Shown: positions 1 to 64,000 of the stretch, in pieces | How the letters are laid out: each line of letters begins with the position of its first letter | How positions within the stretch are numbered: position 1 is the first letter of the stretch | Source: Solirubrobacterales bacterium | GTDB lineage: Bacteria; Actinomycetota; Thermoleophilia; Solirubrobacterales; 70-9 | Direction of reading: 5' to 3' | DNA: 64,000 bases | Assembly: GCA_035556755.1 (NCBI GenBank) | Contig: DATMEP010000096.1 | Location: forward strand, 1,110-65,109 | Position numbers and translations under genes: made by a program | The notes under the pieces: generated by a model | Database searches by the model: none | What the model was told of the DNA's origin: nothing | Seen by the model: only the letters and a program-made list of their open reading frames with translations

Positions 1-24
1 AGGCGCTGAGCGAGGGCCGGGTTC

Positions 25-312
25 TTGTCGAGGCCTGAAGGCCGCGATCTCGCGAAGGTTCTCGCCCGCAAGGCAGAGGGCGACGCGAAGGCAATGCGCA
101 GGCTGGCGCCCGACCCCGAGATCGACGACGAGGCGGTCGGCTTCCACGCCCAGCAGGCGATCGAGAAGTGGCTCAAGGCGGTGATGGCGCTCCAAGGGCT
201 GGAAGAGGCCCGCATTCATGACCTCGGTCGCCTGCTGGAGATTCTTGGCGAGGCCGGCGTCGATTCGCCTCCTGGCGCTGATTGGCTTGATGACTTTTCG
301 ATCTATGCCGTT
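25..312 (+). pseudogene. HEPN-domain protein (HEPN half of an MNT/HEPN-type pair), interrupted by an IS3-family insertion
   Basis: ORF 25..501 reads as a helical HEPN-like protein (QQAIEKWLKAVMAL...ARIHDLGRLLEIL...DDFSIYAV). It then runs straight into the IS left inverted repeat at 314. A short possible in-frame tail lies right of the IS (1626..1658, ...SYDEVKLR*). Its start overlaps the stop (36..38) of a truncated upstream ORF, as in MNT/HEPN operons. Confidence 0.6.
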
Positions 313-313
313 C

Positions 314-355
314 TGAGCCAGGCCGGGTTTCACGGAGACTCTGATCTACCCCCGA
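314..355. repeat. IS3-family terminal inverted repeat (left in window)
   Basis: tgagccaggccgggtttcacggagactctgatctacccccga matches the reverse complement of 1583..1624. Confidence 0.85.
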
Positions 356-379
356 AAAAGTGGAGTCGCGGTTCTGGAA

Positions 380-1240
380 TCATGCGGCCTGGGTTGCGTT
401 GTGTAGATCCTCGTATTCGGTTGGCGTGCGCATCCCTAGCGCCGAGTGCCGGCGCCGGGTGTTGTGGAAGAGCTCGATGTAGTCATGGATCGCGGTGGTG
501 AGCTCGACTCGGGTCTTCCAGCGTTTGCGGTTGAAGAGCTCGACCTGTATCCGCCCCCAGAAGGACTCGACCATCGCATTGTCGTATGCGCTGCCGACGG
601 CCCCCATCGAGGGGGCGAGGCCGGCGTCGCGGACCTTGCGGCTGAAGGCCCAGGAGGTGAACTGCACGCCGCGGTCGGAATGTATGACCAGACCGTCGAC
701 GCGATCGCGTCGGGCGGTGGCCATGCCAAGGGCATTGGTGACCAGGACCGTTGTCTGGGTGCTTTCGACCGACCAGCCGACGACGAGCCGCGAGAAGGCG
801 TCGAGGACGACGCAGCAGTAGACCTTGCCCTCCCTTGTCGGGTGCTCGGTGATGTCGGTCATCCACAGCTGGTTGGGGCCGTCGCGGCGGAACGCCCGGC
901 GAACCAAGTCCAGAGAGGTGACCTGCGCCATCCGCGCTCCCTTCGGCAGCCGGCGCGTCGGCAGGCCCTTGATTCCCAGCTCGCCCATGATCTTGCCGAC
1001 CGTGTTGTGGCCGACGACGATCTCGCGCCCGTGGCGCAGCTCGGCTGTCACCCGCATGTAGCCGTAGGTTCCGCCGGAGGCCTTGTGGACGTCGACGATC
1101 TCGCCGGCCAGCCAGATCCGCCGCAGGGTGCGCGGAGGGTCGGGGCGGCCCTTCCAGGCGTAGTAGCCCGACTCCGAGACGCCGAGCACACGACAGGCGT
1201 GGCGCACGTTGATTCCCTGCCCGGTCAGGGAATCGATCAC
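380..1240 (-). CDS. IS3-family transposase OrfB (DDE integrase core), expected to be made as OrfAB by a -1 frameshift
   Basis: DDE triad context is present: LWMTDITEH, LVIHSDRGVQF, YDNAMVESFWG. The frame is -1 relative to orfA and open across the slippery site. Confidence 0.9.
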   Translation of the reverse strand: MIDSLTGQGINVRHACRVLGVSESGYYAWKGRPDPPRTLRRIWLAGEIVDVHKASGGTYGYMRVTAELRHGREIVVGHNTVGKIMGELGIKGLPTRRLPKGARMAQVTSLDLVRRAFRRDGPNQLWMTDITEHPTREGKVYCCVVLDAFSRLVVGWSVESTQTTVLVTNALGMATARRDRVDGLVIHSDRGVQFTSWAFSRKVRDAGLAPSMGAVGSAYDNAMVESFWGRIQVELFNRKRWKTRVELTTAIHDYIELFHNTRRRHSALGMRTPTEYEDLHNATQAA

Positions 1241-1533
1241 CGGGAAGAGCCTTTTGGGGGAAGGTCGCCTTCGAGGAAGACCTCGTTGACCTTGCGCGAG
1301 ACGGCCAGCTCGGTTTCCAGCTGCTTGATCTTGCGCGTCGCCGCTGCCAGCTCGAGCGCCTGGTCGGTGCTCAGGCCCTCGACCTCACCGCGATCGACCT
1401 TCTCCTGCTTCAGCCAGCTGTAGATGGTGGCGTCGCTCATGCCGAAGGTCTCGGCGAGCTGGGCGACTTTGGTGCCTGATCGAGCTAGCTCGATCACCTG
1501 ACGACGAACCTCTGCTGGGTACCTGCGGGGCAT
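1237..1533 (-). CDS. IS3-family transposase OrfA (HTH)
   Basis: 98 aa, MPRRYPAEVRRQVIELARSGTKVAQLAETFGMSDATIYSWLKQ... (HTH followed by a leucine-zipper-like segment). GGAGGA lies 5 nt upstream of the ATG. Confidence 0.9.
   Translation of the reverse strand: MPRRYPAEVRRQVIELARSGTKVAQLAETFGMSDATIYSWLKQEKVDRGEVEGLSTDQALELAAATRKIKQLETELAVSRKVNEVFLEGDLPPKGSSR
1252..1258 (-). promoter_or_regulatory. Programmed -1 ribosomal frameshift heptamer C CCA AAA
   Basis: On the minus strand orfA reads CCC CCA AAA GGC. X XXY YYZ = C CCA AAA. Shifting -1 gives ..PKRLFPVIDSLTGQG.., which continues into OrfB. Confidence 0.7.
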
Positions 1534-1582
1534 CTGAATCCTCCTTACGGCCGAAGGACTCTAGAAACAGGACTCCATCAGA

Positions 1583-1624
1583 TCGGGGGTAGATCAGAGT
1601 CTCCGTGGAACCTGGTCCGGCTCA
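1583..1624. repeat. IS3-family terminal inverted repeat (right in window)
   Basis: The reverse complement reads tgagccggaccaggttccacggagactctgatctacccccga. Confidence 0.85.
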
Positions 1625-1672
1625 GTCGGATAGCTACGACGAAGTCAAATTGCGGTAGTCGATGCCTGTCGC

Positions 1673-2035
1673 TTACCGATTTTTCATCTCTTTGGAGGGG
1701 AGTACACCAGCCTGATGGCCAGCGTCGACAGCAACATCATCCATGTCCTCACACACGGCCACGACATTCACATGATGACGAGATCTGGTATTGCGGCCAA
1801 TGGCGGCAAAGCAAATTGCGAATAGGACACAAGCCCCAAAGCCAACCCACAGTGACGGCACTACGCCGGCCTGAACAGTCGTCTCGGTTTTGGTGATTAC
1901 GACGATGGTCGTCACAAGTCCGATGGCGGCCCCGACTGCGGTGGCGGCCCAGGTAGTTGCATGATCACTAAGAGGCTCTCCGAGGCGAGCGACGTTCTTC
2001 CGGATGCGATCCCAGTCAGAACGCTGAACAGGCAT
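1673..2035 (-). CDS. Small membrane protein, unknown function
   Basis: 120 aa from the ATG at 2035, with AGGAGG 4-5 nt upstream. There are two hydrophobic segments (AATAVGAAIGLVTTIVVI, LWVGFGACVLFAICFAAI). Local A+T content is higher than the surroundings. Confidence 0.6.
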   Translation of the reverse strand: MPVQRSDWDRIRKNVARLGEPLSDHATTWAATAVGAAIGLVTTIVVITKTETTVQAGVVPSLWVGFGACVLFAICFAAIGRNTRSRHHVNVVAVCEDMDDVAVDAGHQAGVLPSKEMKNR

Positions 2036-2126
2036 AGGCTCCTCCTGCTTGAGCATCAACACACCGGGCCGCTGATATGAGACTTGGCCCGCTCGCTGGG
2101 AAGTCGCAGGACGGTCAGGCGAGGTC

Positions 2127-2336
2127 TCACCCATCGGTATCGCCCATGAGTCCAGCCTCAATTGCATTGATGAAGGTCGTTTGATGACAGTTCTCACAAG
2201 CCACGGGAATTGCCACTACTTCGCCGCCGCCGTAGACGGTCGAGAACTCAAGCGCAGGGCCGACGTTCCACGTGTCGTGACCGCAATAGGGGCAGGCTTT
2301 TCCATCGCCCCAGACCTCAACAAGGCACTCGACTAA
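2127..2336 (-). CDS. Zn-ribbon-like small ORF with no canonical start codon (possible pseudogene)
   Basis: Open frame ..LVECLVEVWGDGKACPYCGHDTWNVGPALEFSTVYGGGEVVAIPVACENCHQTTFINAIEAGLMGDTDG* has a CxxC...CxxC pattern. No in-frame ATG/GTG/TTG lies upstream of the first CxxC pair (the only canonical one, the GTG in ..GGGEVVAIP.., lies between the pairs), back to the preceding stop. It is absent from the supplied ORF track for that reason. Confidence 0.3.
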   Translation of the reverse strand, partial: LVECLVEVWGDGKACPYCGHDTWNVGPALEFSTVYGGGEVVAIPVACENCHQTTFINAIEAGLMGDTDG

Positions 2337-2381
2337 TTCGGGCCGTAGGCGAGCTATGCCGCTTCGCTGACGGGTTGATTT

Positions 2382-2397
2382 TCGGTCGAAACGACCG
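2382..2397. repeat. 16-nt direct repeat / small hairpin, copy 1 (tcggtcgaaacgaccg)
   Basis: Identical 16-mer at 3685..3700. It is internally a cggtcg-aaa-cgaccg hairpin. Both copies are preceded by ttga + 3 nt. Confidence 0.8.
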
Positions 2398-2421
2398 GTT
2401 CGATCCGAATGTCGCCATACG

Positions 2422-3285
2422 GTGCAGTCCGTGGAGCTGAGATTGCCACGTGGAGCGGGGTCACGCGATCACGGCTATGCCGCGGAGCTTGATGCTGACC
2501 TCGGAGGCGCGGACGCGGTTGTTTTGGACGCGAGTGACTTGGTGGACTTGCATCCTCTTTTCGCGGTGAGGCTTGCGCTCTGGATTGAGCGGCATCGGCG
2601 GGACGGGCGCAGCGTCGACATCAGGGAGCCCGAGGACGGGGGAACCCGCCGACGTTTTCGCGCTTTTCGTTTGGGGAGGGCCATCGGCGGCGTTGCGGAA
2701 GCGCTTGTCGAGGACGACGCTGATGTGATCATCCGGCCGACCCGCTTGGGTGAGTTGACCGAGGTCGATGAGCTTGCCGACAAGCTGCTGCAGCCGCTGA
2801 TCGACCAGTTCGACGATGTCGCCGTCGTCCGGGATGCAGTCCTTATGGCGATCAGCGAGCTTTGCCAGAACGCGGTGGAGCACGGCGTCAGCGATGCCGG
2901 CTGCGTTGTGGCGGCCAGCCGTGGGGAGGTCGACGGGATGAGTCAAATCATGCTCGGCATTGGCGACTGCGGGGTCGGGATTCCCAAGCACATTCGCGGA
3001 AGCCATCCCGAGTTCGTGGTTGACGAGCATGCGATCGGACAGGCCCTGCAGGAGGGCGTGAGCGGCACCCAGCGACCCGATCGGGGATACGGCTTCACCT
3101 GGGTGCTGAAGGAAACCCTTTCCTCGGCTGCTTCTTCAGCCGAGATGTTCGTCCGGGCCGGTCAAGGGGCCTTCCGGCGCGAGATCGTCGATGCCCGCGT
3201 CAAGGACCATGGCTGGAATACGTCGGCTACGCAGGGGACTTGGATCGCCTGCGACTGGACGACCATCGGAAGGTTGGATCGGTGA
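2422..3285 (+). CDS. GHKL-type ATP-binding protein (RsbW/anti-sigma-kinase-like C-terminal half, STAS-like N-terminal half)
   Basis: N-box ELCQNAVEHG and G1 box IGDCGVGIP are present, with GYGF downstream. The N-terminal ~90 aa (VVLDASDLVDLHPLFAVRLALWIERH) resembles a STAS/antagonist fold. Confidence 0.75.
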   Translation: MQSVELRLPRGAGSRDHGYAAELDADLGGADAVVLDASDLVDLHPLFAVRLALWIERHRRDGRSVDIREPEDGGTRRRFRAFRLGRAIGGVAEALVEDDADVIIRPTRLGELTEVDELADKLLQPLIDQFDDVAVVRDAVLMAISELCQNAVEHGVSDAGCVVAASRGEVDGMSQIMLGIGDCGVGIPKHIRGSHPEFVVDEHAIGQALQEGVSGTQRPDRGYGFTWVLKETLSSAASSAEMFVRAGQGAFRREIVDARVKDHGWNTSATQGTWIACDWTTIGRLDR

Positions 3286-3321
3286 TTGCATGCGTCCGGG
3301 TCTTGACGTAGCCTCGCATCC

Positions 3322-3675
3322 ATGACGACGCTAGAGAACGACATCCCACAATCCTCGGCGTCACCGCGATACGTGCTGGGGCGCCACGGCCAGGCTTTCT
3401 CAACCCGCGCAAGGGCGGAGCAGATTCGAGCCGAGATCGAGCAGCTTGCAGCGGGCGGTCGCGATGTCCTGATCGACTTCGAGGGCGTGCGCTCGGTGAG
3501 CTACTCGTTCGCCGACGAGCTGATCGGCGTGTTTGCGTCTCGCTACGAGGCGGACAACGATTCCCTGCGCCCGGTCGTGATCGGTCTTTCGGCGCAGGCC
3601 CAGCGAGTCTTGCTCGGCAGCTTGGAGCAGCGGGGTCTCTCCGATGAGGTCTCCCGCGAGCTGGTCCCGCATTAG
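3322..3675 (+). CDS. STAS-like protein (DUF4325-type)
   Basis: 117 aa. ...RDVLIDFEGVRSVSYSFADELIGVF... matches the DUF4325 pattern as I remember it (xDFxGV...SSFxDE). Confidence 0.65.
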   Translation: MTTLENDIPQSSASPRYVLGRHGQAFSTRARAEQIRAEIEQLAAGGRDVLIDFEGVRSVSYSFADELIGVFASRYEADNDSLRPVVIGLSAQAQRVLLGSLEQRGLSDEVSRELVPH

Positions 3676-3684
3676 CCCATCAAG

Positions 3685-3700
3685 CGCTTGACCCTCGGTC
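3685..3700. repeat. 16-nt direct repeat / small hairpin, copy 2
   Basis: tcggtcgaaacgaccg lies 10 nt after the stop of the STAS-like gene and is identical to 2382..2397. Confidence 0.8.
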
Positions 3701-3771
3701 GAAACGACCGCACCTGTCAAGTCCATATCTGTCGCAGAATCGCCGCAGACCGCTCCGGCAAGCGGCGTTCT

Positions 3772-3818
3772 CCGGTCTACGAAACCGAAGGTCACAGGTT
3801 CGAATCCTGTCGGGCGCG
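3772..3818 (+). pseudogene. tRNA-Arg(ACG) 3' fragment (anticodon arm through acceptor 3' strand); att-type island boundary remnant
   Basis: The fragment reads ccggt-ctACGaa-accga / aggtc / acagg-ttcgaat-cctgt / cgggcgc-g. That gives the anticodon arm, variable loop, a perfect T-arm and the acceptor 3' strand. No matching 5' acceptor strand (gcgcccg) or proper D-arm lies upstream. Confidence 0.65.
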
Positions 3819-3947
3819 TATCCGCAAACTCCCTTCTGGGCGAAAGTGGCCGCGATACCCGGGCTCGGGGGGCCTCGGCCTTCGTGGACGGTGTTTCGTG
3901 GCTCGTACCAGTGTCACCGTGGGGACTGCTGAACCGACCGACTTCGG

Positions 3948-4388
3948 TTACTGCTCGTCGAGCTCGATCTCGAGCCCTTCCTTGAGCTCGTTGATCCCCT
4001 CACCCAAGCCGATTGCCGCGAGCAAGCTCTTGAGCGGGACGTTCAGCCACTTGAGGAGCTTGCGGAAGGCTCTCGGGGTTCGAAGCCGGCTAGCCTCCTG
4101 ACGGGCCTCCTGCACCCCGGCGAGCTTGAACATGAGCTCGGGGCCCGACAGGCCGGCCTGCGACAGTGCGGCATCGTGTTCCCCACTGATGATCGTTGCC
4201 TGAAGGGCATCGAATTCTCCGCGCTCTTGGAGGCTCTCCCAGGCGGGTTGAAGGCGCTCCGCTACAAGTGGGGGGAGCATCTCCCCGGCGAGGCTTTCGT
4301 CGATCACGAGCTGGAGATCCTCACGCAATTCCGAGACGAAAGCCGCGAGGGCGCCGCGATCATCCATGGCCTCCCCACCAAGTCCCAT
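3948..4388 (-). CDS. Hypothetical protein
   Basis: 146-aa ORF of acidic, helical appearance with no motif I recognise. The start may be the internal ATG at 4367. Confidence 0.5.
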   Translation of the reverse strand: MGLGGEAMDDRGALAAFVSELREDLQLVIDESLAGEMLPPLVAERLQPAWESLQERGEFDALQATIISGEHDAALSQAGLSGPELMFKLAGVQEARQEASRLRTPRAFRKLLKWLNVPLKSLLAAIGLGEGINELKEGLEIELDEQ

Positions 4389-4493
4389 GGTGGGTATTAA
4401 TTACATAAGAACTGAGCAAACGCGGTGAGACCCGGCTCAGGCCGCGAGTTCGATCAGCGGCGCTGAGGTTGGCTGCGGATACGCTCTGCCGCG

Positions 4494-6566
4494 ATGAGCG
4501 CGCGAATCGTCTGGCGGGGGCTGCTGGTCCTGGTGCTCGACGCGGGCTCGCTGCTGCTGCTGTCCGTGATCCTTCCCGGGTTCGTCCTGGACGGGCCCGG
4601 GGCGGCACTGGGGGCGGCGGCGGTGATCGGCCTGCTCAACGCGCTGGTCTGGCCGGTGCTGGCGCGCGTGGCGTTGCCACTGACGGTGCTGACCCTTGGC
4701 GGGGCGGCGCTGGTGTTGAACGCGGTGCTGGTCACCTTCGCGATCGATCTGCTTCCCAACGCGCATCTCGACAACCTCCTCGACGGGATCGTCGTCACGA
4801 TCGCGATGGCGGCGCTCACCGCGGGCTTCTACTCGCTGCTCGCGATCGACGAAGACGACGCCTGGTACCGCAACGTCGTCCGCCGGCAGGCGCGGCGCAG
4901 GGGCCAGCGGGTGGAGAGCGAGGTGCCCGGCGTCCTCTTCCTCGAGATCGACGGGCTCGCGCACGACGTCCTGCACCGGGCGCTGGTCGCAGGCGACGCG
5001 CCCAACCTCGCCGCCTGGCTGCGCCGCGGCTCGCACCGGCTGAGCGGGTGGGAGACCGACTGGTCCTCGCAGACGGGCGCCTGCCAGGCAGGGCTGCTGC
5101 ACGGCTCCAACGACGACATGCCGGCCTTCCGCTGGTGGGAGAAGGACCGCGACGCGGCGATCGTCACCAACCACCCGCGCGACGCCGAAGAGCTGGAGCG
5201 GCGGCACTCCGACGGGCGCGGGCTGCTGCACGCCGACGGGGCCAGCCGCGCCAACATCCTCTCCGGCGACGCGACGCACTCGATGCTGACGATGAGCACC
5301 GTGCTGCACCGGCGCCGCCCGATCGGGGTCGACTACGCGGCCTACTTCGCCCGTCCCTACGCGGTCGCGCGCACGCTCGTGCTGGCGATCGCCGACATCC
5401 TCCGCGAGCGGCAGGCGGCGCGCAGGCAGGTCCGTGACGACGTCCGCCCGCGGATCCACCGCCCGCGCTCCTACGCGCTCGTTCGGGCCTGGGGCACGGT
5501 GGTCCAGCGCGACCTCCAGGTCGCCAGCGTGGTCGGCGACGTCCTCGCGGGGCGGCCCGTCATCTACACGACCTTCCTCGCCTACGACGAGGTCGCCCAT
5601 CACTCCGGCATCGAACGCGACGACGCCCTCGCCGTGCTCCGCGACCTCGATCGCCAGATCGCGCGGATCGCGCTCGCCTGCGACGACGCGCCGCGCCCCT
5701 ACCGACTGGTCGTGCTCTCCGACCACGGCCAGTCGCAGGGGGAGACCTTCCTCGACCGCTACGGGGAGACGCTCGAGGACCTGGTCCGTTCGGCCTGCGA
5801 CGCCGAGAGCGTGATCGCCGTCGACGAGGGGGAGGACGACGCCCTCGCCTACCTCAGCGCGGGCCTGACCGAGGTCGCGCGCGACGACACCTTGGCGGCG
5901 CGCACGGTTCGGACCGCGACCCGCGACCGGCGCTCCGACGGCGCGGTGATGCTGGACGCCGACGTGCGCGAGGAGATGGCGCAGGCGCACGGGGCCGAGG
6001 TGCCGGAGCTCTCCGTGATGGCCTCGGGATGCCTCGGCCTGGTCAGCTTTCCCCGCGAGCCCGGCCGGGTGACGCTCGAGCGCGTCGAGCAGCGGTACCC
6101 GAAGCTGATCCCGGCGCTCCGCGACCACCCCGGGGTCGGGTTCGTCCTGGTGCGCTCGGAGGCCCTCGGGGCGCTTGCGATCGGCGCTCGCGGGACTCAC
6201 TTCCTCGACCAGGATCGCATCGAGGGCGAGGACCCGCTCGCGGTCTTCGGTCCTCACGCCGCCGACCAGGTGCGGCGTACCGACGGCTTCCCCCACTGCG
6301 CCGACCTGATGGTCAACAGCACCTTCTGGCCGGAGTTCGGCGAGGTCGCCGCGTTCGAGGAGCTGGTCGGTTCGCACGGCGGCATGGGCGGGACCCAGGC
6401 ACATCCCTTCGTGCTGCACCCCACCGAGCTCGCCTGGCCCGAGGACGACGTCGTCGGCGCGGAGCGGGTCCACCGGGTGTTCCGGGGCTGGCTCGCCGGG
6501 CTCGGGCACGCCGGCTACGAGAGCGAGGTTGCCTCGCCGGGGGACAGCACCCGCACCTCGACCTGA
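4494..6566 (+). CDS. Membrane protein: holin-family-4-like N-terminal domain fused to an alkaline-phosphatase/nucleotide-pyrophosphatase-family domain
   Basis: 690 aa. The N-terminus has 3-4 TM helices (LLLLSVILPGFVL.., LNALVWPVLARVALPL..). The soluble part carries LFLEIDGLAHD and VLSDHGQS metal-site-type motifs. Confidence 0.75.
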   Translation: MSARIVWRGLLVLVLDAGSLLLLSVILPGFVLDGPGAALGAAAVIGLLNALVWPVLARVALPLTVLTLGGAALVLNAVLVTFAIDLLPNAHLDNLLDGIVVTIAMAALTAGFYSLLAIDEDDAWYRNVVRRQARRRGQRVESEVPGVLFLEIDGLAHDVLHRALVAGDAPNLAAWLRRGSHRLSGWETDWSSQTGACQAGLLHGSNDDMPAFRWWEKDRDAAIVTNHPRDAEELERRHSDGRGLLHADGASRANILSGDATHSMLTMSTVLHRRRPIGVDYAAYFARPYAVARTLVLAIADILRERQAARRQVRDDVRPRIHRPRSYALVRAWGTVVQRDLQVASVVGDVLAGRPVIYTTFLAYDEVAHHSGIERDDALAVLRDLDRQIARIALACDDAPRPYRLVVLSDHGQSQGETFLDRYGETLEDLVRSACDAESVIAVDEGEDDALAYLSAGLTEVARDDTLAARTVRTATRDRRSDGAVMLDADVREEMAQAHGAEVPELSVMASGCLGLVSFPREPGRVTLERVEQRYPKLIPALRDHPGVGFVLVRSEALGALAIGARGTHFLDQDRIEGEDPLAVFGPHAADQVRRTDGFPHCADLMVNSTFWPEFGEVAAFEELVGSHGGMGGTQAHPFVLHPTELAWPEDDVVGAERVHRVFRGWLAGLGHAGYESEVASPGDSTRTST

Positions 6567-7276
6567 GGGGCCAGCGCGGCCGCCGCGCGGGCGAACTCAC
6601 GGGGCGGTGCGCTGAGGCGGTCCGCGGCGAGGCGGGAGAGGCCGAGCGGGAAGAGCGTGCCCCAGTGGATCGGGACGGCGACCCTGGGGGAGAGGAGGGC
6701 CGCCGCCCGCGCGGCGCGCTCGGGGTCGAGGTGCCCCGGCCCGAGGCTCGGGCCCCAGCCCCAGACCGGGAGCAGGGCGAGATCGAGCCCGCCGGCGAGG
6801 TCCTCCATGCCGTCGAAGAGGTCGGTGTCGCCGGCGAAGTAGATGCGGCGCCGGCCGCTCAGCACGAAGCCGACCGCCTGCGAGGCCCGCTCGAAGCGCC
6901 GCCCTTCGGTCGGGTGCAGCGCCTTGGTGGCGGCGATCCGGACCCCGCCGACACTGCCGGAGTTGCCCGGAGCGAGCTCGTGGACGGCCGCGAACCCATG
7001 CCGCCGCAGGAAGCTTCCCGACCCCGGCGGCCCGAACACCGGCACCTCCTTGTTCAGGCGGCGCAGCGAGGGCACGTCCGCGTGGTCGTGGTGGAGGTGG
7101 GAGATCAGCACTGCGTCCACGTCCTCGGTTGCTCGCCGGTCGGGCGGCGGCCCGTGACGCCACAGCGGGCCGATCCGTCGCCGCAGCACCGGATCGGTGA
7201 TCAAGCGGACGCCCTCCATCTCGATCAGGACGGTCGCGTGGCCAACGTAGGTGATCCGGGTCCCCACCTCGGTCAT
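6515..7276 (-). CDS. MBL-fold metallo-hydrolase
   Basis: 253 aa with the LISHLHHDHAD (HxHxDH) motif. Confidence 0.85.
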   Translation of the reverse strand: MTEVGTRITYVGHATVLIEMEGVRLITDPVLRRRIGPLWRHGPPPDRRATEDVDAVLISHLHHDHADVPSLRRLNKEVPVFGPPGSGSFLRRHGFAAVHELAPGNSGSVGGVRIAATKALHPTEGRRFERASQAVGFVLSGRRRIYFAGDTDLFDGMEDLAGGLDLALLPVWGWGPSLGPGHLDPERAARAAALLSPRVAVPIHWGTLFPLGLSRLAADRLSAPPREFARAAAALAPQVEVRVLSPGEATSLS

Positions 7277-7330
7277 GCCGCGGCCCGCCGTCGGCCGTGT
7301 CGGAGCCGCCGCGTATCGTCCGGCGCCCCG

Positions 7331-8390
7331 ATGAGTCGAAGGCGCGCGATCCTGCGAGGGCGGCTACGGCGCCCCGGCCCCGAGAGCGCCGGCGGGGAAG
7401 AGGAATTCATCGAGGTCGATCCCGCCGAGCTGAGCGGGATCTTCTCCGCGCCGGCCTGGATGCGTGATCTCGGCTTCTCCGCCTGGCTGCTGGTCGGGGT
7501 CGGTGCCGCGCTGCTCGGGGCGATCTGGCTGCTGTCGCTGACCGAGACGATCGTGATGCCGGTGATCACGGCGGGGATCATCGCCTCGGTCACCGTGCCG
7601 CTGGTTGACTGGTTGAAGCGGCGCGGTGTGCCCAGGGGCGCCGGCGCCACGATCGTCTTCCTCGGGATAGCCCTGATCGGTGTCGGTGTCGGGATCATCG
7701 TCCTCAGCGGCATCGCCAGCCAGGCTGACAGCCTCAGCGAGAGGCTCCAAGCCGGCGCGGACGAGATCGAGTCGTGGGTGCGGGATCTGGGAGTCAACTC
7801 AGCTACCGCCGAAGGCGCCAACACTGACGCCAGCGCCTCGATTACCGCCGGCTTCAAGGCCCTGACCGACGGCCTCCTCGGCGGGGTCGACAAACTGGCT
7901 TCGCTGACCGTGTTCCTCTCCTTCACGGCCCTCAGCCTCTTCTTCCTGCTCAAGGACGCGCCGACGATCGGGAGATTCGTCGAGCGTCATCTCGGCATGC
8001 CGGTGCCCCCTGCCGGGGACGATCGCCGTAGTCACCTTCCTCGGCGGGTACGTCCCCTACATCGGTGCCTGGATCGCGGGCGCCTTCGCGGTCCTGATCG
8101 CACTGGGCGGCCAGGGCCCCGAGGTCGCGGTGGCGATGGCAGTGGTCGTCCTGCTGGCCAACGGCCTGTTCCAGCAGCTCGTGCAGCCCGTCGCCTACGG
8201 CGCAGCCCTGGGGATCCACCCCCTGGCCGTCCTGATTGTGACCATCGCCGGCGGCTGCCTCTTCGGCACGATCGGGTTGGTGCTGGCGGCCCCGCTGGTA
8301 TCCGCGGCGGTGCGGATCTGGGCGGAGGTCGCCGTTTCCCGTTCGTCTTCTGAGCCGGAAGAGGCGCCGACGGGCGAGCCGGCCGCTTAG
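7331..8390 (+). pseudogene. AI-2E family (PerM-like) transporter, frameshifted at a C5 run
   Basis: Frame 2 carries the N-terminal TM helices up to ..FVERHLGMPVP. Frame 3 carries ..LPGTIAVVTFLGGYVPYIGAWIAGAF...LAAPLVSAAV. The switch is at ccccc 8006..8010. The frame-2 continuation is Arg/Pro-rich nonsense. Confidence 0.75.
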
Positions 8391-8446
8391 CCGTGCTTGC
8401 GGATCGAGCAGGCCGGGGAGACGCTCGCGATTGCGATCAGCTTCAT
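8387..8446 (-). CDS. Candidate 19-aa small protein (MKLIAIASVSPACSIRKHG)
   Basis: An ATG is preceded by AAGGAGGTG with 5-nt spacing, in an A+T-richer intergenic patch. It is convergent with and touches the AI-2E stop. No family is recognised. Confidence 0.35.
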   Translation of the reverse strand: MKLIAIASVSPACSIRKHG

Positions 8447-8571
8447 GTCTTTCACCTCCTTGTGGGAGAGCTTTTGCGAAGCAGCTCTGCCTCTGAGAGA
8501 GAAACTTTCCTATTAATCAAGAAGTTTAAAGCTTTTGTAGGAAGGCGGTAATTGGGACCTTTTTTCGTTGG

Positions 8572-8628
8572 GTTCTTCGGTTTAAACCGGTAACCTTGAG
8601 TGCTTAGCATCGGCAAGTACCGAAGAAC
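8572..8628 (+). promoter_or_regulatory. Structured 5' leader (10-bp long-range stem) upstream of the ArsR-like gene
   Basis: gttcttcggt (8572..8581) pairs perfectly with accgaagaac (8619..8628). The stem encloses the ggtttaaacc palindrome and ends 20 nt before the ATG at 8649. Confidence 0.4.
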
Positions 8629-8648
8629 AACTGAGAGAGGACCCGTAG

Positions 8649-9350
8649 ATGGCGGCCAACAAGAGCCAGAGAAAGGGCCGTGCTGCTGCGCCTAAACCGA
8701 AGGCGCAGGAGAACGGTCGGAAATCCGAGTCGCAGGGCGACCTCGTCGATCACGCATGGATGAGGGTCCTGGGCCACCGAGGACGGGTCAAGATTCTCTC
8801 CATCCTCAACGAACGCGTCGCCAGCCCCAAAGAACTGGAGCAGGTGGTGGACGAAGGGCTCAGCCAGATCAGCTACCACATCAGGGTTCTGCGGGAAGAG
8901 GGGTTCATCGAGCAGGATCGGACCGAGCAGCGCCGCGGTGCGATCGAGCACTACTACCGGGCGACCCAGCGCGCGCTGCTGCCTGCCGACGCCTGGAAGA
9001 ACCTCTCGCCGACGATGATGGAGGGCATCTCCGTCGGCATCCTGCGCGAGTTCTTCGAAGACGCCGAGGCCTCGATGGAGGCGGGCATCTTCGACGACCC
9101 CACCAGCCATCTGAGCTGGACGCCGCTGGTTCTCGACAAAGAGGGCTGGAGCCGCGTCGCGGAGATCCTCAAGAACACGATGGACGAGGTCTTCGACGTC
9201 CAGGTCGAGACGAGCGAGCGGATGGCGAGCGAAGGCACCGACCGGGAAGAGGGAGTCTCGGTGACCGTGACGCTGGCCGGCTTCCTCTCGGCCCGCAGCC
9301 CGGAGGAGGGCAAGAAAGCCCCTGCGACCAAGCGGCGCTACTCGCCCTAG
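8649..9350 (+). CDS. ArsR-family winged-helix transcriptional regulator with a C-terminal extension
   Basis: 233 aa. RVKILSILNERVASPKELEQVVDEGLSQISYHIRVLREEGFIE is an ArsR/HTH_20-type wHTH. Confidence 0.75.
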   Translation: MAANKSQRKGRAAAPKPKAQENGRKSESQGDLVDHAWMRVLGHRGRVKILSILNERVASPKELEQVVDEGLSQISYHIRVLREEGFIEQDRTEQRRGAIEHYYRATQRALLPADAWKNLSPTMMEGISVGILREFFEDAEASMEAGIFDDPTSHLSWTPLVLDKEGWSRVAEILKNTMDEVFDVQVETSERMASEGTDREEGVSVTVTLAGFLSARSPEEGKKAPATKRRYSP

Positions 9351-9352
9351 CC

Positions 9353-9949
9353 CTAGGCCTCGAGCCAGGTTCCTGCTGGCCCGAGGTTGCGGATCGGGGT
9401 CTCGCCGATCCGGCTCTCGCATCCCCAGGACTCGTGGATGTGGCCGCAGACGGCGAGGCGGGGGCGCTTGCGCTCGATCGTCCCGAGGAGGGCTTCGCTG
9501 CCGAAGTGATCGCCGCTGCCGTTGGCGTCGCAGTGGCCCCGTGGCGGCGAGTGGAGGACGAGGACGGCGCCCTCGGGGCAGCCGGCGAGCATCTCGCTTG
9601 CCGCGTCGTCGTCGAGGTCGAAGCTCCAGTCCCACGGGGTGACCGGGACGCCGGCTCCGAGCCCGTAGAACTCGACGCCGTCGATTGCAGTGCCTTCGCC
9701 GTGAAGGACGGTGGCCGCGCCCCAGCCCGCCGCCGCCTCGCGTAGCGCCGCGTCGGTCTCGTTGTTGCCGGGCACCAGCACCGTTGGCGTCTCGATCGCC
9801 GCCAGGGCGCCGATCGTCTCCTCCAGGCCCTCGTGGACCGAGGCGAAGTCACCGGCGCCGATCACGACGTCGGCTTCCGCTGACACCTGGACCAGCTTCG
9901 CCGCCTGGCCGAGGTCCCGGTGCAGGTCGCTGAAGGCAAGCAGCCTCAT
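9353..9949 (-). CDS. Metallophosphoesterase (calcineurin-like)
   Basis: 198 aa from the ATG at 9949. Motifs are SDLH, GAGDF, GNNE, LHSPP and GHIH. The longer track ORF (to 10243) is an antisense extension over the next gene. Confidence 0.85.
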   Translation of the reverse strand: MRLLAFSDLHRDLGQAAKLVQVSAEADVVIGAGDFASVHEGLEETIGALAAIETPTVLVPGNNETDAALREAAAGWGAATVLHGEGTAIDGVEFYGLGAGVPVTPWDWSFDLDDDAASEMLAGCPEGAVLVLHSPPRGHCDANGSGDHFGSEALLGTIERKRPRLAVCGHIHESWGCESRIGETPIRNLGPAGTWLEA

Positions 9950-10055
9950 GCTCGGAAACTTACCCCTCCGCGGTCGCTTCGACCGCGCGGTTTCCCCGTG
10001 TCGGTCGGCCGGGTATCTGGCAGGGGGACTGCTCAGCGAGTAAAGGAGAGATGCC

Positions 10056-10334
10056 GTGGGGATCATCGGCTGGATCTTGTTGGGGCTCTTAGCCGGAGCG
10101 ATCGCGAAGCTGATCATGCCCGGCGAGGACCCCGGGGGCTTCATCGTCACGACGCTGATCGGGATCGCGGGCGCGATCGTCGGCGGCCTGATCGCCAGCG
10201 CCCTCGACATCGGCGACTTGGACGAGTTCTTCGATATCGGCACCTGGCTGATCGCGATCGGCGGCTCGCTGCTGCTGCTGGCGATCTACCGGGTGGTCGC
10301 CGGCAATCGCTCGGGGCGCGGCGCATACCGCTGA
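10056..10334 (+). CDS. GlsB/YeaQ/YmgE-family (transglycosylase-associated) small membrane protein
   Basis: 92 aa. MGIIGWILLGLLAGAIAKLIMPG..GGFIVTTLIGIAGAIVGG is the characteristic N-terminus. Confidence 0.85.
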   Translation: MGIIGWILLGLLAGAIAKLIMPGEDPGGFIVTTLIGIAGAIVGGLIASALDIGDLDEFFDIGTWLIAIGGSLLLLAIYRVVAGNRSGRGAYR

Positions 10335-10406
10335 CCGCCGGCCTCGACTGCGGTCGCCCGCTGGCGCTTCTCGCTCGTCTGGAACGAAGCAGCGCCGGCG
10401 AGGAGC

Positions 10407-12044
10407 TCAGGGTGCGGGGACGTCGTCCGGACCATCCAGGTCCGGCGCTTTGCCCGACGGCATCCAGATCAGCGCCACCACGAAGGCGACCGCCATCGCC
10501 GCCGCCATCAGATAGAAGACCGTGCGCGAGGAGAGGGCGAAGTCGTACTGGACGGCGGAGAAGATCTCCTTGGCCTGGGAGCCGGCCGTTTCGGCGAAGG
10601 CCGCTTCGTTGCCGCCGCCGGCTTCGGTCAGCGATTCGGCGATCTGGTCCGCCTCCGACTTGGGGATCCCCTCTTCGCCCAGGGTCGACTCCAGGTTCGA
10701 CTTGTTTTCCAGGATCAGCACGGTGCCCAGCAGGGCGAGGCCGAGGCTGGAGCCGAAGTTGCGCACCGTCTGCGTGATCCCGGTCGCCTCGCCGTAGCGG
10801 CCGCGGGGCACCCGGTTGAGCGCGTCGGTGTTGGCCGGGCTGAGGACGAGGCCGACGCCGGCCCCGGCGAGGACCATGTAGGGCCACTGCGAGCCGACCG
10901 AGAGCTCCGGCATCTCTTTCGCCCAGAGTGCGAACCCGACCGCGCCGAGCAGGCAGCCCAGCAGCACCGTCGGCCGCGCGCCTTTCTGGTCGAGGATCCT
11001 GCCGCCGCGCTGGGTGGCGAAGAAGAAGCCGCCGAAGAAGATCAGCAGGTAGAGGCCGGTTTCCGAGGCGCTTTCGCCGAGCGAGATCTGCGCGTACATG
11101 CTGGCGAAGAAGAAGAGCGGCACGAAGGCGATCATCAGCAGGAAGAGGATCGCGTTGTCGACCGCGAAGGCACGGTCGGCGAAGGTGCGGATCTGCATCA
11201 AAGGGTTCTCGATCCGCAGCTCGTAGCGGGCGAAGGCGGCGATCAGGACGACGCCGGCGGCGATGCAGAGCCAGGTGATCGGGCTGCCCCAGCCCCAGAC
11301 GCTCGACTGCTGCAGGCCGAGCACCGCCAGCCCCATCCCGGCTGAGATCATCACCGCGCCGCGGTAGTCGAGCGGCGCCGGGTGCTTCTCGTCGGCGGGC
11401 TTGGCGATCGCGGTGAGGACGAGTGCGCCGATCGCCACCGGCACGTTGATCCAGAAGATCGACCGCCAGGTCCACTCGGTCAGGTAACCGCCGGCGATCG
11501 GGCCGATCGAGGTGAAGGCGCCGGCGAGGCCGAAGAAGATCGCCAGCGCCCGGCCCCGTTCGCGGACCGGGAAGGCGCCGAGGACGATCGCCAGCGCCGC
11601 CGGGAACATCAGCGCCGCGCCGGCCCCCTGGATCACGCGGAAGAAGATGATCCAGGGCTCCGCCAGGTCGTTGGTGGGCGTCGCCCCGCAGAGTGCCGAG
11701 GCGGTGGCGAAGATCACCACGCCGATCGTGACCATGCGCCGGTGGCCGGCGATGTCGGCGAGCTTGCCGCCGAAGGCGAAAAGCGCCGAGAGCGAGAGCA
11801 GGTAGCCGTTGATGATCCACTGCACCCCGGTAGAGGAGAGTGAGAGGTCGCCCTGCAGTTGTGGGACCGCGATCGCGACGATCGTCTGGTCGATGAAGGT
11901 CATCGAGACGGCGAGGATCATCGCCGCCAGGATCAGGTTTCTCTTGCCGCTGTTGCTCTCGTCCATGGCTGTGACGTTTGCCGCTAGCCTCCCGATTCCT
12001 CCCGATCCGCGGGGTCGAAACAGACGTATGTCGGGGTCGGTCAT
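10407..12044 (-). CDS. MFS transporter, DHA2 (14-TMS, EmrB/QacA-like)
   Basis: 545 aa with about 14 hydrophobic segments and an MFS-type loop motif (GKLADIAGHRR). Confidence 0.85.
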   Translation of the reverse strand: MTDPDIRLFRPRGSGGIGRLAANVTAMDESNSGKRNLILAAMILAVSMTFIDQTIVAIAVPQLQGDLSLSSTGVQWIINGYLLSLSALFAFGGKLADIAGHRRMVTIGVVIFATASALCGATPTNDLAEPWIIFFRVIQGAGAALMFPAALAIVLGAFPVRERGRALAIFFGLAGAFTSIGPIAGGYLTEWTWRSIFWINVPVAIGALVLTAIAKPADEKHPAPLDYRGAVMISAGMGLAVLGLQQSSVWGWGSPITWLCIAAGVVLIAAFARYELRIENPLMQIRTFADRAFAVDNAILFLLMIAFVPLFFFASMYAQISLGESASETGLYLLIFFGGFFFATQRGGRILDQKGARPTVLLGCLLGAVGFALWAKEMPELSVGSQWPYMVLAGAGVGLVLSPANTDALNRVPRGRYGEATGITQTVRNFGSSLGLALLGTVLILENKSNLESTLGEEGIPKSEADQIAESLTEAGGGNEAAFAETAGSQAKEIFSAVQYDFALSSRTVFYLMAAAMAVAFVVALIWMPSGKAPDLDGPDDVPAP

Positions 12045-12073
12045 CGACCCCTTTCGATAATCTCGCCGCGCTC

Positions 12074-12247
12074 ATGCCCGACGTCTTCTGGCTAGGACTT
12101 GGAATCGCCCTCTTCTGCGCGCTGCTCGGCCTCGTCGCCGGGGCCCGCTCGCGTGAGACGCGCACCCTCACCGGCCTTGCGATCGGCTCTTTCCTGGGCC
12201 TGATGGCCGGCTTCCCGCTGCTCGCGATCGGTCTCTCCACCGCTTAG
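12074..12247 (+). CDS. Possible small membrane protein
   Basis: 57 aa with two hydrophobic helices (VFWLGLGIALFCALLGLVAG, LAIGSFLGLMAGFPLLAIGL). No family is recognised. Confidence 0.3.
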   Translation: MPDVFWLGLGIALFCALLGLVAGARSRETRTLTGLAIGSFLGLMAGFPLLAIGLSTA

Positions 12248-12295
12248 CGTGATCGCCGCGCCTGGAGGTGCGCGCGACCGTCTAACCTCGCCAGG

Positions 12296-13120
12296 GTGAT
12301 CCCCAGCCTCACCCTCCACGACGGCGTCGAGATTCCGCAGCTCGGCTTCGGCGTCTTCCAGGTGCCGCCCGAGGAGACCCAGCAGGCGGTCGAGGAGGCA
12401 CTGGCCGCCGGCTACCGCCACGTCGACACGGCCGCCGCCTACCGCAACGAGAGGGGCGTCGGGTCGGCGATCGCCGCGTCGGGCCTGCCGCGCGAGGAGG
12501 TCTTCGTCACGACCAAGCTGTGGAACTCCCAGCAGGGCTACGACTCCACCCTGCAGACCTTCGAGAAGAGCCTTGGCCGGCTCGGCTTCGAGCACGTCGA
12601 CCTCTACCTGATCCACTGGCCGGTCCCGACGGAAGACCGCTTCGTCGAGACCTGGCGCGCCTTCGAGCGCATCCGCGAGGAGAAGCGCGCCCGCACGATC
12701 GGCGTCTCCAACTTCCGGATCGAGGACCTGGAGCGGCTGGAAGCCGAGACCTGGATCCGGCCGACGGTCAACCAGGTCGAGCTGCACCCGCTGTTCCAGC
12801 AGGCCGAGCTGCGCGCCTGGCACGCCGAGCACGGGATCGCGACCGAGGCCTGGAGCCCGCTGGCGCAGGGGGCGGTGCTGGCCGACGAGACGCTCGTCTC
12901 GATTGCCGAGCGTTACGGCAGGACCCCGGCGCAGGCGGTCCTGCGCTGGCACCTGCAGCTCGGCAACGTGGTCATCCCCAAGTCGGTGACGCCGGAGCGC
13001 GTGCACGAGAACGTCGACGTCTTCGACTTCGAACTGAGCGAGGCGGAGATGGACGAGATCGGCGGCCTCGACACCGGCAACCGCGGCGGCCCCGATCCCG
13101 CCACCTTCGTCTCGCCCTAG
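12296..13120 (+). CDS. Aldo/keto reductase (2,5-diketo-D-gluconate-reductase-like)
   Basis: 274 aa with GYRHVDTAAAYRNE, LYLIHWP and IPKS motifs. GTG start. Confidence 0.9.
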   Translation: MIPSLTLHDGVEIPQLGFGVFQVPPEETQQAVEEALAAGYRHVDTAAAYRNERGVGSAIAASGLPREEVFVTTKLWNSQQGYDSTLQTFEKSLGRLGFEHVDLYLIHWPVPTEDRFVETWRAFERIREEKRARTIGVSNFRIEDLERLEAETWIRPTVNQVELHPLFQQAELRAWHAEHGIATEAWSPLAQGAVLADETLVSIAERYGRTPAQAVLRWHLQLGNVVIPKSVTPERVHENVDVFDFELSEAEMDEIGGLDTGNRGGPDPATFVSP

Positions 13121-13140
13121 GGTTCCCCTCGCATCCAACC

Positions 13141-13177
13141 CATCACGTTTTCCATGTGTGGGATGGAAAACGTGATG
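13141..13177. repeat. 37-nt palindromic repeat, copy 1 (CATCACGTTTTCCAT-N7-ATGGAAAACGTGATG)
   Basis: The 15-bp arms are perfect and the loop is gtgtggg. It lies between the convergent stops at 13120 and 13183. Confidence 0.9.
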
Positions 13178-13182
13178 AGATT

Positions 13183-14664
13183 TCAGGCCGCGACCGCGAC
13201 CGGCTGTGGGGCGCGGCTGAGAAAGTCGTCCGGCTCGAAGCGGGAGAGGCGGCGGCGCAGCTCGATCGTCGAGCCCGGGAACATCGTGCTGTTGCGTCCG
13301 TTGACGTCGAGGTAGTAGCTGCTGCAGCCGCCCGCGTTCCAGACCGTTCCCTGCAGTCGCGACTGGACCTCGGCGTTGAACCGCTCCTGCACGTCGGCCC
13401 TTACCTCGAAGCTCGCCAGCCCCTCGCGGGACATCGCCCCCAATGCGTCGACCATGTATTCGATCTGGGTCTCGGAGAGCATGAACGCCGAGGAGTGGCC
13501 GTTGCCGATGTTGGGGCCGAGCAGGAGGAAGAAGTTGGGGAAGCCGTGGACGACGCTGCCGAGGTAGCCGGTCGGACTGCCCTGCCAGGTGTCGGCCAGC
13601 GTGCGGCCCTCGCGCCCGCGGACGCGTTCGGCGATCGGCAGGTCGGTGATCGTGAAGCCGGTGCCGAGCACGATCGTGTCGACCTCGCGCTCGACCCCGT
13701 TGGCGTCGACGAGGCCGTTCGGCCGCACCTCCTCGACCGCGTGCGGGACGACCTCGACGTTCGGCCTGGTCAGCGCCTGGTACCACTCGTTCGAGAAGAG
13801 CAGCCGCTTGCAGCCGAGCGTGTAGTCGGGGGTGAGGATGCGGCGCAGCTCGGGGTCGGCGACGGTGCGGCGGATGTGCGCTTCGCCCGCTCGCTGGAGG
13901 GGGCCCAGCAGGCGCGGGTTGCGCATCGCGAGCCCGATCAGCTCGCTGACGTAGTAGAGGCCGTTGCGGATCGCGCGCTGGGAGGCGGGGTAGCGGCGGA
14001 AGAGCTGGTGTGCCCGGGGGCCGAGCGGGCGGTCGGCCTTCGGCAGCACCCAGTGGGCGGTGCGCTGGAAGAGCGTCAGCTGCCCGACCCTGGGCTGGAT
14101 CGCGGGCACGAACTGGACTGCCGATGCGCCGCTGCCGATCACCGCGACCCGGGCACCGTCGAGCCGGTGCTCGTGGTCCCAGCGCGAAGAGTGGAAGGCC
14201 TTGCCCTCGAACTCGTCCAGCCCGGGCAGGGACGGGATCACCGGCTCGCTCCAGGGCCCGGTCGCCGAGACCAGCACCTGGGCGGCGTAGTCGCCGGCGC
14301 TGGTCTGGATCAACCAGCGACGCCGCGCCTCGTCCCACTCGGCCGCGAGCACGTCGGCACCGCAGCGGATCCGGTCGCCGACCCCGTGCGCACCGGCGAC
14401 GTCGAGCAGGTAGCGCTGGATCTCCGCCTGCGGTGCGAAGGCCCTGCTCCAGTTGGGCTTCGGGGCGAAGGAGTAGGAGTAGAGCGCGGTGGGGACGTCG
14501 CAGGCACAGCCGGGGTAGGTGTTGTCGCGCCAGGTGCCGCCCGGCACGGCTCCGCGCTCGAGCAGGACGAAGTCCTCGATCCCGGCGCGGCGCATGTGGA
14601 TCGCCGCGCCGATCCCCGACATGCCGGCGCCGATCACGGCGACCCTGACCTCCCGCGGGCTCAT
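13183..14664 (-). CDS. Flavin-dependent (Baeyer-Villiger-type) monooxygenase
   Basis: 493 aa with GAGMSG and GSGASA dinucleotide folds and the FEGKAFHSSRWD (FxGxxxHxxxW) fingerprint. Confidence 0.85.
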   Translation of the reverse strand: MSPREVRVAVIGAGMSGIGAAIHMRRAGIEDFVLLERGAVPGGTWRDNTYPGCACDVPTALYSYSFAPKPNWSRAFAPQAEIQRYLLDVAGAHGVGDRIRCGADVLAAEWDEARRRWLIQTSAGDYAAQVLVSATGPWSEPVIPSLPGLDEFEGKAFHSSRWDHEHRLDGARVAVIGSGASAVQFVPAIQPRVGQLTLFQRTAHWVLPKADRPLGPRAHQLFRRYPASQRAIRNGLYYVSELIGLAMRNPRLLGPLQRAGEAHIRRTVADPELRRILTPDYTLGCKRLLFSNEWYQALTRPNVEVVPHAVEEVRPNGLVDANGVEREVDTIVLGTGFTITDLPIAERVRGREGRTLADTWQGSPTGYLGSVVHGFPNFFLLLGPNIGNGHSSAFMLSETQIEYMVDALGAMSREGLASFEVRADVQERFNAEVQSRLQGTVWNAGGCSSYYLDVNGRNSTMFPGSTIELRRRLSRFEPDDFLSRAPQPVAVAA

Positions 14665-14713
14665 CGCCGGGATTCTAGGGTTTGACTGGCCAGCTGGCCA
14701 AAAACCACCTGGC

Positions 14714-15910
14714 TCAGGTCTCGGCCGCCTCCGGGTGGCGGAGGCGGTAGCGCCCCTCGCCGTAGCTGCGGGTCTCGTAGGCGATCATCGCCCAGAGCAG
14801 CAGGTTGACGACCGCCAGGGCCGCCAGGGCCGGCATCTCGGTCGCCACCGGGACGAGGATCAGCAGCACGATCGCCAGCAGCAGGCGCTGGCGGTTGATC
14901 GTCTTTACGTGGCGGTAGCGGAAGGCGACGTGGCCGAGCAGGTAGGTGGCGAGGCCGCCGAGCAGGGCGAAGGCCGGCACCGCGTCGAGGTGCTCGTCGA
15001 AGTGGCCGATCGTCTTCTTCAGGCCGAGGGCGACGAGGACGATCCCGGCGATCATCGGCAGGTGCAGGTAGGAGTAGGAGTCGCGGGCCATCGTGTTCTG
15101 CGCGATCCCGCGCTCGGCCTCGGTGAGCCGGCGGCCGGCGACGATCGCGACGACGTCGAAGTAGGTCCACCACATCGCGGCGGTGAGGGCGACGCCGAGA
15201 ACGGCGGCGGTCCCGATCCCGAAGGTGAGCTCGCCAGCCGCCGCGACGCCGATCGCAACGATCGACTCGCCGAGGGCGATGATCACGATCAGCCCGTGGC
15301 GCTCGGCGAAGTGCTCGGGGACCAGTTTCCAGCCCTCGGGGCGGATGAAGTACGGGCCGGCCATGTCGAGGAAGAGGGCCAGCGCCCACAGCGCGCCCTG
15401 GGCGGCACCGTCGAAGAGCGAGGCGGTGGCCAGCAGCGCGACCGCGACCGTCGTGCTGAGCGCCAGCCCGAGCACCGAGTGGCGCAGCTCGTCGTCATCG
15501 GGGCTGGCCAGCATGAAGAGGCCGATGTGGGCGACCCGTACAGCGCCGTAGGCGAGAGCGAAGACGAGGGCGAGGCTGCCGAACGCTTCAGGCACGCAGA
15601 GGGAGACGAGCAGCAGCGCCGCCATCGCCCCGAACATGACCAGGCGCACGGCGCCCTCCTCGGGGTCGATGACGCTGGTCAGCCAGGCGTAGCCGACCCA
15701 GGCCCACCAGAGCATGCCGAGCACCAGCAGTCCCTGGGCGAGGCCCGACCAGGTGGGGTGGTGCGACATCAGCGCCGTGCACTGGGTGAACGCCAGCACG
15801 AAGACGAGGTCGAAGAAGAGCTCCAGCGGCGTCACCCGCTCGCCTTCGCGCAGGGCGGCGCTGAGCCGTGGTTGACGCGTCTCGCCGGCGGCCGCCATCC
15901 GGCCCATCAT
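14714..15910 (-). CDS. LtrA (low-temperature-requirement A) family membrane protein
   Basis: 398 aa, polytopic, with an N-terminal ..VTPLELFFDLVFVLAFTQ.. motif. Confidence 0.8.
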   Translation of the reverse strand: MMGRMAAAGETRQPRLSAALREGERVTPLELFFDLVFVLAFTQCTALMSHHPTWSGLAQGLLVLGMLWWAWVGYAWLTSVIDPEEGAVRLVMFGAMAALLLVSLCVPEAFGSLALVFALAYGAVRVAHIGLFMLASPDDDELRHSVLGLALSTTVAVALLATASLFDGAAQGALWALALFLDMAGPYFIRPEGWKLVPEHFAERHGLIVIIALGESIVAIGVAAAGELTFGIGTAAVLGVALTAAMWWTYFDVVAIVAGRRLTEAERGIAQNTMARDSYSYLHLPMIAGIVLVALGLKKTIGHFDEHLDAVPAFALLGGLATYLLGHVAFRYRHVKTINRQRLLLAIVLLILVPVATEMPALAALAVVNLLLWAMIAYETRSYGEGRYRLRHPEAAET

Positions 15911-15967
15911 CGCAACCGGCTGGGGGCTTGCGCGCCGTCACGTTGCGCGCGAGCGACGCCTGAGAGG

Positions 15968-16978
15968 ATGCGCGCGATGAGCGAGCGCAAGCGGGCCGAG
16001 GCTCCCCGCACCGAGAAGGAGCTGCCGGGCATCTGGAGGCTGCGGCTGCCACTGCCCTGGCCCGGGGTGCCCCACGGCAACGTCTGGGCGGTTGCCAGCG
16101 ACGGCGGCATCGTCCTCTTCGACACCGGGATCGGCGGCAAGGGGCGGCTGCGCCAGCTCGACCTCGCCCTCGCCCAGGCCGGCTTCGGGCTCGAGGACGT
16201 TCGCCTGCTCGTCTGCACCCACTCCCACACCGACCACTACGGCCTGGCGGCGCCGATCGTCGAGCGGGCAGGCTGCGAGCTTTGGATGCACCCGCGCTGG
16301 GGTCACGTCCGCCTGATGGCCGACGACCCGGCCGCGGCGCTCGAGCACCGGATCGAGGTGGCGCGGCAGAGCGGTGTCCCGGCGGCGGCGATCGACCGCT
16401 ACCGGGAGATGCGCGAAGAGGACGACGAGACCGGTATCGACGCGATCGCCGAGCCCGACCGCGACCTCGTCCCGGGCACCGAGGTCGAGACCGACCTCGG
16501 TGCCTGGCAGGTCCACGAGACCCCTGGCCACGCCCCCTCGCATGTCGTCCTGCACCAGCCGGAGCGCAAGCTGATGATCTCCGGCGACCACCTGCTCGGT
16601 CGCACGGTCCTCTTCTTCGACTACGGCCACAGCCCCGACCCGATCGGCGAATTCCTCGGCGGTCTCGACGAGATCGAGCCGCTCGACGTGGACCTGGTCC
16701 TGCCCGGCCACGGCCGCACCTTCCGCGACCCGGACGCGAAGATCGCCGAGGCTCGGCGCCAGGTCGACGGGCTGCTCGGCAAAGCGCGCGACTCGCTCGC
16801 GGAAGGCGATAAGACCGCGTTCGAGATCGTCGCCGACATCCTCGGTCCCGAGAACGTCAACTCCCCGGCCAGCGCCTGGGCACTGCAGATCGTCCTCTCC
16901 TGCCTCGACCACCTGGCGATCCGCGGTGAGGTGGCGCCGGTGCAGGGAACCGACCCGCAGCGCTGGGCGCTCCAGTAG
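15968..16978 (+). CDS. MBL-fold metallo-hydrolase
   Basis: 336 aa from the ATG at 15968 with the THSHTDHYG motif. The upstream part of track ORF 14519..16978 is antisense to ltrA and is rejected. Confidence 0.85.
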   Translation: MRAMSERKRAEAPRTEKELPGIWRLRLPLPWPGVPHGNVWAVASDGGIVLFDTGIGGKGRLRQLDLALAQAGFGLEDVRLLVCTHSHTDHYGLAAPIVERAGCELWMHPRWGHVRLMADDPAAALEHRIEVARQSGVPAAAIDRYREMREEDDETGIDAIAEPDRDLVPGTEVETDLGAWQVHETPGHAPSHVVLHQPERKLMISGDHLLGRTVLFFDYGHSPDPIGEFLGGLDEIEPLDVDLVLPGHGRTFRDPDAKIAEARRQVDGLLGKARDSLAEGDKTAFEIVADILGPENVNSPASAWALQIVLSCLDHLAIRGEVAPVQGTDPQRWALQ

Positions 16979-16989
16979 CCTCCCCGCGG

Positions 16990-17433
16990 ATGGCCAGCTT
17001 CACTCTCGTCCGGGAGATAGCCGCGCCGCCCGAGGTCGTCTTCGACGTCCTCACCGATCATCGCGGCTACTCCGACCTGACTCCGGTGCGCCGGGTCGAG
17101 CTGGAGCGCGAGGGCGAGCCGGCCCCGAACGGGGTCGGAGCGATCCGCGTTCTGCACCTGATCGGGCCGCCGCTGCGCGAGGAAGTGCTCGCCTACGAGT
17201 CGCCCAGCCGTTTCTCCTACACGGTCCTCTCCGGGCTGCCGGTCCGCGACCACGTCGGTACGGCCGAGCTGACTCCGCACGAGGGCGGCACGAAAGTCGT
17301 CTACGCGGTCCGCACGACCCCCACCGTGCCGCTCGTGGGCGCGGCCGTGGTCGCCGGCATCAAGCAGGCGATCAAGCAGCTCCTCGACGCCGTCGCCGCG
17401 GAGTCGCAGAGGCGCGTCCCGGCCGGGAGTTAA
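16990..17433 (+). CDS. SRPBCC (START/polyketide-cyclase-like) family protein
   Basis: 147 aa. The N-terminus SFTLVREIAAPPEVVFDVLTDHRGY is typical of the family. Confidence 0.7.
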   Translation: MASFTLVREIAAPPEVVFDVLTDHRGYSDLTPVRRVELEREGEPAPNGVGAIRVLHLIGPPLREEVLAYESPSRFSYTVLSGLPVRDHVGTAELTPHEGGTKVVYAVRTTPTVPLVGAAVVAGIKQAIKQLLDAVAAESQRRVPAGS

Positions 17434-17442
17434 CTGGCCCGG

Positions 17443-18210
17443 ATGGGCCGGCAGATCGACGAGCGGGAGCTGCGGCGGCGGGCAATTGACGGCGTCGGTG
17501 ACGAGGTCGAGGCGTTCGGCAGCGGGCACCCCGATTCGACGCTGATCCGGCGTGAGGGCCTGCTCGCCGCGGTGGTGCCGGCCGCCCCCCAGCGCTCGGT
17601 CTTCAACTCGGTCTTCTACGAAGACGCGGCGGTGCTGGCAGCTGAGATCGGGGCGCTCGGCGAGCTCTACGACTCGCAGGGCATCCACGCCTGGACGGTG
17701 TGGGTTCCGGACGAGGATCGCGAGACGGGCCGCTTCCTCGCCACCCGCGGGCACCTGCTGGACGCGGCGCCGCGGGCGATGGCGATGGAGCTGGCCGATC
17801 TCGCCGCCGAGCCGCCGGCACCGGCCGGGATCGAACCGCGGCCGGGCGACCATCGGACCGGAGCCGACCTCAACGACCGCGCCTACGGCTACGGGCCCGA
17901 CGGCTTCCGCGGCGCCCTCACCGGCGAGACGGCGATCCGCTGGCAGGTCGCCTACGAGGGCGAGGAGCCGGTCGGGTGCGTGGGCGCGATCGCGGTCGGC
18001 GACGACTGCTGCGTCACCGGCGTCGCGACGCCGCCTGAGTTTCAGGGGCGCGGGATCGCCGCCTGGCTGATGCGGCGGCTGCTGGCGGAAGCCCGCGACG
18101 AGGGCATGGCGACCGCGTCGCTGCAGGCGACCAAAGCGGGGGCGCCGATCTACGAACGGCTCGGCTTCGCCGACTTCGGCTTCATCGAGATGTGGGAGCT
18201 GCGCAGGTGA
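17443..18210 (+). CDS. GNAT-family N-acetyltransferase
   Basis: 255 aa with the C-terminal acetyl-CoA motif ..PEFQGRGIAAWLMRRLLAEA... Confidence 0.8.
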   Translation: MGRQIDERELRRRAIDGVGDEVEAFGSGHPDSTLIRREGLLAAVVPAAPQRSVFNSVFYEDAAVLAAEIGALGELYDSQGIHAWTVWVPDEDRETGRFLATRGHLLDAAPRAMAMELADLAAEPPAPAGIEPRPGDHRTGADLNDRAYGYGPDGFRGALTGETAIRWQVAYEGEEPVGCVGAIAVGDDCCVTGVATPPEFQGRGIAAWLMRRLLAEARDEGMATASLQATKAGAPIYERLGFADFGFIEMWELRR

Positions 18211-19574
18211 AGGAGAAGGCAAAGTGGGCGGGAGAGAAAGCGAAGCGCTTCTGGCGCGAGCACAAGCGAGCGGCAATCGGTCTGCTCGTCGCCGTGGTGC
18301 TGTTGATGGCGGGAGGGGCGACCCTCGCCTACGAGCTGCTGAAGCGCCCGCCCGACATCCACAACACCGACGTCGCCTTCACCCCGCAGAAACCGAAAGT
18401 GCAGCGGGCGAAGACGGTCGCCTGGCCGCTCTACGGCTACGATCGTCCCCGCACCCGCTACCTGCCCTCGAAACGGGTCAAGCCGCCGTTCCGCAAAACC
18501 TGGCGCTACACCGACGGACCGCTGCTCGAGTTCCCGCCCATAGTGGCGCGCGGTAAGCTCTACTTCGTCGACAACAGCGGCTGGGCGATCTCGCTCGACG
18601 CCGGCACCGGCAAGCAGCTCTGGAAGCGGCGGATCGGCCGCCTCAACGCTTCCTCGCCCGCCTACCACCGGGGGCGCCTCTACATCGTCAACCTCGTCCC
18701 GGGACACGTGCTGAAGCTCGACGCGAAGACCGGCAGGACTATCTGGAAAAGACCGCTGCCGAGCCGCGCCGAGTCCTCGCCGGTGATCGTCGGCCGCAGC
18801 CTCTACTTCGGCTGCGAGGACGGCAACCTCTACTCGCTCAGCACCCGCAACGGCAACGTGCGCTGGACGACCGGGCTCGGCGGCGCCGTCAAGGCGGCGC
18901 CCGCCTACTACGGCGGGGTCCTATACGTAGGCGACTACGGCGGCTACATGAACGCGGTCGACGCCAAGAGCGGCGAGGTGAGATGGCAGAGCGACTCGCT
19001 CGGCCAGGGCTTCGGCACCTCGGGCGCCTTCTACTCGACCCCGGCGGTCGCCTTCGGTCGCGTCTACGCCGGCAACAACGACACCCGCGTCTACAGCTTC
19101 GACCGCAAAGACGGGACGATCGCCTGGACCTACTCGACCGGCGGCTATGCCTACTCCGGGCCGGCGGTCGCCAGCACGAAGCGCACCCGTCCGACCGTCT
19201 ACATCGGCTCCTTCGACGGCAACGTCTACGCGCTCGACGCCAAGGACGGGGAGCCGCGCTGGATCCAGTCCGCGGGCGGCCAGGTGATCGGCTCGCTGAC
19301 CGCGATCGGCGACATCGTCTACGTCGCCGAGTTCAGCGACACCTCGACGACCGGCTTCTCGATGAAGAGCGGCGACGTCAAGTTCCGCTACCCGCGCGGC
19401 ACCTACACCCCGGCCGTCTCCGACGGCCGCCGCCTCTACCTGGTCGGATACTCCAGCATCACCGCGCTGGTGCCCTACAAGTACAAGGCGGCGGTGGCGG
19501 AGCGGCGGAAGGCGCCGGTGCCGAAACCCGGCCAGCTCAAACCCGAGCGCGGCAAGAAGCAGAAACGCCGCTAG
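18192..19574 (+). CDS. PQQ-like (BamB-type) beta-propeller repeat protein with an N-terminal TM anchor
   Basis: 460 aa with repeated G.LY(F/V)....G.(L/V)Y(S/A)(L/V)DA.(T/D)G...W units. An alternative GTG start at 18207 overlaps the GNAT stop (GTGA). Confidence 0.8.
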   Translation: MGAAQVKEKAKWAGEKAKRFWREHKRAAIGLLVAVVLLMAGGATLAYELLKRPPDIHNTDVAFTPQKPKVQRAKTVAWPLYGYDRPRTRYLPSKRVKPPFRKTWRYTDGPLLEFPPIVARGKLYFVDNSGWAISLDAGTGKQLWKRRIGRLNASSPAYHRGRLYIVNLVPGHVLKLDAKTGRTIWKRPLPSRAESSPVIVGRSLYFGCEDGNLYSLSTRNGNVRWTTGLGGAVKAAPAYYGGVLYVGDYGGYMNAVDAKSGEVRWQSDSLGQGFGTSGAFYSTPAVAFGRVYAGNNDTRVYSFDRKDGTIAWTYSTGGYAYSGPAVASTKRTRPTVYIGSFDGNVYALDAKDGEPRWIQSAGGQVIGSLTAIGDIVYVAEFSDTSTTGFSMKSGDVKFRYPRGTYTPAVSDGRRLYLVGYSSITALVPYKYKAAVAERRKAPVPKPGQLKPERGKKQKRR

Positions 19575-20647
19575 CGCAGCTTCGGCGCCAGCCCGCCCGG
19601 CGGGGGCGGCGGCGCCTTCGGCGGGAAGGGTGCGTAGGAGGGGATGCGCGGGTGGTGGAGCCAGTCCTTCAGCACTGCCAGGCTGGCGGGGTAGTTCTGC
19701 AGCCGGTAGCTGCTGGTCGAGCCGAAGTCCTGGTAGTAGACGAGCATCTTGCAGCGGCGGTGGCGGTCGACCCAGGTCAGCAGGCGGCTGACGAAGCCGG
19801 GGTCGTCGCCGCTGGAGACGCCCCACTCGGGCAGCGCGAAGGGCTTGTCGTCGAAGCGGCGGTAGAGGCCTGCAAGCGCCTTCCAGTCCTGGTTGTCGGA
19901 GTAGACGTCGGTACCGACCCAGTCGACCCAATCGTCGCCGGGGTAGAAGTGGCGCGGCCGGTTCTGGGGGACGGTCGGCGAGCCGGCGGGCAGGGTGCTC
20001 CAGAGCACCGCGACCGGCGCCTTCGGCAAACCGCGGACACCGCTCTGCAGCGGCGGCAGTCCGGCTTCGGCGAGGCGGGTGTCGATCTGCCGCCGCTTGC
20101 CACCGCCGTGGACGATCACGTAGATCCGGCGGAAGGCGCGTTTGTACTGGCGGGGGCTGTGGGCCGGGTCGCGCCTGTTGCCGGCGCAGTCGTAGGAGGC
20201 GTAGACGTTGATGCAGCGGTTCGGCTCGCCGAGCGGGCGGATGTAGGCCCGCATCTTCTTCTCCCAGAACAGCCGGTTGAGCCGGACCAGGTAGCCGTCG
20301 CCGCCGCCCTGCGCGATCCCGGCCGGGGTGATCAGCTCGTGCCCGTCGTTGTTGTCGGCGGTGGTGATGTGGAGCATCGGCCGCGTTCGTGCCTCCTGCC
20401 AGCGTTCGATCGACTCCGGGAAGTCGGTCCCCCAGGTGCGGAAGGTCTGGATCACCGCCGGGTGTTTGTCCATCGCTTCGCTGAAGCCGCCGAAGTCAGC
20501 CGGGTCGCCGGTGTCGGAGATGCCGAAGAAGATTTTCTTTCCGCGCGGCTCCAGCGTGTCCGCCGTGGCGGGGAGCGCGGCGACAAGGCAGAACGCTACC
20601 GCGGCGCAGAGTGCGCCGAGCTTGGTCGTCTTGAGTGCGCAGATCAT
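19571..20647 (-). CDS. Secreted glycoside-hydrolase-like protein (GH26-like; function uncertain)
   Basis: 358 aa with a signal peptide (..LVAALPATA). It has a TIM-barrel-hydrolase-like pattern (..YIRPLGEPN.., ..ALPEWGV..). The family assignment is weak. Confidence 0.45.
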   Translation of the reverse strand: MICALKTTKLGALCAAVAFCLVAALPATADTLEPRGKKIFFGISDTGDPADFGGFSEAMDKHPAVIQTFRTWGTDFPESIERWQEARTRPMLHITTADNNDGHELITPAGIAQGGGDGYLVRLNRLFWEKKMRAYIRPLGEPNRCINVYASYDCAGNRRDPAHSPRQYKRAFRRIYVIVHGGGKRRQIDTRLAEAGLPPLQSGVRGLPKAPVAVLWSTLPAGSPTVPQNRPRHFYPGDDWVDWVGTDVYSDNQDWKALAGLYRRFDDKPFALPEWGVSSGDDPGFVSRLLTWVDRHRRCKMLVYYQDFGSTSSYRLQNYPASLAVLKDWLHHPRIPSYAPFPPKAPPPPPGGLAPKLR

Positions 20648-20777
20648 CCGGGTGTCCTTCGACCGTTGGCCTTTCCTCCCTTCGACAACACGATTGCGAA
20701 GTCAGCGATGCCTGTTGCATAAACGGTTTCGACCGGACGAATACGGGGATTAACAGGGAGTCAGCAATCGGGGAGGA

Positions 20778-21056
20778 GTGATGTCAACTCTTGCGATCAT
20801 CGCCATCGTCATCGGCGTCCTGATCGTCTTAGCGATCGTGATCTCGGCGGCTCGCCGGGCCAGCCACCGCCGCGAGTTCCAGCAGGTGCAGACGGAGGCC
20901 CAGCACGACGACGCGCATCACCACCGTGAGCGCGCGGAGGAGAGCCGCACCGAGGCCGCAATCGCCGAGGAGCGAGCAAAGCGGGCGCAGGTCGAGGCAG
21001 AGCTCGACGAGGAACGCGCCACCCGGCGCGAGCAAGAGTTGGAAAGCGAACGCTAA
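20778..21056 (+). CDS. Small membrane-anchored charged protein
   Basis: 92 aa. An N-terminal TM (LAIIAIVIGVLIVLAIVI) is followed by an E/R/A-rich helix. Confidence 0.5.
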   Translation: MMSTLAIIAIVIGVLIVLAIVISAARRASHRREFQQVQTEAQHDDAHHHRERAEESRTEAAIAEERAKRAQVEAELDEERATRREQELESER

Positions 21057-21072
21057 CCAAGGAGGAAGAAGG

Positions 21073-21627
21073 ATGGCTCAGGCCAAAACCCGAGCCTCGT
21101 CGAAACGCTCCGGGGGTTCCAAAAAAACCCAGGCGCGGTCCCGAGGCTCAACGAACAAATCGAAACGTTCGTCGAGCAGCAAATCGAAAAGCTCGTCGAG
21201 CCCCAAATCGCAAAGCTCGCCGAGCAAATCCAACGGCACCGCGCGCGTCGATGCCGCGAGGCAGGCGGTCGAGCACACGGCCAAGGACGCCGGCCACGCG
21301 GTCGGCCGGGCCGCGACCAAGGCCAAAGTGCCGCTGATGACCGGCGGGGCGGCCCTGGCCGGCGCTGCCGGGGGGGTGGCGCTCGGCATGCGCCAGGCTC
21401 GCCGGCACAGGAAGGTCGGGATGGTGATCCCGCGCCGGCCGCAGGTGAAGGTCAAGTCGCGTGACCTCGCCAAGGCGGCGAAAGAGGTCGGCTCGTTCGG
21501 TGCCCAGATGGGCCACCTCGCGTCGGAGCTGCAGCAGGCCCGCGAGGGGGCGAACGGCAGCAAGCAGCATCGCTCGCCGCTCGAGGTCGTCCTCGAGGGG
21601 CTCACCGCGAGGCGTTCGCGCGCCTAG
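21073..21627 (+). CDS. Ser/Lys-rich hypothetical protein with a central hydrophobic segment
   Basis: 184 aa from the ATG at 21073 (GGAGGAAGAAGG upstream). The N-terminus is low-complexity (SKRSSSSKSKSSSSPKS). Confidence 0.5.
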   Translation: MAQAKTRASSKRSGGSKKTQARSRGSTNKSKRSSSSKSKSSSSPKSQSSPSKSNGTARVDAARQAVEHTAKDAGHAVGRAATKAKVPLMTGGAALAGAAGGVALGMRQARRHRKVGMVIPRRPQVKVKSRDLAKAAKEVGSFGAQMGHLASELQQAREGANGSKQHRSPLEVVLEGLTARRSRA

Positions 21628-23201
21628 CTCGGTCCTCGAGATTGGGGAGGCGCGAGCGGGAGCGCGCCGTCTCCGCCGTTCGAGCCGGCGACGATCCCCA
21701 GTACCTCGTCGGCGTACTTGGCGACGAAGCTGGGTCCGACGCCGCGGATCGCCTGGAGCGCGTCGGGATTGCCGGGGCGGGAAGCCACGATCGCTTCGAG
21801 CGTGGAGTTGTGGGCGACCGTGTAGGCCGGCTTGCCGTCGGCGGCACGCAGTCGCCACGCCTTCAGTTCCTCGAAGAGCGGCGCGTCGGCGGGGGAGAGC
21901 TCGGGTGCCGGTGCAGCGCTCTTGCGGCGCTTCGGCCTCACGGCGATCGTCTCGGGGTCGGGAAGCCAGCGCTCGGGGTCGCAGATGTCGCAGCAGCGGC
22001 CCAGCGGCTGCCCGGCGGCGCTGTCGCTGAAGTGGTCGAGCACGCTGCGCCGCCGGCAGCGGTCCGAGTAGATGAACGATTTGATCGTACGGTAGTCGCG
22101 CCAGCCGCGCTCGCGGGCGATCGCCAGCTCAGGGTCGCCGGCACGCTGTTCGTTGAAGCGGACCAGGCGGCCCAGGTCGGCGCGCATCGCCAGCAGCACC
22201 GCTTTCGCGTCGGCCCCGTCGCGACCGGCGCGTCCCGCCTCCTGGTAGTAGGCCTCGAGGCTGGTCGGGATCGCCATGTGCCAGACCGAGCGCACGTTGG
22301 CCTTGTCGACGCCCATCCCGAAGGCGTTGGTGGCGACGACGACCTCGACCTCGCCGTCCATGAAGCGCCGCTGCGCGGTGCCGCGGTCCTCGGCCTCCAT
22401 CCCGGCGTGATAGGGGACGGTGGGCAGGCCGGAGTCCCGCAGCGCGGCGGCGATCTCGTCGGTGTCCTTGCGGGTGCCGCAGTAGACGATCGCCGGGCGG
22501 TTCGCCGGGTCGGCCAGCCCGGCCTCGAGCAGCGCCAGCCGCCGCGCCTTCGACCCGGTCCCTTCCAGCCGCACGACGTCGAAGGAGAGGTTGGGCCGGT
22601 CGAAGCCCGAGCGCACCTGCAGCGGGTCGCGCATCTCGAAGCGGGCGGCAATCTCGCGGGCGACCGCCTCGGTCGCGGTGGCGGTGCAGGCCATCACCGT
22701 CGGCCGCCCGAGCCGCTCGGCGATCTGCGGCAGGCGCAGGTAGTCGGGGCGAAAGTCGTGACCCCACTCCGAAACGCAGTGCGCCTCGTCGACCGCGAGC
22801 AGGTCGATGCGCCGCTTCGCGATCGCGTCGAGGAAGATCTGCGAGCCGAACCGCTCCGGCGAGCAGTAGACGATCCGCGCCTCGCCGCCGGCGACCTGCG
22901 CCAGGGCGCGGCGCACCTCCTCCCACTCCATCGCCGAGGTCACCATCGCGACCGGGTGCCCCGCCGCCGTCAGCCGCCGCCACTGGTCGTTCATCAACGC
23001 GATCAGCGGGCTGACGACGATGGTCAGATCCTCCGAGGCCAGTCCCGGCAGCTGGTAGCAGAGGCTCTTGCCGCCGCCGGTCGGCATCACGATCAGCGAG
23101 TCGCGACCGGCCATCGCCGCCTCGACCGCCTCGCGCTGGCCCGGCCGGAAGGCCTCGAACCCGAGCTGCGCCAGCAGCGCGTTGGCGCGGCCTGCGCTCA
23201 C
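21624..23201 (-). CDS. recQ: ATP-dependent DNA helicase RecQ
   Basis: 525 aa from the GTG at 23201. Motifs are TGGGKSLCYQLP, DEAHCVSEWGHDFRPDY, a Zn-binding Cys cluster and a C-terminal HRDC-like region. The start overlaps the zwf stop (GTGA). Confidence 0.9.
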   Translation of the reverse strand: MSAGRANALLAQLGFEAFRPGQREAVEAAMAGRDSLIVMPTGGGKSLCYQLPGLASEDLTIVVSPLIALMNDQWRRLTAAGHPVAMVTSAMEWEEVRRALAQVAGGEARIVYCSPERFGSQIFLDAIAKRRIDLLAVDEAHCVSEWGHDFRPDYLRLPQIAERLGRPTVMACTATATEAVAREIAARFEMRDPLQVRSGFDRPNLSFDVVRLEGTGSKARRLALLEAGLADPANRPAIVYCGTRKDTDEIAAALRDSGLPTVPYHAGMEAEDRGTAQRRFMDGEVEVVVATNAFGMGVDKANVRSVWHMAIPTSLEAYYQEAGRAGRDGADAKAVLLAMRADLGRLVRFNEQRAGDPELAIARERGWRDYRTIKSFIYSDRCRRRSVLDHFSDSAAGQPLGRCCDICDPERWLPDPETIAVRPKRRKSAAPAPELSPADAPLFEELKAWRLRAADGKPAYTVAHNSTLEAIVASRPGNPDALQAIRGVGPSFVAKYADEVLGIVAGSNGGDGALPLAPPQSRGPS

Positions 23202-24637
23202 GCGGGCCGCGCCGACGGCCAGGGATCGAGCCACTGGCAGATGCCGCGGGTCAGCCTCTCGGCCTCCTTCGGCCCCCAGGTCCCCGGCTCGTACGGGTGC
23301 ACCGGTCCCGGCTCGTCGAGCAGCGGCTGCACGATCCGCCAGGTCTCCTCGACCGTGTCCTCGCGGGTGAACAGCTGGCTGCGCCCGTGCAGGGCGTCGT
23401 CGAGCAGCCGCTCGTAGGGCTCGGGCTCCTCGCCCGGCTCTTTCTCGAAGAGCACTTCGAGGTCGGCCGGCTCGAACGCCTCCTCGCCCGCCTTCTTGGC
23501 GAGGAAGCGCAGACGGGCGCCCGGCTCCGGGTCGATCCGGATCGTCATCTGGTTCTGGCCGGGGCGCTTGCCGCTGCCGACGCCGAGCGGGGGCGGCCGC
23601 TTGAAGACGACGTTCACCTCGGTCTCCTTCGTCGGCATCGCCTTGCCCGCCCTGACGAAGAAGGGGACGCCGCTCCAGCGCCAGTTCTCGATCTCCAGCT
23701 CCAGCGCCGCGTAGGTCTCGGTGGTCGAGTCCGCCGCCACCCCGTCCACTTCGCGGTAGCCGTCGTACTGGCCGCGGACGTAGTGCTTCGGATCGGCGCT
23801 GCACACCGCCTTGAACAGCTCCAGCTTCTTGTCGCGGATCGAGTCGTGGTGGTTTCCGGCCGCCGGCGGCTCCATCGCGACCAGCGCCAGCACCTGGAGG
23901 ATGTGGTTCTGGACGACGTCGCGCATGGTCCCGACCGGGTCGTAGAAGCGGCCGCGGTCGTCGACGCCGAAGTTCTCGGCCATCGTCATCTGCACGAAGG
24001 CGACGTGCTCGCGGTTCCAGACCGGCTCCAGCAGCGAGTTGGCGAAGCGCAGGTAGGCGATGTCCATCACCGGCTCCTTGCCGAGGAAGTGGTCGATCCG
24101 CAGGATCTGGTCCTCCTCGAGCACCTCGTGCAGCTCTGCGTTGAGCGCCCGCGCCGACTCGAGGTCGTGGCCGAACGGCTTCTCGATCACCACCCGCGCG
24201 TTCTCGGTCAGGCCGGCGGCCCCGAGTCCCTGGACGACGGTGGCGAACAGGAAGGGGGGGACCTCGAGGTAGAAGACCGGGCGCTTCGCCTCGCCGATCG
24301 CCTCGCCGACCCGCCTGAACGTGTCGGCGTCGGAGTAGTCGCCCTGGACGTAGGAGATGCGGGCCGCCAGGCGGCCGAAGACGTCCTCGTCGGGATTCTC
24401 GATCGTCGCGGCGATCGAGTCGCGGGCGTGCTCGCGCAGCTGCTCGACGCTCCACTCGTCGATCGCGACGCCGACGATCGGGCAATCGAGCTTGCCGCGT
24501 GCCTCCAACCGGTAGAGCGCGCGGAAGGTCATTTTCTTCGCCAGGTCGCCCGTGATGCCGAAGATCGTCAGCACATCGGCCGCCGCCCCACCGTTCTTCT
24601 GTGCCGCCGCGCTGGCCATCGCGGCCAGGCTATCCAA
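23198..24637 (-). CDS. zwf: Glucose-6-phosphate 1-dehydrogenase
   Basis: 479 aa with GITGDLAKK and RIDHFLGKE signatures. Confidence 0.95.
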   Translation of the reverse strand: MDSLAAMASAAAQKNGGAAADVLTIFGITGDLAKKMTFRALYRLEARGKLDCPIVGVAIDEWSVEQLREHARDSIAATIENPDEDVFGRLAARISYVQGDYSDADTFRRVGEAIGEAKRPVFYLEVPPFLFATVVQGLGAAGLTENARVVIEKPFGHDLESARALNAELHEVLEEDQILRIDHFLGKEPVMDIAYLRFANSLLEPVWNREHVAFVQMTMAENFGVDDRGRFYDPVGTMRDVVQNHILQVLALVAMEPPAAGNHHDSIRDKKLELFKAVCSADPKHYVRGQYDGYREVDGVAADSTTETYAALELEIENWRWSGVPFFVRAGKAMPTKETEVNVVFKRPPPLGVGSGKRPGQNQMTIRIDPEPGARLRFLAKKAGEEAFEPADLEVLFEKEPGEEPEPYERLLDDALHGRSQLFTREDTVEETWRIVQPLLDEPGPVHPYEPGTWGPKEAERLTRGICQWLDPWPSARPA

Positions 24638-24702
24638 GCGGCTAGATGGCCGACCAATGTCCGTCTACCCGGGAGGGGGCCGACCATCTAGGGTTAGGGC
24701 GG

Positions 24703-25719
24703 ATGGAGCTCGGCATCGTCGGACTCGGCCGCATGGGAGCCAACATGGCCCGCCGCCTGATGCGCGACGGCCACCGCTGCGTCGTCTACGACGTCAACCC
24801 CAACGCGATCTCCGAGCTGCAGGGCGAGGGCGCCGAGGGCGCGGAATCGCTCTCCGACCTCGCCTCGAAGCTGACCCATCCGCGCACCGTCTGGGTGATG
24901 GTGCCGGCGGGGGAGATCACCGAGGCGACCATCGCCGACGTCAGCGCGGTGCTGAAGGCGGGCGACGCGATCGTCGACGGCGGCAACTCCTACTACCGCG
25001 ACGACATCCGCCGCGCCGGGGTGCTGCGCGAACACGGGATCGACTTCGTCGACTGCGGGACCAGCGGCGGCGTCTTCGGGCTGGAGCGCGGCTACTGCCT
25101 GATGATCGGCGGCCCCGACAGGGCGGTGCAGCGGCTCGACCCGATCTTCGTCTCGCTCGCGCCGGGGGCGGATACGGCGGAGCGCACGCCGGGTCGCTCC
25201 GGCGAGCTCTCACCGTCCGAGCAGGGCTACCTGCACTGCGGCCCGAACGGGGCCGGGCACTTCGTGAAGATGGTCCACAACGGGATCGAGTACGGGTTGA
25301 TGGCCGCCTACGCCGAGGGGCTCAACATCATCCGCAACGCCAACGCCGGCAAGGTCGAGCGCGAGGCCGACGCCGAGACCGCCCCACTCGAGCAGCCCGA
25401 GTACTACCAGTACGACATCGACATCCCCGAGGTGGCCGAGGTCTGGCGGCGCGGCAGCGTGGTCGGCTCCTGGCTGCTCGACCTGACCGCGGCGGCGCTG
25501 CAGGAATCGCCCGACCTCTCGGAGTTCTCCGGCCGCGTCTCCGACTCCGGCGAGGGGCGCTGGACTTCGATCGCGGCGATCGACGAGGGGGTACCGGCGC
25601 CGGTCCTGACCACCGCGCTGTACGAGCGCTTCGCCTCACGCGGCCTCGACGACTTCGCCGACAAGGTGCTCTCGGCGATGCGCAAGCAGTTCGGCGGCCA
25701 CGACGAGAAGACGTCTTGA
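24703..25719 (+). CDS. gnd: 6-phosphogluconate dehydrogenase (decarboxylating), short form
   Basis: 338 aa from the ATG at 24703, MELGIVGLGRMGANMARRL.. The track ORF begins 57 nt earlier. Confidence 0.9.
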   Translation: MELGIVGLGRMGANMARRLMRDGHRCVVYDVNPNAISELQGEGAEGAESLSDLASKLTHPRTVWVMVPAGEITEATIADVSAVLKAGDAIVDGGNSYYRDDIRRAGVLREHGIDFVDCGTSGGVFGLERGYCLMIGGPDRAVQRLDPIFVSLAPGADTAERTPGRSGELSPSEQGYLHCGPNGAGHFVKMVHNGIEYGLMAAYAEGLNIIRNANAGKVEREADAETAPLEQPEYYQYDIDIPEVAEVWRRGSVVGSWLLDLTAAALQESPDLSEFSGRVSDSGEGRWTSIAAIDEGVPAPVLTTALYERFASRGLDDFADKVLSAMRKQFGGHDEKTS

Positions 25720-26399
25720 GCCCACGGCTCGAGGTCGTCGCCGACGAGAAGGCGGCGGCGCGGCGCGGCGCCGAGCTGATCGCCGCGGCGGGCGAGGCGG
25801 CGGTCGCCGACCGGAACATCTTCTCGGCGGCGATGAGCGGCGGCCGCACCCCCTGGGCGATGCTGGCGATGCTCAGCGACACAGAGCAGATGCCCTGGCC
25901 GAACACCGAGCTGTTCCAGGTCGACGAGCGGATCGCCGCGCCCGGCAGCGAGGACCGCAACCTCACCCACCTCATCCTCGGCCTCTCGCTCGACCACCAG
26001 TCCTCGCTGCGGCCGATGCCGGTGACACAGCGCGACCTCGACGCCGCCGCCCGCGAATACGAATCGTCGCTGCCGGAGCGAATCGACCTTGTCCACCTCG
26101 GCCTCGGGCCCGACGGCCACACCGCGTCGCTGATCCCCGGCGACCCGGTCCTCGACGTCACCGACCGCCGCGTCGCCGTCACCGAGGACGCCTACCAGGA
26201 CCACCGCCGCATGACCCTTACCTACCCCGCCCTCGCCGAGGCCGGCCGGATCCTCTGGCTGGTCACGGGCGAGAAGAAGCGCGAGGCGCTCGCCAAGCTC
26301 CTCGCCGGCGACCGCTCGATCCCCGCCGGCCGCGTCGAGAACGACGAGATGATCGTCGTCGCCGACGAGGCCGCCGCGGGCGACCTAAGCCAGCGTTAG
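25716..26399 (+). CDS. pgl: 6-phosphogluconolactonase
   Basis: 227 aa with MSGGRTP and LGLGPDGHTASL motifs. The TTG start overlaps the gnd stop (TTGA). Confidence 0.9.
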   Translation: MSPRLEVVADEKAAARRGAELIAAAGEAAVADRNIFSAAMSGGRTPWAMLAMLSDTEQMPWPNTELFQVDERIAAPGSEDRNLTHLILGLSLDHQSSLRPMPVTQRDLDAAAREYESSLPERIDLVHLGLGPDGHTASLIPGDPVLDVTDRRVAVTEDAYQDHRRMTLTYPALAEAGRILWLVTGEKKREALAKLLAGDRSIPAGRVENDEMIVVADEAAAGDLSQR

Positions 26400-26420
26400 C
26401 GAATTCGCTAACATCCACGC

Positions 26421-26762
26421 ATGGCCAAGCATTCTGCGACCGGTCTAGCCCGCGAGATCCTCGACCGCAGCGGCCTCAGCCAGGCTGAGCTCGCTCGCCG
26501 GGCGGGATTGCCCCGCTCCGTGGTCAACACCTACGTACGCGGTGGTCGCGAGCCGGGTGCCGAGGCGCTCGTCCGGCTGGCTGCCGCCGGCGGGTTGGAG
26601 GTCGATCTGGTTCCCCGCAGGCCCCCGGTCGACGTCGATAGGGCCAGCAAGATCCTCGTCCAGGTTCTGGAGCTCGCCGAGGCGCTCCCGTTTCGTCCGC
26701 GGCCGGAGCTCGATTATCCGCGGCTGCCGGATCGGATCGACAGAGGGAGCGGGCACCGATGA
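26421..26762 (+). CDS. XRE-family HTH protein (putative antitoxin/regulator of the downstream NTase)
   Basis: 113 aa with ..RSGLSQAELARRAGLPRSVVNTYVRGGREP.. Its stop overlaps the next start (ATGA). Confidence 0.75.
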   Translation: MAKHSATGLAREILDRSGLSQAELARRAGLPRSVVNTYVRGGREPGAEALVRLAAAGGLEVDLVPRRPPVDVDRASKILVQVLELAEALPFRPRPELDYPRLPDRIDRGSGHR

Positions 26763-27307
26763 GCGAGCTCGTCGAAAAACTGTTTTCTATCCACGATTCG
26801 CTTACGGAGGCCGGCCTCGTCCACGCATTCGGTGGGGCGATCGCTCTCGCCTATTGCGTAGAGGAGCCGCGCGGCACGCGCGATCTCGACGTCAACATCT
26901 TCGTCGATGCCGCTGAGGCCGAAAGGGTCTTGGCAACCCTTCCCAAAGGGGTAAAGGTCAGGAAGAAGGACATCGCCAAGGTCAAACGCGACGGGCAGGC
27001 TCGGTTGGACTGGGACGGGACCCCGATCGACGTCTTCCTGAACAACATTCCATTGCATGATGCCGTCGCCGCGTCGGTCGTCTGGGTTCGCCTCGAGGGC
27101 AGAGAGGTGCCGGTGCTCGACTGCGCCTCGCTGGCGATCTTCAAGGCTTTCTTCGACCGGACCAAGGATTGGGCCGATCTCGAGGCGATCGCGCTCGCCA
27201 CTCCGGAGGACATCGAAGAGGCGGCGGCGACGATCGCCGATCTTGTCGGCGAGGACGACCCGGCGCACCAGCGTCTGAAAGAGCTGCTTCTCGTTCGGCC
27301 CGGGTGA
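26759..27307 (+). CDS. Minimal nucleotidyltransferase-fold protein (TA-type NTase)
   Basis: 182 aa with FGGAIALAYCVEEPRGTRDLDVNIF (GG..DxD) and the C-terminal ..FKAFFDRTKDWADLEAI.. motif. Confidence 0.65.
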   Translation: MSELVEKLFSIHDSLTEAGLVHAFGGAIALAYCVEEPRGTRDLDVNIFVDAAEAERVLATLPKGVKVRKKDIAKVKRDGQARLDWDGTPIDVFLNNIPLHDAVAASVVWVRLEGREVPVLDCASLAIFKAFFDRTKDWADLEAIALATPEDIEEAAATIADLVGEDDPAHQRLKELLLVRPG

Positions 27308-27315
27308 CCCGGAGG

Positions 27316-28680
27316 TCAGGCCGCCTCCATGCTGACCGCGTGGTTGGCGACGATCGTGCCCTCCGGGTCCCAGCTGCGCTTGACCTCGACGAGGCGGGTG
27401 CAGACCTCGGGGGGCAGGATCGCCTCGGCGTCGCAGGCGCGCTCGGCGAAGTTGAAGTAGCCGCCGTCGGCCGCCCAGGGGCGCATCGCCTCGAGCATGC
27501 GGTCGAGGTGGCGTTCGATCGGCTCCGCCAGCTCGGGGGCCATCAGGGCGCCGACGCCGAACAGGGCGTAGCCGGCGTCCAGGTGCGAGAGGGCGCCGGC
27601 GCCCTCCGCCGGCCGTCCCAGCGCCCCGCCCAGGTGGCGCAGCTCGGCGAGCAGCAATGGCGAGCCGGACTCGGGCCCGGCGGCGCCGACGAAGGCGTCG
27701 ATCGCCTCGTCGGAGAGCTCACGGACGAGCCCGTGGTGGCCCATCGCCGGCACCGGCTGCTCGGGGTCCATATGGATCCTGCTCAGTCCTGCGGTCGGCA
27801 TCCAGGCGAAGGTGTCCATGATCGGCTCGCCGATCTCGCGCAGCGGGGCGAACGCCGCTTCTCCCTCCTCCCGGGTGCCGATGCAGGCGCCGTCGACGGT
27901 CAGCATCGGCAGGCCGCGAAGCGGCTCCGGCACGTCCGGGACCGGGGGCGGGGTGAGGAAGCGGACGACCGAGCTGACCTCGTCCGGCACCGTCGCGGCC
28001 CAGTCGCGGTAGGCGCGGATGCCCTCGGCGCCGACCTCGGCCGGGAAGAGCAGGGCGCCGCCGTAGACCTCGGCGATCGGCAGAAGGTCGAGGTGGAGCG
28101 CGGTGACGATCGCGTAGCTGCCTCCGCCGCCGCGCAGCGCCCAGAAGAGGTCGGCGTCGTTCTCGGCGTCGACCGTGCGGGCCTCGCCGTCGGCGGTGAC
28201 CAGCTCGATCGCCCTGGCGCGATTGCAGGCGAAGCCGTGGCGGCGCCCGAGCCAGCTCAGCCCGCCGCCGAGCGTGTAGCCGGCGACGCCGACGTCCGGC
28301 GAAGAGCCCGGCATCGAGCAGAGGCCGTGCGCCTGGGCCGCCTCGCCCAGCTCCATGGCCAGCACGCCGGCCTCGACCCGGGCCGTCTGTGCCCCGGCGT
28401 CGATCTCGACCCCTCGCATCCGCTCGGTCTTGATCAGGATCGTGTCGTCGAGCGGGCCGAGCGCGAAGGCGCCGTGCCCGGTGCTTTGCGCGGTCACCCG
28501 CAGGCCGTGCTGGGCGGCGAAGCGGACCGTCGCGGCGACGTCGGTGGCGCTCTCGACCAGGGCAACGGCGCTGGGGCGCTGGTCGGCGGCCAGGTTCCAA
28601 GCCTGCCGCGCCTCGTCCCAGTCGGGGTCGTTCGGCGATGCGACGCGGCCGGCGATCGACAGCTCGGCGAACTCGCTCAT
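27316..28680 (-). CDS. FAD-linked oxidase (PCMH-type FAD-binding, BBE-like C-terminus)
   Basis: 454 aa. GHG, GGGLSWLGRRHG and ALRGGGGSYAIV are typical of this family. Confidence 0.85.
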   Translation of the reverse strand: MSEFAELSIAGRVASPNDPDWDEARQAWNLAADQRPSAVALVESATDVAATVRFAAQHGLRVTAQSTGHGAFALGPLDDTILIKTERMRGVEIDAGAQTARVEAGVLAMELGEAAQAHGLCSMPGSSPDVGVAGYTLGGGLSWLGRRHGFACNRARAIELVTADGEARTVDAENDADLFWALRGGGGSYAIVTALHLDLLPIAEVYGGALLFPAEVGAEGIRAYRDWAATVPDEVSSVVRFLTPPPVPDVPEPLRGLPMLTVDGACIGTREEGEAAFAPLREIGEPIMDTFAWMPTAGLSRIHMDPEQPVPAMGHHGLVRELSDEAIDAFVGAAGPESGSPLLLAELRHLGGALGRPAEGAGALSHLDAGYALFGVGALMAPELAEPIERHLDRMLEAMRPWAADGGYFNFAERACDAEAILPPEVCTRLVEVKRSWDPEGTIVANHAVSMEAA

Positions 28681-28698
28681 GCGGTGCCTCCTAGGGGC

Positions 28699-29349
28699 TC
28701 AGGCGAGGGTCAAGCGGTCGACCGCGCCCTCGCTACCGATCAGGACGTCGCTCACCATAACCGGGGGAAAGAGGCCGTGGGCGGCGACGCCGGGGTCGGC
28801 GTCGAGCCAGGCGGAGAGGGCCACGGGGTCGGCGACCGCGCCCCCGTAGTCGGCGATTACGCCGTCGTCGGGACTGCGCGACGCGTCGCGCAGCTCGACC
28901 TCGGGCCCGAGCCGGGCCATGGTCGAGCGCAGGCCGAAGTCGAACAGCTCCAGCGGGACCGGGGCGCTCAGCGAATCCACCGGCTTGCTCGAGTCGGCGA
29001 TGACGACGAAGCGCTCTGCCGCCGCGGCGACGATCTTCTCGCGCAGGTGGGCGCCGCCACCGCCCTTGATCAGCCAGCCGTCCGGCGTGACCTGGTCGGT
29101 GCCGTCGATCGCGATGTCAAGCCGCTCCAGCTGGCTGAACTCCTCGACCGGGATGCCGAGCTCCCTTGCCTGATCCTCGGTCGCGACCGAGGTGGCGACG
29201 CAGCGGATCCCGGTCAGCCCGCGGGCGGCGATCGCCGGCAGCAGGTAGGCGACGGTCGAGCCGGTGCCGAGGCCGACCGTCATCCCGTCCTCGACCAGCT
29301 CCGCCGCCGCCTCGGCGGCGATGCGCTTCTCGTCGTCTGCCGCGGTCAC
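28699..29349 (-). CDS. rpiA: Ribose-5-phosphate isomerase A
   Basis: 216 aa from the GTG at 29349 with GLGTGST, DGTD and KGGGGA motifs. Confidence 0.9.
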   Translation of the reverse strand: MTAADDEKRIAAEAAAELVEDGMTVGLGTGSTVAYLLPAIAARGLTGIRCVATSVATEDQARELGIPVEEFSQLERLDIAIDGTDQVTPDGWLIKGGGGAHLREKIVAAAAERFVVIADSSKPVDSLSAPVPLELFDFGLRSTMARLGPEVELRDASRSPDDGVIADYGGAVADPVALSAWLDADPGVAAHGLFPPVMVSDVLIGSEGAVDRLTLA

Positions 29350-29376
29350 CGGCCCGGACTCTATGCTCGCCAGTCG

Positions 29377-29964
29377 ATGGACGCGCGCATCTGGCTGACT
29401 GCCGAGGGCGGCGAGCCGCGCTCGGCGCCGCTGCCGCCGGGGCGCACCGTGATCGGCCGCGACCCCGAGGCCGACGTCTGCATCGACGACGAAGCGATCT
29501 CCTGGAACCACATCGAGATCGAGAGCCGGGGCGGCGTCCTGATGGCGACCGATCTCGACAGCCGTAACGGCACGGCGCTGAACGGCGAGCCGCTCGACCG
29601 GCCACGGCGGTTGCGCAATGGCGACACCCTGATCGTCGGCGGCCACCGGCTCGAAGTCTCGATCCCGCAGCAGGGCCGCGGCGGCGAGACGGTCGCCGTC
29701 GGCGAGCCGAGCGTCGCCCTCACCGGCGAGGAGCGGGCGACCGCGGCGGCTCTGGTCGCGCCCTACCGCAGCGAGGGCGCCTTCGCCGGCCGCCCCGCGA
29801 CCCGGGCGGAGATGGCGGAGGCGCTTCACGTCAGCGAGCGCACCGCCCAGCGCCGCCTCGACGCGCTCGCGGCGAAGCTCGGCATCACCGGCGACGCCGG
29901 CCGCGAGCGCCCCCGCCTGGTCGCCGCCCGCGTGATCGAGCTCGGCCTAGACCGCGCCCGCTAG
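29377..29964 (+). CDS. FHA-domain protein with a C-terminal HTH
   Basis: 195 aa with the FHA core GRDPEADVCIDDEAISWNHIEI..NGTALNGE. The C-terminus reads EMAEALHVSERTAQRRLDALAAKLG. Confidence 0.8.
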   Translation: MDARIWLTAEGGEPRSAPLPPGRTVIGRDPEADVCIDDEAISWNHIEIESRGGVLMATDLDSRNGTALNGEPLDRPRRLRNGDTLIVGGHRLEVSIPQQGRGGETVAVGEPSVALTGEERATAAALVAPYRSEGAFAGRPATRAEMAEALHVSERTAQRRLDALAAKLGITGDAGRERPRLVAARVIELGLDRAR

Positions 29965-30048
29965 CTGGCCCAGTGGGGGTCAGACCTGGCCCGGTGGTCA
30001 CCGTGTTTCGTCCTTTTGAGGATCACCCGTTGCGGGCAGGATTAGTAC

Positions 30049-31098
30049 GTGGACTTGAGATGCAAAGCAGGGACCTTGGTTGTCATGCTGCTGGCAGCCT
30101 GCGCCCTGCCCTCCGCAGCGCCAGCCGATCCGCCAACGCTGAACTGCCGCTACCTGGAGGTGGACCCGCCCGGTCCGAGCGGCAACCGGCTCGAAGTCAA
30201 CGGCACCGGGAACGTGGCGATCGGTCGCGACGGACCGTTGGTCACGGTCTCTCTGACCGGGAGCACCGGCATCCGGATCGAGGAGCGGATCGAGTGCGCC
30301 AGGGGTGTCGCGGAAGTGACCAACCTCGATCAGATCGTCTACAGGCCGCCGGAATCCCCAGGTCAGGTCCTGATCGACGAGCGCGGCGGCAGGTTCGAGC
30401 CGGGAGCGACGGACGAGATCGACGTCGGCGACGAGATCGAGATCTCGGTCCTGTTGCCTCCTCGTGCCGGCGAGCGGAACCCGCGGGTCAATGTCCTCGG
30501 CACTCCCGGCGCCGACTTCATCGGCGCCGGTGACCTGGCCGCGGGACGCTACGGAGTCAACCTCAACTGGGGCCGGGACACGGAGGTGAAGGACTCCGAC
30601 CTGCTGATCGCCGCGTCGAGCGGCACCCGGCTGCAACTCGCCGGAGGCGGTGGCGGCGATCGCCTCAACGCCGCCGGCGGCAAGGAGTTCGCCCGCCCGG
30701 TGTCGCTGCCGTCGTTCAGCATGCTCGGCGAAGACGGCAACGACCTCCTGCTCGGGGGTCGACACAGCGACTTCCTCGAGGGCGACGAAGGGGACGACAC
30801 GATCTACGGTCGCGGCGGCGCCGACAACATCTACGCCGGTCCCGGCCGCGACCGGGCCCTGGGCGCAGGCGGCGACGACCAGATTCGCGGCGCCCGCGTC
30901 AGCGAAGACGATTTCGAGCCCGACGTCTACGTGGGTGGCTCGGGCGACGACTACATCTCCGCCCGCTACGGCGGACGCGACAGCGTGCTCTGTGGCTCGG
31001 GCTTCGACGACGTATGGGTCGACCCGTACGACACCTGGCGTCGCTGCGACGACGTCCAGATCGCCAAGCAGCCACGGCGCGCGTCCGCCTCGTCGTAA
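30049..31098 (+). CDS. Secreted calcium-binding (RTX/hemolysin-type repeat) protein
   Basis: 349 aa with a signal/lipobox-like N-terminus (VVMLLAACALPSA) and C-terminal GGxGxD-type nonapeptides (GDEGDDTIYGRGGADNIYAGPGRD..). Confidence 0.7.
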   Translation: MDLRCKAGTLVVMLLAACALPSAAPADPPTLNCRYLEVDPPGPSGNRLEVNGTGNVAIGRDGPLVTVSLTGSTGIRIEERIECARGVAEVTNLDQIVYRPPESPGQVLIDERGGRFEPGATDEIDVGDEIEISVLLPPRAGERNPRVNVLGTPGADFIGAGDLAAGRYGVNLNWGRDTEVKDSDLLIAASSGTRLQLAGGGGGDRLNAAGGKEFARPVSLPSFSMLGEDGNDLLLGGRHSDFLEGDEGDDTIYGRGGADNIYAGPGRDRALGAGGDDQIRGARVSEDDFEPDVYVGGSGDDYISARYGGRDSVLCGSGFDDVWVDPYDTWRRCDDVQIAKQPRRASASS

Positions 31099-31102
31099 AT
31101 CG

Positions 31103-31139
31103 CATCACGTTTTCCATGTCAGGGATGGAAAACGTGATG
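31103..31139. repeat. 37-nt palindromic repeat, copy 2
   Basis: catcacgttttccat-gtcaggg-atggaaaacgtgatg begins 4 nt after the stop at 31098. Confidence 0.9.
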
Positions 31140-31270
31140 GTTTGCGTGGATGGATCCGTGGCGTTGTTCGGGCCAGACGTGGCCCGGACGGGGGCGCGGC
31201 TGTCGTTGGCGGGTACGGCTCCGGGGCCGAGCATCGGTGGCACTGGTTCACCGATTCGAAAGGAAATGCC

Positions 31271-32317
31271 ATGCGCAGCAAGTCACTTCTCATCTCAGCC
31301 CTTGCCCTGCTCAGCCTCGCCCTGCCGGCGAGCGCGGCGGCGGCGGCCTCGACCGGGGCCGTCGTCTTCTCGAAATCGTCGACCGTCGACGGCATCGCCA
31401 AAGGCGGCCTCTTCGCGGTCCGCGACGGCCGCCTCAACCAGCTGACCGAAGATCCCTCCGACACCGAACCCGCCTTCTCCGCCGACGGACGGACGATCGC
31501 CTACGCCCGCAGCGGCGACCTCTACTCGGTCCGACCGGACGGCTCCGGCCAGCGGCGGCTGACCAGCGGTGCCGAGCTTGACTCCGCCCCGCTGGTCTCG
31601 CCCGACGGCCGCCGCGTCGTCTTCGAGCGCCGCGCCACGGCCGCCGGTCCCGCCGACCTCTACACGGTGCGGGCGCTCGGCGGCGGCGTGCGGGCGCTGA
31701 CCACCGGGGCCGAGGACGACCACCAGGCGGACTTCTCGCCGGATGGCCGCGCGATTGTCTTCGTCCGCGGCAGCGGCGGTCCGCCCAACAGCAAGGAGGA
31801 CCTCTACTCGGTCCGCCCGAGCGGGGCCGGCCTCGCCCGCCTGACCCGGACCGGCGGCGTCGACGAGTTCAAGCCGCGCTACTTCAGGGGCGGGATCCTC
31901 TTCAGCCGCGGCGAGAGCACCGAGGGGCCGGCGGAATACGCCGACGTCTACACGATGCGTCGCAACGGCACGCGGGTGAAATCGCTGGTCGCCGGCGTCG
32001 GCTCCGCCTATGTCGAAGACGTCGCCTCCAACGGGCGCACGCTGCTCTTCCGCCGTGACCAGGGCCTCTGGTCGAAGCGGATCGGGCCGGGCAAGGCTCG
32101 CAAGCTCTGCCAGCTGCCCGACGGTTCGGAGACCAACGGCGTCTTCTCCTCCGACGGGCGCCGCGTCGCCGCCTTCGTCGAGGTCGAAGAGCGGCAGTCG
32201 CTGGTCGCGATCGGCCTCGACAGCCGCCGCCAGACCCAGCTGGCCGAAGGCTTCGAGATCGCCGAAAAAGACGGCACCGCGATCGGTCCGGTGATCGCAT
32301 GGCAGCCGGTCACGTAG
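31271..32317 (+). CDS. Secreted TolB/PD40-like beta-propeller protein
   Basis: 348 aa with a signal peptide (LALLSLALPASAAAAAS) and repeated SADGRTIAY / SPDGRRVVF / SPDGRAIVF / SSDGRRVAAF units. Confidence 0.75.
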   Translation: MRSKSLLISALALLSLALPASAAAAASTGAVVFSKSSTVDGIAKGGLFAVRDGRLNQLTEDPSDTEPAFSADGRTIAYARSGDLYSVRPDGSGQRRLTSGAELDSAPLVSPDGRRVVFERRATAAGPADLYTVRALGGGVRALTTGAEDDHQADFSPDGRAIVFVRGSGGPPNSKEDLYSVRPSGAGLARLTRTGGVDEFKPRYFRGGILFSRGESTEGPAEYADVYTMRRNGTRVKSLVAGVGSAYVEDVASNGRTLLFRRDQGLWSKRIGPGKARKLCQLPDGSETNGVFSSDGRRVAAFVEVEERQSLVAIGLDSRRQTQLAEGFEIAEKDGTAIGPVIAWQPVT

Positions 32318-32354
32318 AGCGGCGCCAACCCCCACACGGCGATATAACCGCCGT

Positions 32355-34172
32355 GTGGGGGAAATTTCGATTGGCTCGACCCTTGCCGGCTACCGGCTTG
32401 ACGCGCTGATCGCGCGGGGTGGGATGGGGGTCGTCTACCGGGCGACCCACGTCGCCCTCGAACGGCCGGTGGCGTTGAAGGTGATCGCCCAGCACCTGGC
32501 CGAGAAAGAGGATTTCCGCCAGCGCTTCCTGCGCGAGTCGAGGCTCGCCGCCCGACTCGACCATCCCAGCGTCGTGCCGATCCTCGACGCCCGCGAGGAG
32601 GACGGCGAGCTGATCGTCGCGATGCGGCTGATCGCCGGCGGCGACCTGAAGAAGCGGATCGCGGAACACGGCCCGCTGCCGCCGCAGGAAGCAATCGACC
32701 TGCTCGCCCAGATCGCCGACGCGCTCGACGCCGCCCACGCGGCCGGCGTCGTCCACCGCGACGTCAAGCCCCACAACATCCTGCTCGAAGGCGATCGCGC
32801 CTACCTCACCGATTTCGGGCTCGCCAAAGCGCTCGGCGACTCCGGCGTGCTCAGCGACGCCTCGGTCGTCGGCACGGTCGAATACATGTCGCCGGAGCAG
32901 TGGCGGGGCGCGCGGGTCGGCCCGGCGGCGGACGTCTACTCGCTCGGTTGCGTCCTCTACGAGGCGCTGACCGGGATCGCTCCCTTTGCCCACAGGGCGG
33001 ACGACACCGAGCCGGAGATGCCGGAGGGGCTGGACGCGGTGATCGAGCGCGCCGTCGCCAAGGACCCCGGCGAGCGCTACCCGACCGCCGGCGCCCTGAT
33101 CGAGGCGGCGCGGGCGCACCAGGGGGCGACGCCGGCGGCCACCCGGGTGCTCTCCGAGCGGCCGGAGCAACCGACCCTGCGCCTCGGCGGTGCGCCCGCG
33201 GGTGGCGGGACCCTCGATGGCTTGCGGGACCGGGCCGCGGATCTGCCCTGGCGCTGGCTGCTCCCCGGATTCGCCGCAGTCGCGGTGGCGATCGTCCTCG
33301 CCCTCGTGGTGCTCGGCGGCGACGAGGTCTCGGTCTCGGACCCGATCGACGTCGGCCCGGGCCCGCTGCGACTCGCCGTCGGCGAAGGCGCGGTTTGGGT
33401 CAGCAGCGCGGCCGCCGGGACGCTTTCGCGGATCGACCCGGCGCAGGAGGAAGTCGCCGGCGAGCCGCTTCGCCTCGGCCGCGGCGTCTCCGGCGTCGCC
33501 GTCGGCGAGGGCGCGGTCTGGGTCTCGAGTCCGCGCACCGGCAGCGTGCTGCGGGTCGACCCGGTCGAGCGGGTGACGACGAGGATTCCCGTCGGCGGCC
33601 GGCCCGGCGCGATCGTCGTCGGCGGCGGCCGCGTCTGGGTCGCCGACGAGGCCGGCGGCGGGATCGCCGCGATCAACCCACGCGGCGGGCGGGTCTTCAA
33701 GCGCGGCATCGTGCCCCGCGCCACCCCGCTGCGACTCGCGGTCGGCGCCGGCGCGGTCTGGGTCAGCAGCGCCTCGACCGGCTCGGTCCGCCGCATCGAC
33801 TTCGGCACCGCCACCGCCGACGCGCCGGTCGCGGTCGGGCGCGGCCCGGCCGGGGTCACGGTCGGCGGCGGCCTGGTCTGGGTCGCGAGCAGCCGCTCCG
33901 ACCAGGTCTCGCGCGTCGACCCGGCGACGCGGTCGCTGTTCGGCGAGCCGGTCGAGGTCGGCGAGCGGCCCGGCGGGATCGACGCCGGCACCAGCGTCGT
34001 CTGGGTCGCCAACTCGGCCGAAGGCACGGTCAGCCGGATAGATATCGAGAGCGGCGAGACGGTCGGCGACCCGGTCGAGGTCGGCGCTGGACCGGGCGCG
34101 GTGGTCGTCGGCGAGGAGGCCGTCTGGGTCGCCAACAACGGCGACGGCACGGTCACTCGGATCGAGCCCTGA
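32355..34172 (+). CDS. Ser/Thr protein kinase with TM segment and 7-repeat extracellular beta-propeller
   Basis: 605 aa with GGMGVVY, VALK, HRDVKPHNIL, DFGLA and SPEQ kinase motifs. There is one TM helix (LLPGFAAVAVAIVLALVVL). Seven ~40-aa repeats follow, of the form ..G.GP..(L)AVG.GAVWV(S/A).. Confidence 0.9.
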   Translation: MGEISIGSTLAGYRLDALIARGGMGVVYRATHVALERPVALKVIAQHLAEKEDFRQRFLRESRLAARLDHPSVVPILDAREEDGELIVAMRLIAGGDLKKRIAEHGPLPPQEAIDLLAQIADALDAAHAAGVVHRDVKPHNILLEGDRAYLTDFGLAKALGDSGVLSDASVVGTVEYMSPEQWRGARVGPAADVYSLGCVLYEALTGIAPFAHRADDTEPEMPEGLDAVIERAVAKDPGERYPTAGALIEAARAHQGATPAATRVLSERPEQPTLRLGGAPAGGGTLDGLRDRAADLPWRWLLPGFAAVAVAIVLALVVLGGDEVSVSDPIDVGPGPLRLAVGEGAVWVSSAAAGTLSRIDPAQEEVAGEPLRLGRGVSGVAVGEGAVWVSSPRTGSVLRVDPVERVTTRIPVGGRPGAIVVGGGRVWVADEAGGGIAAINPRGGRVFKRGIVPRATPLRLAVGAGAVWVSSASTGSVRRIDFGTATADAPVAVGRGPAGVTVGGGLVWVASSRSDQVSRVDPATRSLFGEPVEVGERPGGIDAGTSVVWVANSAEGTVSRIDIESGETVGDPVEVGAGPGAVVVGEEAVWVANNGDGTVTRIEP

Positions 34173-34213
34173 GCCAGCACCCCCGCCGTCGGCGGGGGAT
34201 AGGATCGGAGGCA

Positions 34214-36250
34214 GTGGCGCGGGACATCGACCAGCTCTGCATCGACACGATCCGCACCCTCTCGATCGACGCGATCCAGAAGGCCAACTCGGGCCACCCG
34301 GGGACGCCGATGGCGATGGCCCCGGTCGCCTACACGCTCTGGCAGCAGTTCCTTCGCTTCGACCCGGCCGACCCGATCTGGCCCAACCGCGACCGCTTCG
34401 TCCTCTCCGCCGGCCACGCCTCGATGCTGCTCTACTCGCTGCTCTTCCTGACCGAGGTACAGGCGGTCGATCCCGACTATGAGACCGTCGGCGAGCCCGC
34501 CGTCAGCCTCGACGACATCAAGCGTTTCCGCCAGCTCGACTCGCGCGCCCCCGGCCATCCCGAGTACCGCTGGACCTCGGGCGTGGAGACGACGACGGGG
34601 CCGCTCGGCCAGGGGATCGCGACCTCGGTCGGGATGGCGATCGCCTCGAAGTGGAAAGGCGCCCGCTACGGCGCCGAGCTGTTCGATTTCGACGTCTACG
34701 CGATCGCCGGCGACGGCTGCCTGATGGAGGGGGTCTCCAGCGAAGCGGCCTCGCTCGCCGGTCACCTGAAGCTCGACAACCTCTGCTGGGTCTACGACAA
34801 CAACCACATCACGATCGACGGGAAAACCCACCTCGCCTACGCCGACGACGTCGCTGCCCGCTTCATGGGCTACGGCTGGAACGTGACCCGGGTCGGCGAC
34901 GCCAACGACACCGAGCTGCTTGCCACCGCCTTCCAGGAGTTCAAAGGCGAGGAGGGCCGCCCGACGCTGGTCATCGTCGACAGCCACATCGGCTGGGGCT
35001 CCCCGCACAAGCACGACACCGCCGCCGTCCACGGCGAGCCGCTGGGCGAGGAGGAGGTGCGGGAGACGAAGCGCGCCTACGGCTGGCCCGAGGACGCCCA
35101 GTTCCTCGTCCCCGAGGGGGTCAAGGAGCACTTCGCCGCCGGGATCGGCCGCCGTGGCGCCGTGCTGCGCGCCGAGTGGGAGGCCCGGGTCGCCGACGTC
35201 GCCAAGGAGAACGGCGAGCTCGTCGCCGAGATCGAGACGATGCAGAGGCGAGAGCTGCCGCAGGGCTGGGACGCGGATATCCCCAGCTTCGAGCCCGACG
35301 AGAAGGGGATCGCGACCCGCAAGGCCTCGCAGCAGGTCGAGAACGCGATCGCCGCGCGGCTGCCCTGGCTGCTCGCCGGCTCCGCCGACCTCACCGACTC
35401 GACCTCGGTGCGGTTGACGATCGACGGCGCCGCCGACTTCGAGCCCGGCGCCTACGACGGCCGCCAGCTCCACTTCGGCATCCGCGAGCACGAGGCCGCG
35501 GCGATCTCCAACGGCCTCTCGCTCTCCAAGCTGCGGCCGCTCTGGTCCACCTACCTCACCTTCTCCGACTACGCCCGGCCGGCGATGCGGCTCTCGGCGC
35601 TGATGGAGCTGCCGACGATCCACCTCTTCACCCACGACTCGATCGGGCTGGGCGAGGACGGGCCGACCCACCAGCCGGTCGAGCAGCTCGCCTCGCTGCG
35701 GGCTGTCCCGGGGCTCGACGTGATCCGCCCCGCCGACGCCAACGAGGTCGCCGAGGCCTGGCGGGTGGCGATCGACCGCCGTCACCAGCCGGTCGCCCTC
35801 GTCCTCAGCCGCCAGGACGTGCCGGTCCTCGACCGCTCCAAGTACGCGTCCGCCGGGGGGCTGCGGCGCGGCGGCTACGTGCTGGCCGACGCCGACGCTG
35901 GCGATCCCGAGCTGATCCTGATCGCGACCGGGAGCGACGTCGCGCTCGCGGTCGCCGCCCACGAGGAGCTGAGCGGCGAGGGCATCCGCTCCCGCGTCGT
36001 CAGCCTGCCCTGCTGGGAGCTGTTCGACCGCCAGGACGACGCCTACCGCGCCGAGGTGCTGCCGCCGGCGGTGACGGCGCGGGTCTCGGTCGAGGAGGCC
36101 TCGACCCTGGGCTGGGACCGCTGGGTCGGTCCGGTGGGGAGGAAGATAGGGATGCACGCCTTTGGGACCTCGGCCCCGCTGAAGGACGTGCAGAGCAAGT
36201 ACGGCTTCACGCCGGACAAGATCGCCGAAGAGGCAAGGAGACTGCTGTGA
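34214..36250 (+). CDS. tkt: Transketolase
   Basis: 678 aa from the GTG at 34214 with ..[14 protein letters not shown].. and GDGCLMEG motifs. Confidence 0.95.
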
Positions 36251-37326
36251 AACCGACGGAGCAACTGCACCAACTGGGTCAGAGCCTCTGGCTCGACAAC
36301 ATCACCCGAACGATGCTCGGCGACGGCACCCTGCGCCGCTACATCGACGAGCTTTCGGTCACCGGGCTCACCTCGAACCCGACGATCTTCGACAAGGCGA
36401 TCTCCGGCGGGGACGCCTACGACGAGCAGATCGCCGAGGCGGGGCCCAACTCCGCCACGACCGAGGACCTCTTTTTCGAGCTGGCGCTGGCCGATCTGCG
36501 CGACGCGGCCGACCTCTTCGGCTCGGTTCACGCCCGCACCGACCGGGTCGACGGTTGGGTCTCGCTCGAGGTTTCGCCGCTGATCGCCGACGACACCGCG
36601 GCGACGATCGCGCAGGCGGCGAAGCTGCACGAGCAGGCGGAGCGCGACAACCTCTACGTCAAGATCCCCGGCACCGAGGCCGGCCTGCCGGCGATCGAGG
36701 AGTCGATCTTCGCCGGCATCCCGATCAACGTCACGCTGCTCTTCTCGACCGAGCAGTACCTCGCCGCGGCGGACGCCTACACGCGAGGAGTCGAGCGGCG
36801 CATCGAGGCCGGCCTCAACCCCGCGGTCCCCTCGGTCGCCTCGATCTTCCTCAGTCGCTGGGACGTCGCGGTCGCGGGCCAGGTGCCCGAGGAGCTGCAC
36901 AACCGGCTCGGGGTCGCGGTGGGGGGCCAGGCCTACTGCGCCTACCGCCGCCTGCTCGGCTCCCAGCGCCAGCAGCGACTCTTCAACGAGGGCGCCCGTC
37001 CGCAGCGGCTGCTCTTCGCCAGCACCGGCACCAAGGACCCCGAAGCCTCCGACACCCTCTACATAGAGGGGCTGGCCGCTCCCTTCACGATCAACACGAT
37101 GCCGGAGCCGACCCTGCTTGCCTTCGCCGACCACGGCGAGGTGGGGGAGCCGCTGCCGACCGACGGAGTGGCGGCGGAGGAGACGCTCGCCGAGTTCGCC
37201 GCCGCCGGCATCGACCTCGACGCTCTCGCCGCCCGCCTCCAGGACGAGGGCAAACAGAGCTTCGACAAATCGTGGAAGGACCTGCTGGGGTCGCTCGAAT
37301 CCGAGCGGGAGCAGCTGGCGCGGTGA
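36247..37326 (+). CDS. tal: Transaldolase (long actinobacterial type)
   Basis: 359 aa with [17 protein letters not shown] and VKIPGT motifs. The GTG overlaps the tkt stop. Confidence 0.9.
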
Positions 37327-39047
37327 GCGACGGGTCGGGGGCTGCGTCCGCGGCGCCGTTGCGCGAGGCCGAGTCCTGGCGGGCGCTGGAGGATCACCAC
37401 GCCGACCTCCACGACCTCCATCTGCGCGACCTCTTCGCCGCCGACCCGCAGCGGGGAGAGCGGCTCGTCGCCGGCGGTGCCGGTCTCCATCTCGACTTCT
37501 CCAAGAACCGGATCACCGACGAGACGGTGATCCTGCTCGGCGAGCTGGCGCGCGAGCGCGGCGTCGAGGAGCGCCGCGAAGCGATGTTCGCCGGCGAGCA
37601 CATCAACGTCTCCGAGGACCGTGCCGTCCTCCATGTGGCGCTGCGGATGCCGCGCGGGCGCTCGCTGGTCGTCGACGGCGTCGACGTGATCAAGCAGGTG
37701 CACGAGACGCTCGACCGGATGGCCGCCTTCGTCGAGCGGGTCCGCTCCGGCGAGTGGGTCGGCCACACCGGCGAGCCGATCCGCAACGTCGTCAACGTCG
37801 GCATCGGCGGCTCGGACCTCGGTCCCGTGATGGCCTACGAGGCGCTGCGCCACTTCAGCCGCCGCGAGATGACCTTCAGGTTCGTCTCCAACGTCGACGC
37901 CACCGACTTCGCCGAGTCGACCCGCGACCTCGATCCCGAGGAGACCCTGTTCGTGATCTCCTCGAAGACCTTCACCACGCTGGAGACGATGACCAACGCC
38001 CACACCGCGCGCGAGTGGGCGCTGGCCGGGCTCGGCGGCGACGAGGCGGCGGTCGCCAAGCACTTCGTCGCGGTCTCCACCAACGCCGAGGAGGTGTCGA
38101 AGTTCGGCATCGACACCGAGAACATGTTCGGCTTCTGGGAGTGGGTCGGGGGCCGCTACTCGATGGACTCGGCGATCGGCCTCTCGACCATGCTCGCGAT
38201 CGGGCCGGCCCGCTTCGAGGAGATGCTGGCCGGCTTCCACGCGATGGACGAGCACTTCCGCACCGCGCCGCTGGCCGAGAACCTCCCCGCCCTGATGGGG
38301 CTGCTCGCGGTCTGGTACGGCGACTTCTTCGGCGCCCAGACCTGCGGCGTCTTCCCCTACGACCAGTACCTGCACCGCTTCCCGGCCTACCTGCAGCAGC
38401 TGACGATGGAGTCGAACGGCAAGCACGTCACCCTCGACGGCGCCCGGGTCGACTACGACACCGGCGCCATCTACTGGGGCGAGCCGGGGACCAACGGCCA
38501 GCACTCCTTCTACCAGCTGATCCACCAGGGGACGCGGCTTATCCCCTGCGACTTCATCGGCTTCATGCGCTCCAACAACCCGCTCGGCGACCACCACGAC
38601 CTCCTGATGTCGAACGTCTTCGCCCAGAGCGAGGCGCTCGCCTTCGGCAAAACGCCCGAGCAGGTGCGGGCCGAGGGGACGCCGGAGGCGGTCGTCCCGC
38701 ACCGGACGATGGAGGGCAATAGACCGTCGAACACGATCCTCGCCGAGCGGCTCGACCCGCACACCCTCGGCACCCTCGTCGCCCTCTACGAGCACAGCAC
38801 CTTCGTCCAGGGAAGTGTGTGGGGGATCGACTCCTTCGACCAGTGGGGAGTCGAGCTGGGCAAGGCGCTGGCGGTCGCGATCATCCCGGAGCTGCAGGCC
38901 GACGACGAGCCCACGCTGCGCCACGACAGCTCGACCAACGCGCTGATCCGCCGCTACCGGCAGGCACGCCATCACGTTTTCCATGACCTGGATGGAAAAC
39001 GTGATGAGATTTCGCCGGAGCCCGGCCAAGCAGAGCCCGCGGAGTAA
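37323..39047 (+). CDS. pgi: Glucose-6-phosphate isomerase, with a C-terminal extension read through a palindromic repeat
   Basis: 574 aa with [14 protein letters not shown] and [12 protein letters not shown] motifs. After ..[13 protein letters not shown] the frame continues [25 protein letters not shown] across repeat copy 3. The GTG overlaps the tal stop. Confidence 0.9.
38970..39006. repeat. 37-nt palindromic repeat, copy 3 (inside the 3' end of the pgi ORF)
   Basis: catcacgttttccat-gacctgg-atggaaaacgtgatg. It shares the 3' flank agatttc with copy 1. Confidence 0.9.
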
Positions 39048-39050
39048 GCC

Positions 39051-40436
39051 TTGCCGCTCCTCGACGCCCTCCCACTCGCGGCGTCGGAGTCCAATCTGCT
39101 CGCCGCCCGCGAGATGATGGCGTTCACGCTCGCCTTCCACATCGTCCTCGCCTGCCTCGGCGTCGCCCTGCCGGCGATCATCCTCGTCGCCAACTGGCTG
39201 GGGCTGAAACGCGACGATGAGGACGCGATGCGGCTGGCGCGGCGCTGGTCGAAGGCGATGGCGGTCACCTTCGCGGTCGGCGCCGTCACCGGCACCGTGC
39301 TCAGCTTCGAGTTCGGCCTGCTCTGGCCCGAGTTCATGGAGCGCTACGGCGACGCCTTCGGCATCGCCTTCGCGATCGAGGGGCTCTTCTTCTTCACCGA
39401 GGCGATCTTCCTCGCGATCTACATCTACGGCTGGGAGCGGTTGAGCGGCTGGGCGCACTTCTGGGCCGGGGTGCCGATGGTGATCACCGGGATCGGCGGC
39501 GCCTTCTCGGTGGTGACGGCGAATGCCTGGATGAACCAGCCGCAGGGCTTCACGCTCGACGCGGCGGGCAAGGTCGTCGACACCGACCCGCTGCAGGTCC
39601 TCTTCAACCCGGCCTGGCACTACGAGGTGCCGCACATGATCCTCGCCGCCTACATGGTGGCCGGCTTCCTCGTCGCCTCGATCTACGCGGTCGGGATGCT
39701 GCGCGGGCGGCGCGACCGCCTGCACCGGCTCGGCCTGCTGATCCCACTCACCGTCGCCTGCATCGTCACCCCGGTCCAGATCTTCGTCGGCGACACCGCG
39801 GCGCGCGAAGTCGCCGACCACCAGCCGGCCAAGTTCGCCGGCTTCGAGTGCATCCAGGAGACCGGCCCCAACCAGACCGAGTACATCGGCGGCATCTGCA
39901 CCGACGACGGGGTCAAGGGGGCGATCGGAATCCCCGGCCTCGACTCGCTGCTGGTCGGCTTCAGCACCGACACCGTGGTGACCGGCCTCGAGGACATCCC
40001 GCCCGACGAGCGCCCGCCCGCCAACACCCTGCTCCACCTCTCCTTCGACGCGATGGTCGGGATCGGCACGGCGCTGCTCGGGCTCGCCGCCTGGCTCGCC
40101 TTCGTCTGGTGGCGCCGTCGCGACATCCCCCAGACCAAGTGGTTCCTGCGCGCCGTCTCGGTTTCCGGCGTCGCCGCGATCGTCGCGCTGTGGTGCGGCT
40201 GGATCGTCACCGAGGTCGGCCGCCAGCCGTGGATCGTGCAGGGCTACATGCGCACCTCCGAAGCGGTGACCGAGGCGGAGGGGATCTGGTTCGCCTTCGC
40301 CGGGACGCTGCTCCTCTACGCGGCGCTGGGGACGACCGCGATCCTCGTCCTGCGCGGCATGTCCCGCCGCTGGCGCGAGGAGGGCGACACCGACCTGACC
40401 GAGGTCCCGTACGGCCCGACGGAGGTCTCGTCATGA
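39051..40436 (+). CDS. cydA: Cytochrome bd ubiquinol oxidase subunit I
   Basis: 461 aa, polytopic, typical CydA sequence (..REMMAFTLAFHIV.., ..GWIVTEVGRQPW..). TTG start. Confidence 0.9.
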   Translation: MPLLDALPLAASESNLLAAREMMAFTLAFHIVLACLGVALPAIILVANWLGLKRDDEDAMRLARRWSKAMAVTFAVGAVTGTVLSFEFGLLWPEFMERYGDAFGIAFAIEGLFFFTEAIFLAIYIYGWERLSGWAHFWAGVPMVITGIGGAFSVVTANAWMNQPQGFTLDAAGKVVDTDPLQVLFNPAWHYEVPHMILAAYMVAGFLVASIYAVGMLRGRRDRLHRLGLLIPLTVACIVTPVQIFVGDTAAREVADHQPAKFAGFECIQETGPNQTEYIGGICTDDGVKGAIGIPGLDSLLVGFSTDTVVTGLEDIPPDERPPANTLLHLSFDAMVGIGTALLGLAAWLAFVWWRRRDIPQTKWFLRAVSVSGVAAIVALWCGWIVTEVGRQPWIVQGYMRTSEAVTEAEGIWFAFAGTLLLYAALGTTAILVLRGMSRRWREEGDTDLTEVPYGPTEVSS

Positions 40437-40498
40437 GCTTCCGGTGCGCCTTTTCCTTTCTATATACGCATAAAGCGCACCGGAAGACGATCGCATGA
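40433..40498 (+). other. A+T-rich 12-bp-stem hairpin / 21-codon mini-ORF bridging cydA and cydB
   Basis: cttccggtgcgc (40438..40449) pairs with gcgcaccggaag (40475..40486) around a 25-nt A+T-rich loop. The ORF MSFRCAFSFLYTHKAHRKTIA starts in an ATGA overlap with the cydA stop and ends in an ATGA overlap with the cydB start. Confidence 0.5.
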
Positions 40499-41493
40499 CC
40501 AAGGCCGATGTCGCCGCGGCGATCCTCTGGACGGGCGCGACGCTCTACGCGGTCTTCGGCGGGGCGGACTTCGGCGGCGGCTTCTGGGACCTGATCGCCG
40601 GTGACGCCGAGAAGGGCGAGCGGCCGCGGGCGACGATCCAGCGCTCCCTCACCCCAGTCTGGGAGGCCAACCACGTCTGGCTGATCTTCATCCTCGTCGT
40701 CCTCTGGACCGCCTTCCCGGAGGCGTTCGGGGCGATCATGTCGACCCTCTACGTGCCGATTGCCCTGGCCGCCCTCGGGATCGTCCTGCGCGGCGCCGGC
40801 TTTGCCTTCCGCAAGTCGGTCGACACGCTCTCGCGGGAACGGGCGCTGGGCGCGATCTTCGCCCTCTCCTCGGTGCTGACCCCCTTCTTCATGGGCACCG
40901 TGGTCGGTGCCGTCGCCTCGGGCAACGTCCCGGCCGAGGGCAACGGCGACGCCTTCTCGAGCTGGCTGGAGCCGCTGCCGCTGCTGACCGGGGCGTTGTT
41001 CGTCGCCACCGGCGCCTACCTGGCGGCGGTCTTCCTCGTCGTCGACGCCCACCGCCACGACGAGAAGGAGATGGAGAGCTACTTCTCCCGCCGGGCGCTG
41101 GTGGCGGCTCTCGCCGCCGGCGTTCTGGCGATGGCCGGGATCGTCGCCCTGAACGCCGACGCCAACTACGTCTACGAGCGGCTCGTCGTCGAGGGGCTGC
41201 CGCTGGTGATCGTCTCGATCCTCTGTGGCTTCGGGGTCCTGGGGCTGCTGCTGCAGCGTGGCCGCCGCGGCCTGCGGCCGCTCGCGGTCGGCGCCGTCGT
41301 CGCGGTCATCTGGGGGTGGGGGGTCGCCCAGTTCCCCTACCTGCTGCCGACCTCGCTGACGATCTCCGAGGCCGCCGCCCCAGATCCGACCCTCGACGCG
41401 GTGATGATCGTCTTCGTCGTCGCGGCGCTGGTCGTGCTGCCCGCGCTCGGCCTCCTCTACTGGCTGACCCAGCGGGAGCTGCTGAATGAGTGA
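40495..41493 (+). CDS. cydB: Cytochrome bd ubiquinol oxidase subunit II
   Basis: 332 aa, polytopic, with the ..GGADFGGGFWDL.. N-terminal motif. Confidence 0.9.
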   Translation: MTKADVAAAILWTGATLYAVFGGADFGGGFWDLIAGDAEKGERPRATIQRSLTPVWEANHVWLIFILVVLWTAFPEAFGAIMSTLYVPIALAALGIVLRGAGFAFRKSVDTLSRERALGAIFALSSVLTPFFMGTVVGAVASGNVPAEGNGDAFSSWLEPLPLLTGALFVATGAYLAAVFLVVDAHRHDEKEMESYFSRRALVAALAAGVLAMAGIVALNADANYVYERLVVEGLPLVIVSILCGFGVLGLLLQRGRRGLRPLAVGAVVAVIWGWGVAQFPYLLPTSLTISEAAAPDPTLDAVMIVFVVAALVVLPALGLLYWLTQRELLNE

Positions 41494-42157
41494 CACCCGC
41501 GCGGTGCTGTTCGACATCGACGGGACGCTGCTGGTGACGGGCGGTGCCGGTGGCGCCGCCTGGCGACGCGCCTTCGAGGAGCTGCACGGGGTCGACGTCG
41601 ACATCGCCGACCACACCGACGCGGGGATGACCGACCCCGAGATCGCCGCGATCGTCTTCCGCGAGGTGATCGGCCGCGAGGGTTCGCCCGAAGAGCGGGC
41701 CAAGGCGATCGCCAGCTACCTCAAGCACCTCCCCGACACCGTCGCCGAGTCAGAGGGCTACCGCGTGATGCCAGGCGTCGAGCCGCTGCTCGACCGGCTG
41801 ATCGACGGGGGGCTGCTGCTCGGCCTGGTCACCGGCAACATCGAGGCGGCCGCCCACATCAAGCTCGCCCGCGCCAGCCTCAACCGCTTCTTCAGCTTCG
41901 GCGGCTACGGCTCCGACTCCGCCGACCGCACCGAGGTGACCAAGGCCGCCCTGCGCCGTGGCGAGCTGGTCTCCGGCGGCACCCTCGCCGACGGCGCCAG
42001 CATCGCGGTCGGCGACACCCCCCGCGACGTCAAAGCCGGCCACGGCGCCGGCATCCAGGTCGTCGGCGTAGCCACCGGCAGCTACAGCGTCAAGGAGCTA
42101 CGCGACGCCGGCGCCGATTGGTTGCTGGAGACCGTCGAGCACGGCTTCCCGGCTTGA
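41486..42157 (+). CDS. HAD-family hydrolase (phosphoglycolate-phosphatase-like)
   Basis: 223 aa with LFDIDGTL (DxDxT) and ..VGDTPRDV.. motifs. It overlaps the cydB end by 8 nt. Confidence 0.85.
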   Translation: MSDTRAVLFDIDGTLLVTGGAGGAAWRRAFEELHGVDVDIADHTDAGMTDPEIAAIVFREVIGREGSPEERAKAIASYLKHLPDTVAESEGYRVMPGVEPLLDRLIDGGLLLGLVTGNIEAAAHIKLARASLNRFFSFGGYGSDSADRTEVTKAALRRGELVSGGTLADGASIAVGDTPRDVKAGHGAGIQVVGVATGSYSVKELRDAGADWLLETVEHGFPA

Positions 42158-42673
42158 TCAGTCCTGCTGTCGCTCCACCTCGGTGAGCACCGCGATGTCG
42201 TCGAGGTCGGAGGGCCGCCCGGCGGCTCGCTTCATCCGGATCAGGTCGTCTAGCGAGGCGATGGCCACCTCGATCCCGTCGAGCTCGACCACCGAGGCCG
42301 CCTTCCGCATCTGGTCGAACTCGCGGGCGCCCTTCGGCTCCTTGAGGATGTGGACTTGGCCGTGTCGGGTGACCAGCGGAGGGACGATCGCGGCGACCGC
42401 GAGCCGCTCAGGATCAGCGACGGAGACCTCCGCTTGCTCGAACCCGGCCTCTCGTGGACGTGCCTGCAACTCGATGAGTGCGGCGGCCAGTCGACTCAGG
42501 TTCTCCGGATCGGGATCCGGCGTCAGGTCGAGGTCCATCGTCGTGCGCCGGTGGCCATGGACCTGAGTGGCGACTCCACCGATCACCACGTAGTCCACGC
42601 CGTGTCGCGCGAGAACCTCCAGCAACCCAGCGATGTCCAGCGGTTGTTCGGCGTGGTCTCCCGCCTCAGTCAT
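42158..42673 (-). CDS. Minimal nucleotidyltransferase-fold protein (TA-type NTase), paralog of 26759..27307
   Basis: 171 aa from the ATG at 42673 with IGGVATQVHGHRRTTMDLDL and ..SLDDLIRMKRAAGRPSDLDDIAVL.. motifs. The ATG lies in an 8-nt overlap (ATGACTGA) with the upstream HTH gene. Confidence 0.65.
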   Translation of the reverse strand: MTEAGDHAEQPLDIAGLLEVLARHGVDYVVIGGVATQVHGHRRTTMDLDLTPDPDPENLSRLAAALIELQARPREAGFEQAEVSVADPERLAVAAIVPPLVTRHGQVHILKEPKGAREFDQMRKAASVVELDGIEVAIASLDDLIRMKRAAGRPSDLDDIAVLTEVERQQD

Positions 42674-43043
42674 CAGCCCTCCGAGTCGCCGGGTGTCCGG
42701 TACGTCGGGCCTGCTCACCTGCCAGCGCCAGTTGCGACGCCACCCGGTTCCATCCGTTTGCCTCGCGTAACCGTTCGGCAGGGGTCATAGCGCCGGAAAA
42801 TTCCAGCTCTGCTGCCGGCACTCGACTTTCCAGCGGCTCTACACGCATCACCGGATGCTGCCCCATCGCCAGCATCAACTGCTCGAAGCGCTCGAGCGTC
42901 GGTTTCTCGACCCCCCGCTCGATCCGGCTGATCGCGTCTTGGCTGGTACCGGCCCGCAGCGCCAATCGGCGCTGGCTCACCCCAGCCCGGGCGCGCGTCT
43001 CCCGCAGGAGAGCTCCAAGGTCTTGTCGTGGTCTCTTTGACAC
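42666..43043 (-). CDS. XRE-family HTH protein paired with the NTase
   Basis: 125 aa from the GTG at 43043 with ..RARAGVSQRRLALRAGTSQDAISRIERG.. The track ORF starts 54 nt earlier. Confidence 0.7.
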   Translation of the reverse strand: MSKRPRQDLGALLRETRARAGVSQRRLALRAGTSQDAISRIERGVEKPTLERFEQLMLAMGQHPVMRVEPLESRVPAAELEFSGAMTPAERLREANGWNRVASQLALAGEQARRTGHPATRRADD

Positions 43044-43134
43044 CGTATGCAGTGTACTGAGTTCATTTGAGAAGGAGAAATTCCTTATTCGGTACACATC
43101 GATCTAGCAAACAAGATAGCTTCGTTTAACCGCC

Positions 43135-43689
43135 ATGAAGCGCCTCTCCATCCTCTGGTTTGCGCTGATGTTCGCCCTGTGCATGGCGGCGATCGGCGCA
43201 CCCGCGGCACACGCGATCGACTACGACTGCTCGAATTTCGCCAATCAGGCGGAAGCACAGGAATACCTGCTCCCAGGCGATCCTCACCGCCTCGACGCGG
43301 ACAACGACGGCATCGCCTGCGAGAGCCTTCCCTGCCCGTGCTCGTATGGAGCTCCCTACGTCCCCCCTTCACCACCTCCGCCGCCTCCCGTCGAAGCCCC
43401 GGCCCCTCGCTACACCGCCTATATCGCCTGCGGCCTGAGCCAGTACGCGAGGCGCGCGAGCACCTGCCCGCATAGGAGCAAGGTTGGCGCTTTCCTGCGC
43501 AGCTCCCAGGACATCGAGTACACGGTGTGCGTGGTCTTCCCGACCGCGCGACGTCTATACGCTCCGCATCACGCGGCGATCGCCGGGACCCTCTACGTCA
43601 ACAAGGTCACGACCGCGATCACCGGCCGGCACAAGGTCATCTGGTATCTGCCCGGCGACCGCATCGTTCGCTACTTCTGGCGCCTCTAG
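43135..43689 (+). CDS. Secreted excalibur calcium-binding-domain protein
   Basis: 184 aa with a signal peptide, [10 protein letters not shown] (DxDxDGxxCE) and a poly-Pro linker. Confidence 0.75.
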
Positions 43690-43704
43690 CCACGAGTGCC
43701 GTGG

Positions 43705-44628
43705 TCAGACGGCCTTGGCGGCCACGCGCTCGGGCGTGGGCCGCACGACGTCCCAGACCAGACCGGTCTTCTCAAGGCCGTCGATCACGAGGGCCGAGAC
43801 GTCGACCTGCCAGCGGCCGAGGCCGTGGACGGCGGAGGTCGGGAAGGCGTGGTGATTGTTGTGCCAGGCCTCGCCGAGGGTGGGGATCGCGATCAGGGCG
43901 AGGTTGCGCGACTCGTCGGTCGTCTCGAAGTCCTGGTTGCCGAAGACGTGGCAGAGCGAGTTGATGCTGTAGGTGAAGTGGTGGAGGACGAAGACCCTGA
44001 CCAGGCCGCCCCAGAGCAGCCCGGTGAGCGCGGCGAAGAAGGTCCCGCCGATGACCCAGCCGAGGGCGAAGGGGATGAGCAGGCCGAGGATCGCCCACTG
44101 CAGGAAGGTGCGGTCGACCCAGCTGATCACCGGATCGTCGATGAGGTCGGGGGCGAAGCGCTCCTTGTTGCCGCGCTGGGTGTGGATGAAGAGCCAGCCC
44201 ATGTGGGCGTGGAAGAGGCCGCGCATGGCGCCGCTCCAGCCGTGGCCGTGGTCGACGTGGGGGCTGTGCGGGTCCCCCTCTTCGTCGGAGAAGGCGTGGT
44301 GCTTGCGGTGGTCGGCGACCCAGGAGATCACCGGGCCCTCGATCGCGGCCGAGCCGAGGATCGCCAGCAGTCCGTGCAGCCAGCGTTTCGCTTTGAAGCT
44401 GCGGTGGGTGAGGTGGCGGTGGAAGCCGACGGTGATCCCCAGCCCGGTGAACACGTACATCCCGAGGAAGAGGAAGACGTCGCTCCAGTGCAGGGCGCTG
44501 CCCCAGACCTGCCAGCCGGCGATGCCGATCGCCAGGAACGGGACCAGGGTGACGAGGCCGGTGATGATCCGATCCCGGGTCTCGTTCTCCACAGGTTGGA
44601 TATCCGAAGGAAGTGGGCCGCTCGCCAT
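43705..44628 (-). CDS. Membrane fatty-acid (acyl-CoA/acyl-lipid) desaturase
   Basis: 307 aa from the ATG at 44628 with His boxes HRHLTH, HRKHH and HNNHH. Confidence 0.9.
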   Translation of the reverse strand: MASGPLPSDIQPVENETRDRIITGLVTLVPFLAIGIAGWQVWGSALHWSDVFLFLGMYVFTGLGITVGFHRHLTHRSFKAKRWLHGLLAILGSAAIEGPVISWVADHRKHHAFSDEEGDPHSPHVDHGHGWSGAMRGLFHAHMGWLFIHTQRGNKERFAPDLIDDPVISWVDRTFLQWAILGLLIPFALGWVIGGTFFAALTGLLWGGLVRVFVLHHFTYSINSLCHVFGNQDFETTDESRNLALIAIPTLGEAWHNNHHAFPTSAVHGLGRWQVDVSALVIDGLEKTGLVWDVVRPTPERVAAKAV

Positions 44629-44646
44629 GACTAACGATTCTATGCT

Positions 44647-45858
44647 GTGAAGATGCTGTTCGCGAGCACTTCGCCACTGCGTCGCGAGATCGAGGGGAGG
44701 ATCCCGGAGCGCCCCTTCGCGGTCGAGTTCTGGGACGGGACCCGGCTGCCCTCGACGAACGGCGACGGGCCGACGTTCTACGTCCGCTCGCCGCGCGCCG
44801 CCGCACACGTCCTGCGCGCGCCCGGCCAGCTCGGCCTCGGCCGCGCCTACGTCAGCGGCGAGATCGAGGTCGACGACATGGACGCGGTCATCGAGCTGCT
44901 CGACAGCTGGCAGCCGCCGCCCCTGGAGGGAGGCGATAAGGCGCGGCTGCTGCTTGCCGCGGTGCGCGCCGCCGGTCTGACCCGGCCGCCGCGCCGTCCC
45001 GCCGCCGAGCTGCAGCCCAGCGGGCGGCGCCACAGCAGGGAGCGCGACGCCCGCGCGGTCCGCCACCACTACGACGTCTCCAACGAGTTCTTCTCGCTCT
45101 TCCTCGACGACTCGACGACCTACAGCTGCGCGATCTTCTCCCGCGGTGCCGAGACGCTGGAGGCGGCGCAGGAAGAGAAGCTGGAGACGGTCTGCCGCAA
45201 GCTGGCGCTGAAGGAGGGCGAGCGGCTGCTCGACGTCGGCTGCGGCTGGGGCAGCTTCCCGCTCTGGGCGGCGACGCGGCACGGTGTCAGCGTGGTCGGC
45301 ATCACCCTCTCGCCGCCGCAGGCGGAGAAGGCGCGGCAGCGGGCCGAGGCGGCCGGCGTCGCCGACCGGGTCGAGATCCGCGTCATGGACTACCGCGACC
45401 TCACCGGCGAGCGCTTCGACGCGATCGCCAGCATCGGCATGGTCGAGCACGTCGGCGAGGAGCAGATCGACGTCTACGCGCGGACGCTGGCCGGCCTGCT
45501 CGAGCCCGGCGGCCGCCTGCTCAACCACGGCATCACCCGGTTGCGGCACAACGACCCCGAGGCCGGGGCGTTCTCGGAGCGCTATGTCTTCCCCGACGCC
45601 GAGCCGCTGCACCTCTCGCGGGTGCTGCTGGCGCTCGAAGGGGCCGGCTTCGTCCCCCGCCACGTCGAGGAGTTCGGCGCCGACTACGCCGAGACCCTGC
45701 GCCACTGGGCGCGGCGCCTGGACGAGAACCTCGACGAGGCGATCCGCCTGGCCGGCCCCGAACGGGTCCGAGTCTGGCGCCTCTACCTGCGCGCCGCCCG
45801 CAACGGCTTCGAAAACGGCTTCACCTCGATCTACCAGGCCCGCTGCACCCTGGCCTGA
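44647..45858 (+). CDS. Cyclopropane-fatty-acyl-phospholipid-synthase-family SAM methyltransferase
   Basis: 403 aa with HYDVSNEFF, LLDVGCGWG and C-terminal ..YLRAARNGFE.. motifs. Confidence 0.85.
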   Translation: MKMLFASTSPLRREIEGRIPERPFAVEFWDGTRLPSTNGDGPTFYVRSPRAAAHVLRAPGQLGLGRAYVSGEIEVDDMDAVIELLDSWQPPPLEGGDKARLLLAAVRAAGLTRPPRRPAAELQPSGRRHSRERDARAVRHHYDVSNEFFSLFLDDSTTYSCAIFSRGAETLEAAQEEKLETVCRKLALKEGERLLDVGCGWGSFPLWAATRHGVSVVGITLSPPQAEKARQRAEAAGVADRVEIRVMDYRDLTGERFDAIASIGMVEHVGEEQIDVYARTLAGLLEPGGRLLNHGITRLRHNDPEAGAFSERYVFPDAEPLHLSRVLLALEGAGFVPRHVEEFGADYAETLRHWARRLDENLDEAIRLAGPERVRVWRLYLRAARNGFENGFTSIYQARCTLA

Positions 45859-45886
45859 GATCGAGTTTGGTGGGAGACCGGGTGGC

Positions 45887-48271
45887 TCAGGGGGTCTCGG
45901 AGGACTCGTACCAGTCGATCCAGCCGTCGCAGGCGGCGGCGAGCGGGACGAGGCGGCGCGGTCCGGCGGGTACCGCGACCAGGTTGCCGAGCTGCGCCTT
46001 GCCGGCGTAGCCGCTGAGCCGCTGCAGCGTGCTCGGCTCGCTCGCGGCGATCGTGAAGCGGGCGCGGCCGCCGTCGCTGACGATCTCCCCTGCCGGCCAG
46101 AACTGGCCGTCGTTGGCGAGGCTGATCGTGTTCGGGCGCTGGCCGTCGAGGGCCGGCTCGAGGGCCTGGCGGAAGCCGGGGGCGCTGAGGGTCAGCTCGA
46201 AGGGGGAGAAGTACTGCAGCGAGAGCAGCCAGCGGCCGGCGGGCAGCTCCAGCGTCTGGGTGGCGCTCTCGCCGGTGCCGAGCACGTCGCCCGGCACCCA
46301 GCGTGACTTGGGGCCGATCGCCGGCGCCCCGAACAGCGACGCGCGGCCGCCGCTGGCGAGCAGGATGCGGATCTCGGGCGAGGCGCACCCGGCCCATGCC
46401 CCCGCGTCGGTCCCCTCGAGCAGCACGTGGCGGTCGTCGGGCGTTGGGCCAGTCCGCTTCCAGAGCAGGAAGGACGGGGTGGCGGCGACGCGGCGGAAGT
46501 TGGGCGGGGCCTGGCTGTTCCAGGCGGCGCGGCCGGTGATCACGTAGGGGAAGCGGTCGAGCGTGCCCTGGGAGAAGGAGTCGAAGTCGATCGGACTGTA
46601 GGCGTCGCCGGTGTCGAACGGCTTTTCGGGGTTGTGCGCGACCTCTTCGTCGGGGAACTCGACCAGCGGCACGTGGGTGTCGGCACCGAGCAGCTCGTAG
46701 GCGGCGTAGCGGTCCTGGCCGGCGTAGAGGACGGGTTCGCCTTCCAGCTTCGGCAGGAAGGAGCGCAGCTCGGCGCCGTGGCCGGGCGGCCCGACCGGCG
46801 CGTCGCGCAGCGCGAGCAGGCTCGAGTAGGCGGCGCCGCCGACGAAGACGACGGCGAGTAGGAACCAGCCCAGCCGCACGATCGACGCCGAGTTCGCGTT
46901 TAGTCGCGCTATTCGAGAAGAAGTGCGAACTCGATCTGGCCAAGCCTCGGCGAGCAGCGGCCGGATCGCGACCAGCATCGCCAGCGGCGCGGCGATCATC
47001 AGCGCCTTGGCCTGGGAGTAGTCGCCGCTGGTGGGGAGGGCGGCGAGGTAGAGAGCCGCGCAGGCGGCGAGCCCGATCGGCACGGCGAGCTCGCGCCGGC
47101 GAACCCACCAGGCGGCGCCGAGCGCCACCGCGAGCACCCCGATCGCCCCCGCGAGGCCGGTCAGCTGGGGGCCGCCGGGCGCGTCGAGGCGGTAGTTCGA
47201 CGATGGCCAGACGCCGAGCGCCTCGATCGGCGAGACGGCGCCGTAGGTGTTGGCCCCGGCCACTTTGTTGAAGGTGTGGACGAAGCCGAACGGGCCGACC
47301 AGCGTCGCCGCGACCGCGAGCCCGCCCAGCGGCGCGACGATCGCCAGCGTCGCCGGGCGCAGCAGGGTGCGCAGCAGCGCCCGGGGGGCCAGCGCCGAGC
47401 GCACCTCGGGCAGGGTCAGGCTCCACAGCGCCAGGATCGCGATCGGCCAGGCGAGTCCGGCGAAGCTGTAGGAGAAGAAGATGCCGCCGGCGAGCGCCAG
47501 GTAGGGAAGGGCGAAGCGGAGCCGCGCGACGGCGCCGGTGGGGAGGGGGCCGGGGTCGCGCAGGGCGATCGCGAAGGCGAGCACGAAGAGGGCCTCGGCG
47601 GTCTCCTTGAAGGCGCCCTGGGCGAAGTAGGAGGCAGCCAGGTAGGGGACGGCGACCATCGTTGCGGCGAGCAGGCGCCGCCGGGGGCCGAAGCCGGGCA
47701 GGGCGCCGAGCGCGGTGAGGCCGGTGAGGATGCCGATCGCGAAGACCTCGCCGACAAAGGCCTGGCCGAGCCCGATGCCCGGCACGGCGGCGATCGCCAC
47801 CGCGAGGCCGTGCGGGCCGAGCGGGTAGCCGGGCTCCGGCGTCGGCCCGAAGCCGCTGCGCAGCCACTCGGCCCAGGCCAGGTGGAGGCCGAGGTCGTTG
47901 TTGAAGCCGACACCGAGCAGGCCCCAGCGGGCCGTCATCGCGAAGGGGATCGAGAGCACGAGGGCGACGACGAGCGCGACCGGGAGGCCCTGCCGCAGCG
48001 CCTCGCGGTCCCAACGCCACCGCGGTCCCAACGCCACGATCGCCGCCGCCGCGACGATCAGCAGGCCCAGGCCCAGCGTCGCCGAGGCGCCGTGCCCCGG
48101 CGCCCGGGCGAGGACCCCGGTCACCGTCAGCACCGCGCCGAAGCCGGCCGCCGGCGCCAGCCACGACCACGAGTCGCGCCCCGCGACGGAGAGCAGCGCG
48201 CGTCCGACGAGCAGCGAGGCGGCGCAGATCAACGCCGCCGAGGCGTAGGTCCCGATCATCAGCGAGGGCAA
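45887..48271 (-). CDS. Large polytopic membrane protein with a C-terminal extracytoplasmic domain (GT-C-like glycosyltransferase suspected)
   Basis: 794 aa with about 12+ TM segments in the first ~480 aa, then a soluble domain. No firm motif is recognised, so the function is inferred. Confidence 0.5.
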   Translation of the reverse strand: MPSLMIGTYASAALICAASLLVGRALLSVAGRDSWSWLAPAAGFGAVLTVTGVLARAPGHGASATLGLGLLIVAAAAIVALGPRWRWDREALRQGLPVALVVALVLSIPFAMTARWGLLGVGFNNDLGLHLAWAEWLRSGFGPTPEPGYPLGPHGLAVAIAAVPGIGLGQAFVGEVFAIGILTGLTALGALPGFGPRRRLLAATMVAVPYLAASYFAQGAFKETAEALFVLAFAIALRDPGPLPTGAVARLRFALPYLALAGGIFFSYSFAGLAWPIAILALWSLTLPEVRSALAPRALLRTLLRPATLAIVAPLGGLAVAATLVGPFGFVHTFNKVAGANTYGAVSPIEALGVWPSSNYRLDAPGGPQLTGLAGAIGVLAVALGAAWWVRRRELAVPIGLAACAALYLAALPTSGDYSQAKALMIAAPLAMLVAIRPLLAEAWPDRVRTSSRIARLNANSASIVRLGWFLLAVVFVGGAAYSSLLALRDAPVGPPGHGAELRSFLPKLEGEPVLYAGQDRYAAYELLGADTHVPLVEFPDEEVAHNPEKPFDTGDAYSPIDFDSFSQGTLDRFPYVITGRAAWNSQAPPNFRRVAATPSFLLWKRTGPTPDDRHVLLEGTDAGAWAGCASPEIRILLASGGRASLFGAPAIGPKSRWVPGDVLGTGESATQTLELPAGRWLLSLQYFSPFELTLSAPGFRQALEPALDGQRPNTISLANDGQFWPAGEIVSDGGRARFTIAASEPSTLQRLSGYAGKAQLGNLVAVPAGPRRLVPLAAACDGWIDWYESSETP

Positions 48272-48322
48272 CCTATGACAGCGGTCGGCCGCGGCGCGGC
48301 CCGCCCACGACGCGCAGTCGCC

Positions 48323-49069
48323 TCAGTAGCGCTCGGCAGCGCGCTCCAGGGTCTCGCGCAGGTTGTCGCCGCGCAGCGGCCCCTCGTGCCCGGCGCAGAC
48401 GATGGCCGGTTCCAGCGCTGCCAGCCGCCGCACCGACTCCTTCGCTTTGGCGTGGTTCCAGGCCCAAGCGGGGTGGGGAACGCTCGCCTCACCCTGCGGC
48501 AGCGGTTTCAGCCGCCCCGAGTCGACGAAGTAGACGACGTCGCTGACGATCGCCAGCCGGTCGCTCTCGCGCCAGAGGCCGATCAGGCCCGGCGCGTGGC
48601 CGGGGAAGTGCAGGACGCGGAAGCCCGCCACCTCGTCGCCCTCCGAGACCGTGCCGTCGATCTTCACCGCGCCGCCGTCCCAGCGCCGCAGCAGGAGAGG
48701 GTAGATCCAGCGGATCGGGGCAACCGGCAGCTGCGAGAGGTCGAAGTAGGGGGCGATCGAGGCGTCGCTTTCGGCGTCGGTGACGTCGTCGGCGTGGCAG
48801 TGGACCGGGACGCCCATGTACGGCGCGGTGCCACGGTGGTCGGCGTGGGCGTGGCCGAGCACGACCCGCTTCAGTCCGCCGAGGCTCTCCGCCGCCTTCC
48901 GTGCCGCCTTCGTCATCGACTTGGTGCCGGCGTCGAACTGGACGACGCCGTCCCCGTCGTCGAGGAAGTAGACGTTCATCGCCCCGCGGAAGTCCCCGCG
49001 CAGCAGCCAGACCCCGTCCGCGATCCTCTCCATGCCAGCCAGCCTACCCGCGACTAGGCTGCCGGTCAT
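48323..49069 (-). CDS. MBL-fold metallo-hydrolase
   Basis: 248 aa with the VVLGHAHADHRG motif. Confidence 0.85.
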   Translation of the reverse strand: MTGSLVAGRLAGMERIADGVWLLRGDFRGAMNVYFLDDGDGVVQFDAGTKSMTKAARKAAESLGGLKRVVLGHAHADHRGTAPYMGVPVHCHADDVTDAESDASIAPYFDLSQLPVAPIRWIYPLLLRRWDGGAVKIDGTVSEGDEVAGFRVLHFPGHAPGLIGLWRESDRLAIVSDVVYFVDSGRLKPLPQGEASVPHPAWAWNHAKAKESVRRLAALEPAIVCAGHEGPLRGDNLRETLERAAERY

Positions 49070-49217
49070 GCCGACTCTCTGGAAAGTCGGGCTGGCGATC
49101 CTCGTCGCCTGCCTGCTCGCCTCGATGGCGATCGCGGTCGTCCGCCTGGCGACGACGCCGACCGAGATCCTCGGCGACGGTTTCCGCGGTCTTCCCGCGC
49201 GCCACTCGGCGCGTTAG
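49068..49217 (+). CDS. Possible small membrane protein
   Basis: 49 aa with one TM helix (VGLAILVACLLASMAIAVV). No other support. Confidence 0.25.
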   Translation: MPTLWKVGLAILVACLLASMAIAVVRLATTPTEILGDGFRGLPARHSAR

Positions 49218-49226
49218 TATCACCGC

Positions 49227-49670
49227 GTGTTCTCGCGCATCGTGGTAGGGACGGATGGGTCGGAGACCGCCGCCGAGGCGGTCCGGCAGGCTGCCGACCT
49301 GGCCAAGCTCTCCGGCGCCCAGCTCAGCATCGTCAGCGCCTACGAGCCCGTCTCCAAACGCCGCACCGAGGGCGAGCAGCTGGACGCCCCGGCGGACGTC
49401 CAGCACCAGCTCGGCCCCCGCGAGGACGTCAACCTCGTGCTCGAGGCCGCCGCCGCGGCGGCGAAGAAGGAGGGCCTGGAGGTCCAGACCCACCCGGTCG
49501 AGGGCAACCCCGCCGACGCGATCCTCACCGTCGCCGAGGACACCAACGCCGACCTGATCGTCGTCGGCAACAAAGGGATGACCGGGGCGCGCCGCTTCTT
49601 GCTCGGCAGCGTCCCCAACAACGTCTCCCACCACGCTCCCTGCAGCGTCCTCGTAGTCCGCACGACCTAG
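49227..49670 (+). CDS. Universal stress protein (UspA family)
   Basis: 147 aa with ..IVVGTDGS.., ..VVGNKGMTG..LGSV..HHAPCSVLVV. Confidence 0.9.
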   Translation: MFSRIVVGTDGSETAAEAVRQAADLAKLSGAQLSIVSAYEPVSKRRTEGEQLDAPADVQHQLGPREDVNLVLEAAAAAAKKEGLEVQTHPVEGNPADAILTVAEDTNADLIVVGNKGMTGARRFLLGSVPNNVSHHAPCSVLVVRTT

Positions 49671-49713
49671 CGGCTTACCCGGAGGCCGCGTCCGCGGCCC
49701 CCGGGGTGCATCC

Positions 49714-50334
49714 TTATCCTGTTTCTTCGTAGTCGAGTTCGACTGGAGTTCCGTTGCTTGTCTCCAGTGTGAATTTGCCCTCGATCGCGCCGACCGGGGG
49801 GCAGCCCGGCCCAGTCCCGGTGAGGGCGGACTGTGTGATCTCGAATTCATCGACCCCCCATCCGCGCCCTTCTAGGTGAGCGGTGCCCGCGAAATGACAT
49901 GTCTGGAGCGGCGTCGTGTGATTCACATCGCTGGGGTGGTATATGTGGTCTATCAATGTCACGCCAACGTTTCCTGTGCCCCATGTATTGATTGTCAGGT
50001 TTTGGACGACTGTCAAATCTGTGATTGTCACTCGGAAACCGTTCTCTGCAACTGTGCAGTGTTCGGTTGTTCCTTCTCCCAGTGGGTTGAGGACGACATG
50101 GCCTCCCGGGCCGTTCGTGACAACTTCGAAGTGAAGCATCACTTTTGTGCAAACAATCGTGCCTTGGCTCGTTGTTATCTTTAGATCGGTGCTTGTAGCT
50201 GTGACGCCTGCGCCAGCTGCGAGTTTCTGTGTGTCCTCTGTCAGTGTGACTTCGGCCTGAGCAGCCGCCGGCGCCGTGACGGCGATTACCGTTAGCGCTA
50301 TGCTGCCGAATAGCAGAATTCTCTTGATGCTCAT
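49714..50334 (-). CDS. Secreted 4-Cys beta-rich protein, divergent member (paralog 1) of the island family
   Basis: 206 aa from the ATG at 50334. The signal peptide is MSIKRILLFGSIALTVIAVTAPAAAQA. It shares VTITDLTV and four Cys with the other paralogs and lies in an A+T-richer patch. Confidence 0.7.
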   Translation of the reverse strand: MSIKRILLFGSIALTVIAVTAPAAAQAEVTLTEDTQKLAAGAGVTATSTDLKITTSQGTIVCTKVMLHFEVVTNGPGGHVVLNPLGEGTTEHCTVAENGFRVTITDLTVVQNLTINTWGTGNVGVTLIDHIYHPSDVNHTTPLQTCHFAGTAHLEGRGWGVDEFEITQSALTGTGPGCPPVGAIEGKFTLETSNGTPVELDYEETG

Positions 50335-50493
50335 CTCTTTCCCTTCATGGTCGTAGCTCATCCCCCATTCGGGGGATGAGCGATCCATAACGGGGAAGCT
50401 CTAGTTAGTCAATAAATATTGAGCTTAAGACACGCAAATTTGTCTACAGCGACAAGTCGGGTGGCCGCGGCTGCGCCGCACTGACGACCTCGG

Positions 50494-50847
50494 CTATCTC
50501 TCGCCCTCAGGCACCCTGAAGATCTGCTTCAGCTGCTCGTCGTGGTGACCGAGCTTTGCTCCAGTCTCTCGCTCAAGCTCTTCGAGCCGTTCTTCAATCG
50601 CAGAGTATGAAGCTGCAATGCGGCGAAGCTCGACGAATACCCGCATGATCTCTACCAGCGGACGGTTCCGACGACCCCCGTGCCCTCCACTTGAAATCAC
50701 AAATTGTGATTTCAAGTCGCTGAACTCTTGCGCGGACAGCTGGAACATGAAGCCGTCGGGAAAGCGCTTGATGTTGCGTTTTACTTGCAGAACCAGGACC
50801 CTGGTCTCGACGCCGTAAAGGACTGCGAGATCCTCATCGAGCATCAC
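50494..50847 (-). pseudogene. ORF6N-domain (phage/KilA-N-related) gene remnant
   Basis: ..VMLDEDLAVLYGVETRVL.QVKRNIKRFPDGFMFQL..LKSQFV matches the ORF6N pattern as I remember it. The frame is open upstream (..EKRILVVRERQ) with no start codon. About 25 aa appear to be missing internally after GGRRN. Confidence 0.55.
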
Positions 50848-51040
50848 TTGGCGCTCACGAACGACCAGGATCCTCTTCTCGGTTGCTGGAGTTGCGATTA
50901 GCCCTGCGAGACCTTATTTCCTGCCGAGTCGACCATCGACGCAGGGCTGCAGATGCGTCGGAAGCTATTGTCTGCAGTCGGGATCGCAATTTGCGAGAAG
51001 TGAGGATAATTCGCCAACGAAGCCCTTTTGCTGAGCGCTT

Positions 51041-52390
51041 CTACAACGACGGATCGGTGGCCGCAGCCGCGTCGATAAGGCCGGCGCCCTGCCGCGTCGC
51101 CGCCAGGCCGAGGTTGCGGGCGGTCGCGCCCAGCCGCCGGGCCACCCGGTTCACCGTGCCGCGGGGCGAGGTCTTCGGCGGCAGCACCCCGCTGGCCAGG
51201 ACCATCGCCGCGACGCCGGAGACGTGGGCGGCGGCCATCGAGGTGCCGACGTAGTTGGCGGGCTCGCCGAAGCGGCGCGTGTCCCCGCCCTTCAAGGTCA
51301 CCTGGTAGATCGGCCGCGACCAGACCGAGGGGCAGCCGGGCACGGGCGCACCGCCGCCGGGGGCAACGACGTCGATCCCGTCGCCGGTCAGCGAGTAGCC
51401 ACCGAGGCAGCCGCCCTCGGTGGCGCCGCCGACGCCGATCACGCGCGGGCCGGTGGAGGGCGGTGAGACGCAGGTCTCGGCGCCCAGGTTGCCGACCGAG
51501 GCCACGGTCACGACCCCTTTCTCGTAGGCGCGGCGCAGCTCCTCGTTGATTCCGGGGACGCGCTTGCCGCAACCGAAGTTGAAGCTCATGTTGATCACGT
51601 CGGCGCCGTTGTCGACGGCGAAGCGGATTCCCCTGGCGATGTCGTCGGCCTCGCCGGCTCCGTGCTTGTCGAGGACCCGCACCGGCATCAGCTTGGCGCG
51701 GTAGGCGAGCCCTGCCAGCCCGATGCCGTTGTCGGTCTTCTCGCCGATCGTCCCGGCGATGTGGGTGCCGTGGCCGTTTTCGTCGAGTGGTAGGGAGTCG
51801 CCGGCAACGAAGTCGTAGCCCTTGACGAACTGGCCGGTGGCGAAGTCGGGACTGCGCAGGAAGCGCGGGGACATCGAGCGGTAGGCAACGCCGGTGTCGA
51901 GGACGGCGACGACGATTCCCTGGGCGCCGGGGCGCTTTGCCTCGATCAGGTTCTGCCAGGCGCCCACCGCGTCGATCCCGCCCGGCGAGGTCGGCAGCAG
52001 TGCGGTCGGCGCGCCTTCCCAGGGCAGCAGGTTCCACTGCAGTGAGGTCCAGCCCCCGGGCGCGCCGGGCGGGCCTTCGATCGGGCCCGGGTCGTTGGGT
52101 ATCCCCGTGCTGGTCAGCAGCGGCTTCGTGGCCGAGGCGGTGGCGATGTAGTTGGGGGCGGCGTAGGAAACCCGCGGCCTACGCCGCAGCGCCGCCGTGG
52201 CCCGGTGCACGCCGACGCCGGGTGGCAGGTCTACGGAGCGCCCAACTCGCTGGCCCTCGAGCTTGACGACGACCTCGCCGGGCACGAAGGCGCGCGCCGG
52301 CGAGACACCAGTAGCCGCCGCGGCTGGGGCCGTCGCGAAGGCGCCCGCGAGCAGGGCAGAGGCAGCGAAGGTCGTCAGGCGTCGGCTCAT
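51041..52390 (-). CDS. Secreted S8-family (subtilisin-like) serine peptidase
   Basis: 449 aa with a signal peptide and a catalytic triad context of VLDTGV, HGTHIAG and GTSMAAAHVSG. G+C-rich like the core genome. Confidence 0.9.
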   Translation of the reverse strand: MSRRLTTFAASALLAGAFATAPAAAATGVSPARAFVPGEVVVKLEGQRVGRSVDLPPGVGVHRATAALRRRPRVSYAAPNYIATASATKPLLTSTGIPNDPGPIEGPPGAPGGWTSLQWNLLPWEGAPTALLPTSPGGIDAVGAWQNLIEAKRPGAQGIVVAVLDTGVAYRSMSPRFLRSPDFATGQFVKGYDFVAGDSLPLDENGHGTHIAGTIGEKTDNGIGLAGLAYRAKLMPVRVLDKHGAGEADDIARGIRFAVDNGADVINMSFNFGCGKRVPGINEELRRAYEKGVVTVASVGNLGAETCVSPPSTGPRVIGVGGATEGGCLGGYSLTGDGIDVVAPGGGAPVPGCPSVWSRPIYQVTLKGGDTRRFGEPANYVGTSMAAAHVSGVAAMVLASGVLPPKTSPRGTVNRVARRLGATARNLGLAATRQGAGLIDAAAATDPSL

Positions 52391-52464
52391 GTCGGATCGG
52401 CTCGCGTAAATCCCTGCAGTGGAGCGAGCAATCAGCTAACACCGGCCGGCCCGCGAAGTTGTAG

Positions 52465-52953
52465 GTGGCACATACTCTCCGATCGATGCCGGACGAGTCG
52501 CTCGACGCCCAGCACCGCCGCCTGATGGGCCTGGCGATCGAGCGCGCCCGCGAGGCGGAGCAGCACGGCGACGTCCCGATCGGGGCCGTGGTGGCCCGCG
52601 AGGGCCAGGTGCTCAGCGCCGCCGGCAACGAGCGGGAGCTGCGCAAGGACCCCACCGCCCACGCCGAGATCCTCGCGATCCGCGCCGCGGCCGAGGCGCT
52701 CGGAGGTTGGCGCCTGCCTGGCACGACCCTCTACGTGACGCTGGAGCCCTGTGCGATGTGCGCCGGGGCGATCGTCCTCGCTCGCATCCCCACCGTCGTC
52801 TTCGGCGCCTCCGATCCGAAGGCCGGCGCCGCCGGCAGCGTCCTCGACGTCCTCGGCGAGCCCGCGCTCAACCACCGCCCCCAGGTGGTCGGTGGCCTGA
52901 TGGAGCCCGAGTGCGCAGCCCTCCTGCGCGATTTCTTCGCCAGCCGCCGCTGA
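52465..52953 (+). CDS. tadA: tRNA adenosine(34) deaminase
   Basis: 162 aa with HAEILAI and PCAMCAGA zinc motifs. An alternative ATG is at 52486. Confidence 0.9.
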   Translation: MAHTLRSMPDESLDAQHRRLMGLAIERAREAEQHGDVPIGAVVAREGQVLSAAGNERELRKDPTAHAEILAIRAAAEALGGWRLPGTTLYVTLEPCAMCAGAIVLARIPTVVFGASDPKAGAAGSVLDVLGEPALNHRPQVVGGLMEPECAALLRDFFASRR

Positions 52954-52975
52954 ACGAATACCCTTTGGCCAACCG

Positions 52976-53065
52976 GAGAGGTGTCCGAGTGGCTTAAGGA
53001 GCGCGACTGGAAATCGCGTGGGCGGGGTTAACCCGCCTCGTGGGTTCGAATCCCACCCTCTCCGC
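52976..53065 (+). tRNA. tRNA-Ser (anticodon GGA)
   Basis: The 90-nt class II cloverleaf has acceptor ggagagg/cctctcc. The anticodon arm is cgcga-ctGGAaa-tcgcg, the long variable arm is gggcggggttaacccgcctc and the T-arm is gtggg-ttcgaat-cccac. CCA is not encoded. Confidence 0.95.
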
Positions 53066-53271
53066 TCCTAGCGCTTCACCGTTCGATGAAAGATACGGCG
53101 GTCCTCAAACTACATAAAGTATTAATAAAATTCTCTTGATTATTTCCCCTAGGATGGTGGCGGAGATGGCGTCGATTTGCAAGGGAAGGCGCTGGCATAG
53201 GACTCGATACGCACAAGGGGAATCCGGAGTTAGGCAACGGGCCGGCTCGCACGAGTCGGTCGCGGGTCCCG

Positions 53272-54285
53272 GTGCTGGCAGGCAGCCGAGCGCTTTCGAT
53301 CTTTGCCTATGCGCTGAACGCGCGAACCCTGCGGGCCCACGCCGATGGCGCGCTGCGAGCGAGTGACCTAGAAGAGACAATCGGCTGGGCGCCGCAGACG
53401 AGTCTCCGGGCTGCCGTGGCCAACCTCTGCGAGCTGGGCGTCCTCGCCAAGCGGGATCCCAGCAGCGAGTCAAGGTGCCTTACTACCGAGATCACCTCGG
53501 CCGGCCGTGACCTCCTCACGGTCGCCGATCGGCTCGAGTATTGGCTGCTGCACGCCCCGAAGGGCCCGATCCAGCTCGACGGCGCCGCCGCTGCAGGCGC
53601 GATCAGGGCGCTGATCGGCGGCTGGGACTCGACTATCGTCAGAGTGCTCGCGGAGCGGCCTCTCACGCTGACCGAGCTCAACTCCGAAATCCCGGACATA
53701 AGCTATCCGGCGCTTGAGCGTCGTCTGTCCAAGCTGCGCTCCACGAATCTCGTCACCGCAATCGAGAGCACGGGCAAGGGCAAGCCCTATGCCGTGAGCG
53801 ACTGGCTCTGCCACGCGATTGCCCCACTTGCCGTCGCGGGACGGTGGGAGCGAAGCTATATGGCCGACAATGTCGCCCCTATCTCCCATGTCGAGGTCGA
53901 GGCTTCGTTCCTGCTCACCCTTCGGTTGGTGGAACTTTCCCACAGCACTACCGGAGCCTGCGCGCTTGCCGTGCTCACGTCAGCAGGAGATGCCGGAGGG
54001 GAGGAGAGGCAGGTGGCCGGCGTCACCCTTGGGGTGCGGGAGGGAGAGATTGTCTCCTGCAGCTCCGATACCGCCTCCGACCCACCCACGTGGGCGCTGG
54101 GCACCTCGGACGCTTGGCTCGAAGCTGTGGTCGACGGCCGTCTCGATGCTCTTCGAGTTCGAGGCGCCAAACCGGACCTACCGATGAACATCGTCCAAGA
54201 CATCCACGATCTCCTCTTCCCGCCGTTAAGTACCGCAAATTTGCGCGTGTTAGACACCGACTTACAGCGATTTGCAGGCAGATAA
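53272..54285 (+). CDS. Tandem winged-helix (HxlR-like) transcriptional regulator with a C-terminal SCP2-like region
   Basis: 337 aa. The second wHTH is WDSTIVRVLAERPLTLTELNSEIPDISYPALERRLSKLRSTNLV. It is the first gene of the A+T-richer island. Confidence 0.6.
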   Translation: MLAGSRALSIFAYALNARTLRAHADGALRASDLEETIGWAPQTSLRAAVANLCELGVLAKRDPSSESRCLTTEITSAGRDLLTVADRLEYWLLHAPKGPIQLDGAAAAGAIRALIGGWDSTIVRVLAERPLTLTELNSEIPDISYPALERRLSKLRSTNLVTAIESTGKGKPYAVSDWLCHAIAPLAVAGRWERSYMADNVAPISHVEVEASFLLTLRLVELSHSTTGACALAVLTSAGDAGGEERQVAGVTLGVREGEIVSCSSDTASDPPTWALGTSDAWLEAVVDGRLDALRVRGAKPDLPMNIVQDIHDLLFPPLSTANLRVLDTDLQRFAGR

Positions 54286-54428
54286 CCCGAGATCCATGAA
54301 CCCCGCCGGTTTCTCGTGTCGCCTTCCGCAAAGTTTTTCTTGACTGTTCTCTAGTTCTTCCGTTATTGATCGCCATGTCCCCGGCCATCCGGGGATAGGG
54401 AAACCAATTCAATAGGGAAGGGAATTCG

Positions 54429-55007
54429 ATGAACCTCAAGCGCATCATGCTGGTCGCCAGCATGGCACTCGCCTTGGTCGCCGTTGCCGCTCCGGCATCC
54501 GCATCGGCGAACTGGCTGAAACACCATAAACCGATCACCCAAAACGAGCATATTGAAGTCGAGGGTGTACTGGGTTTCGCGATCCCGGGGGTTGCTTCTT
54601 ATAGGTGCGAAATAGATATTACAGCCACACTATTCGCCGGAACCACAACAGGTGAGATTGACACATTTGACATCACAACAAATAAATGCGTAGGTGAAGG
54701 TGGGTTGCAAGCCTGCACCTTGAAAGGTGACCACACCTTTGATCTCCCATGGGAGATGCATGTCGAAACAAATGAAGCCGGCGAACCTGACATAACCATT
54801 ACAGACGTCACAATCACAAATACATATAACGACAATACACCTAACTGCCCGGTACATGACAGCACTGTTATCTTCCCGGCAGTGACAGCAACGCCCGATA
54901 ATCCGACCACAATGAGTACCCTAACCGTTTCGGGAACGGGTGCCGGTGGTATCCAGGCATTCGGTACGGCTTCGGTTACACCCAAAGCTACATTCGGAAT
55001 CGAATAG
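54429..55007 (+). CDS. Secreted 4-Cys beta-rich protein, island family paralog 2
   Basis: 192 aa with signal peptide MNLKRIMLVASMALALVAVAAPASASA and motifs YRCE, TTNKCVG, LPWEMHV, ITITDVTIT and SVTPKATFGIE. Confidence 0.8.
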   Translation: MNLKRIMLVASMALALVAVAAPASASANWLKHHKPITQNEHIEVEGVLGFAIPGVASYRCEIDITATLFAGTTTGEIDTFDITTNKCVGEGGLQACTLKGDHTFDLPWEMHVETNEAGEPDITITDVTITNTYNDNTPNCPVHDSTVIFPAVTATPDNPTTMSTLTVSGTGAGGIQAFGTASVTPKATFGIE

Positions 55008-55049
55008 CCGTTTGAGTGCACCTCACAGCGCTGCTGCGGGGTGATCTAA

Positions 55050-55096
55050 GTGGGGCCGCGTAGCCCAAAACTACGCGGCCCACTTTAGAAAATTTT
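55050..55096 (+). terminator. Intrinsic terminator after paralog 2
   Basis: gtggggccgcgtag / ctacgcggcccac form a 13-bp stem with one bulge. The loop is cccaaaa and tttagaaaatttt follows. Confidence 0.65.
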
Positions 55097-55126
55097 CGAG
55101 TTCCTTAACAAGCTTACGTGTAAATG

Positions 55127-55156
55127 TTGACAAGACCTCAGTTGTACCTCTATGGT
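55127..55156 (+). promoter_or_regulatory. Candidate sigma70-type promoter for the 775/1304-aa operon
   Basis: TTGACA (55127..55132), an 18-nt spacer, then TATGGT (55151..55156), about 85 nt upstream of the GTG at 55242. Confidence 0.35.
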
Positions 55157-55241
55157 GCCGACTGGCTCGATTGTGTCGGGCTAGTCGATTTGGGCAATAG
55201 GGAGAGCCCGGCGTGGGGCCGGGCGCGAGGGGGGGGACGAA

Positions 55242-57569
55242 GTGAGACAGCTTTCGATGTCCTGGCAGGGTAGCCGGGTCAAAGCAGGCGATACATTGTG
55301 GTTCGCATGCCTGGTATCCGCCTTTTTCTCAGCTGTATTTTTGGCGGTTTTTACTTCTTCTGCTTCTGCCGCTCCGGTTCCAGGCGATCCCTGCTCAAAT
55401 GGGGATATTCGGCTAGAACAGAACGTTGCCTTTCTTCCGGACTGCATGGCTATTGAGCTTGTCAGTCCGTCACGCAAGTTCAACCAGCGTGCCAACAATC
55501 CCCACGTTTCAGCCAACGGGCAACGCATTCGCTTTCTCTCGCCTGCTGGCTTGGCCGAAACGCCGGGTTTATTAGATCCATTTGGCGACCCATACGTTGC
55601 CACTCGTGGGCCATCCGGATGGGAAACCTTACCTACCTCTCCACCAGCCGGTTTCTTCTACGGATGGCGGAAAAACGCGGAGCCTCTCAGTTTCACGCCG
55701 GATTTCTCCAGTTGGTTTCAAATTGCAGCCACTCTGTCTCAGCGACAAATGGGTATAGCTCAAGTCTTTCAAGGGAGGCTAGATGGATCATTCTCACTAT
55801 TATTTCCGGCGTTGGTTCCGTTGGGCGGTGGTGTACCCCTAACCGTCGAAGCGAGTGATCTCCAGGGTGCGTCTGAAGATCACTCCCATCTCTACTTTCG
55901 CCCGGGGCCCAAGGCCGCTGGTGGTGCTGATCGTCTGACTTCCTATCTATCGGGCGATCCGAGTCCATCCGGACCGGGCGCCGACTACAATGTCTATGCT
56001 GTGGCTTTCACGCCTTCGGACGTGCCTTTCATTGTTCTTCTTTCGCGTGATGGAGAGGGGAAAGTATGGGGTGGTAATTGTGGCGCTCGTCTTGGCGGCA
56101 TAGGGGAGTTTGTGGGAGTCGGTCCGTTCCCTGCACCTAACGGAAATAGAAATCAACACGCCATTTCTACGGACGGTACTCGCGTGTACTTCTCTGCCCG
56201 TGCGGCTCAACCCGAATCCGGGCCCTGCACTGAAGCGAATAAACTACGTATTCTCAAGCGAATTGAGGCTCAAGACGGGCCATGGATCAGTCGCTTGCTT
56301 AAAGAGCCCTCCGGGGATTGCGATCGAGTAGCACCACCTTGTAGTGCAGCCGATGGTGATGACCTTTACCAAGGGGCGTCCATGGACGGCACTAAGGTTT
56401 ATTTCACTACCAATCGTACGGTTGCTGACTCCGATCTCGATGACAGCGCCTCCCAATGCAGTCTTACGATCGCTCAGCCCGGCTGCGACTTGTATCTTTA
56501 CGACTCCACGCTGCCCCCCGGTCAGCGGCTGATCCAGGTTTCGGCCGGTGAGACTGTCCCTGGGTTGCACGAAGCTGGTAAAGAAGCAAAGGTATTCAAT
56601 TCGGTCGCGGCAATTTCCGGAGACGGTTCTCACGTCTATTTCGCTGCCGAAAATGTTCTTACCTCAGATAAGAATCCCGAAGACGGCGAAGCGCAACCAG
56701 GCCAGCCGAACCTATACGTCTGGGATTCTGCGACTAAATCCCTTGCTTTCATCGGTGCCTTGGCGTCAGGTGATCAAGGTGCTCTCTGGGGTGGGGAAGG
56801 CACCTTCAAGAACAATGCCTATCCGGTGCCTGCAGTGGATGAGAATCTCGGTCAAATCGGGGGAGATGGGCATATCCTTCTTTTTCTCTCAAAAGCTCCC
56901 CTCACGGCAGATGACGGGGACGGCCTTAGTCGTGACCTATTCCGTTACGACGCAGAGTCTGAGCAGTTGGAGCGGATTTCGAAGGCGGTACCGGGAGGAA
57001 ACGACAACGGCGCGTTCGACGTGGCCTCGCGTGGCAATCCTTTTGTCCCTGGTACCGACTTTGCTGAGGACGGTCGATGGGCGAGTGAGGATGGTGAGAC
57101 CGTCGTTTTTTCAACTAACGAGACTCTCGTCCCAGACGGTATTGGTGGCGACGGTAACTCTTACCTCTGGCGGAGGGGGCAGTTGGTCCGCCTGCCGGGT
57201 GGCACTCCTGTTCTCTCCCATGACGGTTCTACGGCTGCCTTTACGACTCCAGCCCAGCTTCTGCCCGAGGATGGGGATTCAATCGGCGATGTTTACGCAG
57301 CTAGAGTGGAAGGGGGTTTTCGAAAACCGCCCCCTATACCGGTCTGCATACCCAACGGGAACGAGGGGTGTCAAGGTTCCTCTGATGCTGTCCCCAGCGT
57401 TCCCAGCGCTCAGGGGCTCGGGCTTTTAAGTCAGGGCAATGTAAAGCTGGACCCGGTGCGTAACTGCCCTCGCGGCAAGCGGAGGGTTCAGCGCAAAGGG
57501 AAAACTCGCTGCGTTAAGCGGCCAAATCACGAGAAACGAACCAGCCGCAAGCAGGGGGGCCAGCGATGA
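55242..57569 (+). CDS. Secreted seven-repeat (PD40/TolB-like propeller suspected) protein with a Cys + poly-basic C-terminal tail
   Basis: 775 aa with a signal peptide (..FLAVFTSSASA). There are seven spaced (S/G)xDG..(V/I/L).F units: SANGQRIRF, STDGTRVYF, SMDGTKVYF, SGDGSHVYF, GGDGHILLF, SEDGETVVF, SHDGSTAAF. The tail reads NCPRGKRRVQRKGKTRCVKRPNHEKRTSRKQGGQR. Confidence 0.75.
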   Translation: MRQLSMSWQGSRVKAGDTLWFACLVSAFFSAVFLAVFTSSASAAPVPGDPCSNGDIRLEQNVAFLPDCMAIELVSPSRKFNQRANNPHVSANGQRIRFLSPAGLAETPGLLDPFGDPYVATRGPSGWETLPTSPPAGFFYGWRKNAEPLSFTPDFSSWFQIAATLSQRQMGIAQVFQGRLDGSFSLLFPALVPLGGGVPLTVEASDLQGASEDHSHLYFRPGPKAAGGADRLTSYLSGDPSPSGPGADYNVYAVAFTPSDVPFIVLLSRDGEGKVWGGNCGARLGGIGEFVGVGPFPAPNGNRNQHAISTDGTRVYFSARAAQPESGPCTEANKLRILKRIEAQDGPWISRLLKEPSGDCDRVAPPCSAADGDDLYQGASMDGTKVYFTTNRTVADSDLDDSASQCSLTIAQPGCDLYLYDSTLPPGQRLIQVSAGETVPGLHEAGKEAKVFNSVAAISGDGSHVYFAAENVLTSDKNPEDGEAQPGQPNLYVWDSATKSLAFIGALASGDQGALWGGEGTFKNNAYPVPAVDENLGQIGGDGHILLFLSKAPLTADDGDGLSRDLFRYDAESEQLERISKAVPGGNDNGAFDVASRGNPFVPGTDFAEDGRWASEDGETVVFSTNETLVPDGIGGDGNSYLWRRGQLVRLPGGTPVLSHDGSTAAFTTPAQLLPEDGDSIGDVYAARVEGGFRKPPPIPVCIPNGNEGCQGSSDAVPSVPSAQGLGLLSQGNVKLDPVRNCPRGKRRVQRKGKTRCVKRPNHEKRTSRKQGGQR

Positions 57570-60500
57570 TTGAGATCTGCTACCGCAGCACTACCTTCTA
57601 CTACTACAACACTCAAGGCGTGATCCATGTTTTCTGGCTCGCTGGCTTCTTAACGGGACTTATCGCCGGCATCATTGGACTGAGCGTTAACCCGATGAAC
57701 GCCGTAGCGGTGCCCACCCTGGGTGCCTATATAGAAAAAGATGAGCTATCGGTTAGTAGAAGCGACGAAAGAATCAATTATACGGTGACCGTTGCTAATG
57801 TTGCCAGAGTTGTATCTGGGGCGGAACTCACCTGTAATCCCACTGCATGGGGAGGCTCTAGTCCGACGTTTAGTTTTCAATGGTTACGCAACGGGGTTGC
57901 TATTCCAGGAGCAGAAGCTTCCACCTATGGGCTACAGGCGGCAGACAACGGGCAAGTTATTCAATGTAGGGTAACTGCAACGAACACGGTTGTGGATATA
58001 GGCGGTGGTTTTGCCGGCTCTACCCGTGTAGCAAGTGGCTTTATCGTTGATCCCGTACCTTCCGCGGCACCTCCAATGACGGCCGGGACCCCCACCCTAA
58101 CGCTTAGTGTTGGCGGTTCACTAAATGTGGGAGGTGACCCGTCGGCTACGGCTCCACCAACGACTCTGACCTGTGCCACTGGACTCTGGCGCGGCGAACC
58201 GACGTTTAACTATCAGTGGTACCGCAATGGAATTCCGCTTTCTGGTAATGGTGCCGCTACGAACACCTACGCCGTCCAAGCCGCTGATGTTGCTACCAGT
58301 GCCACTTTTCAGTGCGCTGTGAAGGCAGCTAATGCCAGCGGCGCGGCGACGAAAGTATCTGCGAACCTTGCCACTAACCCGGCGCCCTCTCCTGTGGCTC
58401 CTAGCAATAACAACACGTTGTCCGTCTCAAGCATGAGCGAAACCAGCACCCCAATCAGCGGTGTTGTCAATGTGGAGGTTCATCTACCGGAGAGTGAAAG
58501 TACGTTCGCGTACAAAATCTTCAATGGAACGAATGAAGAAATTGCGCCTAGTGGCTGGACCTGTTCCTCCCAGCCCCCATCTGGTGGCCTTCAGGCAAAA
58601 GTTTCCTGCAATCGCGCCAATGCGTTAAATCCCGGTGCTCTCTATCCTCCAATCGCTATCGGCACCGCACTTGGAGACGATTTACCCAATGTCGCGATTG
58701 CTAGCGCTACAGTCTCTGGTGGCGGTGCGCCCCTAGCTGCGAGTGCGTTTAATGAATTTACTTTCACCCCACCGAGACTATTCGACATCACTGCGTTTGA
58801 AACCAAAGTTCCTAATGAAGGAGGGGTGGTTGAAGAGACTCAAGCTGGTGGCCACCCACTTGCCGCCAGGGCTACCTTTTCGTTCGCCAAAAAAAGGGTG
58901 TTGATCCCCCCTTCGGTACTTCCTGGTGATAGATATGCCCCGATGGGCCGGGCCAGGCTTATTGCCACCGACACTCCGCGTGGATTCGTTGGCAACGCTT
59001 TAGCTGTGCCTGAGCTATGTTCCTCGATGGAGGTGGTGCTGGCACAGACTTGTCCATCCGGCAGTGTGGTCGGCGGAGTGACCATTGACGGATTCGGTAC
59101 CAAGATCGAAAATATGCCAATTTACGCGATCGAGCCTGAATTTGGCGTTCCCGCTCAGTTTGCCTTTCCCCACAAACTGTCAGAGACGGTCTACACCTTT
59201 ACCCCACGCCTCCGGCCTGAGGATGGTTATGCAATAACGCTCGAATCTGCACCAGCGCTTGTTAATCCAGCTCTCCGCGATGTACAAGCCACGATTTGCG
59301 GATTTGGAGCGACCACGGGTGGGCCATTCAATGAATTCGTCAGCTGCAAGAAAGCGACGCAGATAGGAGCTAATCCCGTCCCCTTGGTCACGCTGCCGAC
59401 TCGATGCGCAGCAGAGCCACCTACCACGGTCCTTCGCGTGGACGCTTGGGAGAATCCTGGCGAGTTTGCAGTCAAAGAGTTTGAGGCGCCGGCTGTAACT
59501 GGTTGTGATGCGGTCGAATTCGAACCTGAGATCGAGTTAACTCCGACTTCCGTCCAGGCGGACTCCCCGACGGGATTGGATGTCTCGCTGACCATGCCCA
59601 CCGACGGTTTGGAGAGCCCTACTGGTATTTCCCAGGCAAATTTGAAGCGGGCCACCGTGACTCTGCCGGCCGGAATGGCGGTTAATGCGGCCGCTGGCCA
59701 TGGGCTCGCTGCCTGCACGGCCACCCAGGTCAAGATGAAGACCAATAACCCGATCGAGTGTCCGGATGGTTCGAAGATCGGGACGATCGCGATCGTCACG
59801 CCGCTGATTCAGGAAAAACTGACCGGATCGGTGTATATCGCGAAGCAAAATGACAATCCGTTCGACGAGATGATCGGCCTCTATATGGTCTTTGAGTCTG
59901 AGAAAGACGGGATCCTGATCAAGATTGCGGGCAAAGTGATCCCGGACCCGAAGACCGGTCAACTTGTCATCACCTTCGATGACAACCCGGAAGCGCCGTT
60001 TTCTAGCGTCGACCTTCATTTTGCCCAGGGACCACGTTCGCCCTTGCTCAATCCCCGTCGCTGCGGTGCCTATGAGATCAAAGCGGAGCTGACGCCCTGG
60101 AACGCTGCGGATCCCAATAACCCGACCGCAGAGGAGACGGTCGTCCAGACCTCTACCTTTGAGGTGACGGAGGGCCCGAATGGCGGTTCTTGTCCCGGTG
60201 GTGGCCTCGACCCGAAGCTGACCACCGGTTCGTCTAACCCGGTCGCTGGGGGCCATGGTTCGTTCCTAATGACCCTCAAGCGCGATGACGGTACCCAGCG
60301 CTTCACCGCTCTCGCCGTGACCGTTCCTACGGGTCTCACCGCAGACCTCAGAGGTATTCCGTACTGCCCAGACGCAGTGCTGGCGTCGATCCCCACGGCT
60401 GAGGAAACCGGCCAGGCTGAGATCGACAATCCATCCTGCCCGGCGGCCAGTCAGATCGGCACTTCCTCGGCAGGCGCCGGAGCTGGCCCCGATCCGTTCT

Positions 60501-61480
60501 ACGTCAATACCGGCAAGGCCTACCTCGCCGGTCCCTACAAAGGTGCGCCGCTGAGTCTGGCGCTGGTTGTCCCGGCGGTGGCTGGGCCGCTCGACCTCGG
60601 CAACGTGGTCGTGCGCACCGCCCTGTACATCAACCCGAAAACGGCCCAGATCACGGCCGTCTCGGACCCGATCCCGACCATCCTCCATGGCATCTTGCTC
60701 GACGTCAGGGACATTCGGGTGGCGATCGACCGGCCTAACTTCATCGTCAATCCAACTAATTGCGAACCGCTCTCGGCTGGCGCGACGGTGAAGGGAGATG
60801 AGGGCGCCACCGCCAATGTCTCCAGCCCGTTCCAAGTTGGAAATTGTGCCGGCCTTGGGTTTAAGCCAAAGGTTTCGCTGAGGCTTAAAGGCGGTACCAG
60901 GCGAGGCGACAATCCGGCTCTTACGGCTGTCCTGACGCCGCGGGCGGGTGACGCGAACGTTGCCAGGGCGGCTGTGACGCTGCCTCGGTCCGCCTTCCTG
61001 GACCAGGCGCACATAAGGACGGTCTGCACCCGGGTCCAGTTCGCGGCGGACCAGTGCCCGAAAGCGGCCATTTATGGCCGGGCCGTGGCGGAGACCCCGC
61101 TGCTCGACCAACCGCTCGCGGGCCCCGTCTACCTGCGCTCGTCCAGCAACCAACTGCCGGACCTGGTCGCCGACCTGAGGGGTCCTGCCCACCAGCCGAT
61201 CCAGGTCGAGGCGGCGTTCCGCACCGATTCGATCAGAGGTGGGATCAGGAGCACCCTCGACCTCGCCCCGGATGCCCCGGTGACCAAGTTCACGCTGAAG
61301 ATGCAGGGCGGCAAAAAGGGCCTGGTCGTCAACAGCCAGAACCTCTGCGCCAACGTCAACCGGGCCAACGTGCGGCTCAACGCACAGAATGGCCGCCGGT
61401 TCAACTCACGGCCAAAGGTCGTGGCGACGAACTGCGGCAAAGGGCGCTCGGGGAAACGCAAAGGCAAAAGGGCGCGCTAG
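57566..61480 (+). CDS. Giant N-terminally anchored protein with two Ig-like repeats, a ~1000-aa uncharacterised region and a Cys + poly-basic tail
   Basis: 1304 aa. The ATG overlaps the upstream stop (ATGA). There is an N-terminal TM (VFWLAGFLTGLIAGIIGLSV). Two C...W..(S/E)PTF.(F/Y)QW.RNG...G....TY..QAAD.....QC.V.A.N repeats follow. The tail reads NCGKGRSGKRKGKRAR. Confidence 0.8.
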   Translation: MIEICYRSTTFYYYNTQGVIHVFWLAGFLTGLIAGIIGLSVNPMNAVAVPTLGAYIEKDELSVSRSDERINYTVTVANVARVVSGAELTCNPTAWGGSSPTFSFQWLRNGVAIPGAEASTYGLQAADNGQVIQCRVTATNTVVDIGGGFAGSTRVASGFIVDPVPSAAPPMTAGTPTLTLSVGGSLNVGGDPSATAPPTTLTCATGLWRGEPTFNYQWYRNGIPLSGNGAATNTYAVQAADVATSATFQCAVKAANASGAATKVSANLATNPAPSPVAPSNNNTLSVSSMSETSTPISGVVNVEVHLPESESTFAYKIFNGTNEEIAPSGWTCSSQPPSGGLQAKVSCNRANALNPGALYPPIAIGTALGDDLPNVAIASATVSGGGAPLAASAFNEFTFTPPRLFDITAFETKVPNEGGVVEETQAGGHPLAARATFSFAKKRVLIPPSVLPGDRYAPMGRARLIATDTPRGFVGNALAVPELCSSMEVVLAQTCPSGSVVGGVTIDGFGTKIENMPIYAIEPEFGVPAQFAFPHKLSETVYTFTPRLRPEDGYAITLESAPALVNPALRDVQATICGFGATTGGPFNEFVSCKKATQIGANPVPLVTLPTRCAAEPPTTVLRVDAWENPGEFAVKEFEAPAVTGCDAVEFEPEIELTPTSVQADSPTGLDVSLTMPTDGLESPTGISQANLKRATVTLPAGMAVNAAAGHGLAACTATQVKMKTNNPIECPDGSKIGTIAIVTPLIQEKLTGSVYIAKQNDNPFDEMIGLYMVFESEKDGILIKIAGKVIPDPKTGQLVITFDDNPEAPFSSVDLHFAQGPRSPLLNPRRCGAYEIKAELTPWNAADPNNPTAEETVVQTSTFEVTEGPNGGSCPGGGLDPKLTTGSSNPVAGGHGSFLMTLKRDDGTQRFTALAVTVPTGLTADLRGIPYCPDAVLASIPTAEETGQAEIDNPSCPAASQIGTSSAGAGAGPDPFYVNTGKAYLAGPYKGAPLSLALVVPAVAGPLDLGNVVVRTALYINPKTAQITAVSDPIPTILHGILLDVRDIRVAIDRPNFIVNPTNCEPLSAGATVKGDEGATANVSSPFQVGNCAGLGFKPKVSLRLKGGTRRGDNPALTAVLTPRAGDANVARAAVTLPRSAFLDQAHIRTVCTRVQFAADQCPKAAIYGRAVAETPLLDQPLAGPVYLRSSSNQLPDLVADLRGPAHQPIQVEAAFRTDSIRGGIRSTLDLAPDAPVTKFTLKMQGGKKGLVVNSQNLCANVNRANVRLNAQNGRRFNSRPKVVATNCGKGRSGKRKGKRAR

Positions 61481-61539
61481 CGCCCGCAAAACTCGCGCGG
61501 CACGACCGCACAGCGGTAGCCCTGGCGCCGCGTTGAGAA

Positions 61540-61577
61540 GGCTCCGGCCGGACTTCCTTGCCCGTCCGGCCGGAGCC
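61540..61577 (+). terminator. Hairpin terminator after the 1304-aa gene
   Basis: ggctccggccgga / tccggccggagcc form a 13-bp perfect stem followed by gtgcttt (a weak T tract). Confidence 0.5.
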
Positions 61578-61710
61578 GTGCTTTAGAAGCCCGTCCGGCG
61601 GTGCATCTGCGCAGATTTGCATGGGTAAATTTGAGCATTTGACCCCGATCCTCTATGCATCGGAGTGCCCTCGCTGGGGGCATCCGACACAAGAAGGAAA
61701 GGGAGAGAAG

Positions 61711-62280
61711 ATGGGCATCAAGAGGATCATTCTGGTCGCAAGCATGGCGTTTGCTGCGATCGCAGTCGCGGGCCCGGCGTCCGCCTCGGCGCTCGAATGG
61801 ACAAAGCACAGCGCGCCGCTCGAAGCCAACGAGAAAATCGGGCTCACAGGCACCCTGGAACTGGTGATCCCGACGGGAGCGATGGACTGCGAGGTCCATG
61901 CAGAAGCCAAACTCACAGCGAATACCTCGACAGGTGAGGTGGAAAAAATCGAAATTACAACAAATACCTGTAAAGGCACAGGCAGCCTTACGAATTGTCA
62001 AGTCGTGAACGACACGGTGGCGGCTCTGCCGTGGACCATGCATATCACGGCTGCTCTGGAAATCACCATCACAGACATGACAATTACTCTCAACAACAAA
62101 GCGGGGACCGGCTGTCCCATTCCGGCGACCGTATTTCACATCCCGACCGTGACCGCGAAACCGGATTTCACCGAAGTTATAAGTAGCTTGGAATTGTCCG
62201 GGGCGGGTACAGGCGGCACCGGCATCACCATGAACGGATCACTGTCCGTGACTCCCAAAGCCACATACGGGGTCTTCTAG
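61711..62280 (+). CDS. Secreted 4-Cys beta-rich protein, island family paralog 3
   Basis: 189 aa from the ATG at 61711 with signal peptide MGIKRIILVASMAFAAIAVAGPASASA and motifs DCE, TTNTCKG, LPWTMHI, ITITDMTIT and SVTPKATYGVF. Confidence 0.8.
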   Translation: MGIKRIILVASMAFAAIAVAGPASASALEWTKHSAPLEANEKIGLTGTLELVIPTGAMDCEVHAEAKLTANTSTGEVEKIEITTNTCKGTGSLTNCQVVNDTVAALPWTMHITAALEITITDMTITLNNKAGTGCPIPATVFHIPTVTAKPDFTEVISSLELSGAGTGGTGITMNGSLSVTPKATYGVF

Positions 62281-62292
62281 TTCTCTGACGTC

Positions 62293-62330
62293 AAAAAGGC
62301 GCCGCCCTCGAATGGGGTGGCGCCTATTTT
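62293..62330. terminator. Bidirectional intrinsic terminator between convergent paralogs 3 and 4
   Basis: aaaaa-aggcgccgccc-tcgaat-ggggtggcgcct-atttt gives a ~11-bp stem with an A-run upstream and a T-run downstream. Confidence 0.65.
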
Positions 62331-62351
62331 GCTGTCGGCGTGGACCGTCGG

Positions 62352-62921
62352 TCAGTTCACGCCGTATGTGCCACTCGGCGTGATTTCCTGTGTGCCTGAT
62401 GCGATGGCGCCGTTTTCAGCAACGCCGGAGATGGATACGTCGCTAATTTCTTCCGGGTTGTCTGGCTGGTTTTCGACTTTTTTGAACGAGAGTTTGATTT
62501 CCTCGATTTCACATTCGCCGGGTTTGACTTCGAATGTGTAGTCGATTGTTGTATCTGTGATGACAAATCCGCCGCCCATTACGTGGGCAGGCCAGGGCAG
62601 ATTTGTGATTTTCTCTTCTTTCAGTTTGCATTTGGCCAGGAGGCCGCCGCCTTTGCATTTGTCTGTTGTGAATTCGTATTTGGTGACCGTGGTGACGCCG
62701 GCGTCGCTGATTGTGTAAATCAGGTGCGCTTCGCATTCATATGAGGCGATGCCTGGGATCTGGAAGCTGGCGGGCCCTGTGGCTTTGATCTCGACGTGTC
62801 CTTCGAGAGGATTGCCTTCGTGGGTCCATTCATCGGTTGCGGAGGCCGATGCCGGGATGGCCAGTGCGCTAAATGCCAGCAGGGCAAGCACGAACCGTTG
62901 AGCATTCTTGATGCCAATCAT
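62352..62921 (-). CDS. Secreted 4-Cys beta-rich protein, island family paralog 4
   Basis: 189 aa with a signal peptide ..FVLALLAFSALAIPASASA and motifs YECE, TTDKCKG, LPWPAHV, VITDTTID and ITPSGTYGVN. Confidence 0.8.
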   Translation of the reverse strand: MIGIKNAQRFVLALLAFSALAIPASASATDEWTHEGNPLEGHVEIKATGPASFQIPGIASYECEAHLIYTISDAGVTTVTKYEFTTDKCKGGGLLAKCKLKEEKITNLPWPAHVMGGGFVITDTTIDYTFEVKPGECEIEEIKLSFKKVENQPDNPEEISDVSISGVAENGAIASGTQEITPSGTYGVN

Positions 62922-63039
62922 GATGTTCCTTTCTCGTTTGTTCGAGTCTCCGTTTGGCGGAGACCATTAGACGAGAAAAGTTTAGTTTTCAGTTGTCAAC
63001 CCACACAACTAAGAAAGCGCATATTTGCGCGGGTTCAGC

Positions 63040-64000
63040 TCAGCCCACGGGCTCGCGCTCGGGCGGCAGCTCGCCGCCGCGCTCGGTGCCGGCGATCAGC
63101 TCGTCGGGGGCTTTCTGCTTCGGGATGAAGCCGGACTTCATCCCGAAGTAGACGGCCTGCGGGTGGTGGGCGACGATCGCGACCGTCGACTGCTCGGGCA
63201 TCACTGCGTAGCCGTCGGAGAGGGTCATGCCGATCTCTTCGAGGTCGAGGAGGCGCCAGACTTTTTCGTGCTCGGACTGGTCGGGACAGGCGGGGTAGCC
63301 CCATGAGTAGCGGCGGCCCTGGTCGAGCTCGATGCCGAGCGCGCGGCGGGCGTCGGAGTGCAGCCACTCGGCCAGGCCCTCGGCCGCCTGCACGCCGAGT
63401 CCGTGGACGAAGAGCTGTTCGGCGAACTCGCCTTCGCGCTCCAGGCGCTCGATCAGCTCGGTCACCTCGGGGCCGACGGTGACGCCCTGCAGGGCAACCA
63501 CGTCGCGTTCGCCCGAGTCGAGCGGACGGAAGAAGTCGGCGAGGCAGATGCGGTCGTGCTTGGGCTGGCGCGGAAAGACGAGCCGCTCCAGCTCGCGCTC
63601 GGGATCCTCGGGGTCGAAAACGATGAGCTCGTTGCCCTCCGCGTTGCAGGGGAAGTAACCGAGTCGCGCCCGCGGATTGAGGTAGTCCTGCTCGCGCCAC
63701 ATCCGCTCCAGCTTCGGCGCGAAGCCCTCGTCGGTGCCGTTGCCCTCGACCAGTTCGCGCCAGGCCTCGCCCTTGACGCCTTTGCCGCCCCAGTGCAGCT
63801 TGAAGAGGACGTGGCGGTCCAGATAAGGGAAGACGTCGTCGAGGTCGAGGTCGACCTCGCGCACGCCGAGGTACGGCGGCTCGGGGATCGGGTTGTCGGT
63901 GACGGCCGCGGAGCGCACGCTGGCGTCGGTGGTCGGCGGGCCGTCGTCGACCACGACCGGCTTCTCGCGCAGCTGCTTAGCCTCGCCGTGGATCCGTTCG
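63040..64000 (-). CDS. metH: Methionine synthase (cobalamin-dependent), C-terminal AdoMet-activation domain; 5' part lies outside the window
   Basis: The frame is open to the window edge. ..RRYSWGYPACPDQSEH.. and ..GMTLSDGYAVMPEQSTVAIVAHHPQAVYF are typical of the MetH reactivation domain. Confidence 0.8.
   Translation of the reverse strand, partial: ERIHGEAKQLREKPVVVDDGPPTTDASVRSAAVTDNPIPEPPYLGVREVDLDLDDVFPYLDRHVLFKLHWGGKGVKGEAWRELVEGNGTDEGFAPKLERMWREQDYLNPRARLGYFPCNAEGNELIVFDPEDPERELERLVFPRQPKHDRICLADFFRPLDSGERDVVALQGVTVGPEVTELIERLEREGEFAEQLFVHGLGVQAAEGLAEWLHSDARRALGIELDQGRRYSWGYPACPDQSEHEKVWRLLDLEEIGMTLSDGYAVMPEQSTVAIVAHHPQAVYFGMKSGFIPKQKAPDELIAGTERGGELPPEREPVG

Follow-up and report, generated by a model that had tools for sequence, protein, structure and literature searches.

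The 64-kb window, that is, the whole stretch of Solirubrobacterales DNA analysed here, contains three copies of one palindrome, each at the 3' end of a gene (Table 1). Copy 1 lies between convergent genes for an aldo/keto reductase (AKR) and an FMO-like flavin monooxygenase, 20 nt past the AKR stop codon (13118-13120) and 5 nt before that of the monooxygenase (13183-13185). Copy 2 is found 4 nt past the TAA stop codon (31096-31098) of a gene for an RTX calcium-binding-repeat protein, which is followed by a gene for a PD40 protein. Copy 3 is located within the last 26 codons of pgi, with its 3' edge 44 nt before the start of cydA, and its core is read in frame as a 12-residue segment of the gene product. 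The coordinates and the Pfam assignments agree in this respect with the initial annotation, which had placed all three copies at gene 3' ends.

The three copies match CATCACGTTTTCCAT-N7-ATGGAAAACGTGATG with 0 mismatches in a pattern search, which also confirmed the other features first reported for them, namely exact arms of 15 nt around a spacer of 7 nt, three different loops, an agatttc 3' flank common to copies 1 and 3, and arms of 40% G+C (6/15 each) in a window of 68%. The GATTT flank of copy 2 is on its left side, so that, judged by this flank, copy 2 is inverted relative to the other two. There were no further near-misses in the 64-kb window when 3 mismatches were tolerated and, with the same tolerance, none of 100 dinucleotide-preserving shuffles of the window gave the palindrome. 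Each 37-mer is predicted to fold into a perfect 15-bp hairpin (-21.6 kcal/mol as RNA, -15 kcal/mol as DNA), and the RNA fold of copy 2 with its flanks reaches -28 kcal/mol. With R1, a covariance model built from the family described below, copies 1 and 2 score 62.6 and 61.8 bits, respectively.

Table 1. Palindrome copies, inserted segments and neighbouring genes in the window
Feature	Position	Strand	Basis
Aldo/keto reductase (AKR) gene, upstream of copy 1	12296-13120	+	Pfam PF00248, E = 5e-54
Segment of 63 nt missing from the FMO/AKR junction of L198	13121-13183		Locus comparison
Copy 1, core palindrome 15-7-15, loop GTGTGGG	13141-13177		Exact match, fold, R1
FMO-like flavin monooxygenase gene, convergent with AKR	13183-14664	-	Pfam PF13738, PF00743
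RTX calcium-binding-repeat protein gene, upstream of copy 2	30049-31098	+	Pfam PF00353
Copy 2 with outer arms TAAATCG / GTTTGCG	31096-31146		Sequence
Copy 2, core palindrome, loop GTCAGGG	31103-31139		Exact match, R1, fold
PD40 protein gene, 3' of the RTX gene and copy 2	31271-32317	+	Pfam
pgi (glucose-6-phosphate isomerase), start approximate, contains copy 3	37365-39047	+	Pfam PF00342, E = 1.8e-219
Copy 3, core palindrome, loop GACCTGG	38970-39006		Exact match, translation
In-frame insertion of 69 nt at the pgi 3' end: core, AGATTT and 26 nt	38970-39038	+	DNA alignment
cydA, begins 4 nt past the pgi stop	39051-40436	+	Pfam PF01654

The initial annotation had suggested comparing the orthologous regions of relatives for the presence or absence of the repeat. 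This comparison was run, and the orthologous sites turned out to be empty for all three copies (pgi, FMO/AKR and RTX/PD40). Based on these empty sites, the three window copies are lineage-specific insertions. The related locus L198 has an FMO 92% identical at the amino acid level to that of the window, facing an orthologous, convergent AKR gene, and at its FMO/AKR junction the stop codons of both genes share bases in the sequence CTAG, which leaves no intergenic DNA. The segment present in the window consists of 20 nt, the core and AGATTT. On the FMO side, the extra bases start exactly at the arm AAATCT, such that a TGG codon of the FMO gene has become its TGA stop codon, on the minus strand, and two codons have been trimmed; this TGA overlaps the outer arm by one base, 13183. 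In locus L201, the gene upstream of the PD40 gene ends in ...IAKR-TGA, followed directly by the well-conserved leader of the PD40 gene. The spacer of the window has approximately 81 extra bases including copy 2, and its RTX gene now stops at the TAA of the element, within the outer arm of copy 2.

For pgi, loci from 80 genomes were retrieved by a protein-guided scan. More than 45 relatives, both Thermoleophilia and others, have a pgi that ends 3-8 residues past RRYR, typically as RRYRxxRxxE*, and has no insert; compared with these relatives, the 32-residue C-terminal sequence occurs in the window only. The insertion results in a net gain of 22 residues, and the original GGAGTAA, which comprises the ribosome-binding site of cydA and the stop codon of pgi, has been retained. 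L029/L128 exemplifies the empty junction. The gap between pgi and cydA is 2-12 nt in relatives, where the junction is translationally coupled, and copy 3 therefore now lies inside what is almost certainly one transcript. The inserted segments, of 63, 69 and approximately 81 nt, exceed the conserved element by 20-40 nt. No consistent target-site duplication was found across the three filled and empty pairs. Around the insert in pgi, the RQAR codons are weakly duplicated, and this was considered as a candidate but rejected, as the other two sites show nothing similar.

The initial annotation had also proposed that the palindromes belong to a repeat family with a bias for gene 3' ends, and both parts of this proposal were borne out by a wider collection. 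When a genome collection was first scanned with the exact 37-mer pattern, a single additional copy emerged, in a Solirubrobacterales MAG, and a relaxed scan with ACGTTTTCCAT-N{3,12}-ATGGAAAACGT retrieved 23 loci, all of them in Solirubrobacterales MAGs. The broadest search used the box GTTTTCCAT-N7-ATGGAAAAC over the genome collection, together with one metagenome scan. In total, 56 non-redundant copies were collected, all in G+C-rich DNA. Their sources are 13 Thermoleophilia MAGs, a MAG with the label Gordonia, which has four copies, and soil metagenomes, eight copies being found in metagenome Ga0190265. The apical box is common to the Thermoleophilia and the Gordonia-labelled MAG. The copies number nine in SMAG_U1671 and eight in SMAG_U640. 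The local density of the window, 3 copies per 64 kb, compares with 1-2 per Mb in other long-read MAGs. A low copy number in most genomes is unlike classical REPs and counts against a REP-like reading.

The distribution of the element across relatives is patchy. The four closest relatives by pgi (90-91% identity), which include the complete 2.96-Mb chromosome OY969812.1, gave no exact-box match in the scan of the whole collection, and R1 detected only the three window copies in 442 kb comprising the window and loci of relatives. Lone half-sites, that is, unpaired cores, are absent from the window and from 926 kb of related DNA. Singleton box matches in low-G+C genomes and viral contigs were set aside as chance occurrences, as they have neither the family stem nor the outer-arm blocks and do not occur in multiple copies; several of them are ordinary hairpins with a palindromic stem and a T-run after it. 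Searches of viral contigs and of phage and plasmid records yielded chance matches only or none. Rfam 15, run with gathering thresholds over the whole window and in E-value mode around copy 2, gave no matches beyond unspecific miRNA-hairpin noise, and a literature search on palindromic repeats in Solirubrobacterales found nothing relevant. The family is a previously undescribed group of small hairpin-forming repeats of uncultured soil actinobacteria (Solirubrobacterales).

The apical box of 9 bp, GTTTTCCAT/ATGGAAAAC, is identical in every copy collected, an invariance that is partly a matter of ascertainment since the box served as the search key, but that two independent checks support. A mismatch scan of 926 kb for box variants identified one copy with a single mismatch in the box (L082) and one relic (L070:1378). 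R1 gives known copies 38-73 bits and the relic 21 bits, with none in between, and this relic is the only decayed copy in the 373 kb scanned with the model. The loop is exactly 7 nt long in 23 of the 23 Solirubrobacterales loci found when 3-12 nt were allowed, its length having been fixed at 7 in all other scans. Read in one orientation, its composition follows S-Y-S-W-K-G-G. The loop had at first been described as free, which is right only in part, given its constant length in that scan and its biased composition. According to an alignment of the 56 sequences, the most conserved bases are those at the centre of the element, adjoining the loop, and not those at its ends.

The 15-bp arms initially described are indeed perfect in the window copies, but the palindrome is longer. 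The stem continues beyond these arms, with a median length of 18 bp in the family (range 12-25), and the element as a whole measures about 37-55 nt. Below the box, the stem varies by compensated changes, of one set (ACG/CGT, GCG/CGC, ATG/CAT, AAG/CTT, GGG/CCC and TGG/CCA) and of a second (CATC/GATG, CAAC/GTTG, CGTC/GACG, ACGC/GCGT and GGCG/CGCC), and three such compensated variants are found within the single genome SMAG_U3859. In the 56-sequence alignment, 82.6% of cells are paired versus 71.6% in shuffled controls, and 182 cells are changed on both sides versus 92; none of 500 shuffles reaches the observed values, and every slid pairing register scores far lower. These patterns suggest that pairing is needed in the stem below the box, while its sequence is free to change. 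The outer arms have the form (G)TAAATCY / RGATTTA(C) in the window lineage, and TAAATCY is also found in L082, L088 and L099; other outer blocks are CCCC...GGGG in the CAAC lineage and CACAAAC-N6 in L046 and the Gordonia-labelled MAG. G-T wobbles are no commoner than other mismatches (about 4 versus 7), a balance that establishes a hairpin at neither the RNA nor the DNA level. An asymmetry between G-U and A-C pairs was considered as a discriminator between RNA and DNA, and was abandoned given too few imperfect pairs and one contradictory case.

Most copies are close to the ends of genes. For 38 of the 56 copies, a convincing ORF stops no more than 60 nt away on one or both sides. Eleven of the 56 are between convergent genes, clearly divergent promoter regions are rare, and a single copy, that in the window pgi, is clearly inside an ORF. 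The distance from the stop codon to the base of the stem is at most 10 nt at 25 of 49 gene ends and at most 30 nt at 43 of them. TAA stop codons are enriched near the element, at 9/37 compared with 24/432 for the remaining stop codons of these loci (odds ratio 5.5, p = 4e-4), in part because the element itself supplies the TAA: in window copy 2 and in L099, the outer arm TAAATC opens with the TAA of the gene. L082 has TAAATCT as well, but does not use it as a stop. The flanking genes are ordinary and diverse, coding for instance for Pgi, pyruvate kinase, aldehyde dehydrogenases, methylmalonyl-CoA mutase, a thiolase, an aminotransferase and YchF. The orientation of the loop is unrelated to the way in which the upstream gene runs (12 versus 7) and to local GC skew. 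No U-tract or T-run follows the stem at the copies, and a consensus scan for terminators and promoters made no calls there.

The neighbourhoods of the copies were also searched for a mobilising enzyme or another partner. With the Escherichia coli RayT from NC_000913.3 as the query, phmmer found no match at E <= 10 among the stop-to-stop ORFs of 1.48 Mb of element loci. No transposase or recombinase genes are present among more than 40 genes flanking the copies, nor does the low-G+C block past a tRNA gene in the window (53-63 kb) contain an integrase or transposase gene. Within 4 kb of the copies, no neighbour gene recurs beyond orthologous or paralogous metabolic genes, such as those for aldehyde dehydrogenase and methylmalonyl-CoA mutase. 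That the loci searched yielded no mobilising enzyme, and the filled sites no consistent target-site duplication, and that the inserted segments extend beyond the conserved element, counts against mobility.

Once inserted, the element is maintained. Three pairs of loci (L006/L022, L013/L107 and L021/L104) represent orthologous sites that are occupied in different species. Their flanking DNA is 80-89% identical, with non-coding flanks that cannot be aligned and loops that differ, and within each pair the box and the ACG positions agree. L013/L107 shows the same 15-nt arm throughout, and L021/L104 has one differing position, which forms a G-T pair. At the outer four base pairs, L006 and L022 have come to resemble the variant of their respective genomes, AATC/GATG (imperfect) in one and CAAC/GTTG in the other. 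The initial annotation had read the perfect arms as a sign of selection. In keeping with this, loops and flanks have diverged between species at orthologous sites but the arms have not, and this constancy of the arms, together with the near absence of relics, means that the pairing and the box are subject to selection or to continual homogenisation. A function selected purely by the host would also account for perfect arms that last at orthologous sites, a point against mobility.

We favour the idea, at a probability of roughly 0.55, that the palindromes represent one mobile, non-coding hairpin element of small size, REP-like or TRIT-like, with an apical box that is recognised by a protein. 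We place the element in this class because of its multi-copy identity, covarying stem, conserved box and fixed loop length, and because of its insertion polymorphism, patchy distribution, survival at gene ends and lack of coding capacity. The anatomy of the element and its insertion are well supported, whereas a protein partner, a mode of transposition and an effect on RNA are what we infer. As single-stranded DNA or RNA, the element would fold into one long stem, and a trans-acting protein would recognise the apical box on the folded hairpin, and would then either copy the element to new sites or keep it intact. Insertions would persist only where they do little harm, at stop codons or a few codons away from them, where the A/T-rich outer arm can provide a stop codon or the element may be read through in frame. 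Whichever way it is inserted, the element would provide the upstream transcript with a stable stem-loop at its 3' end. Its effect would probably resemble that of an intra-operon REP, that is, a barrier to exonucleases with weak attenuation at most. Efficient termination is argued against by the lack of a U-tract, the AT-rich stem and the presence of copy 3 in the coupled pgi-cydA junction.

A second reading, which we consider possible rather than likely, is that the hairpin is a host-selected, factor-dependent 3'-end signal. A host protein would bind the hairpin box on RNA, the signal would mark, terminate or protect transcript 3' ends, and the rare new copies would be kept because they are useful. 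The tight coupling to stop codons, the copies between convergent genes, the conservation of arms at orthologous sites across species, the near absence of decayed copies and the sharing of the box between Thermoleophilia and the Gordonia-labelled MAG are all in line with such a role. A precedent is known in Mycobacterium, where a palindromic motif abuts stop codons: TRIT ('Tuberculosis Rho-independent terminator'; Gardner et al. 2011, PMC3152330) is reported to be restricted to that genus, with 147 copies per genome. Judged by its description, TRIT is the closest analogue in the same phylum. Both are actinobacterial, lineage-restricted, conserved bidirectional palindromic hairpins without a U-tail (PMC3152330), and the narrow position of TRIT at or overlapping stop codons is also that of our family, with 25/49 ends at 10 nt or less. 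The passages of PMC3152330 considered here mention neither insertion polymorphism nor in-frame insertion. A general 3'-end system is difficult to reconcile with the patchy distribution, with four pgi-closest relatives devoid of exact-box matches and the three window sites empty in relatives. Neither the position of copy 3 inside a coupled junction nor the lack of a U-tract, of a G-U excess and of a fixed orientation relative to transcription is what one would expect of such a signal. Furthermore, predicted TRITs match only 2-4% of mapped M. tuberculosis 3' ends (bioRxiv 10.1101/2022.06.01.494293). A host signal of this type and mobility are mutually compatible.

The other readings have less in their favour. 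The initial annotation had envisaged a binding site for a dimeric protein, which on double-stranded DNA would most plausibly be a tyrosine recombinase acting on arms of 9-11 bp around a 7-bp crossover region, with the differing spacers preventing recombination among copies. The cores of tyrosine-recombinase sites (dif/pdif, loxP, att) have inverted arms of 9-13 bp around a variable spacer of 6-8 bp, and the 9/7/9 arrangement of our element resembles them, though in geometry alone. The spacer of exactly 7 nt wherever its length was left free, its variable sequence and the conservation of the bases next to it would suit such a site. A duplex site, however, needs neither the compensatory outer-arm changes that occur within one genome nor pairing that extends to 18-25 bp, and the outer arms of our family, unlike those of dif/pdif-like sites, are constrained by pairing and change in compensated pairs. 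No recombinase gene adjoins any copy, and the copies are at the ends of ordinary metabolic genes, many of them between convergent genes, and not around cassettes or islands. We therefore regard a site of this kind as quite improbable. Integron attC sites are folded single-strand hairpins at ORF 3' ends. The family differs from them by its perfect helix without extrahelical bases, by the lack of the R''/R' consensus (RYYYAAC/GTTRRRY), and by copies that stand singly at housekeeping genes, among them pgi, pyk and ychF, with no cassette arrays and no integrase gene nearby. Ordinary intrinsic (Rho-independent) bidirectional terminators that share their sequence by coincidence would likewise be stable stem-loops just past stop codons, some of them between convergent genes. 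We consider them very improbable, and the terminator-type element initially proposed is hard to maintain in its classical form: there is no T-run, the stem is rich in A+T against a genomic G+C content of 68%, the scan made no call, and at least one copy is intra-operonic. Moreover, termination does not require an identical sequence at unrelated genes or in different species. As for paired DNA-uptake sequences, comparable to the Neisseria DUS pairs in terminators, a conserved short core that occurs as an inverted pair at gene ends is the feature in common. Uptake sequences are mostly single and very numerous, whereas both the window and 926 kb of related DNA are free of unpaired cores, and this reading has a negligible probability. 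Ordinary terminators and uptake-sequence pairs are effectively excluded.

How the favoured mobile hairpin element relates to known repeats is best seen by comparison with REPs. REPs and REPINs, with their RAYT transposases, are known from Enterobacteria, Pseudomonas and Stenotrophomonas (PMC2817692, PMC3116915). Like REPs, the copies are short palindromic hairpin repeats without coding capacity, homogeneous within a genome and persistent at orthologous sites, and they lie outside genes or at their very end, between convergent genes or inside operons. Unlike REPs, they lack the GTAG/CGTC head motif, the feet of the family being CATC, CAAC, ACGC, GGCG and others; a CGTC foot occurs in SMAG_U1780 only, where it covaries with GACG. 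The element is a single near-perfect palindrome, whereas REPs are imperfect palindromes and REPINs are REP doublets. No RAYT gene is found beside any of the 56 copies or in the 1.48 Mb of loci, the apical box is common across genera and possibly classes, and most genomes have few copies. In short, the element works like a REP yet cannot be filed as one, because the head motif is absent and the loci searched contain no RAYT. The 'REP/MITE-like' label given at the outset is thus apt as regards mobility, which the insertion polymorphism supports. Its MITE part finds no counterpart in a parent with terminal inverted repeats, a target-site duplication or a lone arm in 926 kb, and conservation is central rather than terminal.

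The in-frame insertion in pgi calls to mind the Rickettsia palindromic elements that Ogata et al. are said to have described in 2000, which are reportedly 100-150 bp long, specific to Rickettsia and often inside genes. These are also palindromic, and they can insert in frame and are then translated as an extra peptide, as in the window pgi. They differ from our family in being often intragenic, compared with the single one of our 56 copies that is clearly inside an ORF.

It is also conceivable, if speculative and in our opinion rather unlikely, that the hairpin is the cis-element of an undescribed protein-dependent system, built on either a mobilisation enzyme unrelated to RAYT or a 3'-end RNA-binding factor found throughout the Actinomycetota. 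The 9-bp box and the 7-nt loop would then be its recognition module, the element would land preferentially on stop codons and donate its own TAA, and TRIT would be a sister case if the RNA-binding factor were the partner.

REP- and TRIT-type repeats shape mRNA stability, operon polarity and genome rearrangement, and are known mainly from Proteobacteria and mycobacteria. The present family extends such repeats to uncultured soil Thermoleophilia, with sites before and after insertion that are unusually clean. Among them are an in-frame insert in a glycolytic gene and a repeat that provides or completes a stop codon. The module is sharply defined by a 9-bp box, a 7-nt loop and a covarying lower stem, which makes the search for a partner protein a well-posed one. 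In addition, R1 can help annotators of these MAGs to avoid false C-terminal extensions as well as false gene starts, since the arm contains an ATG.

Four identical 51-nt perfect palindromes, CACAAACGGCGGGGTTTTCCAT-N7-ATGGAAAACCCCGCCGTTTGTG, were found in a MAG labelled Gordonia (loci L028, L044, L058 and L074), all at gene 3' ends. Their box (the 9-bp part of the stem next to the loop), their loop length and their CACAAAC outer block are also those of the Solirubrobacterales copy L046. In the relative SMAG_U1780, an element copy with two G-T wobbles in its stem (L029, 609-645) sits at the precise point where synteny with the window breaks: sequences homologous to window positions ~45860 and ~42157 are joined there. 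The sole decayed relative of the hairpin element that we found, in MFD02416.bin.c.17 (L070, 1363-1417), has intact outer arms, GGTGTAACGCGTTT/AAACGCGTTACACC, and a degenerate box; it was scored at 21 bits by R1, the covariance model built from the element family.

As for the element copy inserted in frame near the end of the window pgi, the pgi of CRAIB_MAG25 (L136, 4561-4680) carries, at the corresponding position, a C-terminal extension of 17 residues that differs from the window's. This extension contains no palindrome, and its tail, DEPTPNPAGRESAE*, is similar to a 14-residue stretch of the window pgi tail. It could reflect a hot spot or be the remnant of an old insertion.

Between the window and L201, the orthologous locus of a relative, the non-coding leader of the PD40 gene shows ~85% identity, compared with only 60% for the upstream RTX-like proteins. 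From sequence comparison, this difference suggests that a promoter or 5'-UTR element is conserved in the leader, in which Rfam gave no match. A second, different perfect palindrome, with a G+C-rich stem and an AT-rich loop, begins 12 nt past the PD40 gene stop. As with the hairpin element copies, a T-tract is absent there. A 605-aa ORF encloses tandem repeats that probably encode repeated protein units.

Other features of the window (coordinates in nt)
Feature	Position	Strand	Remarks
PD40 gene leader	31165-31270		non-coding
Second palindrome	32329-32361		CCCCCACACGGCG-atataac-CGCCGTGTGGGGG, 13-7-13
605-aa ORF	32355-34172		
Tandem repeats	33300-34170		period 120-123 nt
ORF6N-domain gene	50494-50847	minus	predicted
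AT-rich palindrome	50689-50717		ACTTGAAATCACA-aat-TGTGATTTCAAGT, perfect
tRNA gene	52975-53064		90 nt
Low-G+C block	53000-63000		~10 kb
HxlR-type HTH ORF	53272-54285		within block
775-aa ORF			within block
1304-aa Ig-domain ORF			within block

The AT-rich palindrome, enclosed by the ORF6N-domain gene and surrounded by a low-G+C kilobase, looks like an operator. Past the tRNA gene, the G+C content falls to 54-56%, versus 68% for the window. No integrase was seen in this block, which may be a genomic island and has few ORFs with the host codon bias.

Follow-up and report, generated by a model that had tools for sequence, protein, structure and literature searches.

Among the systems described to date, the WxL/Csc surface-protein clusters of Lactobacillales and Enterococcus (PMC1534035, PMC9772566, PMC10599100) are among the closest counterparts of the locus analyzed here, being multi-copy clusters of Gram-positive bacteria in which small secreted proteins, each maturing to one beta-rich domain, are encoded along with large multidomain surface proteins carrying that same domain at the C-terminus and with large proteins rich in Ig-like domains. 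A stretch of 64,000 nucleotides from a Solirubrobacterales bacterium (hereafter, the window) contains a cassette of a type that shares these traits, which also extend to two conserved Trp-containing strands, one of them N-terminal. However, this cassette appears analogous, and not homologous, to the WxL clusters of Firmicutes: no sequence kinship is detected, with Pfam WxL, DUF916 and DUF3324 giving no match at E ≤ 1, the small proteins lack the W-x-L motif and have predicted disulfides, and they are accompanied by a propeller and another kind of Ig-like protein in a Thermoleophilia lineage, with no LPXTG component. Tandem cell-wall anchoring modules such as SLH and CWB2, in three copies each, are found on secreted enzymes and S-layer proteins, and the domain described below as family A resembles them in occurring in twos and threes at the C-termini of secreted proteases and other enzymes, an arrangement that suggests a pseudo-oligomeric anchoring unit. 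Nevertheless, Pfam searches revealed no homology to these modules, and the A domain is much larger (~165 aa), all-beta, has predicted disulfides, and is also abundant as free-standing single-domain proteins.

Four small genes are found in the window, namely p1 (49714..50334, minus strand, 206 aa), p2 (54429..55007, plus strand, 192 aa), p3 (61711..62280, plus strand, 189 aa) and p4 (62352..62921, minus strand, 189 aa, convergent with p3). The initial annotation located them correctly on both strands and regarded them as a four-member extracellular family. They are real ORFs that encode predicted Sec-secreted, four-Cys, all-beta proteins, acidic (pI 4.4–4.8) and rich in Thr. All four have a predicted Sec signal peptide with an AXA site and lack a lipobox or LPXTG sequence. 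These features, together with co-varying cysteine pairs, support the extracellular assignment, and the proteins are probably secreted. A search for WxL, LPXTG, SLH and LysM motifs found no recognisable wall-binding motif in them.

The proposed kinship holds for p2, p3 and p4 (family A) and fails for p1 (family B). All the motifs listed previously are found in p2, p3 and p4, i.e., a signal peptide ending in ASA and followed by W(L/T)(K/H) past the cleavage site, Cys1 in the context YRCE, MDCE or YECE, the common TT(N/D)(K/T)C.G.G.L..C, LPW..H(V/I) and ITITD.TI motifs, Cys4, and a C-terminal TP..T(Y/F)G(I/V). Their mature parts share 33–42% identity in pairwise comparisons (BLASTP E-values of 2e-31, 7e-31 and 2e-23), and the family A HMM recovers p2, p3 and p4 with E-values of 2e-69, 6e-65 and 2e-61, respectively. 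Judged from these alignments, the three are true paralogs, with a similarity far above chance. Moreover, a protein identical to p3 is present in three other assemblies. The suggestion that the family is diversifying was not demonstrated by the dN/dS analysis, in which dS among paralogs is saturated (1.5–2.1) and the overall ratio is ~0.3–0.4, and the idea that some members act as decoys found no support.

The copies in the window are far from being the whole family, given that clustering at 50% identity divides family A into at least 875 clusters. All its named members come from Thermoleophilia/Solirubrobacterales, and it yielded no match in Pfam, NCBIfam, PADLOC, PHROGs, PDB sequences or Foldseek searches, which bears out the earlier remark that no named family was recognisable. 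As far as these sequences tell, family A is a large, unnamed domain family of soil Solirubrobacterales bacteria. Its 155 best representatives include 102 single-, 40 double- and 7 triple-domain proteins, as well as six large proteins with two to four copies of the domain, five of which carry these copies at the extreme C-terminus, after Peptidase_S8, trypsin, NHL or FN3 domains. C-terminal pairs occur on at least four S8 peptidases (P0063, P0064, P0085, P0140), and one protein (P0072) combines an NHL propeller with two A domains in a single chain without a protease, a fusion that provides a Rosetta-stone link between the propeller and the A domain. Two- or three-copy fusions arose repeatedly, and C-terminal pairs became attached to secreted S8 proteases and NHL propellers. 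Family A genes are also found at times without large-protein genes nearby, as in locus L013, with three in tandem, and therefore the A domain may act independently of such partners.

The four cysteines described as conserved are all present in 87 of 104 single-domain members of family A, and in the remaining ones Cys1 and Cys4 are jointly missing (Fisher p = 6e-18). Since Cys1 and Cys4 co-vary, a Cys1–Cys4 disulfide is predicted, and Cys2 and Cys3 would form the other pair. The conserved positions of the family are only Gly, Cys, Pro and Trp, which, together with the lack of matches to known families or folds, argues for a non-enzymatic domain; conservation extends to both terminal strands, with W29 in the N-terminal one and T-Y-G in the C-terminal one. 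The AF2 model of p2 (pLDDT 85) is an all-beta meander of ~11 strands for which Foldseek returned no structural neighbour at E < 1e-3.

Regarding p1, four Cys (C62, C93, C146 and C178 in p1) are invariant among the 10 members of its own family B, where the TITD motif also recurs, in agreement with the earlier observation that p1 retains both traits. The N-termini of homologs and the Shine-Dalgarno sequence GAAGGGAAAGAG both favour a start at the MSIKRI ATG (50334). The gene is an orphan in the window, lying outside a cassette and adjoining a truncated anti-repressor-like ORF; in other loci (L009/L010, L011/L012), family B takes the place of the small protein in cassettes of this type. Mature p1 gives no significant BLASTP match to p2–p4 (E ≥ 0.019), and its sequence does not place it in family A, with an E-value of 30 against the 104-sequence HMM and an hhalign probability of 3.8% (P = 0.011) between the mature profiles of the p1 and p2 families. 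Significant likeness is confined to the signal peptide (hhalign columns 1–45), whose DNA (50261-50336 versus 61709-61784) is 71% identical over 76 nt. Hence, p1 is assigned to a separate family with the same position in cassettes as A, homology to A being unproven from these comparisons. The chances seem evenly balanced that A and B are truly but very distantly homologous and form one superfamily: they share the cassette slot, an upstream palindrome and promoter layout, size, acidity, Thr content and four Cys each, with Cys1 and an (I/V)TITD-like strand roughly collinear, but the sequence signal is not significant without the signal peptide, and the spacing of Cys and motifs is offset by ~20 residues.

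The recurrent cassette consists of a regulator (HxlR-like or PucR-like), one or more small proteins, a PD40/NHL propeller and an Ig-like-domain protein of 1,000–1,400 aa. In the window, its first gene (53272..54285, plus strand) encodes a putative HxlR-like winged-helix regulator of 337 aa (Pfam HxlR, E = 2e-8), located just 5' of p2, which forms its own transcription unit; orthologs with 43–46% identity lie immediately 5' of A or B genes in L001, L003, L009, L010, L011, L012 and L015. A predicted secreted PD40-type propeller-like protein of 775 aa follows (55242..57569, plus strand; PD40 at the Pfam threshold; start uncertain, 707 aa by another gene caller), with six S.DG..V.F repeats and a C-terminal tail containing Cys and polybasic residues, and homologs in L001, L002, L004, L009, L011, L017 and L018. 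Its gene overlaps by ATGA with that of a predicted secreted multi-Ig-like stalk protein of 1304 aa (57566..61480, plus strand; Ig_2, E = 9e-10), which appears to be translationally coupled to it. The latter protein ends in a polybasic, cysteine-rich tail, the polybasic character being kept in the homolog consensus, and at least 703 homologs match its C-terminal 905 aa, of which the listed 119 show 53–66% identity, are all annotated as hypothetical and occur several per genome. The AF2 model of this region (pLDDT 88) is a chain of Ig-like sandwiches, which shows the Ig-like nature of the protein at the level of the model and matches integrin alpha legs, the C-terminus of Streptococcus mutans AgI/II and complement/A2M MG domains (Foldseek E ~2e-7). 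As in streptococcal antigen I/II and the integrin leg, an elongated stalk is predicted (Foldseek probability up to 1.0; global TM 0.1–0.23, identity 7–10%), although the cysteine-rich polybasic tail takes the place of an LPXTG anchor. In other metagenomes, nine independent loci have homologs of the 775- and 1304-aa proteins beside A or B genes, with family A accompanied by one or both in L001, L002, L004, L008, L017 and L018; this synteny lends strong backing to the link with the small ORFs put forward in the initial annotation. Furthermore, L013 and the family B cassette of L009 share a genomic context after a GT4/LPG_synthase gene.

The small genes were said to lie in A+T-richer DNA and indeed have 51–56% GC and a GC3 of 0.52–0.67, compared with 70–74% and 0.91–0.96 in flanking genes. 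The cassette constitutes a codon-atypical low-GC island (~53.07–63.03 kb, GC3 0.5–0.7) bordered on the left by a tRNA-Ser(GGA) gene (52975..53065, plus strand; ARAGORN), and no att-like direct repeat was found. A palindrome pattern occurs in only four places of the 64 kb, each 5' of one small gene, with 6 strand matches against 0.82 expected and none of 100 shuffles reaching 6. These candidate operators are ACAAATTTGCG (50433..50443, ~100 nt from p1), the perfect palindrome CGCAAATTTGCG (54234..54245, ~190 nt from p2, within the 3' end of the regulator ORF), which forms inverted repeat I23 together with the p1 site, GCAAATCTGCG (61610..61620, ~95 nt from p3) and GCGCAAATATGCGC (63018..63029, ~100 nt from p4, at the right edge of the island). 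The upstream regions of the small genes have a similar layout, each with its own promoter-like element, 5' UTR hairpin and strong Shine-Dalgarno sequence. A GC-rich hairpin (I20, 19-nt arms) followed by a T-rich run (55045..55089, plus strand) is a probable terminator after p2; a candidate promoter, TTGACA-N18-TATGGT (55127..55156, plus strand), recognised by its match to the consensus at 10/12 positions, precedes the 775/1304 operon; and a hairpin with a 12-bp stem (62297..62325) probably terminates both convergent genes, p3 and p4.

Several functions can be considered for the small proteins. The up-and-down meander of long antiparallel strands, hydrophobic on one face according to the sequence, would suit soluble ligand-binding barrels (lipocalin/LolA/YceI/avidin-like) with paralogs differing in specificity, and the weak top Foldseek matches of the p2 model are the LolA superfamily, AttH, DynF, the C-terminal barrel of NHBA, and TbpB. 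However, these matches have E ≥ 0.0098 and TM ≤ 0.32, ligand carriers are not usually built as tandems of two or three domains or placed in pairs at the C-terminus of proteases, and such a role would not account for the close synteny with genes for large Ig-like and propeller proteins. This function therefore seems unlikely, as does the capture of a lipid, polyisoprenoid, siderophore, cofactor or other small ligand, whether hydrophobic or not. The best TM-scores correspond to outer-membrane barrels in both libraries, i.e., the OmpA transmembrane domain (TMq 0.43/TMt 0.55) and a phage "outer membrane protein beta-barrel" (0.47/0.50), which, along with A domains at the C-terminus of passenger-like enzymes, would fit barrels embedded in an outer lipid layer, the pairs on proteases being autotransporter-like anchors. 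Nonetheless, these are the best but weak neighbours of the fold, with E-values of 0.16–0.19, TMq ≤ 0.47 and no sequence similarity; aromatic residues amount to only 4–7% in acidic, Thr-rich proteins with two predicted disulfides, p3 alone ends in an aromatic residue, and soluble arrays occur in tandem. Cultured Solirubrobacterales are described as Gram-positive, and the lineage is presumably monoderm. A membrane barrel is therefore highly improbable.

The presence of several paralogous small genes per locus with their own expression signals, the conserved W29 and T-Y-G strands, an adhesin-like Ig chain as partner and a gene for a membrane-anchored collagen-repeat protein in one cassette (L018) are compatible with pilin-like subunits that polymerise, through disulfides or strand complementation, into a surface appendage with the Ig-like and propeller proteins at its tip or base. 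Yet no chaperone, usher, sortase or pilin-type motif was found in the cassette, the AF2 monomer is self-complete, and the co-varying intramolecular pairs use up all four cysteines, which makes such fibres quite unlikely. A role as subtilase inhibitors, pro-domain-like chaperones or substrates would explain the A-domain pairs on S8 peptidases and the S8 peptidase gene between p1 and p2 (51041-52390). The codon usage of this gene, however, is that of the host (GC3 0.91) and the gene lies outside the island, the same pairs are found on the protease-free propeller P0072, and cassettes encode no protease, leaving this role very unlikely.

The explanation preferred here, with a probability of roughly 45%, is that the small proteins are subunits for docking or anchoring in a cell-surface complex specific to the lineage. 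Sec would export each of them, with cleavage past A-x-A, and the mature protein would fold into an acidic, Thr-rich, barrel-like beta-meander domain of ~165 aa held by the two disulfides. The A domain would serve as a non-enzymatic docking or anchoring module acting in twos or threes; free small proteins may assemble with one another and then bind the co-encoded propeller and Ig-like stalk, whose polybasic C-terminal tails would hold them at the anionic cell wall. Points against this reading are that the small proteins carry no recognisable wall-binding motif, that no structural neighbour offers a function to transfer, that some family A genes stand apart from large-protein genes, and that p1 is an orphan in the window. 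The four small genes would be separate transcription units under the common palindromic operator, which is probably bound by the HxlR-like regulator of the cassette, a link suggested by position alone. The A and B proteins appear to be the small components of a recurring large-surface-protein cassette specific to Thermoleophilia/Solirubrobacterales.

The initial annotation had grouped four small secreted proteins with four conserved cysteines as one family, and all four open reading frames (ORFs) are present exactly where it had placed them, namely p1 (49714-50334, minus strand, 206 aa from the MSIKRI start), p2 (54429-55007, plus strand, 192 aa, VNP96_07905 in the source Solirubrobacterales MAG), p3 (61711-62280, plus strand, 189 aa), and p4 (62352-62921, minus strand, 189 aa, convergent with p3). 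The motifs listed for the family are all found in p2, p3, and p4, whose mature parts share 33-42% identity (BLASTP E-values of 2e-31, 7e-31, and 2e-23), and thus these three proteins are true paralogs, hereafter family A. Against the family A profile, their mature parts reach E-values of 6e-54, 8e-52, and 2e-52, respectively. The remaining protein, p1 (family B), resembles the others significantly only in its signal peptide, so that the quartet is better described as three plus one. Beyond the signal peptide, its best BLASTP E-value against p2-p4 is 0.019, an HMM of 104 mature family A members gives an E-value of 30, and profile-profile comparison of mature families A and B with hhalign yields P = 0.011 and a probability of 3.8%. 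The only columns that hhalign aligns between p1 and family A, 1-45, are those of the signal peptide, and the corresponding DNA of p1 and p3 is 71% identical over 76 nt (50261-50336 and 61709-61784). Membership of p1 in family A was therefore rejected, since BLASTP, the mature-domain HMM, and hhalign in both global and local modes fail once the signal peptide is left out.

Each of the four proteins carries a classical Sec signal peptide, in which a K/R-rich n-region is followed by about 15 hydrophobic core residues and then by A-S-A or A-Q-A, while lipobox Cys, LPXTG, and WxL motifs are missing from all of them. The mature proteins are acidic (pI 4.4-4.8) and low in aromatic residues (3.7-7.5%), with a Thr content of approximately 18% in p1-p3 and 10.6% in p4. 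No Pfam or NCBIfam model matches them at E <= 0.04 and no PADLOC model does so, whereas PHROGs gave only weak matches confined to the signal peptide, which bears out the earlier remark that no named family was recognised. Across all cassette proteins, the same four collections return only Ig, PD40, and HxlR matches, on the large proteins and the regulator. The suggestion that the paralogs are diversifying found no support, as their dN/dS of about 0.3-0.4 says little on diversifying selection with dS saturated at 1.5-2.1, and neither did the idea that they act as decoys. In the public annotation, p1 (VNP96_07875) is called as a 224-aa protein from an upstream ATG that lies inside a predicted -10 / 5' UTR hairpin (50335-50388); the N-termini of homologs and the Shine-Dalgarno sequence favour the 206-aa start at 50334.

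Family A extends far beyond the window. When 1.84 billion representatives were searched exhaustively with the family profile, the matches numbered 875 at E <= 1e-3, 580 at E <= 1e-10, and 84 at E <= 1e-30, which corresponds to at least 875 clusters at 50% identity. Thus, family A is large rather than a local quartet, and the original observation was real, its scope being greater than had been thought. All members bearing a source name come from Solirubrobacterales or Thermoleophilia MAGs. Among the best 155 representatives, 102 consist of a signal peptide and one A domain, 40 carry two tandem A domains, and seven carry three, while the other six are large secreted proteins with 2-4 copies. These copies occupy the extreme C-terminus in five of the six and follow Peptidase_S8 (with or without Inhibitor_I9), trypsin, NHL propellers, or FN3 domains. 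Conserved positions in the alignment are Gly, Cys, Pro, Trp, and a C-terminal T-Y-G, with no conserved polar constellation suggestive of catalysis.

Four cysteines are present in 87 of the 104 single-domain members, and likewise in p2, p3, and p4, which also have a Cys2-x8-Cys3 loop. Cys1 and Cys4 are jointly absent in 16/104, and a single member has Cys1 but not Cys4 (Fisher p = 6e-18 for their co-occurrence, n = 104). Since Cys1 and Cys4 come and go together, the pattern fits disulfide pairing of Cys1 with Cys4 and of Cys2 with Cys3 within the loop. In a confident AF2 model of p2 from a nine-sequence alignment (pLDDT 85, pTM 0.76), about 11 antiparallel strands follow one another in an all-beta meander, and several of these strands span 13-18 residues. 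Foldseek retrieved no neighbour of this model at E < 1e-3 from the PDB or BFVD, and the family A profile matched no PDB sequence, as was also the case for both large proteins of the cassette. The family A fold is probably new.

Family B, for which a word-indexed search gave 10 members at E <= 0.01, has four invariant cysteines (C62, C93, C146, and C178) and a TITDGT-like strand, and its signal peptide is nearly the same as in family A. Its HMM recognizes p1 at E = 1e-68 and no family A protein, and the mature HMMs of the two families do not cross-match in any locus examined. In the window, p1 is an orphan in a separate low-GC islet, where its neighbour is a truncated ORF6N / anti-repressor-like ORF. 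This 117-aa ORF (50494-50847, minus strand) matches phage anti-repressor / ORF6N-type proteins over their N-terminal part only (phrog_4792, E = 1.5e-10) and is probably a mobile-element remnant.

The family A genes of the window belong to a larger gene set, arranged as tRNA-Ser(GGA) (52975-53065), a 337-aa HxlR-like regulator (53272-54285, plus strand), p2, a 775-aa PD40-type protein (55242-57569), a 1304-aa Ig-domain protein (57566-61480), p3, and p4, where the start of the 1304-aa gene overlaps the stop of the 775-aa gene (ATGA). The 775-aa protein, whose gene is called as encoding 707 aa in another assembly (L005), contains six S.DG..V.F PD40-like repeats. At least 703 homologs were counted for the C-terminal 905 aa of the 1304-aa protein, and among the 119 matches listed the identity is 53-66% and all are annotated as hypothetical. 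Such homologs occur several per genome, with VNP96_07915, VNP96_03080, and VNP96_03685 among those of the source MAG. The AF2 model of the C-terminal region of the 1304-aa protein (47 sequences, pLDDT 88, pTM 0.79) is a chain of beta-sandwiches for which Foldseek returned integrin alpha legs, the C-terminus of Streptococcus mutans antigen I/II (probability 1.0), and complement / alpha-2-macroglobulin MG domains at E-values of about 2e-7; global TM-scores are low, as expected of flexible multidomain chains. As modelled, this protein resembles an extended stalk or adhesin on the outside of the cell. At the C-terminus of both large proteins, a conserved Cys precedes a tail of 15-30 residues rich in Lys and Arg, and this tail is kept in the alignment consensus of the 1304-aa homologs. 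Their C-termini have neither a hydrophobic anchor nor an LPXTG / sortase signal, and no LPXTG-like sorting motif occurs anywhere in p1-p4 or in the two large proteins. The basic tails could provide electrostatic retention on the anionic wall, and the Cys together with the tail may be a wall-retention or sorting signal.

The comparison of gene order covers 13 independent loci, which are a sample and not a census, and in which the proteins encoded around family A genes share 43-46% (regulator), 25-53% (775-aa protein), and 36-56% (1304-aa protein) identity with those of the window. The order regulator, A, 775-like, 1304-like is complete in L001, while a family A gene adjoins divergent 775-like and 1304-like genes in L002, is preceded by the regulator and followed by the contig end in L003 and L015, and precedes a 775-like gene and the contig end in L004. 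A second layout employs a PucR-like regulator (RsbRD_N / GGDEF_2 / HTH_30) and comprises 775-like, 1304-like, NHL, regulator, and an S8 peptidase with two A domains (L017); 1304-like, NHL, regulator, and a three-A-domain protein (L008); regulator and an NHL propeller with two A domains (L016); and, on a 2.6-Mb contig, regulator, a two-A-domain protein, a membrane-anchored collagen-repeat protein, 775-like, and 1304-like (L018). The collagen-repeat protein of L018 (6858-7709, 283 aa, N-terminal membrane anchor and G-x-y repeats, between the two-A-domain and 775-like genes) hints at a fibrous surface structure.

Family B genes are found in exactly the slot of family A, in the orders HxlR-like, B, B, 1447-aa NHL protein, and 1310-aa 1304-like protein (L009/L010) or HxlR-like, B, 1379-aa NHL/PD40 protein, and 1197-aa 1304-like protein (L011/L012). 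Moreover, a locus with three tandem A genes (L013) and the B cassette of L009 share a wider context, both lying 3' of chlorite-dismutase-like and GT4 / LPG_synthase_TM genes. Therefore, families A and B can stand in for each other within a single type of cassette, which justifies the original grouping of p1 with p2-p4 although homology between the two families is unproven. Fusions of about 755 aa between a GT4 glycosyltransferase and LPG_synthase_TM are encoded upstream of A or B genes in L009 (6391-8667), L013 (3892-6156), and L015 (6450-8729), with the HxlR-like regulator gene between the fusion and the small genes in L009 and L015; this neighbour hints at a connection with the synthesis of envelope glycolipids or polymers. 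In the window, a run of lipid/envelope genes of host composition, assigned from reading the sequence, lies 5' of the region (43705-48271) and includes a fatty-acid desaturase-like ORF, a cyclopropane-fatty-acyl-phospholipid-synthase-like ORF (44647-45858), and a 794-aa polytopic membrane protein (45887-48271).

The small genes also have similar upstream regions. The motif GCAAATWTGCG, allowing at most one mismatch, occurs at only four places in 64 kb, each 95-190 nt upstream of one small gene, as the palindrome CGCAAATTTGCG or near-variants at 50433-50443 (p1), 54234-54245 (p2), 61610-61620 (p3), and 63018-63029 (p4). Six strand matches are observed against 0.82 expected, a number reached in none of 100 shuffles. 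The palindrome is a candidate operator of a regulon shared by the four genes, and the HxlR-like protein is a candidate for their regulator. Among the other loci examined, the exact palindrome appears in assemblies of the same organism only; in L002, L004, and L011, small genes are preceded by palindromes of the looser form CGCA-N4-TGCG. In all four upstream regions, the palindrome is followed about 25 nt downstream by a TTGAC-type -35 element and then by a GC hairpin in the 5' UTR and a strong GGAAAGG-type Shine-Dalgarno sequence, and hairpin terminators lie after p2 and between p3 and p4. From this common layout and the terminators, each small gene looks like its own transcription unit, probably well expressed, within a common regulon.

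The A+T-richer composition reported earlier was reproduced, with a GC3 of 0.50-0.69 in the cassette genes, 0.75 in the regulator, and 0.91-0.96 in every flanking gene. The low-GC3 set (0.50-0.75) also includes p1 and the ORF6N fragment, and the low-GC areas cover 53066-63030 and 49714-50900. In other genomes, cassettes lie 5-15 GC points below their flanks. The main island begins directly 3' of tRNA-Ser(GGA); however, no direct repeat of the tRNA 3' end was found at its far border and no integrase is present, and thus a classical integrated island was rejected, the truncated ORF6N / anti-repressor-like ORF being the sole mobile trace. Plasmid carriage was likewise rejected, as tblastn of p2 and the C-terminal region of the 1304-aa protein found no match among PLSDB plasmids. 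The systematic low GC could reflect horizontal circulation of cassettes within the class or a selected compositional bias.

Architecture and synteny allow us to infer three properties of the A domain. It would be non-enzymatic and extracellular; it would tend to act in twos or threes, given the two- and three-domain fusions, the presence of one to three paralogs at each locus, and the pairs on large proteins; and its function would be linked to that of the propeller and Ig-stalk proteins, given their association in nine loci and with two types of regulator, and the natural fusion of a propeller with two A domains (representative P0072). Moreover, fused A domains stand C-terminal to enzymes, where the surface proteins of Gram-positive bacteria typically have their anchoring or docking modules. 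Together, these features favour a role of the small proteins in docking or anchoring, as subunits of a cell-surface complex specific to the lineage, with a probability of roughly 0.45. A bolder and rather speculative extension is that the cassette builds a new cell-surface display system or appendage in Thermoleophilia, in which the disulfide-locked, new-fold beta-barrel domain (A and B) would be the universal docking subunit, free paralogs would form hetero-dimers or -trimers on the Ig-like stalk or propeller scaffold, and C-terminal pairs would attach proteases and other enzymes to that scaffold as well. Such a system would follow a cohesin-dockerin-like logic, invented independently in an abundant but little-studied soil lineage.

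Other functions appear less probable than docking. Ligand-binding barrels would suit the weak top Foldseek matches of the p2 model, which are LolA-like half-barrels and small up-and-down barrels, and are unlikely, the LolA-like matches reaching only E 0.01-0.016 and TMq 0.18-0.22 and no Pfam or NCBIfam match to lipocalin, LolA, or YceI being found. Subunits polymerising into a fibre seem slightly less likely again. The peptidase fusions could indicate a protease accessory or inhibitor, an improbable role for a domain that also follows NHL propellers. Least credible are membrane-inserted barrels, toward which the best TM-scores of the p2 model point (OmpA transmembrane domain, 0.43 / 0.55; phage 'OMP beta-barrel', 0.47 / 0.50); for transmembrane barrels the best TMt is 0.50-0.55 with weak Foldseek E-values of 0.16-0.19, and as regards a C-terminal aromatic beta-signal, p3 alone ends in F, while p2 ends in E and p4 in N.

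The closest known logic to the cassette is that of the WxL / Csc clusters of Firmicutes, in which the WxL domain makes up small proteins by itself and forms the C-terminus of large ones, alongside Ig-like DUF916/DUF3324 partners (PMC1534035, PMC9772566, PMC10599100). The likeness is one of analogy and not of membership, since every testable WxL feature failed. By hmmscan, p1-p4 do not match Pfam WxL (PF13731) at E <= 1; they contain no W.L, their conserved Trp residues standing in W(L/T)(K/H) and PW.(M/A); and Pfam and motif searches revealed neither a DUF916/DUF3324 partner nor a small LPXTG protein among the cassette proteins.

Among the Actinomycetota of soil, Solirubrobacterales and other Thermoleophilia rank with the most common, and to our knowledge almost nothing is known of their cell surface; a literature search on surface proteins of these groups found nothing relevant. 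What is new here is a domain family (A) with no Pfam, NCBIfam, or PDB counterpart or fold neighbour, its sister family B, and a conserved, codon-atypical, multi-copy cassette that joins both to large Ig-like and propeller proteins. Even if the docking reading proves false, the family is delimited well enough to be taken up as a new Pfam entry and by structural genomics. If it is true, the small proteins would represent a compact new protein-protein docking domain and offer a handle on envelope decoration and exo-enzyme tethering in Thermoleophilia.

Follow-up and report, generated by a model that had tools for sequence, protein, structure and literature searches.

The A+T-richer block between tRNA-Ser(GGA) and metH in the window (the whole 64,000-nt stretch of Solirubrobacterales DNA analyzed here) carries a single copy of a cassette of which uncultured soil Solirubrobacterales have several per genome. 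The core of the cassette is a translationally coupled pair of genes, encoding a beta-propeller protein and a giant protein of beta-sandwich modules, and its accessories are small secreted beta-barrel-like proteins and an HxlR-type regulator. We tentatively favor, at a probability of about 0.45, a reading in which the products form a Sec-exported surface complex held by polycationic tails, the window copy being a recombinant allele of a multi-copy cassette confined to Solirubrobacterales or, more broadly, to Thermoleophilia. The uncharacterised secreted-protein system of a preliminary description is not singular but one member of a family endemic to the order. The features of the locus are as follows.

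49714..50388, minus strand: sp4, divergent member of the small-protein family (profile match E 4.4e-15; GC3 0.60)
52975..53065, plus strand: tRNA-Ser(GGA), left border of the A+T-richer block (ARAGORN)
53272..54285, plus strand: hxlR, regulator of 337 aa, HxlR-type winged helix with extra N- and C-terminal regions
54234..54245, no strand assigned: palindrome CGCAAATTTGCG, candidate operator upstream of sp1
54429..55007, plus strand: sp1, 192 aa, signal peptide and all-beta domain of roughly 165 aa with 4 Cys (paralog alignment)
55046..55088, plus strand: terminator-like hairpin after sp1 (inverted repeat, read from sequence)
55127-55156, ahead of the propeller-giant operon: sigma-70-like promoter, TTGACA-18 nt-TATGGT (promoter scan)
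55242..57569, plus strand: propeller, secreted PD40/TolB-like beta-propeller of 775 aa with signal peptide, 7 repeats and basic tail
57566..61480, plus strand: giant, 1304 aa, its start overlapping the propeller stop (ATGA)
61540..61577, plus strand: GC-rich, terminator-like hairpin following giant, GGCTCCGGCCGGAC...GTCCGGCCGGAGCC then GTGCTTT
61711..62280, plus strand: sp2 (VNP96_07920), 189 aa, 48% identical to sp1 (profile match E 6e-60)
62297..62325, no strand assigned: strong terminator hairpin, bidirectional, separating the convergent sp2 and sp3 (12-bp stem, 9 GC pairs, T-rich tail)
62352..62921, minus strand: sp3 (VNP96_07925), 189 aa, 35% identical to sp1 (profile match E 3e-53)
63040..63954, minus strand: metH 3' end, right border of the block (Pfam Met_synt_B12 at 6e-33)

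The six open reading frames described for the block were confirmed, and the terminators claimed at 55050, 61540 and 62293 are matched by the three hairpins listed. An independent Logan assembly (run SRR7976076) reproduced positions 53039-61045 at 100% identity, including the junction of tRNA and island. Rfam also matched the tRNA (52975-53064, 55.9 bits), and the block is flanked by a tadA-type deaminase gene and by the activation domain of the B12-dependent methionine synthase MetH. The compositional shift between the tRNA-Ser end (53065) and the metH stop (63040) was borne out by GC content in 500-nt windows, which was 0.72-0.73 before the block, fell to 0.61 at 53000, stayed at 0.49-0.67 up to about 62750 and reached 0.69 again by 63000. 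GC3 was 0.52-0.77 in the island genes (hxlR 0.75, sp1 0.52, propeller 0.53, giant 0.63, sp2 0.67, sp3 0.62), compared to 0.91-0.95 in the flanking genes (tadA 0.91, metH 0.92, S8 0.91, Usp 0.95). Along its length the block is a mosaic rather than uniform: the GC3 profile climbs from 0.40-0.58 to 0.78-0.88 along the giant gene, and the regulator, at 0.70-0.83, lies between island and host values.

To place these values we used 143 homologous large genes from other genomes (GC3 0.66-0.93). Gene GC minus locus GC was 0.00 ± 0.03 for these genes, with a minimum of -0.054, versus -0.115 and -0.14 for the two large genes of the window. Because the homologues elsewhere match the GC of their loci, the low GC of the two window genes is not a family trait. 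The MAG contains a second, paralogous cassette, and the GC of that copy is native. In every genome the small-protein genes are richer in A+T than the host; since this trait is family-wide, their low GC is no evidence of recent import, and the reading of low GC as a sign of import fails for them. No part of the explanation favored here accounts for this A+T-richness of the small-protein genes.

The ATGA overlap of the propeller and giant genes is real (57566-57569), and a stop-start overlap of 4 nt is kept in 67 of 75 propeller-giant pairs. The propeller protein reached a Pfam PD40 score of 21.0 bits (cut-off 20.9), and its seven repeats were recovered by regular expression as seven units of the type S-x-D-G-x-x-V-x-F. 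Its homologues form at least 383 clusters, several of them annotated PD40 or NHL. Behind its signal peptide the giant has a variable N-terminal region that includes two Ig_2-like domains (Pfam Ig_2; aa 77-140 and 198-257). Four beta-sandwich modules, each about 200-245 aa long (58775-61441), come next, and a Cys plus Lys/Arg tail (61430-61477) closes the protein. The modules are homologous to one another (hhalign probabilities 83-99%), and an AF2 model of aa 285-1304 was all-beta (pLDDT 89.3). Homologues of the giant fall into at least 290 protein clusters, every one named 'hypothetical'. Identity of the core to these homologues rises from 25% at the N-terminal end to 58% at the C-terminal end, and N-terminal Ig domain count and protein length differ among them. 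The block encodes a coherent set of Sec-signal proteins. Searches of Pfam, NCBIfam, PADLOC, PHROGs, PDB sequences and Foldseek linked them to no characterised family of adhesins, S-layer proteins, enzymes, defence proteins or phage proteins, and confident homology of the large proteins to a characterised family was likewise not found in the sequence and Foldseek searches.

Both large proteins carry export signals. N-terminal h-regions followed by AxA/AP occur throughout the propeller/giant family, cleavage being judged by eye, and many Cys are invariant. The giant had been called anchored. Its sole hydrophobic segment that might serve as an anchor is N-terminal and signal-peptide-like, followed by AVA/VP, with AxA/AP at the corresponding place in the homologues, and beyond the N-terminus both large proteins are free of transmembrane-like segments. 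With a signal-peptide-like segment as its only candidate anchor, the giant is probably not membrane-anchored. The absence of a sorting tail, also claimed, proved wrong: a conserved tail with Cys and a polybasic stretch closes each of the two large proteins, in the propeller as a Cys-bracketed segment at 57462-57566 (NCPRGKRRVQRKGKTRCVKRPNHEKRTSRKQGGQR). The Lys plus Arg fraction is 0.35-0.40 in the final 30 aa and 0.06 in the body; the tail has a pI of about 12, the acidic body one of about 5. Of 120 giants and 120 propellers, 105 and 115, respectively, have a Cys among their final 45 residues. The same Cys-basic-Cys tail is also found on unrelated secreted proteins in two other loci (L027:18820-20031 and L046:5751-7466), the BLAST similarity of the former being confined to the tail. 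The tail is a candidate retention signal that may hold the proteins on the cell surface. In a 2018 review on how monoderm bacteria display proteins at the surface (PMC5817068), positive charge comes up only in connection with the signal-peptide n-domain and the LPXTG tail; the other charge terms looked for are absent from it, and it therefore offers no precedent class for a polybasic tail. Binding to DNA, minerals or other cells is equally conceivable for the tails, as is a role as processing sites.

The three signal-peptide paralogs of ~190 aa in the preliminary description were confirmed (35-48% identity), but a fourth, sp4 (49714-50388), had been missed. It sits outside the block in a separate 1.5-kb low-GC islet, with a likely start at 50334 (MSIKRI...), and adjoins an ORF6N/anti-repressor fragment (50494-50847; Pfam ORF6N at 1e-19, PADLOC PDC-S05 at 1e-27). 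Repeat analysis showed that the promoter, 5'UTR and signal-peptide DNA of sp4 is common to sp1 and sp2. The AF2 model of sp1 (pLDDT 87.4) has long antiparallel strands. No PDB fold matched it at E <= 1e-3, and the weak, non-significant matches were meander beta-barrels (LolA, lipocalin, DynF, NHBA). The small proteins define a previously unnamed beta-barrel-like domain family of 881 clusters. This domain also forms the extreme C-terminus of secreted S8 protease, trypsin and NHL proteins and is found in 1, 2 or 3 tandem copies, an arrangement familiar from lectins and carbohydrate-binding modules. One ORF with the domain (L014:18958-23028) also has a Rhs-like motif (...LEFTRVYNS...) and NHL and Fn3-like regions, the latter two read from sequence rather than scanned against Pfam.

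The regulator matched Pfam HxlR at residues 117-165 (34.3 bits; cut-off 20.8). Of the 'tandem winged-helix regulator' proposed earlier, this one HxlR-type wHTH stands; a second is unproven, because the N- and C-terminal halves do not resemble each other significantly (E 0.13). HxlR homologues with 33-47% identity lie beside cassettes or metH in ten other loci. With up to 2 mismatches allowed, CGCAAATTTGCG has exactly 4 matches in the window, one upstream of each of the four small-protein genes (the others at 61610-61621 for sp2, 63018-63029 for sp3 and 50433-50444 for sp4), lying about 100 nt ahead of the start codons of sp2, sp3 and sp4 and about 190 nt ahead of that of sp1. In related loci the motif matched 39 times in 2.7 Mb, a background of 0.0065 per 450 nt.

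The giant had at least 598 genomic matches, the best 80 of which were all in Solirubrobacterales, Conexibacteraceae or Thermoleophilia MAGs. Genomes of 2.5 Mb carry several copies, and one chromosome of 2.64 Mb (OY970236.1) holds at least 4. Of 81 giant loci, 76 contained the propeller; 15 had small-protein genes nearby, whether alone, in pairs or in arrays. Clustering of the cassette neighbors returned only variable accessory genes. In ten loci metH adjoins a cassette, and the cassettes near metH in relatives lack tRNA-Ser. The metH 3' flank varies among relatives, carrying a cassette, tRNA-Gln only or the regulator only, and giants at this flank are only 38-59% identical; the block therefore does not belong to the conserved core at this position. 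No lineage with a matching sequence emerged as donor; nucleotide identity to the compared loci was at most 71%. Elsewhere, the cassette of L024 lies between the genes for tRNA-Ser(cga) and tRNA-Thr, about 6 kb from an integrase-like ORF, and that of L002 has an integrase and IS110 immediately downstream.

How the block arrived bears on the original proposal of a classical tRNA-targeted island, in which a mobile element at tRNA-Ser(GGA) brought in a unique adhesin or toxin system. The block is indeed compositionally foreign, strongly so, and starts directly 3' of the tRNA, and the cassettes at L024 and L002 lie near tRNA genes or integrases. However, it bears no mark of site-specific integration: it contains no integrase, transposase or phage structural gene, as had been noted, and no recombinase, and the tRNA-Ser 3' end is duplicated nowhere in the window, which leaves no att repeat. 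The mosaic composition, the metH-flank cassettes of relatives without tRNA-Ser and the occurrence of an endemic family in several copies per genome also speak against this origin, which we regard as quite unlikely. It is very unlikely that the cassette is a module for polymorphic toxins or contact-dependent competition, or a receptor-binding module of phage origin. Such a module would fit a variable cassette with signs of horizontal transfer, the Rhs-like motif in the small-protein ORF at L014 and the match of the giant Ig domains to phage Hoc-like decoration domains. Yet YD/Rhs repeats, toxin domains and immunity-like genes are all missing from the window, PADLOC and PHROGs found nothing in the cassette beyond generic Ig domains, Foldseek with the giant model returned only generic beta-sandwich arrays (TM about 0.1; viral fold library included), and all the proteins have Sec signal peptides.

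Two further readings concern where the exported proteins reside. They might form a released extracellular complex for nutrient or substrate capture or enzyme scaffolding, with the giant modules as docking sites, a dockerin-like or lectin-like small-protein domain and polybasic tails binding soil polyanions or extracellular DNA. The four homologous modules, the terminal position of the small-protein domain on secreted S8/trypsin proteases and NHL proteins, its tandem copies and the resemblance of sp1 to ligand-binding meander barrels would suit such a complex. Since these fold matches are all below significance, no binding partner or enzyme gene is consistent in the cassette neighborhoods and a small-protein gene is nearby in so few giant loci, we consider it doubtful. 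A self-assembling, S-layer-like envelope layer of propeller-giant heteromers, its divergent copies providing surface variation against phages or predators, appears unlikely. Several divergent copies in each small genome, variable N-termini on conserved C-terminal cores, strong allele differences between relatives at a conserved locus and basic tails on acidic bodies, which could give lattice or wall contacts, agree with it. Against it, Pfam and NCBIfam detected neither SLH nor CWB2 nor any further S-layer anchoring domain in the block proteins, and 'S-layer' was absent from the ten papers dealing with Thermoleophilia that were listed in a literature search on Thermoleophilia/Solirubrobacterales cell envelopes.

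In the surface-complex reading that we favor, propeller and giant would be exported by Sec, form disulfides and associate in roughly equimolar amounts. The window copy would occupy a variable hot-spot between tRNA-Ser and metH, with sp1, the propeller and the 5' two-thirds of the giant gene derived from a lower-GC relative by recombination and not by integrase-mediated insertion into the tRNA. The Cys plus Lys/Arg tails (pI about 12) would bind the anionic cell envelope non-covalently, and the small proteins may act as ligand-binding or docking modules. With the C-terminal tails on the envelope, the variable N-terminal parts would point outward and may present an adhesive or protective structure on the cell surface.

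The A+T-richer block between tRNA-Ser(GGA) and the metH stop at 63040 carries a pair of genes for large proteins (the propeller and the giant), accompanied by genes for small secreted paralogs and a regulator. The features concerned are:

52975-53065, tRNA-Ser(gga)
53066-63035, A+T-richer block
53272-54285, gene of the 337-aa HxlR-type regulator (hxlR)
54429-55007, small secreted protein gene sp1
55242-57569, gene of the 775-aa propeller protein
57566-61480, gene of the 1304-aa giant protein
61711-62280, small secreted protein gene sp2
62352-62921, minus strand, small secreted protein gene sp3
49714-50388, minus strand, small secreted protein gene sp4, outside the block

All six ORFs that the preliminary description had placed in the block are present, as are the ATGA overlap at 57566-57569 and hairpins near 55050, 61540 and 62300. 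Together with a promoter-like site, the hairpins predict that hxlR, sp1, the propeller-giant pair, sp2 and sp3 are each transcribed as a separate unit.

The giant corresponds to NCBI 'hypothetical protein VNP96_07915' of a Solirubrobacterales MAG (65.9-kb contig) and belongs to a family of at least 290 protein clusters, every one of them named hypothetical. A genomic scan covering one genome per GTDB species returned at least 598 stretches matching the giant. The best 80 of these all lie in Solirubrobacterales, Conexibacteraceae or Thermoleophilia MAGs, often several per genome, and the 2.64-Mb chromosome OY970236.1 has at least 4 copies. A paralog in the same MAG as the window (VNP96_03080) is 49% identical to the giant, and its cassette has a native GC content of 0.66-0.73. 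The propeller family comprises at least 383 clusters, some annotated as PD40, NHL or 'Tol biopolymer transport system component'. A propeller homologue is present in 76 of 81 giant loci, and in 67 of 75 pairs the TGA stop of the propeller gene overlaps the giant start by 4 nt, most of the other pairs abutting. This overlap and co-occurrence indicate a conserved, translationally coupled unit rather than a one-off arrangement. The cassette family is thus real, present in multiple copies and, as far as sampled, confined to Solirubrobacterales/Thermoleophilia. We conclude with high confidence (probability above 0.9) that the window block is a member of this endemic family and not unique island cargo.

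Clustering of the neighbouring genes, which was dominated by antisense shadow ORFs, yielded no conserved enzyme, sortase or transporter partner. Apart from the Hoc-like Ig domains, PADLOC and PHROGs identified no defence or phage family, and literature searches found no description of the cassette. Another accessory family of ~233 aa, absent from the window, lies directly downstream of the giants in 13 of the homologous loci from other genomes and metagenomes (L-numbers; e.g. L055:13876-14577 and L001:15054-15767). These proteins combine a signal/transmembrane N-terminus with 'GAVTxxKI'-type repeats. L001 additionally has a collagen-repeat protein ahead of the cassette.

We next consider the borders and composition of the block. 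The shift in composition does lie directly 3' of tRNA-Ser, as had been described: ARAGORN places tRNA-Ser(gga) at 52975-53065, Rfam agrees on the tRNA, and the block starts one base past it. GC content in 500-nt windows falls from 0.72-0.73 to ~0.61 at 53000, stays at 0.49-0.67 up to ~62750 and returns to 0.69 by 63000. GC3 is 0.52-0.77 in the island genes, compared to 0.91-0.95 in the flanking tadA, metH, S8 peptidase, Usp and MBL-fold genes; Pfam identifies a tadA-type deaminase and a MetH activation domain in the flanks. More than one assembly shows the tRNA-island junction: an independent Logan assembly of run SRR7976076 recovered 53039-61045 at 100% identity. Note that the two ends of this Logan contig (L162) fall within the tRNA-Ser gene and within the 3' part of the giant gene, which is its more conserved part; at either site, repeats or paralogs could break up an assembly graph. 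Elsewhere in the window, the first 4 kb are also lower in GC (0.61-0.65) and contain a 69-nt tRNA-Arg(acg) predicted by ARAGORN at 3750-3818, which scores below the gathering threshold of the Rfam tRNA model. The highest GC peak of the window (0.78) is at 33001-34000.

Within the block, composition is mosaic: GC3 ranges over 0.70-0.83 in hxlR and 0.45-0.61 in the propeller gene, and climbs steadily along the giant gene, from 0.40-0.58 (aa 1-600) through 0.68-0.73 (aa 650-950) to 0.78-0.88 (aa 950-1304). Mis-assembly with the paralog of the same MAG was considered as a source of the mosaic in the giant gene and rejected, the nucleotide identity between the two being only 68%. Low GC could also be a family trait of the giant and the propeller. 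This explanation was rejected on the basis of 143 homologous giant and propeller genes elsewhere, in which gene GC minus locus GC is 0.00 ± 0.03, with a minimum of -0.054. The corresponding values of the two anomalous window alleles are -0.115 and -0.14. They are genuine GC outliers and were probably imported. For the small-protein genes, low GC is a trait of the family: they are A+T-richer than the host locus in every genome examined (-0.076 ± 0.031, n=26), with a mean GC3 of 0.68 (n=26) versus a host-like 0.84 in neighbouring giant genes. Examples are found at L009:12399-16035, L110:12364-13414 and L089:10988-11701, and in 20 others.

The block had been interpreted as a tRNA-linked acquired island. 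It does share with such islands a position immediately 3' of a tRNA gene, a deviating composition and a presence that varies among relatives. Unlike them, it is not uniform and has neither an integrase nor a flanking direct repeat. Searches of all ORFs of at least 180 aa in 53066-63035 against Pfam, NCBIfam and PHROGs detected no integrase or transposase, and a repeat search combined with a pattern search (up to 3 mismatches) for a duplicate of the tRNA 3' end or an att repeat returned only the tRNA itself. Moreover, its cargo is a lineage-endemic, multi-copy cassette that also occurs at the metH flank in genomes lacking the tRNA: metH and cassette are found without tRNA-Ser in three genome loci (L007, L008 and L012). 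Elsewhere, cassettes do lie near other tRNAs or integrases (L024, L002).

Comparison of the tadA-tRNA-Ser-metH junction among relatives revealed a variable locus but no exact empty-site twin; contiguous tadA, tRNA-Ser and metH without a cassette were found in none of 80 metagenome loci and 81 genome loci. The 3' flank of metH was compared in the 80 metagenome loci, which share 84-91% identity with the window over the MetH C-terminus. Approximately 17 of the 80 have tRNA-Gln directly downstream of metH without a cassette; in ~7, metH and a cassette converge as they do in the window, the giants being only 38-59% identical; ~7 have the regulator only. In this picture, the metH flank is a variable hot-spot at which diverged alleles of the endemic cassette are exchanged, homologous recombination being the simplest route.

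In many relatives, tRNA-Gln(ttg) lies on either strand 9-130 nt past the metH stop (L082, L085-L087, L090-L094, L100, L101, L105, L109, L116 and L129). In the window, the cassette takes this place, and tRNA-Gln is absent up to 10 kb from the metH stop. In L024 (4972-14545 and 19221-20315), tRNA-Ser(cga) and tRNA-Thr(ggt) enclose a cassette that lies ~4 kb downstream of tadA and tRNA-Ser(gga), paired much as in the window. An integrase-like ORF follows ~6 kb further along, and the propeller of this cassette is seemingly divided into two ORFs.

Turning to the proteins themselves, the 775-aa protein has a signal-peptide-like N-terminus ending ASA|AP, followed by seven S-x-D-G-x-x-V-x-F repeats. 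Pfam PD40 matched marginally (21.0 bits; cut-off 20.9) and homologues carry PF07676 or PF01436, suggesting that the protein is a member of the PD40/TolB β-propeller superfamily. In contrast to TolB/PD40 (WD40-like) proteins, with which it shares the ~7 PD40-type repeats, the window propeller has a Cys-bracketed polybasic tail, and its gene is coupled to that of a 1300-aa β-sandwich protein. Tol-Pal is a diderm envelope system, whereas the host order belongs to the monoderm Actinomycetota, and Pfam and NCBIfam detected no genes for Tol-Pal partners (TolQ/R/A, Pal) in the block.

The giant begins with a hydrophobic segment followed by AVA|VP, and homologues have canonical AxA|AP signal peptides. 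Its earlier designation as membrane-anchored is doubtful, because the sole other apolar stretch (aa 998-1016) sits inside a confidently modelled β core. The AF2 model of the conserved core (aa 285-1304; pLDDT 89.3) is almost all β, and aa 404-1292 consist of four homologous modules of ~200-245 aa each (hhalign probabilities 83-99%). Many of the Cys residues are invariant. Pfam recognizes two Ig_2-like domains, which also match phage Hoc-like decoration domains, and there is no Pfam or NCBIfam model for the core. PDB sequence searches with the giant, the propeller, sp1 and the regulator returned only Ig-domain or noise matches. With Foldseek, the core matched complement C3/C5, integrin α legs, α2-macroglobulin and Saf pilus polymers in the PDB (E 4e-8 to 1e-5), and a viral DUF11 protein in BFVD (E 2e-11, TM 0.12). 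TM-scores were all ~0.1, so the likeness is only that of a string of β-sandwiches. Like the 'leg' arrays of integrin α, C3/C5, MG, Saf and DUF11 proteins, the giant is a long string of domains, but its modules are homologous to each other. The resemblance is one of architecture, not membership. Pfam did not match α2-macroglobulin/complement MG domains, a C[GLIVA]EQ motif search of the giant found no CxEQ thioester, and no DUF11 (PF01345) repeats were matched by Pfam at E ≤ 0.1. Rhs/YD repeats, a C-terminal toxin and an immunity gene are likewise absent from the window proteins according to Pfam and NCBIfam.

Contrary to the earlier statement that no sorting tail is present, both large proteins have a conserved C-terminal tail that is found throughout their families. 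In giants, '...N-x-C-(G/K)-K' leads into 10-25 terminal residues rich in Lys/Arg. The propeller tail consists of 'C-P-K-G-K-R-K-V-x-R-K-G-K-x-R-C-V' and a basic run after it, often with ...RRA(A/G)K or ...QGGxK at the very end; the C-terminus of the window propeller is NCPRGKRRVQRKGKTRCVKRPNHEKRTSRKQGGQR. The fraction of Lys and Arg is 0.35-0.40 in the last 30 residues versus 0.06 in the body, and the pI is ~12 for the tails and 4.5-5.1 for the bodies. The Cys-basic-Cys tail also occurs on secreted proteins with bodies unrelated to the propeller, a 403-aa protein (L027:18820-20031), in which BLAST similarity to propellers is confined to the tail, and a 571-aa protein (L046:5751-7466). By eye, the 403-aa protein contains three repeats resembling the carboxypeptidase-regulatory domain. 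Isolated tails were not matched by any Pfam or NCBIfam model, and neither full proteins nor isolated tails matched SLH, CWB2, GW/SH3, LysM or choline-binding modules, even at E up to 10. The absence of LPXTG sorting was borne out: the sole LPxTG-like string is internal (giant aa 1139), a hydrophobic segment is missing from the C-terminus, and Pfam detected no sortase domain. As a portable C-terminal module on Sec substrates, the tail looks like a retention or sorting signal.

Such a role would resemble that of non-covalently wall-bound Gram-positive surface proteins (GW/InlB, CWB2, SLH S-layer proteins, LysM) in combining Sec export with a C-terminal module that binds anionic polymers. The tail differs from these modules in being a short, low-complexity Lys/Arg stretch after one or two conserved Cys. 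In mycobacterial HBHA, a lysine-rich C-terminal tail binds sulfated glycans, and the retention logic proposed for the giant and propeller tails would be the same. In the passages of a review of monoderm surface display retrieved by keyword, positive charge is mentioned only at the n-domain of the signal peptide and in the LPXTG tail, with no mention of a short Cys plus Lys/Arg tail (PMC5817068).

The small proteins sp1, sp2 and sp3 share 35-48% identity. Their profile identified sp4 as a fourth member (E 4e-15), which has promoter, 5'UTR and signal-peptide DNA in common with sp1 and sp2. Note that sp4 is located in a separate 1.5-kb low-GC islet (49500-51000, GC 0.53-0.56) between the Usp and S8 peptidase genes. 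The same islet contains a 117-aa ORF6N/anti-repressor fragment (50494-50847, minus strand), assigned by PADLOC to the candidate defence family PDC-S05 (1e-27). A profile search of 1.84 billion representatives yielded 881 clusters (at 50% identity) with the small-protein domain, arranged singly, doubly or triply. Large secreted S8 and trypsin proteases, as well as NHL proteins, carry the domain at their extreme C-terminus, and nearly all members with inspected C-termini end in ...P-(A/S)-G-x-Y-G-(V/I/M)-x. Like the polybasic tail, the domain is portable between protein families. Small-protein genes accompany the giants in 15 of 81 loci, typically ~1 kb downstream.

The AF2 model of sp1 (pLDDT 87, >90 in the mature part) shows long antiparallel strands. 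Foldseek returned no PDB match at E ≤ 1e-3; weak fold matches were to meander barrels, namely LolA, the NHBA C-domain, lipocalins and the OmpA barrel (best TM 0.42/0.55). The likeness to calycin-like barrels (lipocalins, LolA, NHBA, 8-stranded OmpA/Ail) is limited to these weak matches, and the strands of sp1 differ in being Thr-/Asp-rich and not lipid-facing. The domain is not represented in Pfam or NCBIfam. Based on the model, we consider it a modular extracellular β-barrel-like domain. The small-protein domain is combined with an Rhs-like motif (...LEFTRVYNS...) only in a distant relative, a 1356-aa ORF (L014:18958-23028) that has one copy of the domain (aa 593-766) upstream of the motif, as well as NHL-type repeats and Fn3-like domains as read from the sequence. 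This ORF hints at a link of the domain to polymorphic toxins.

The regulator had been described as a tandem winged-helix protein. One HxlR-type wHTH is clear (residues 117-165; Pfam 34.3 bits, cut-off 20.8), but the two halves of the protein are not significantly similar. Among PDB sequences, YodB was matched weakly. Regulators of the HxlR/YodB type are roughly 110-130 aa. The window protein shares with these DUF24 MarR-type regulators the HxlR-type wHTH and the weak YodB match, but has 337 aa with additional N- and C-terminal regions, compared to 110 aa for the YodB chain matched. Allowing up to 2 mismatches, the 64-kb window contains exactly four matches to the palindrome CGCAAATTTGCG, one upstream of each small-protein gene; across 2.7 Mb of related DNA, the background is 0.0065 per 450 nt. 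Conservation does not extend to other genomes, in which 1 of 27 small-protein genes has the motif. The palindrome is lineage-specific, may partly reflect duplicated upstream DNA, and plausibly represents a shared candidate operator in this lineage. Binding of the HxlR-like protein to it is speculation.

We propose that Sec would export the propeller and the giant, which would form disulfides and associate at a roughly equimolar ratio. Their polycationic tails would keep both proteins on the anionic envelope, with their variable N-termini facing outward, and the small proteins would bind ligands or dock onto the propeller-giant complex. Outward-facing N-termini would fit the conservation of the giant core, whose identity to homologues is 25% at the N-terminal end and increases to 58% close to the C-terminal one. 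This mechanism as a whole is tentative, with a chance slightly below even. A more far-reaching version, which we regard as unlikely, is a surface scaffold similar to cohesin-dockerin in uncultured soil Actinomycetota, combining a new portable, sortase-independent envelope-retention tail with a small-protein docking or ligand barrel on the giant. In that case, CPKGKRKVxRKGKxRCV plus the Lys/Arg run would hold unrelated secreted proteins on the Thermoleophilia envelope, and the 165-aa domain would link the four-module giant to proteases, NHL proteins and free small proteins.

The folds are ordinary (propeller, β-sandwich arrays and β-barrel), and cassettes for secreted surface proteins at variable loci are a known kind of system, to which this one would belong. 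Uncultured lineages commonly have large secreted families that are uncharacterised and, to our knowledge, very few Solirubrobacterales have been cultivated. Soil samples are among their reported sources (PMC6544083). The literature searched contained no description of how the Solirubrobacterales cell surface is constructed, and that found on Thermoleophilia made no mention of an S-layer. The three core families and the tail are not covered by Pfam, NCBIfam, PADLOC, PHROGs or a solved structure. Core regions without a Pfam or NCBIfam model are thus found in the giant (at least 598 genomic matches), the propeller (at least 383 clusters) and the small-protein domain (881).

In conclusion, we infer the significance of the cassette as that of a well-delimited family. 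Several copies per 2.5-Mb genome amount to a noticeable share of these small genomes. Should the polybasic tail prove to be a retention signal, monoderm protein display would gain a further class, and a simple sequence rule would become available to predict the surface proteome of the lineage. The metH-flank locus, with its highly diverged alleles, one of them probably imported, is a natural setting in which to examine recombination as a driver of surface variation in soil bacteria.
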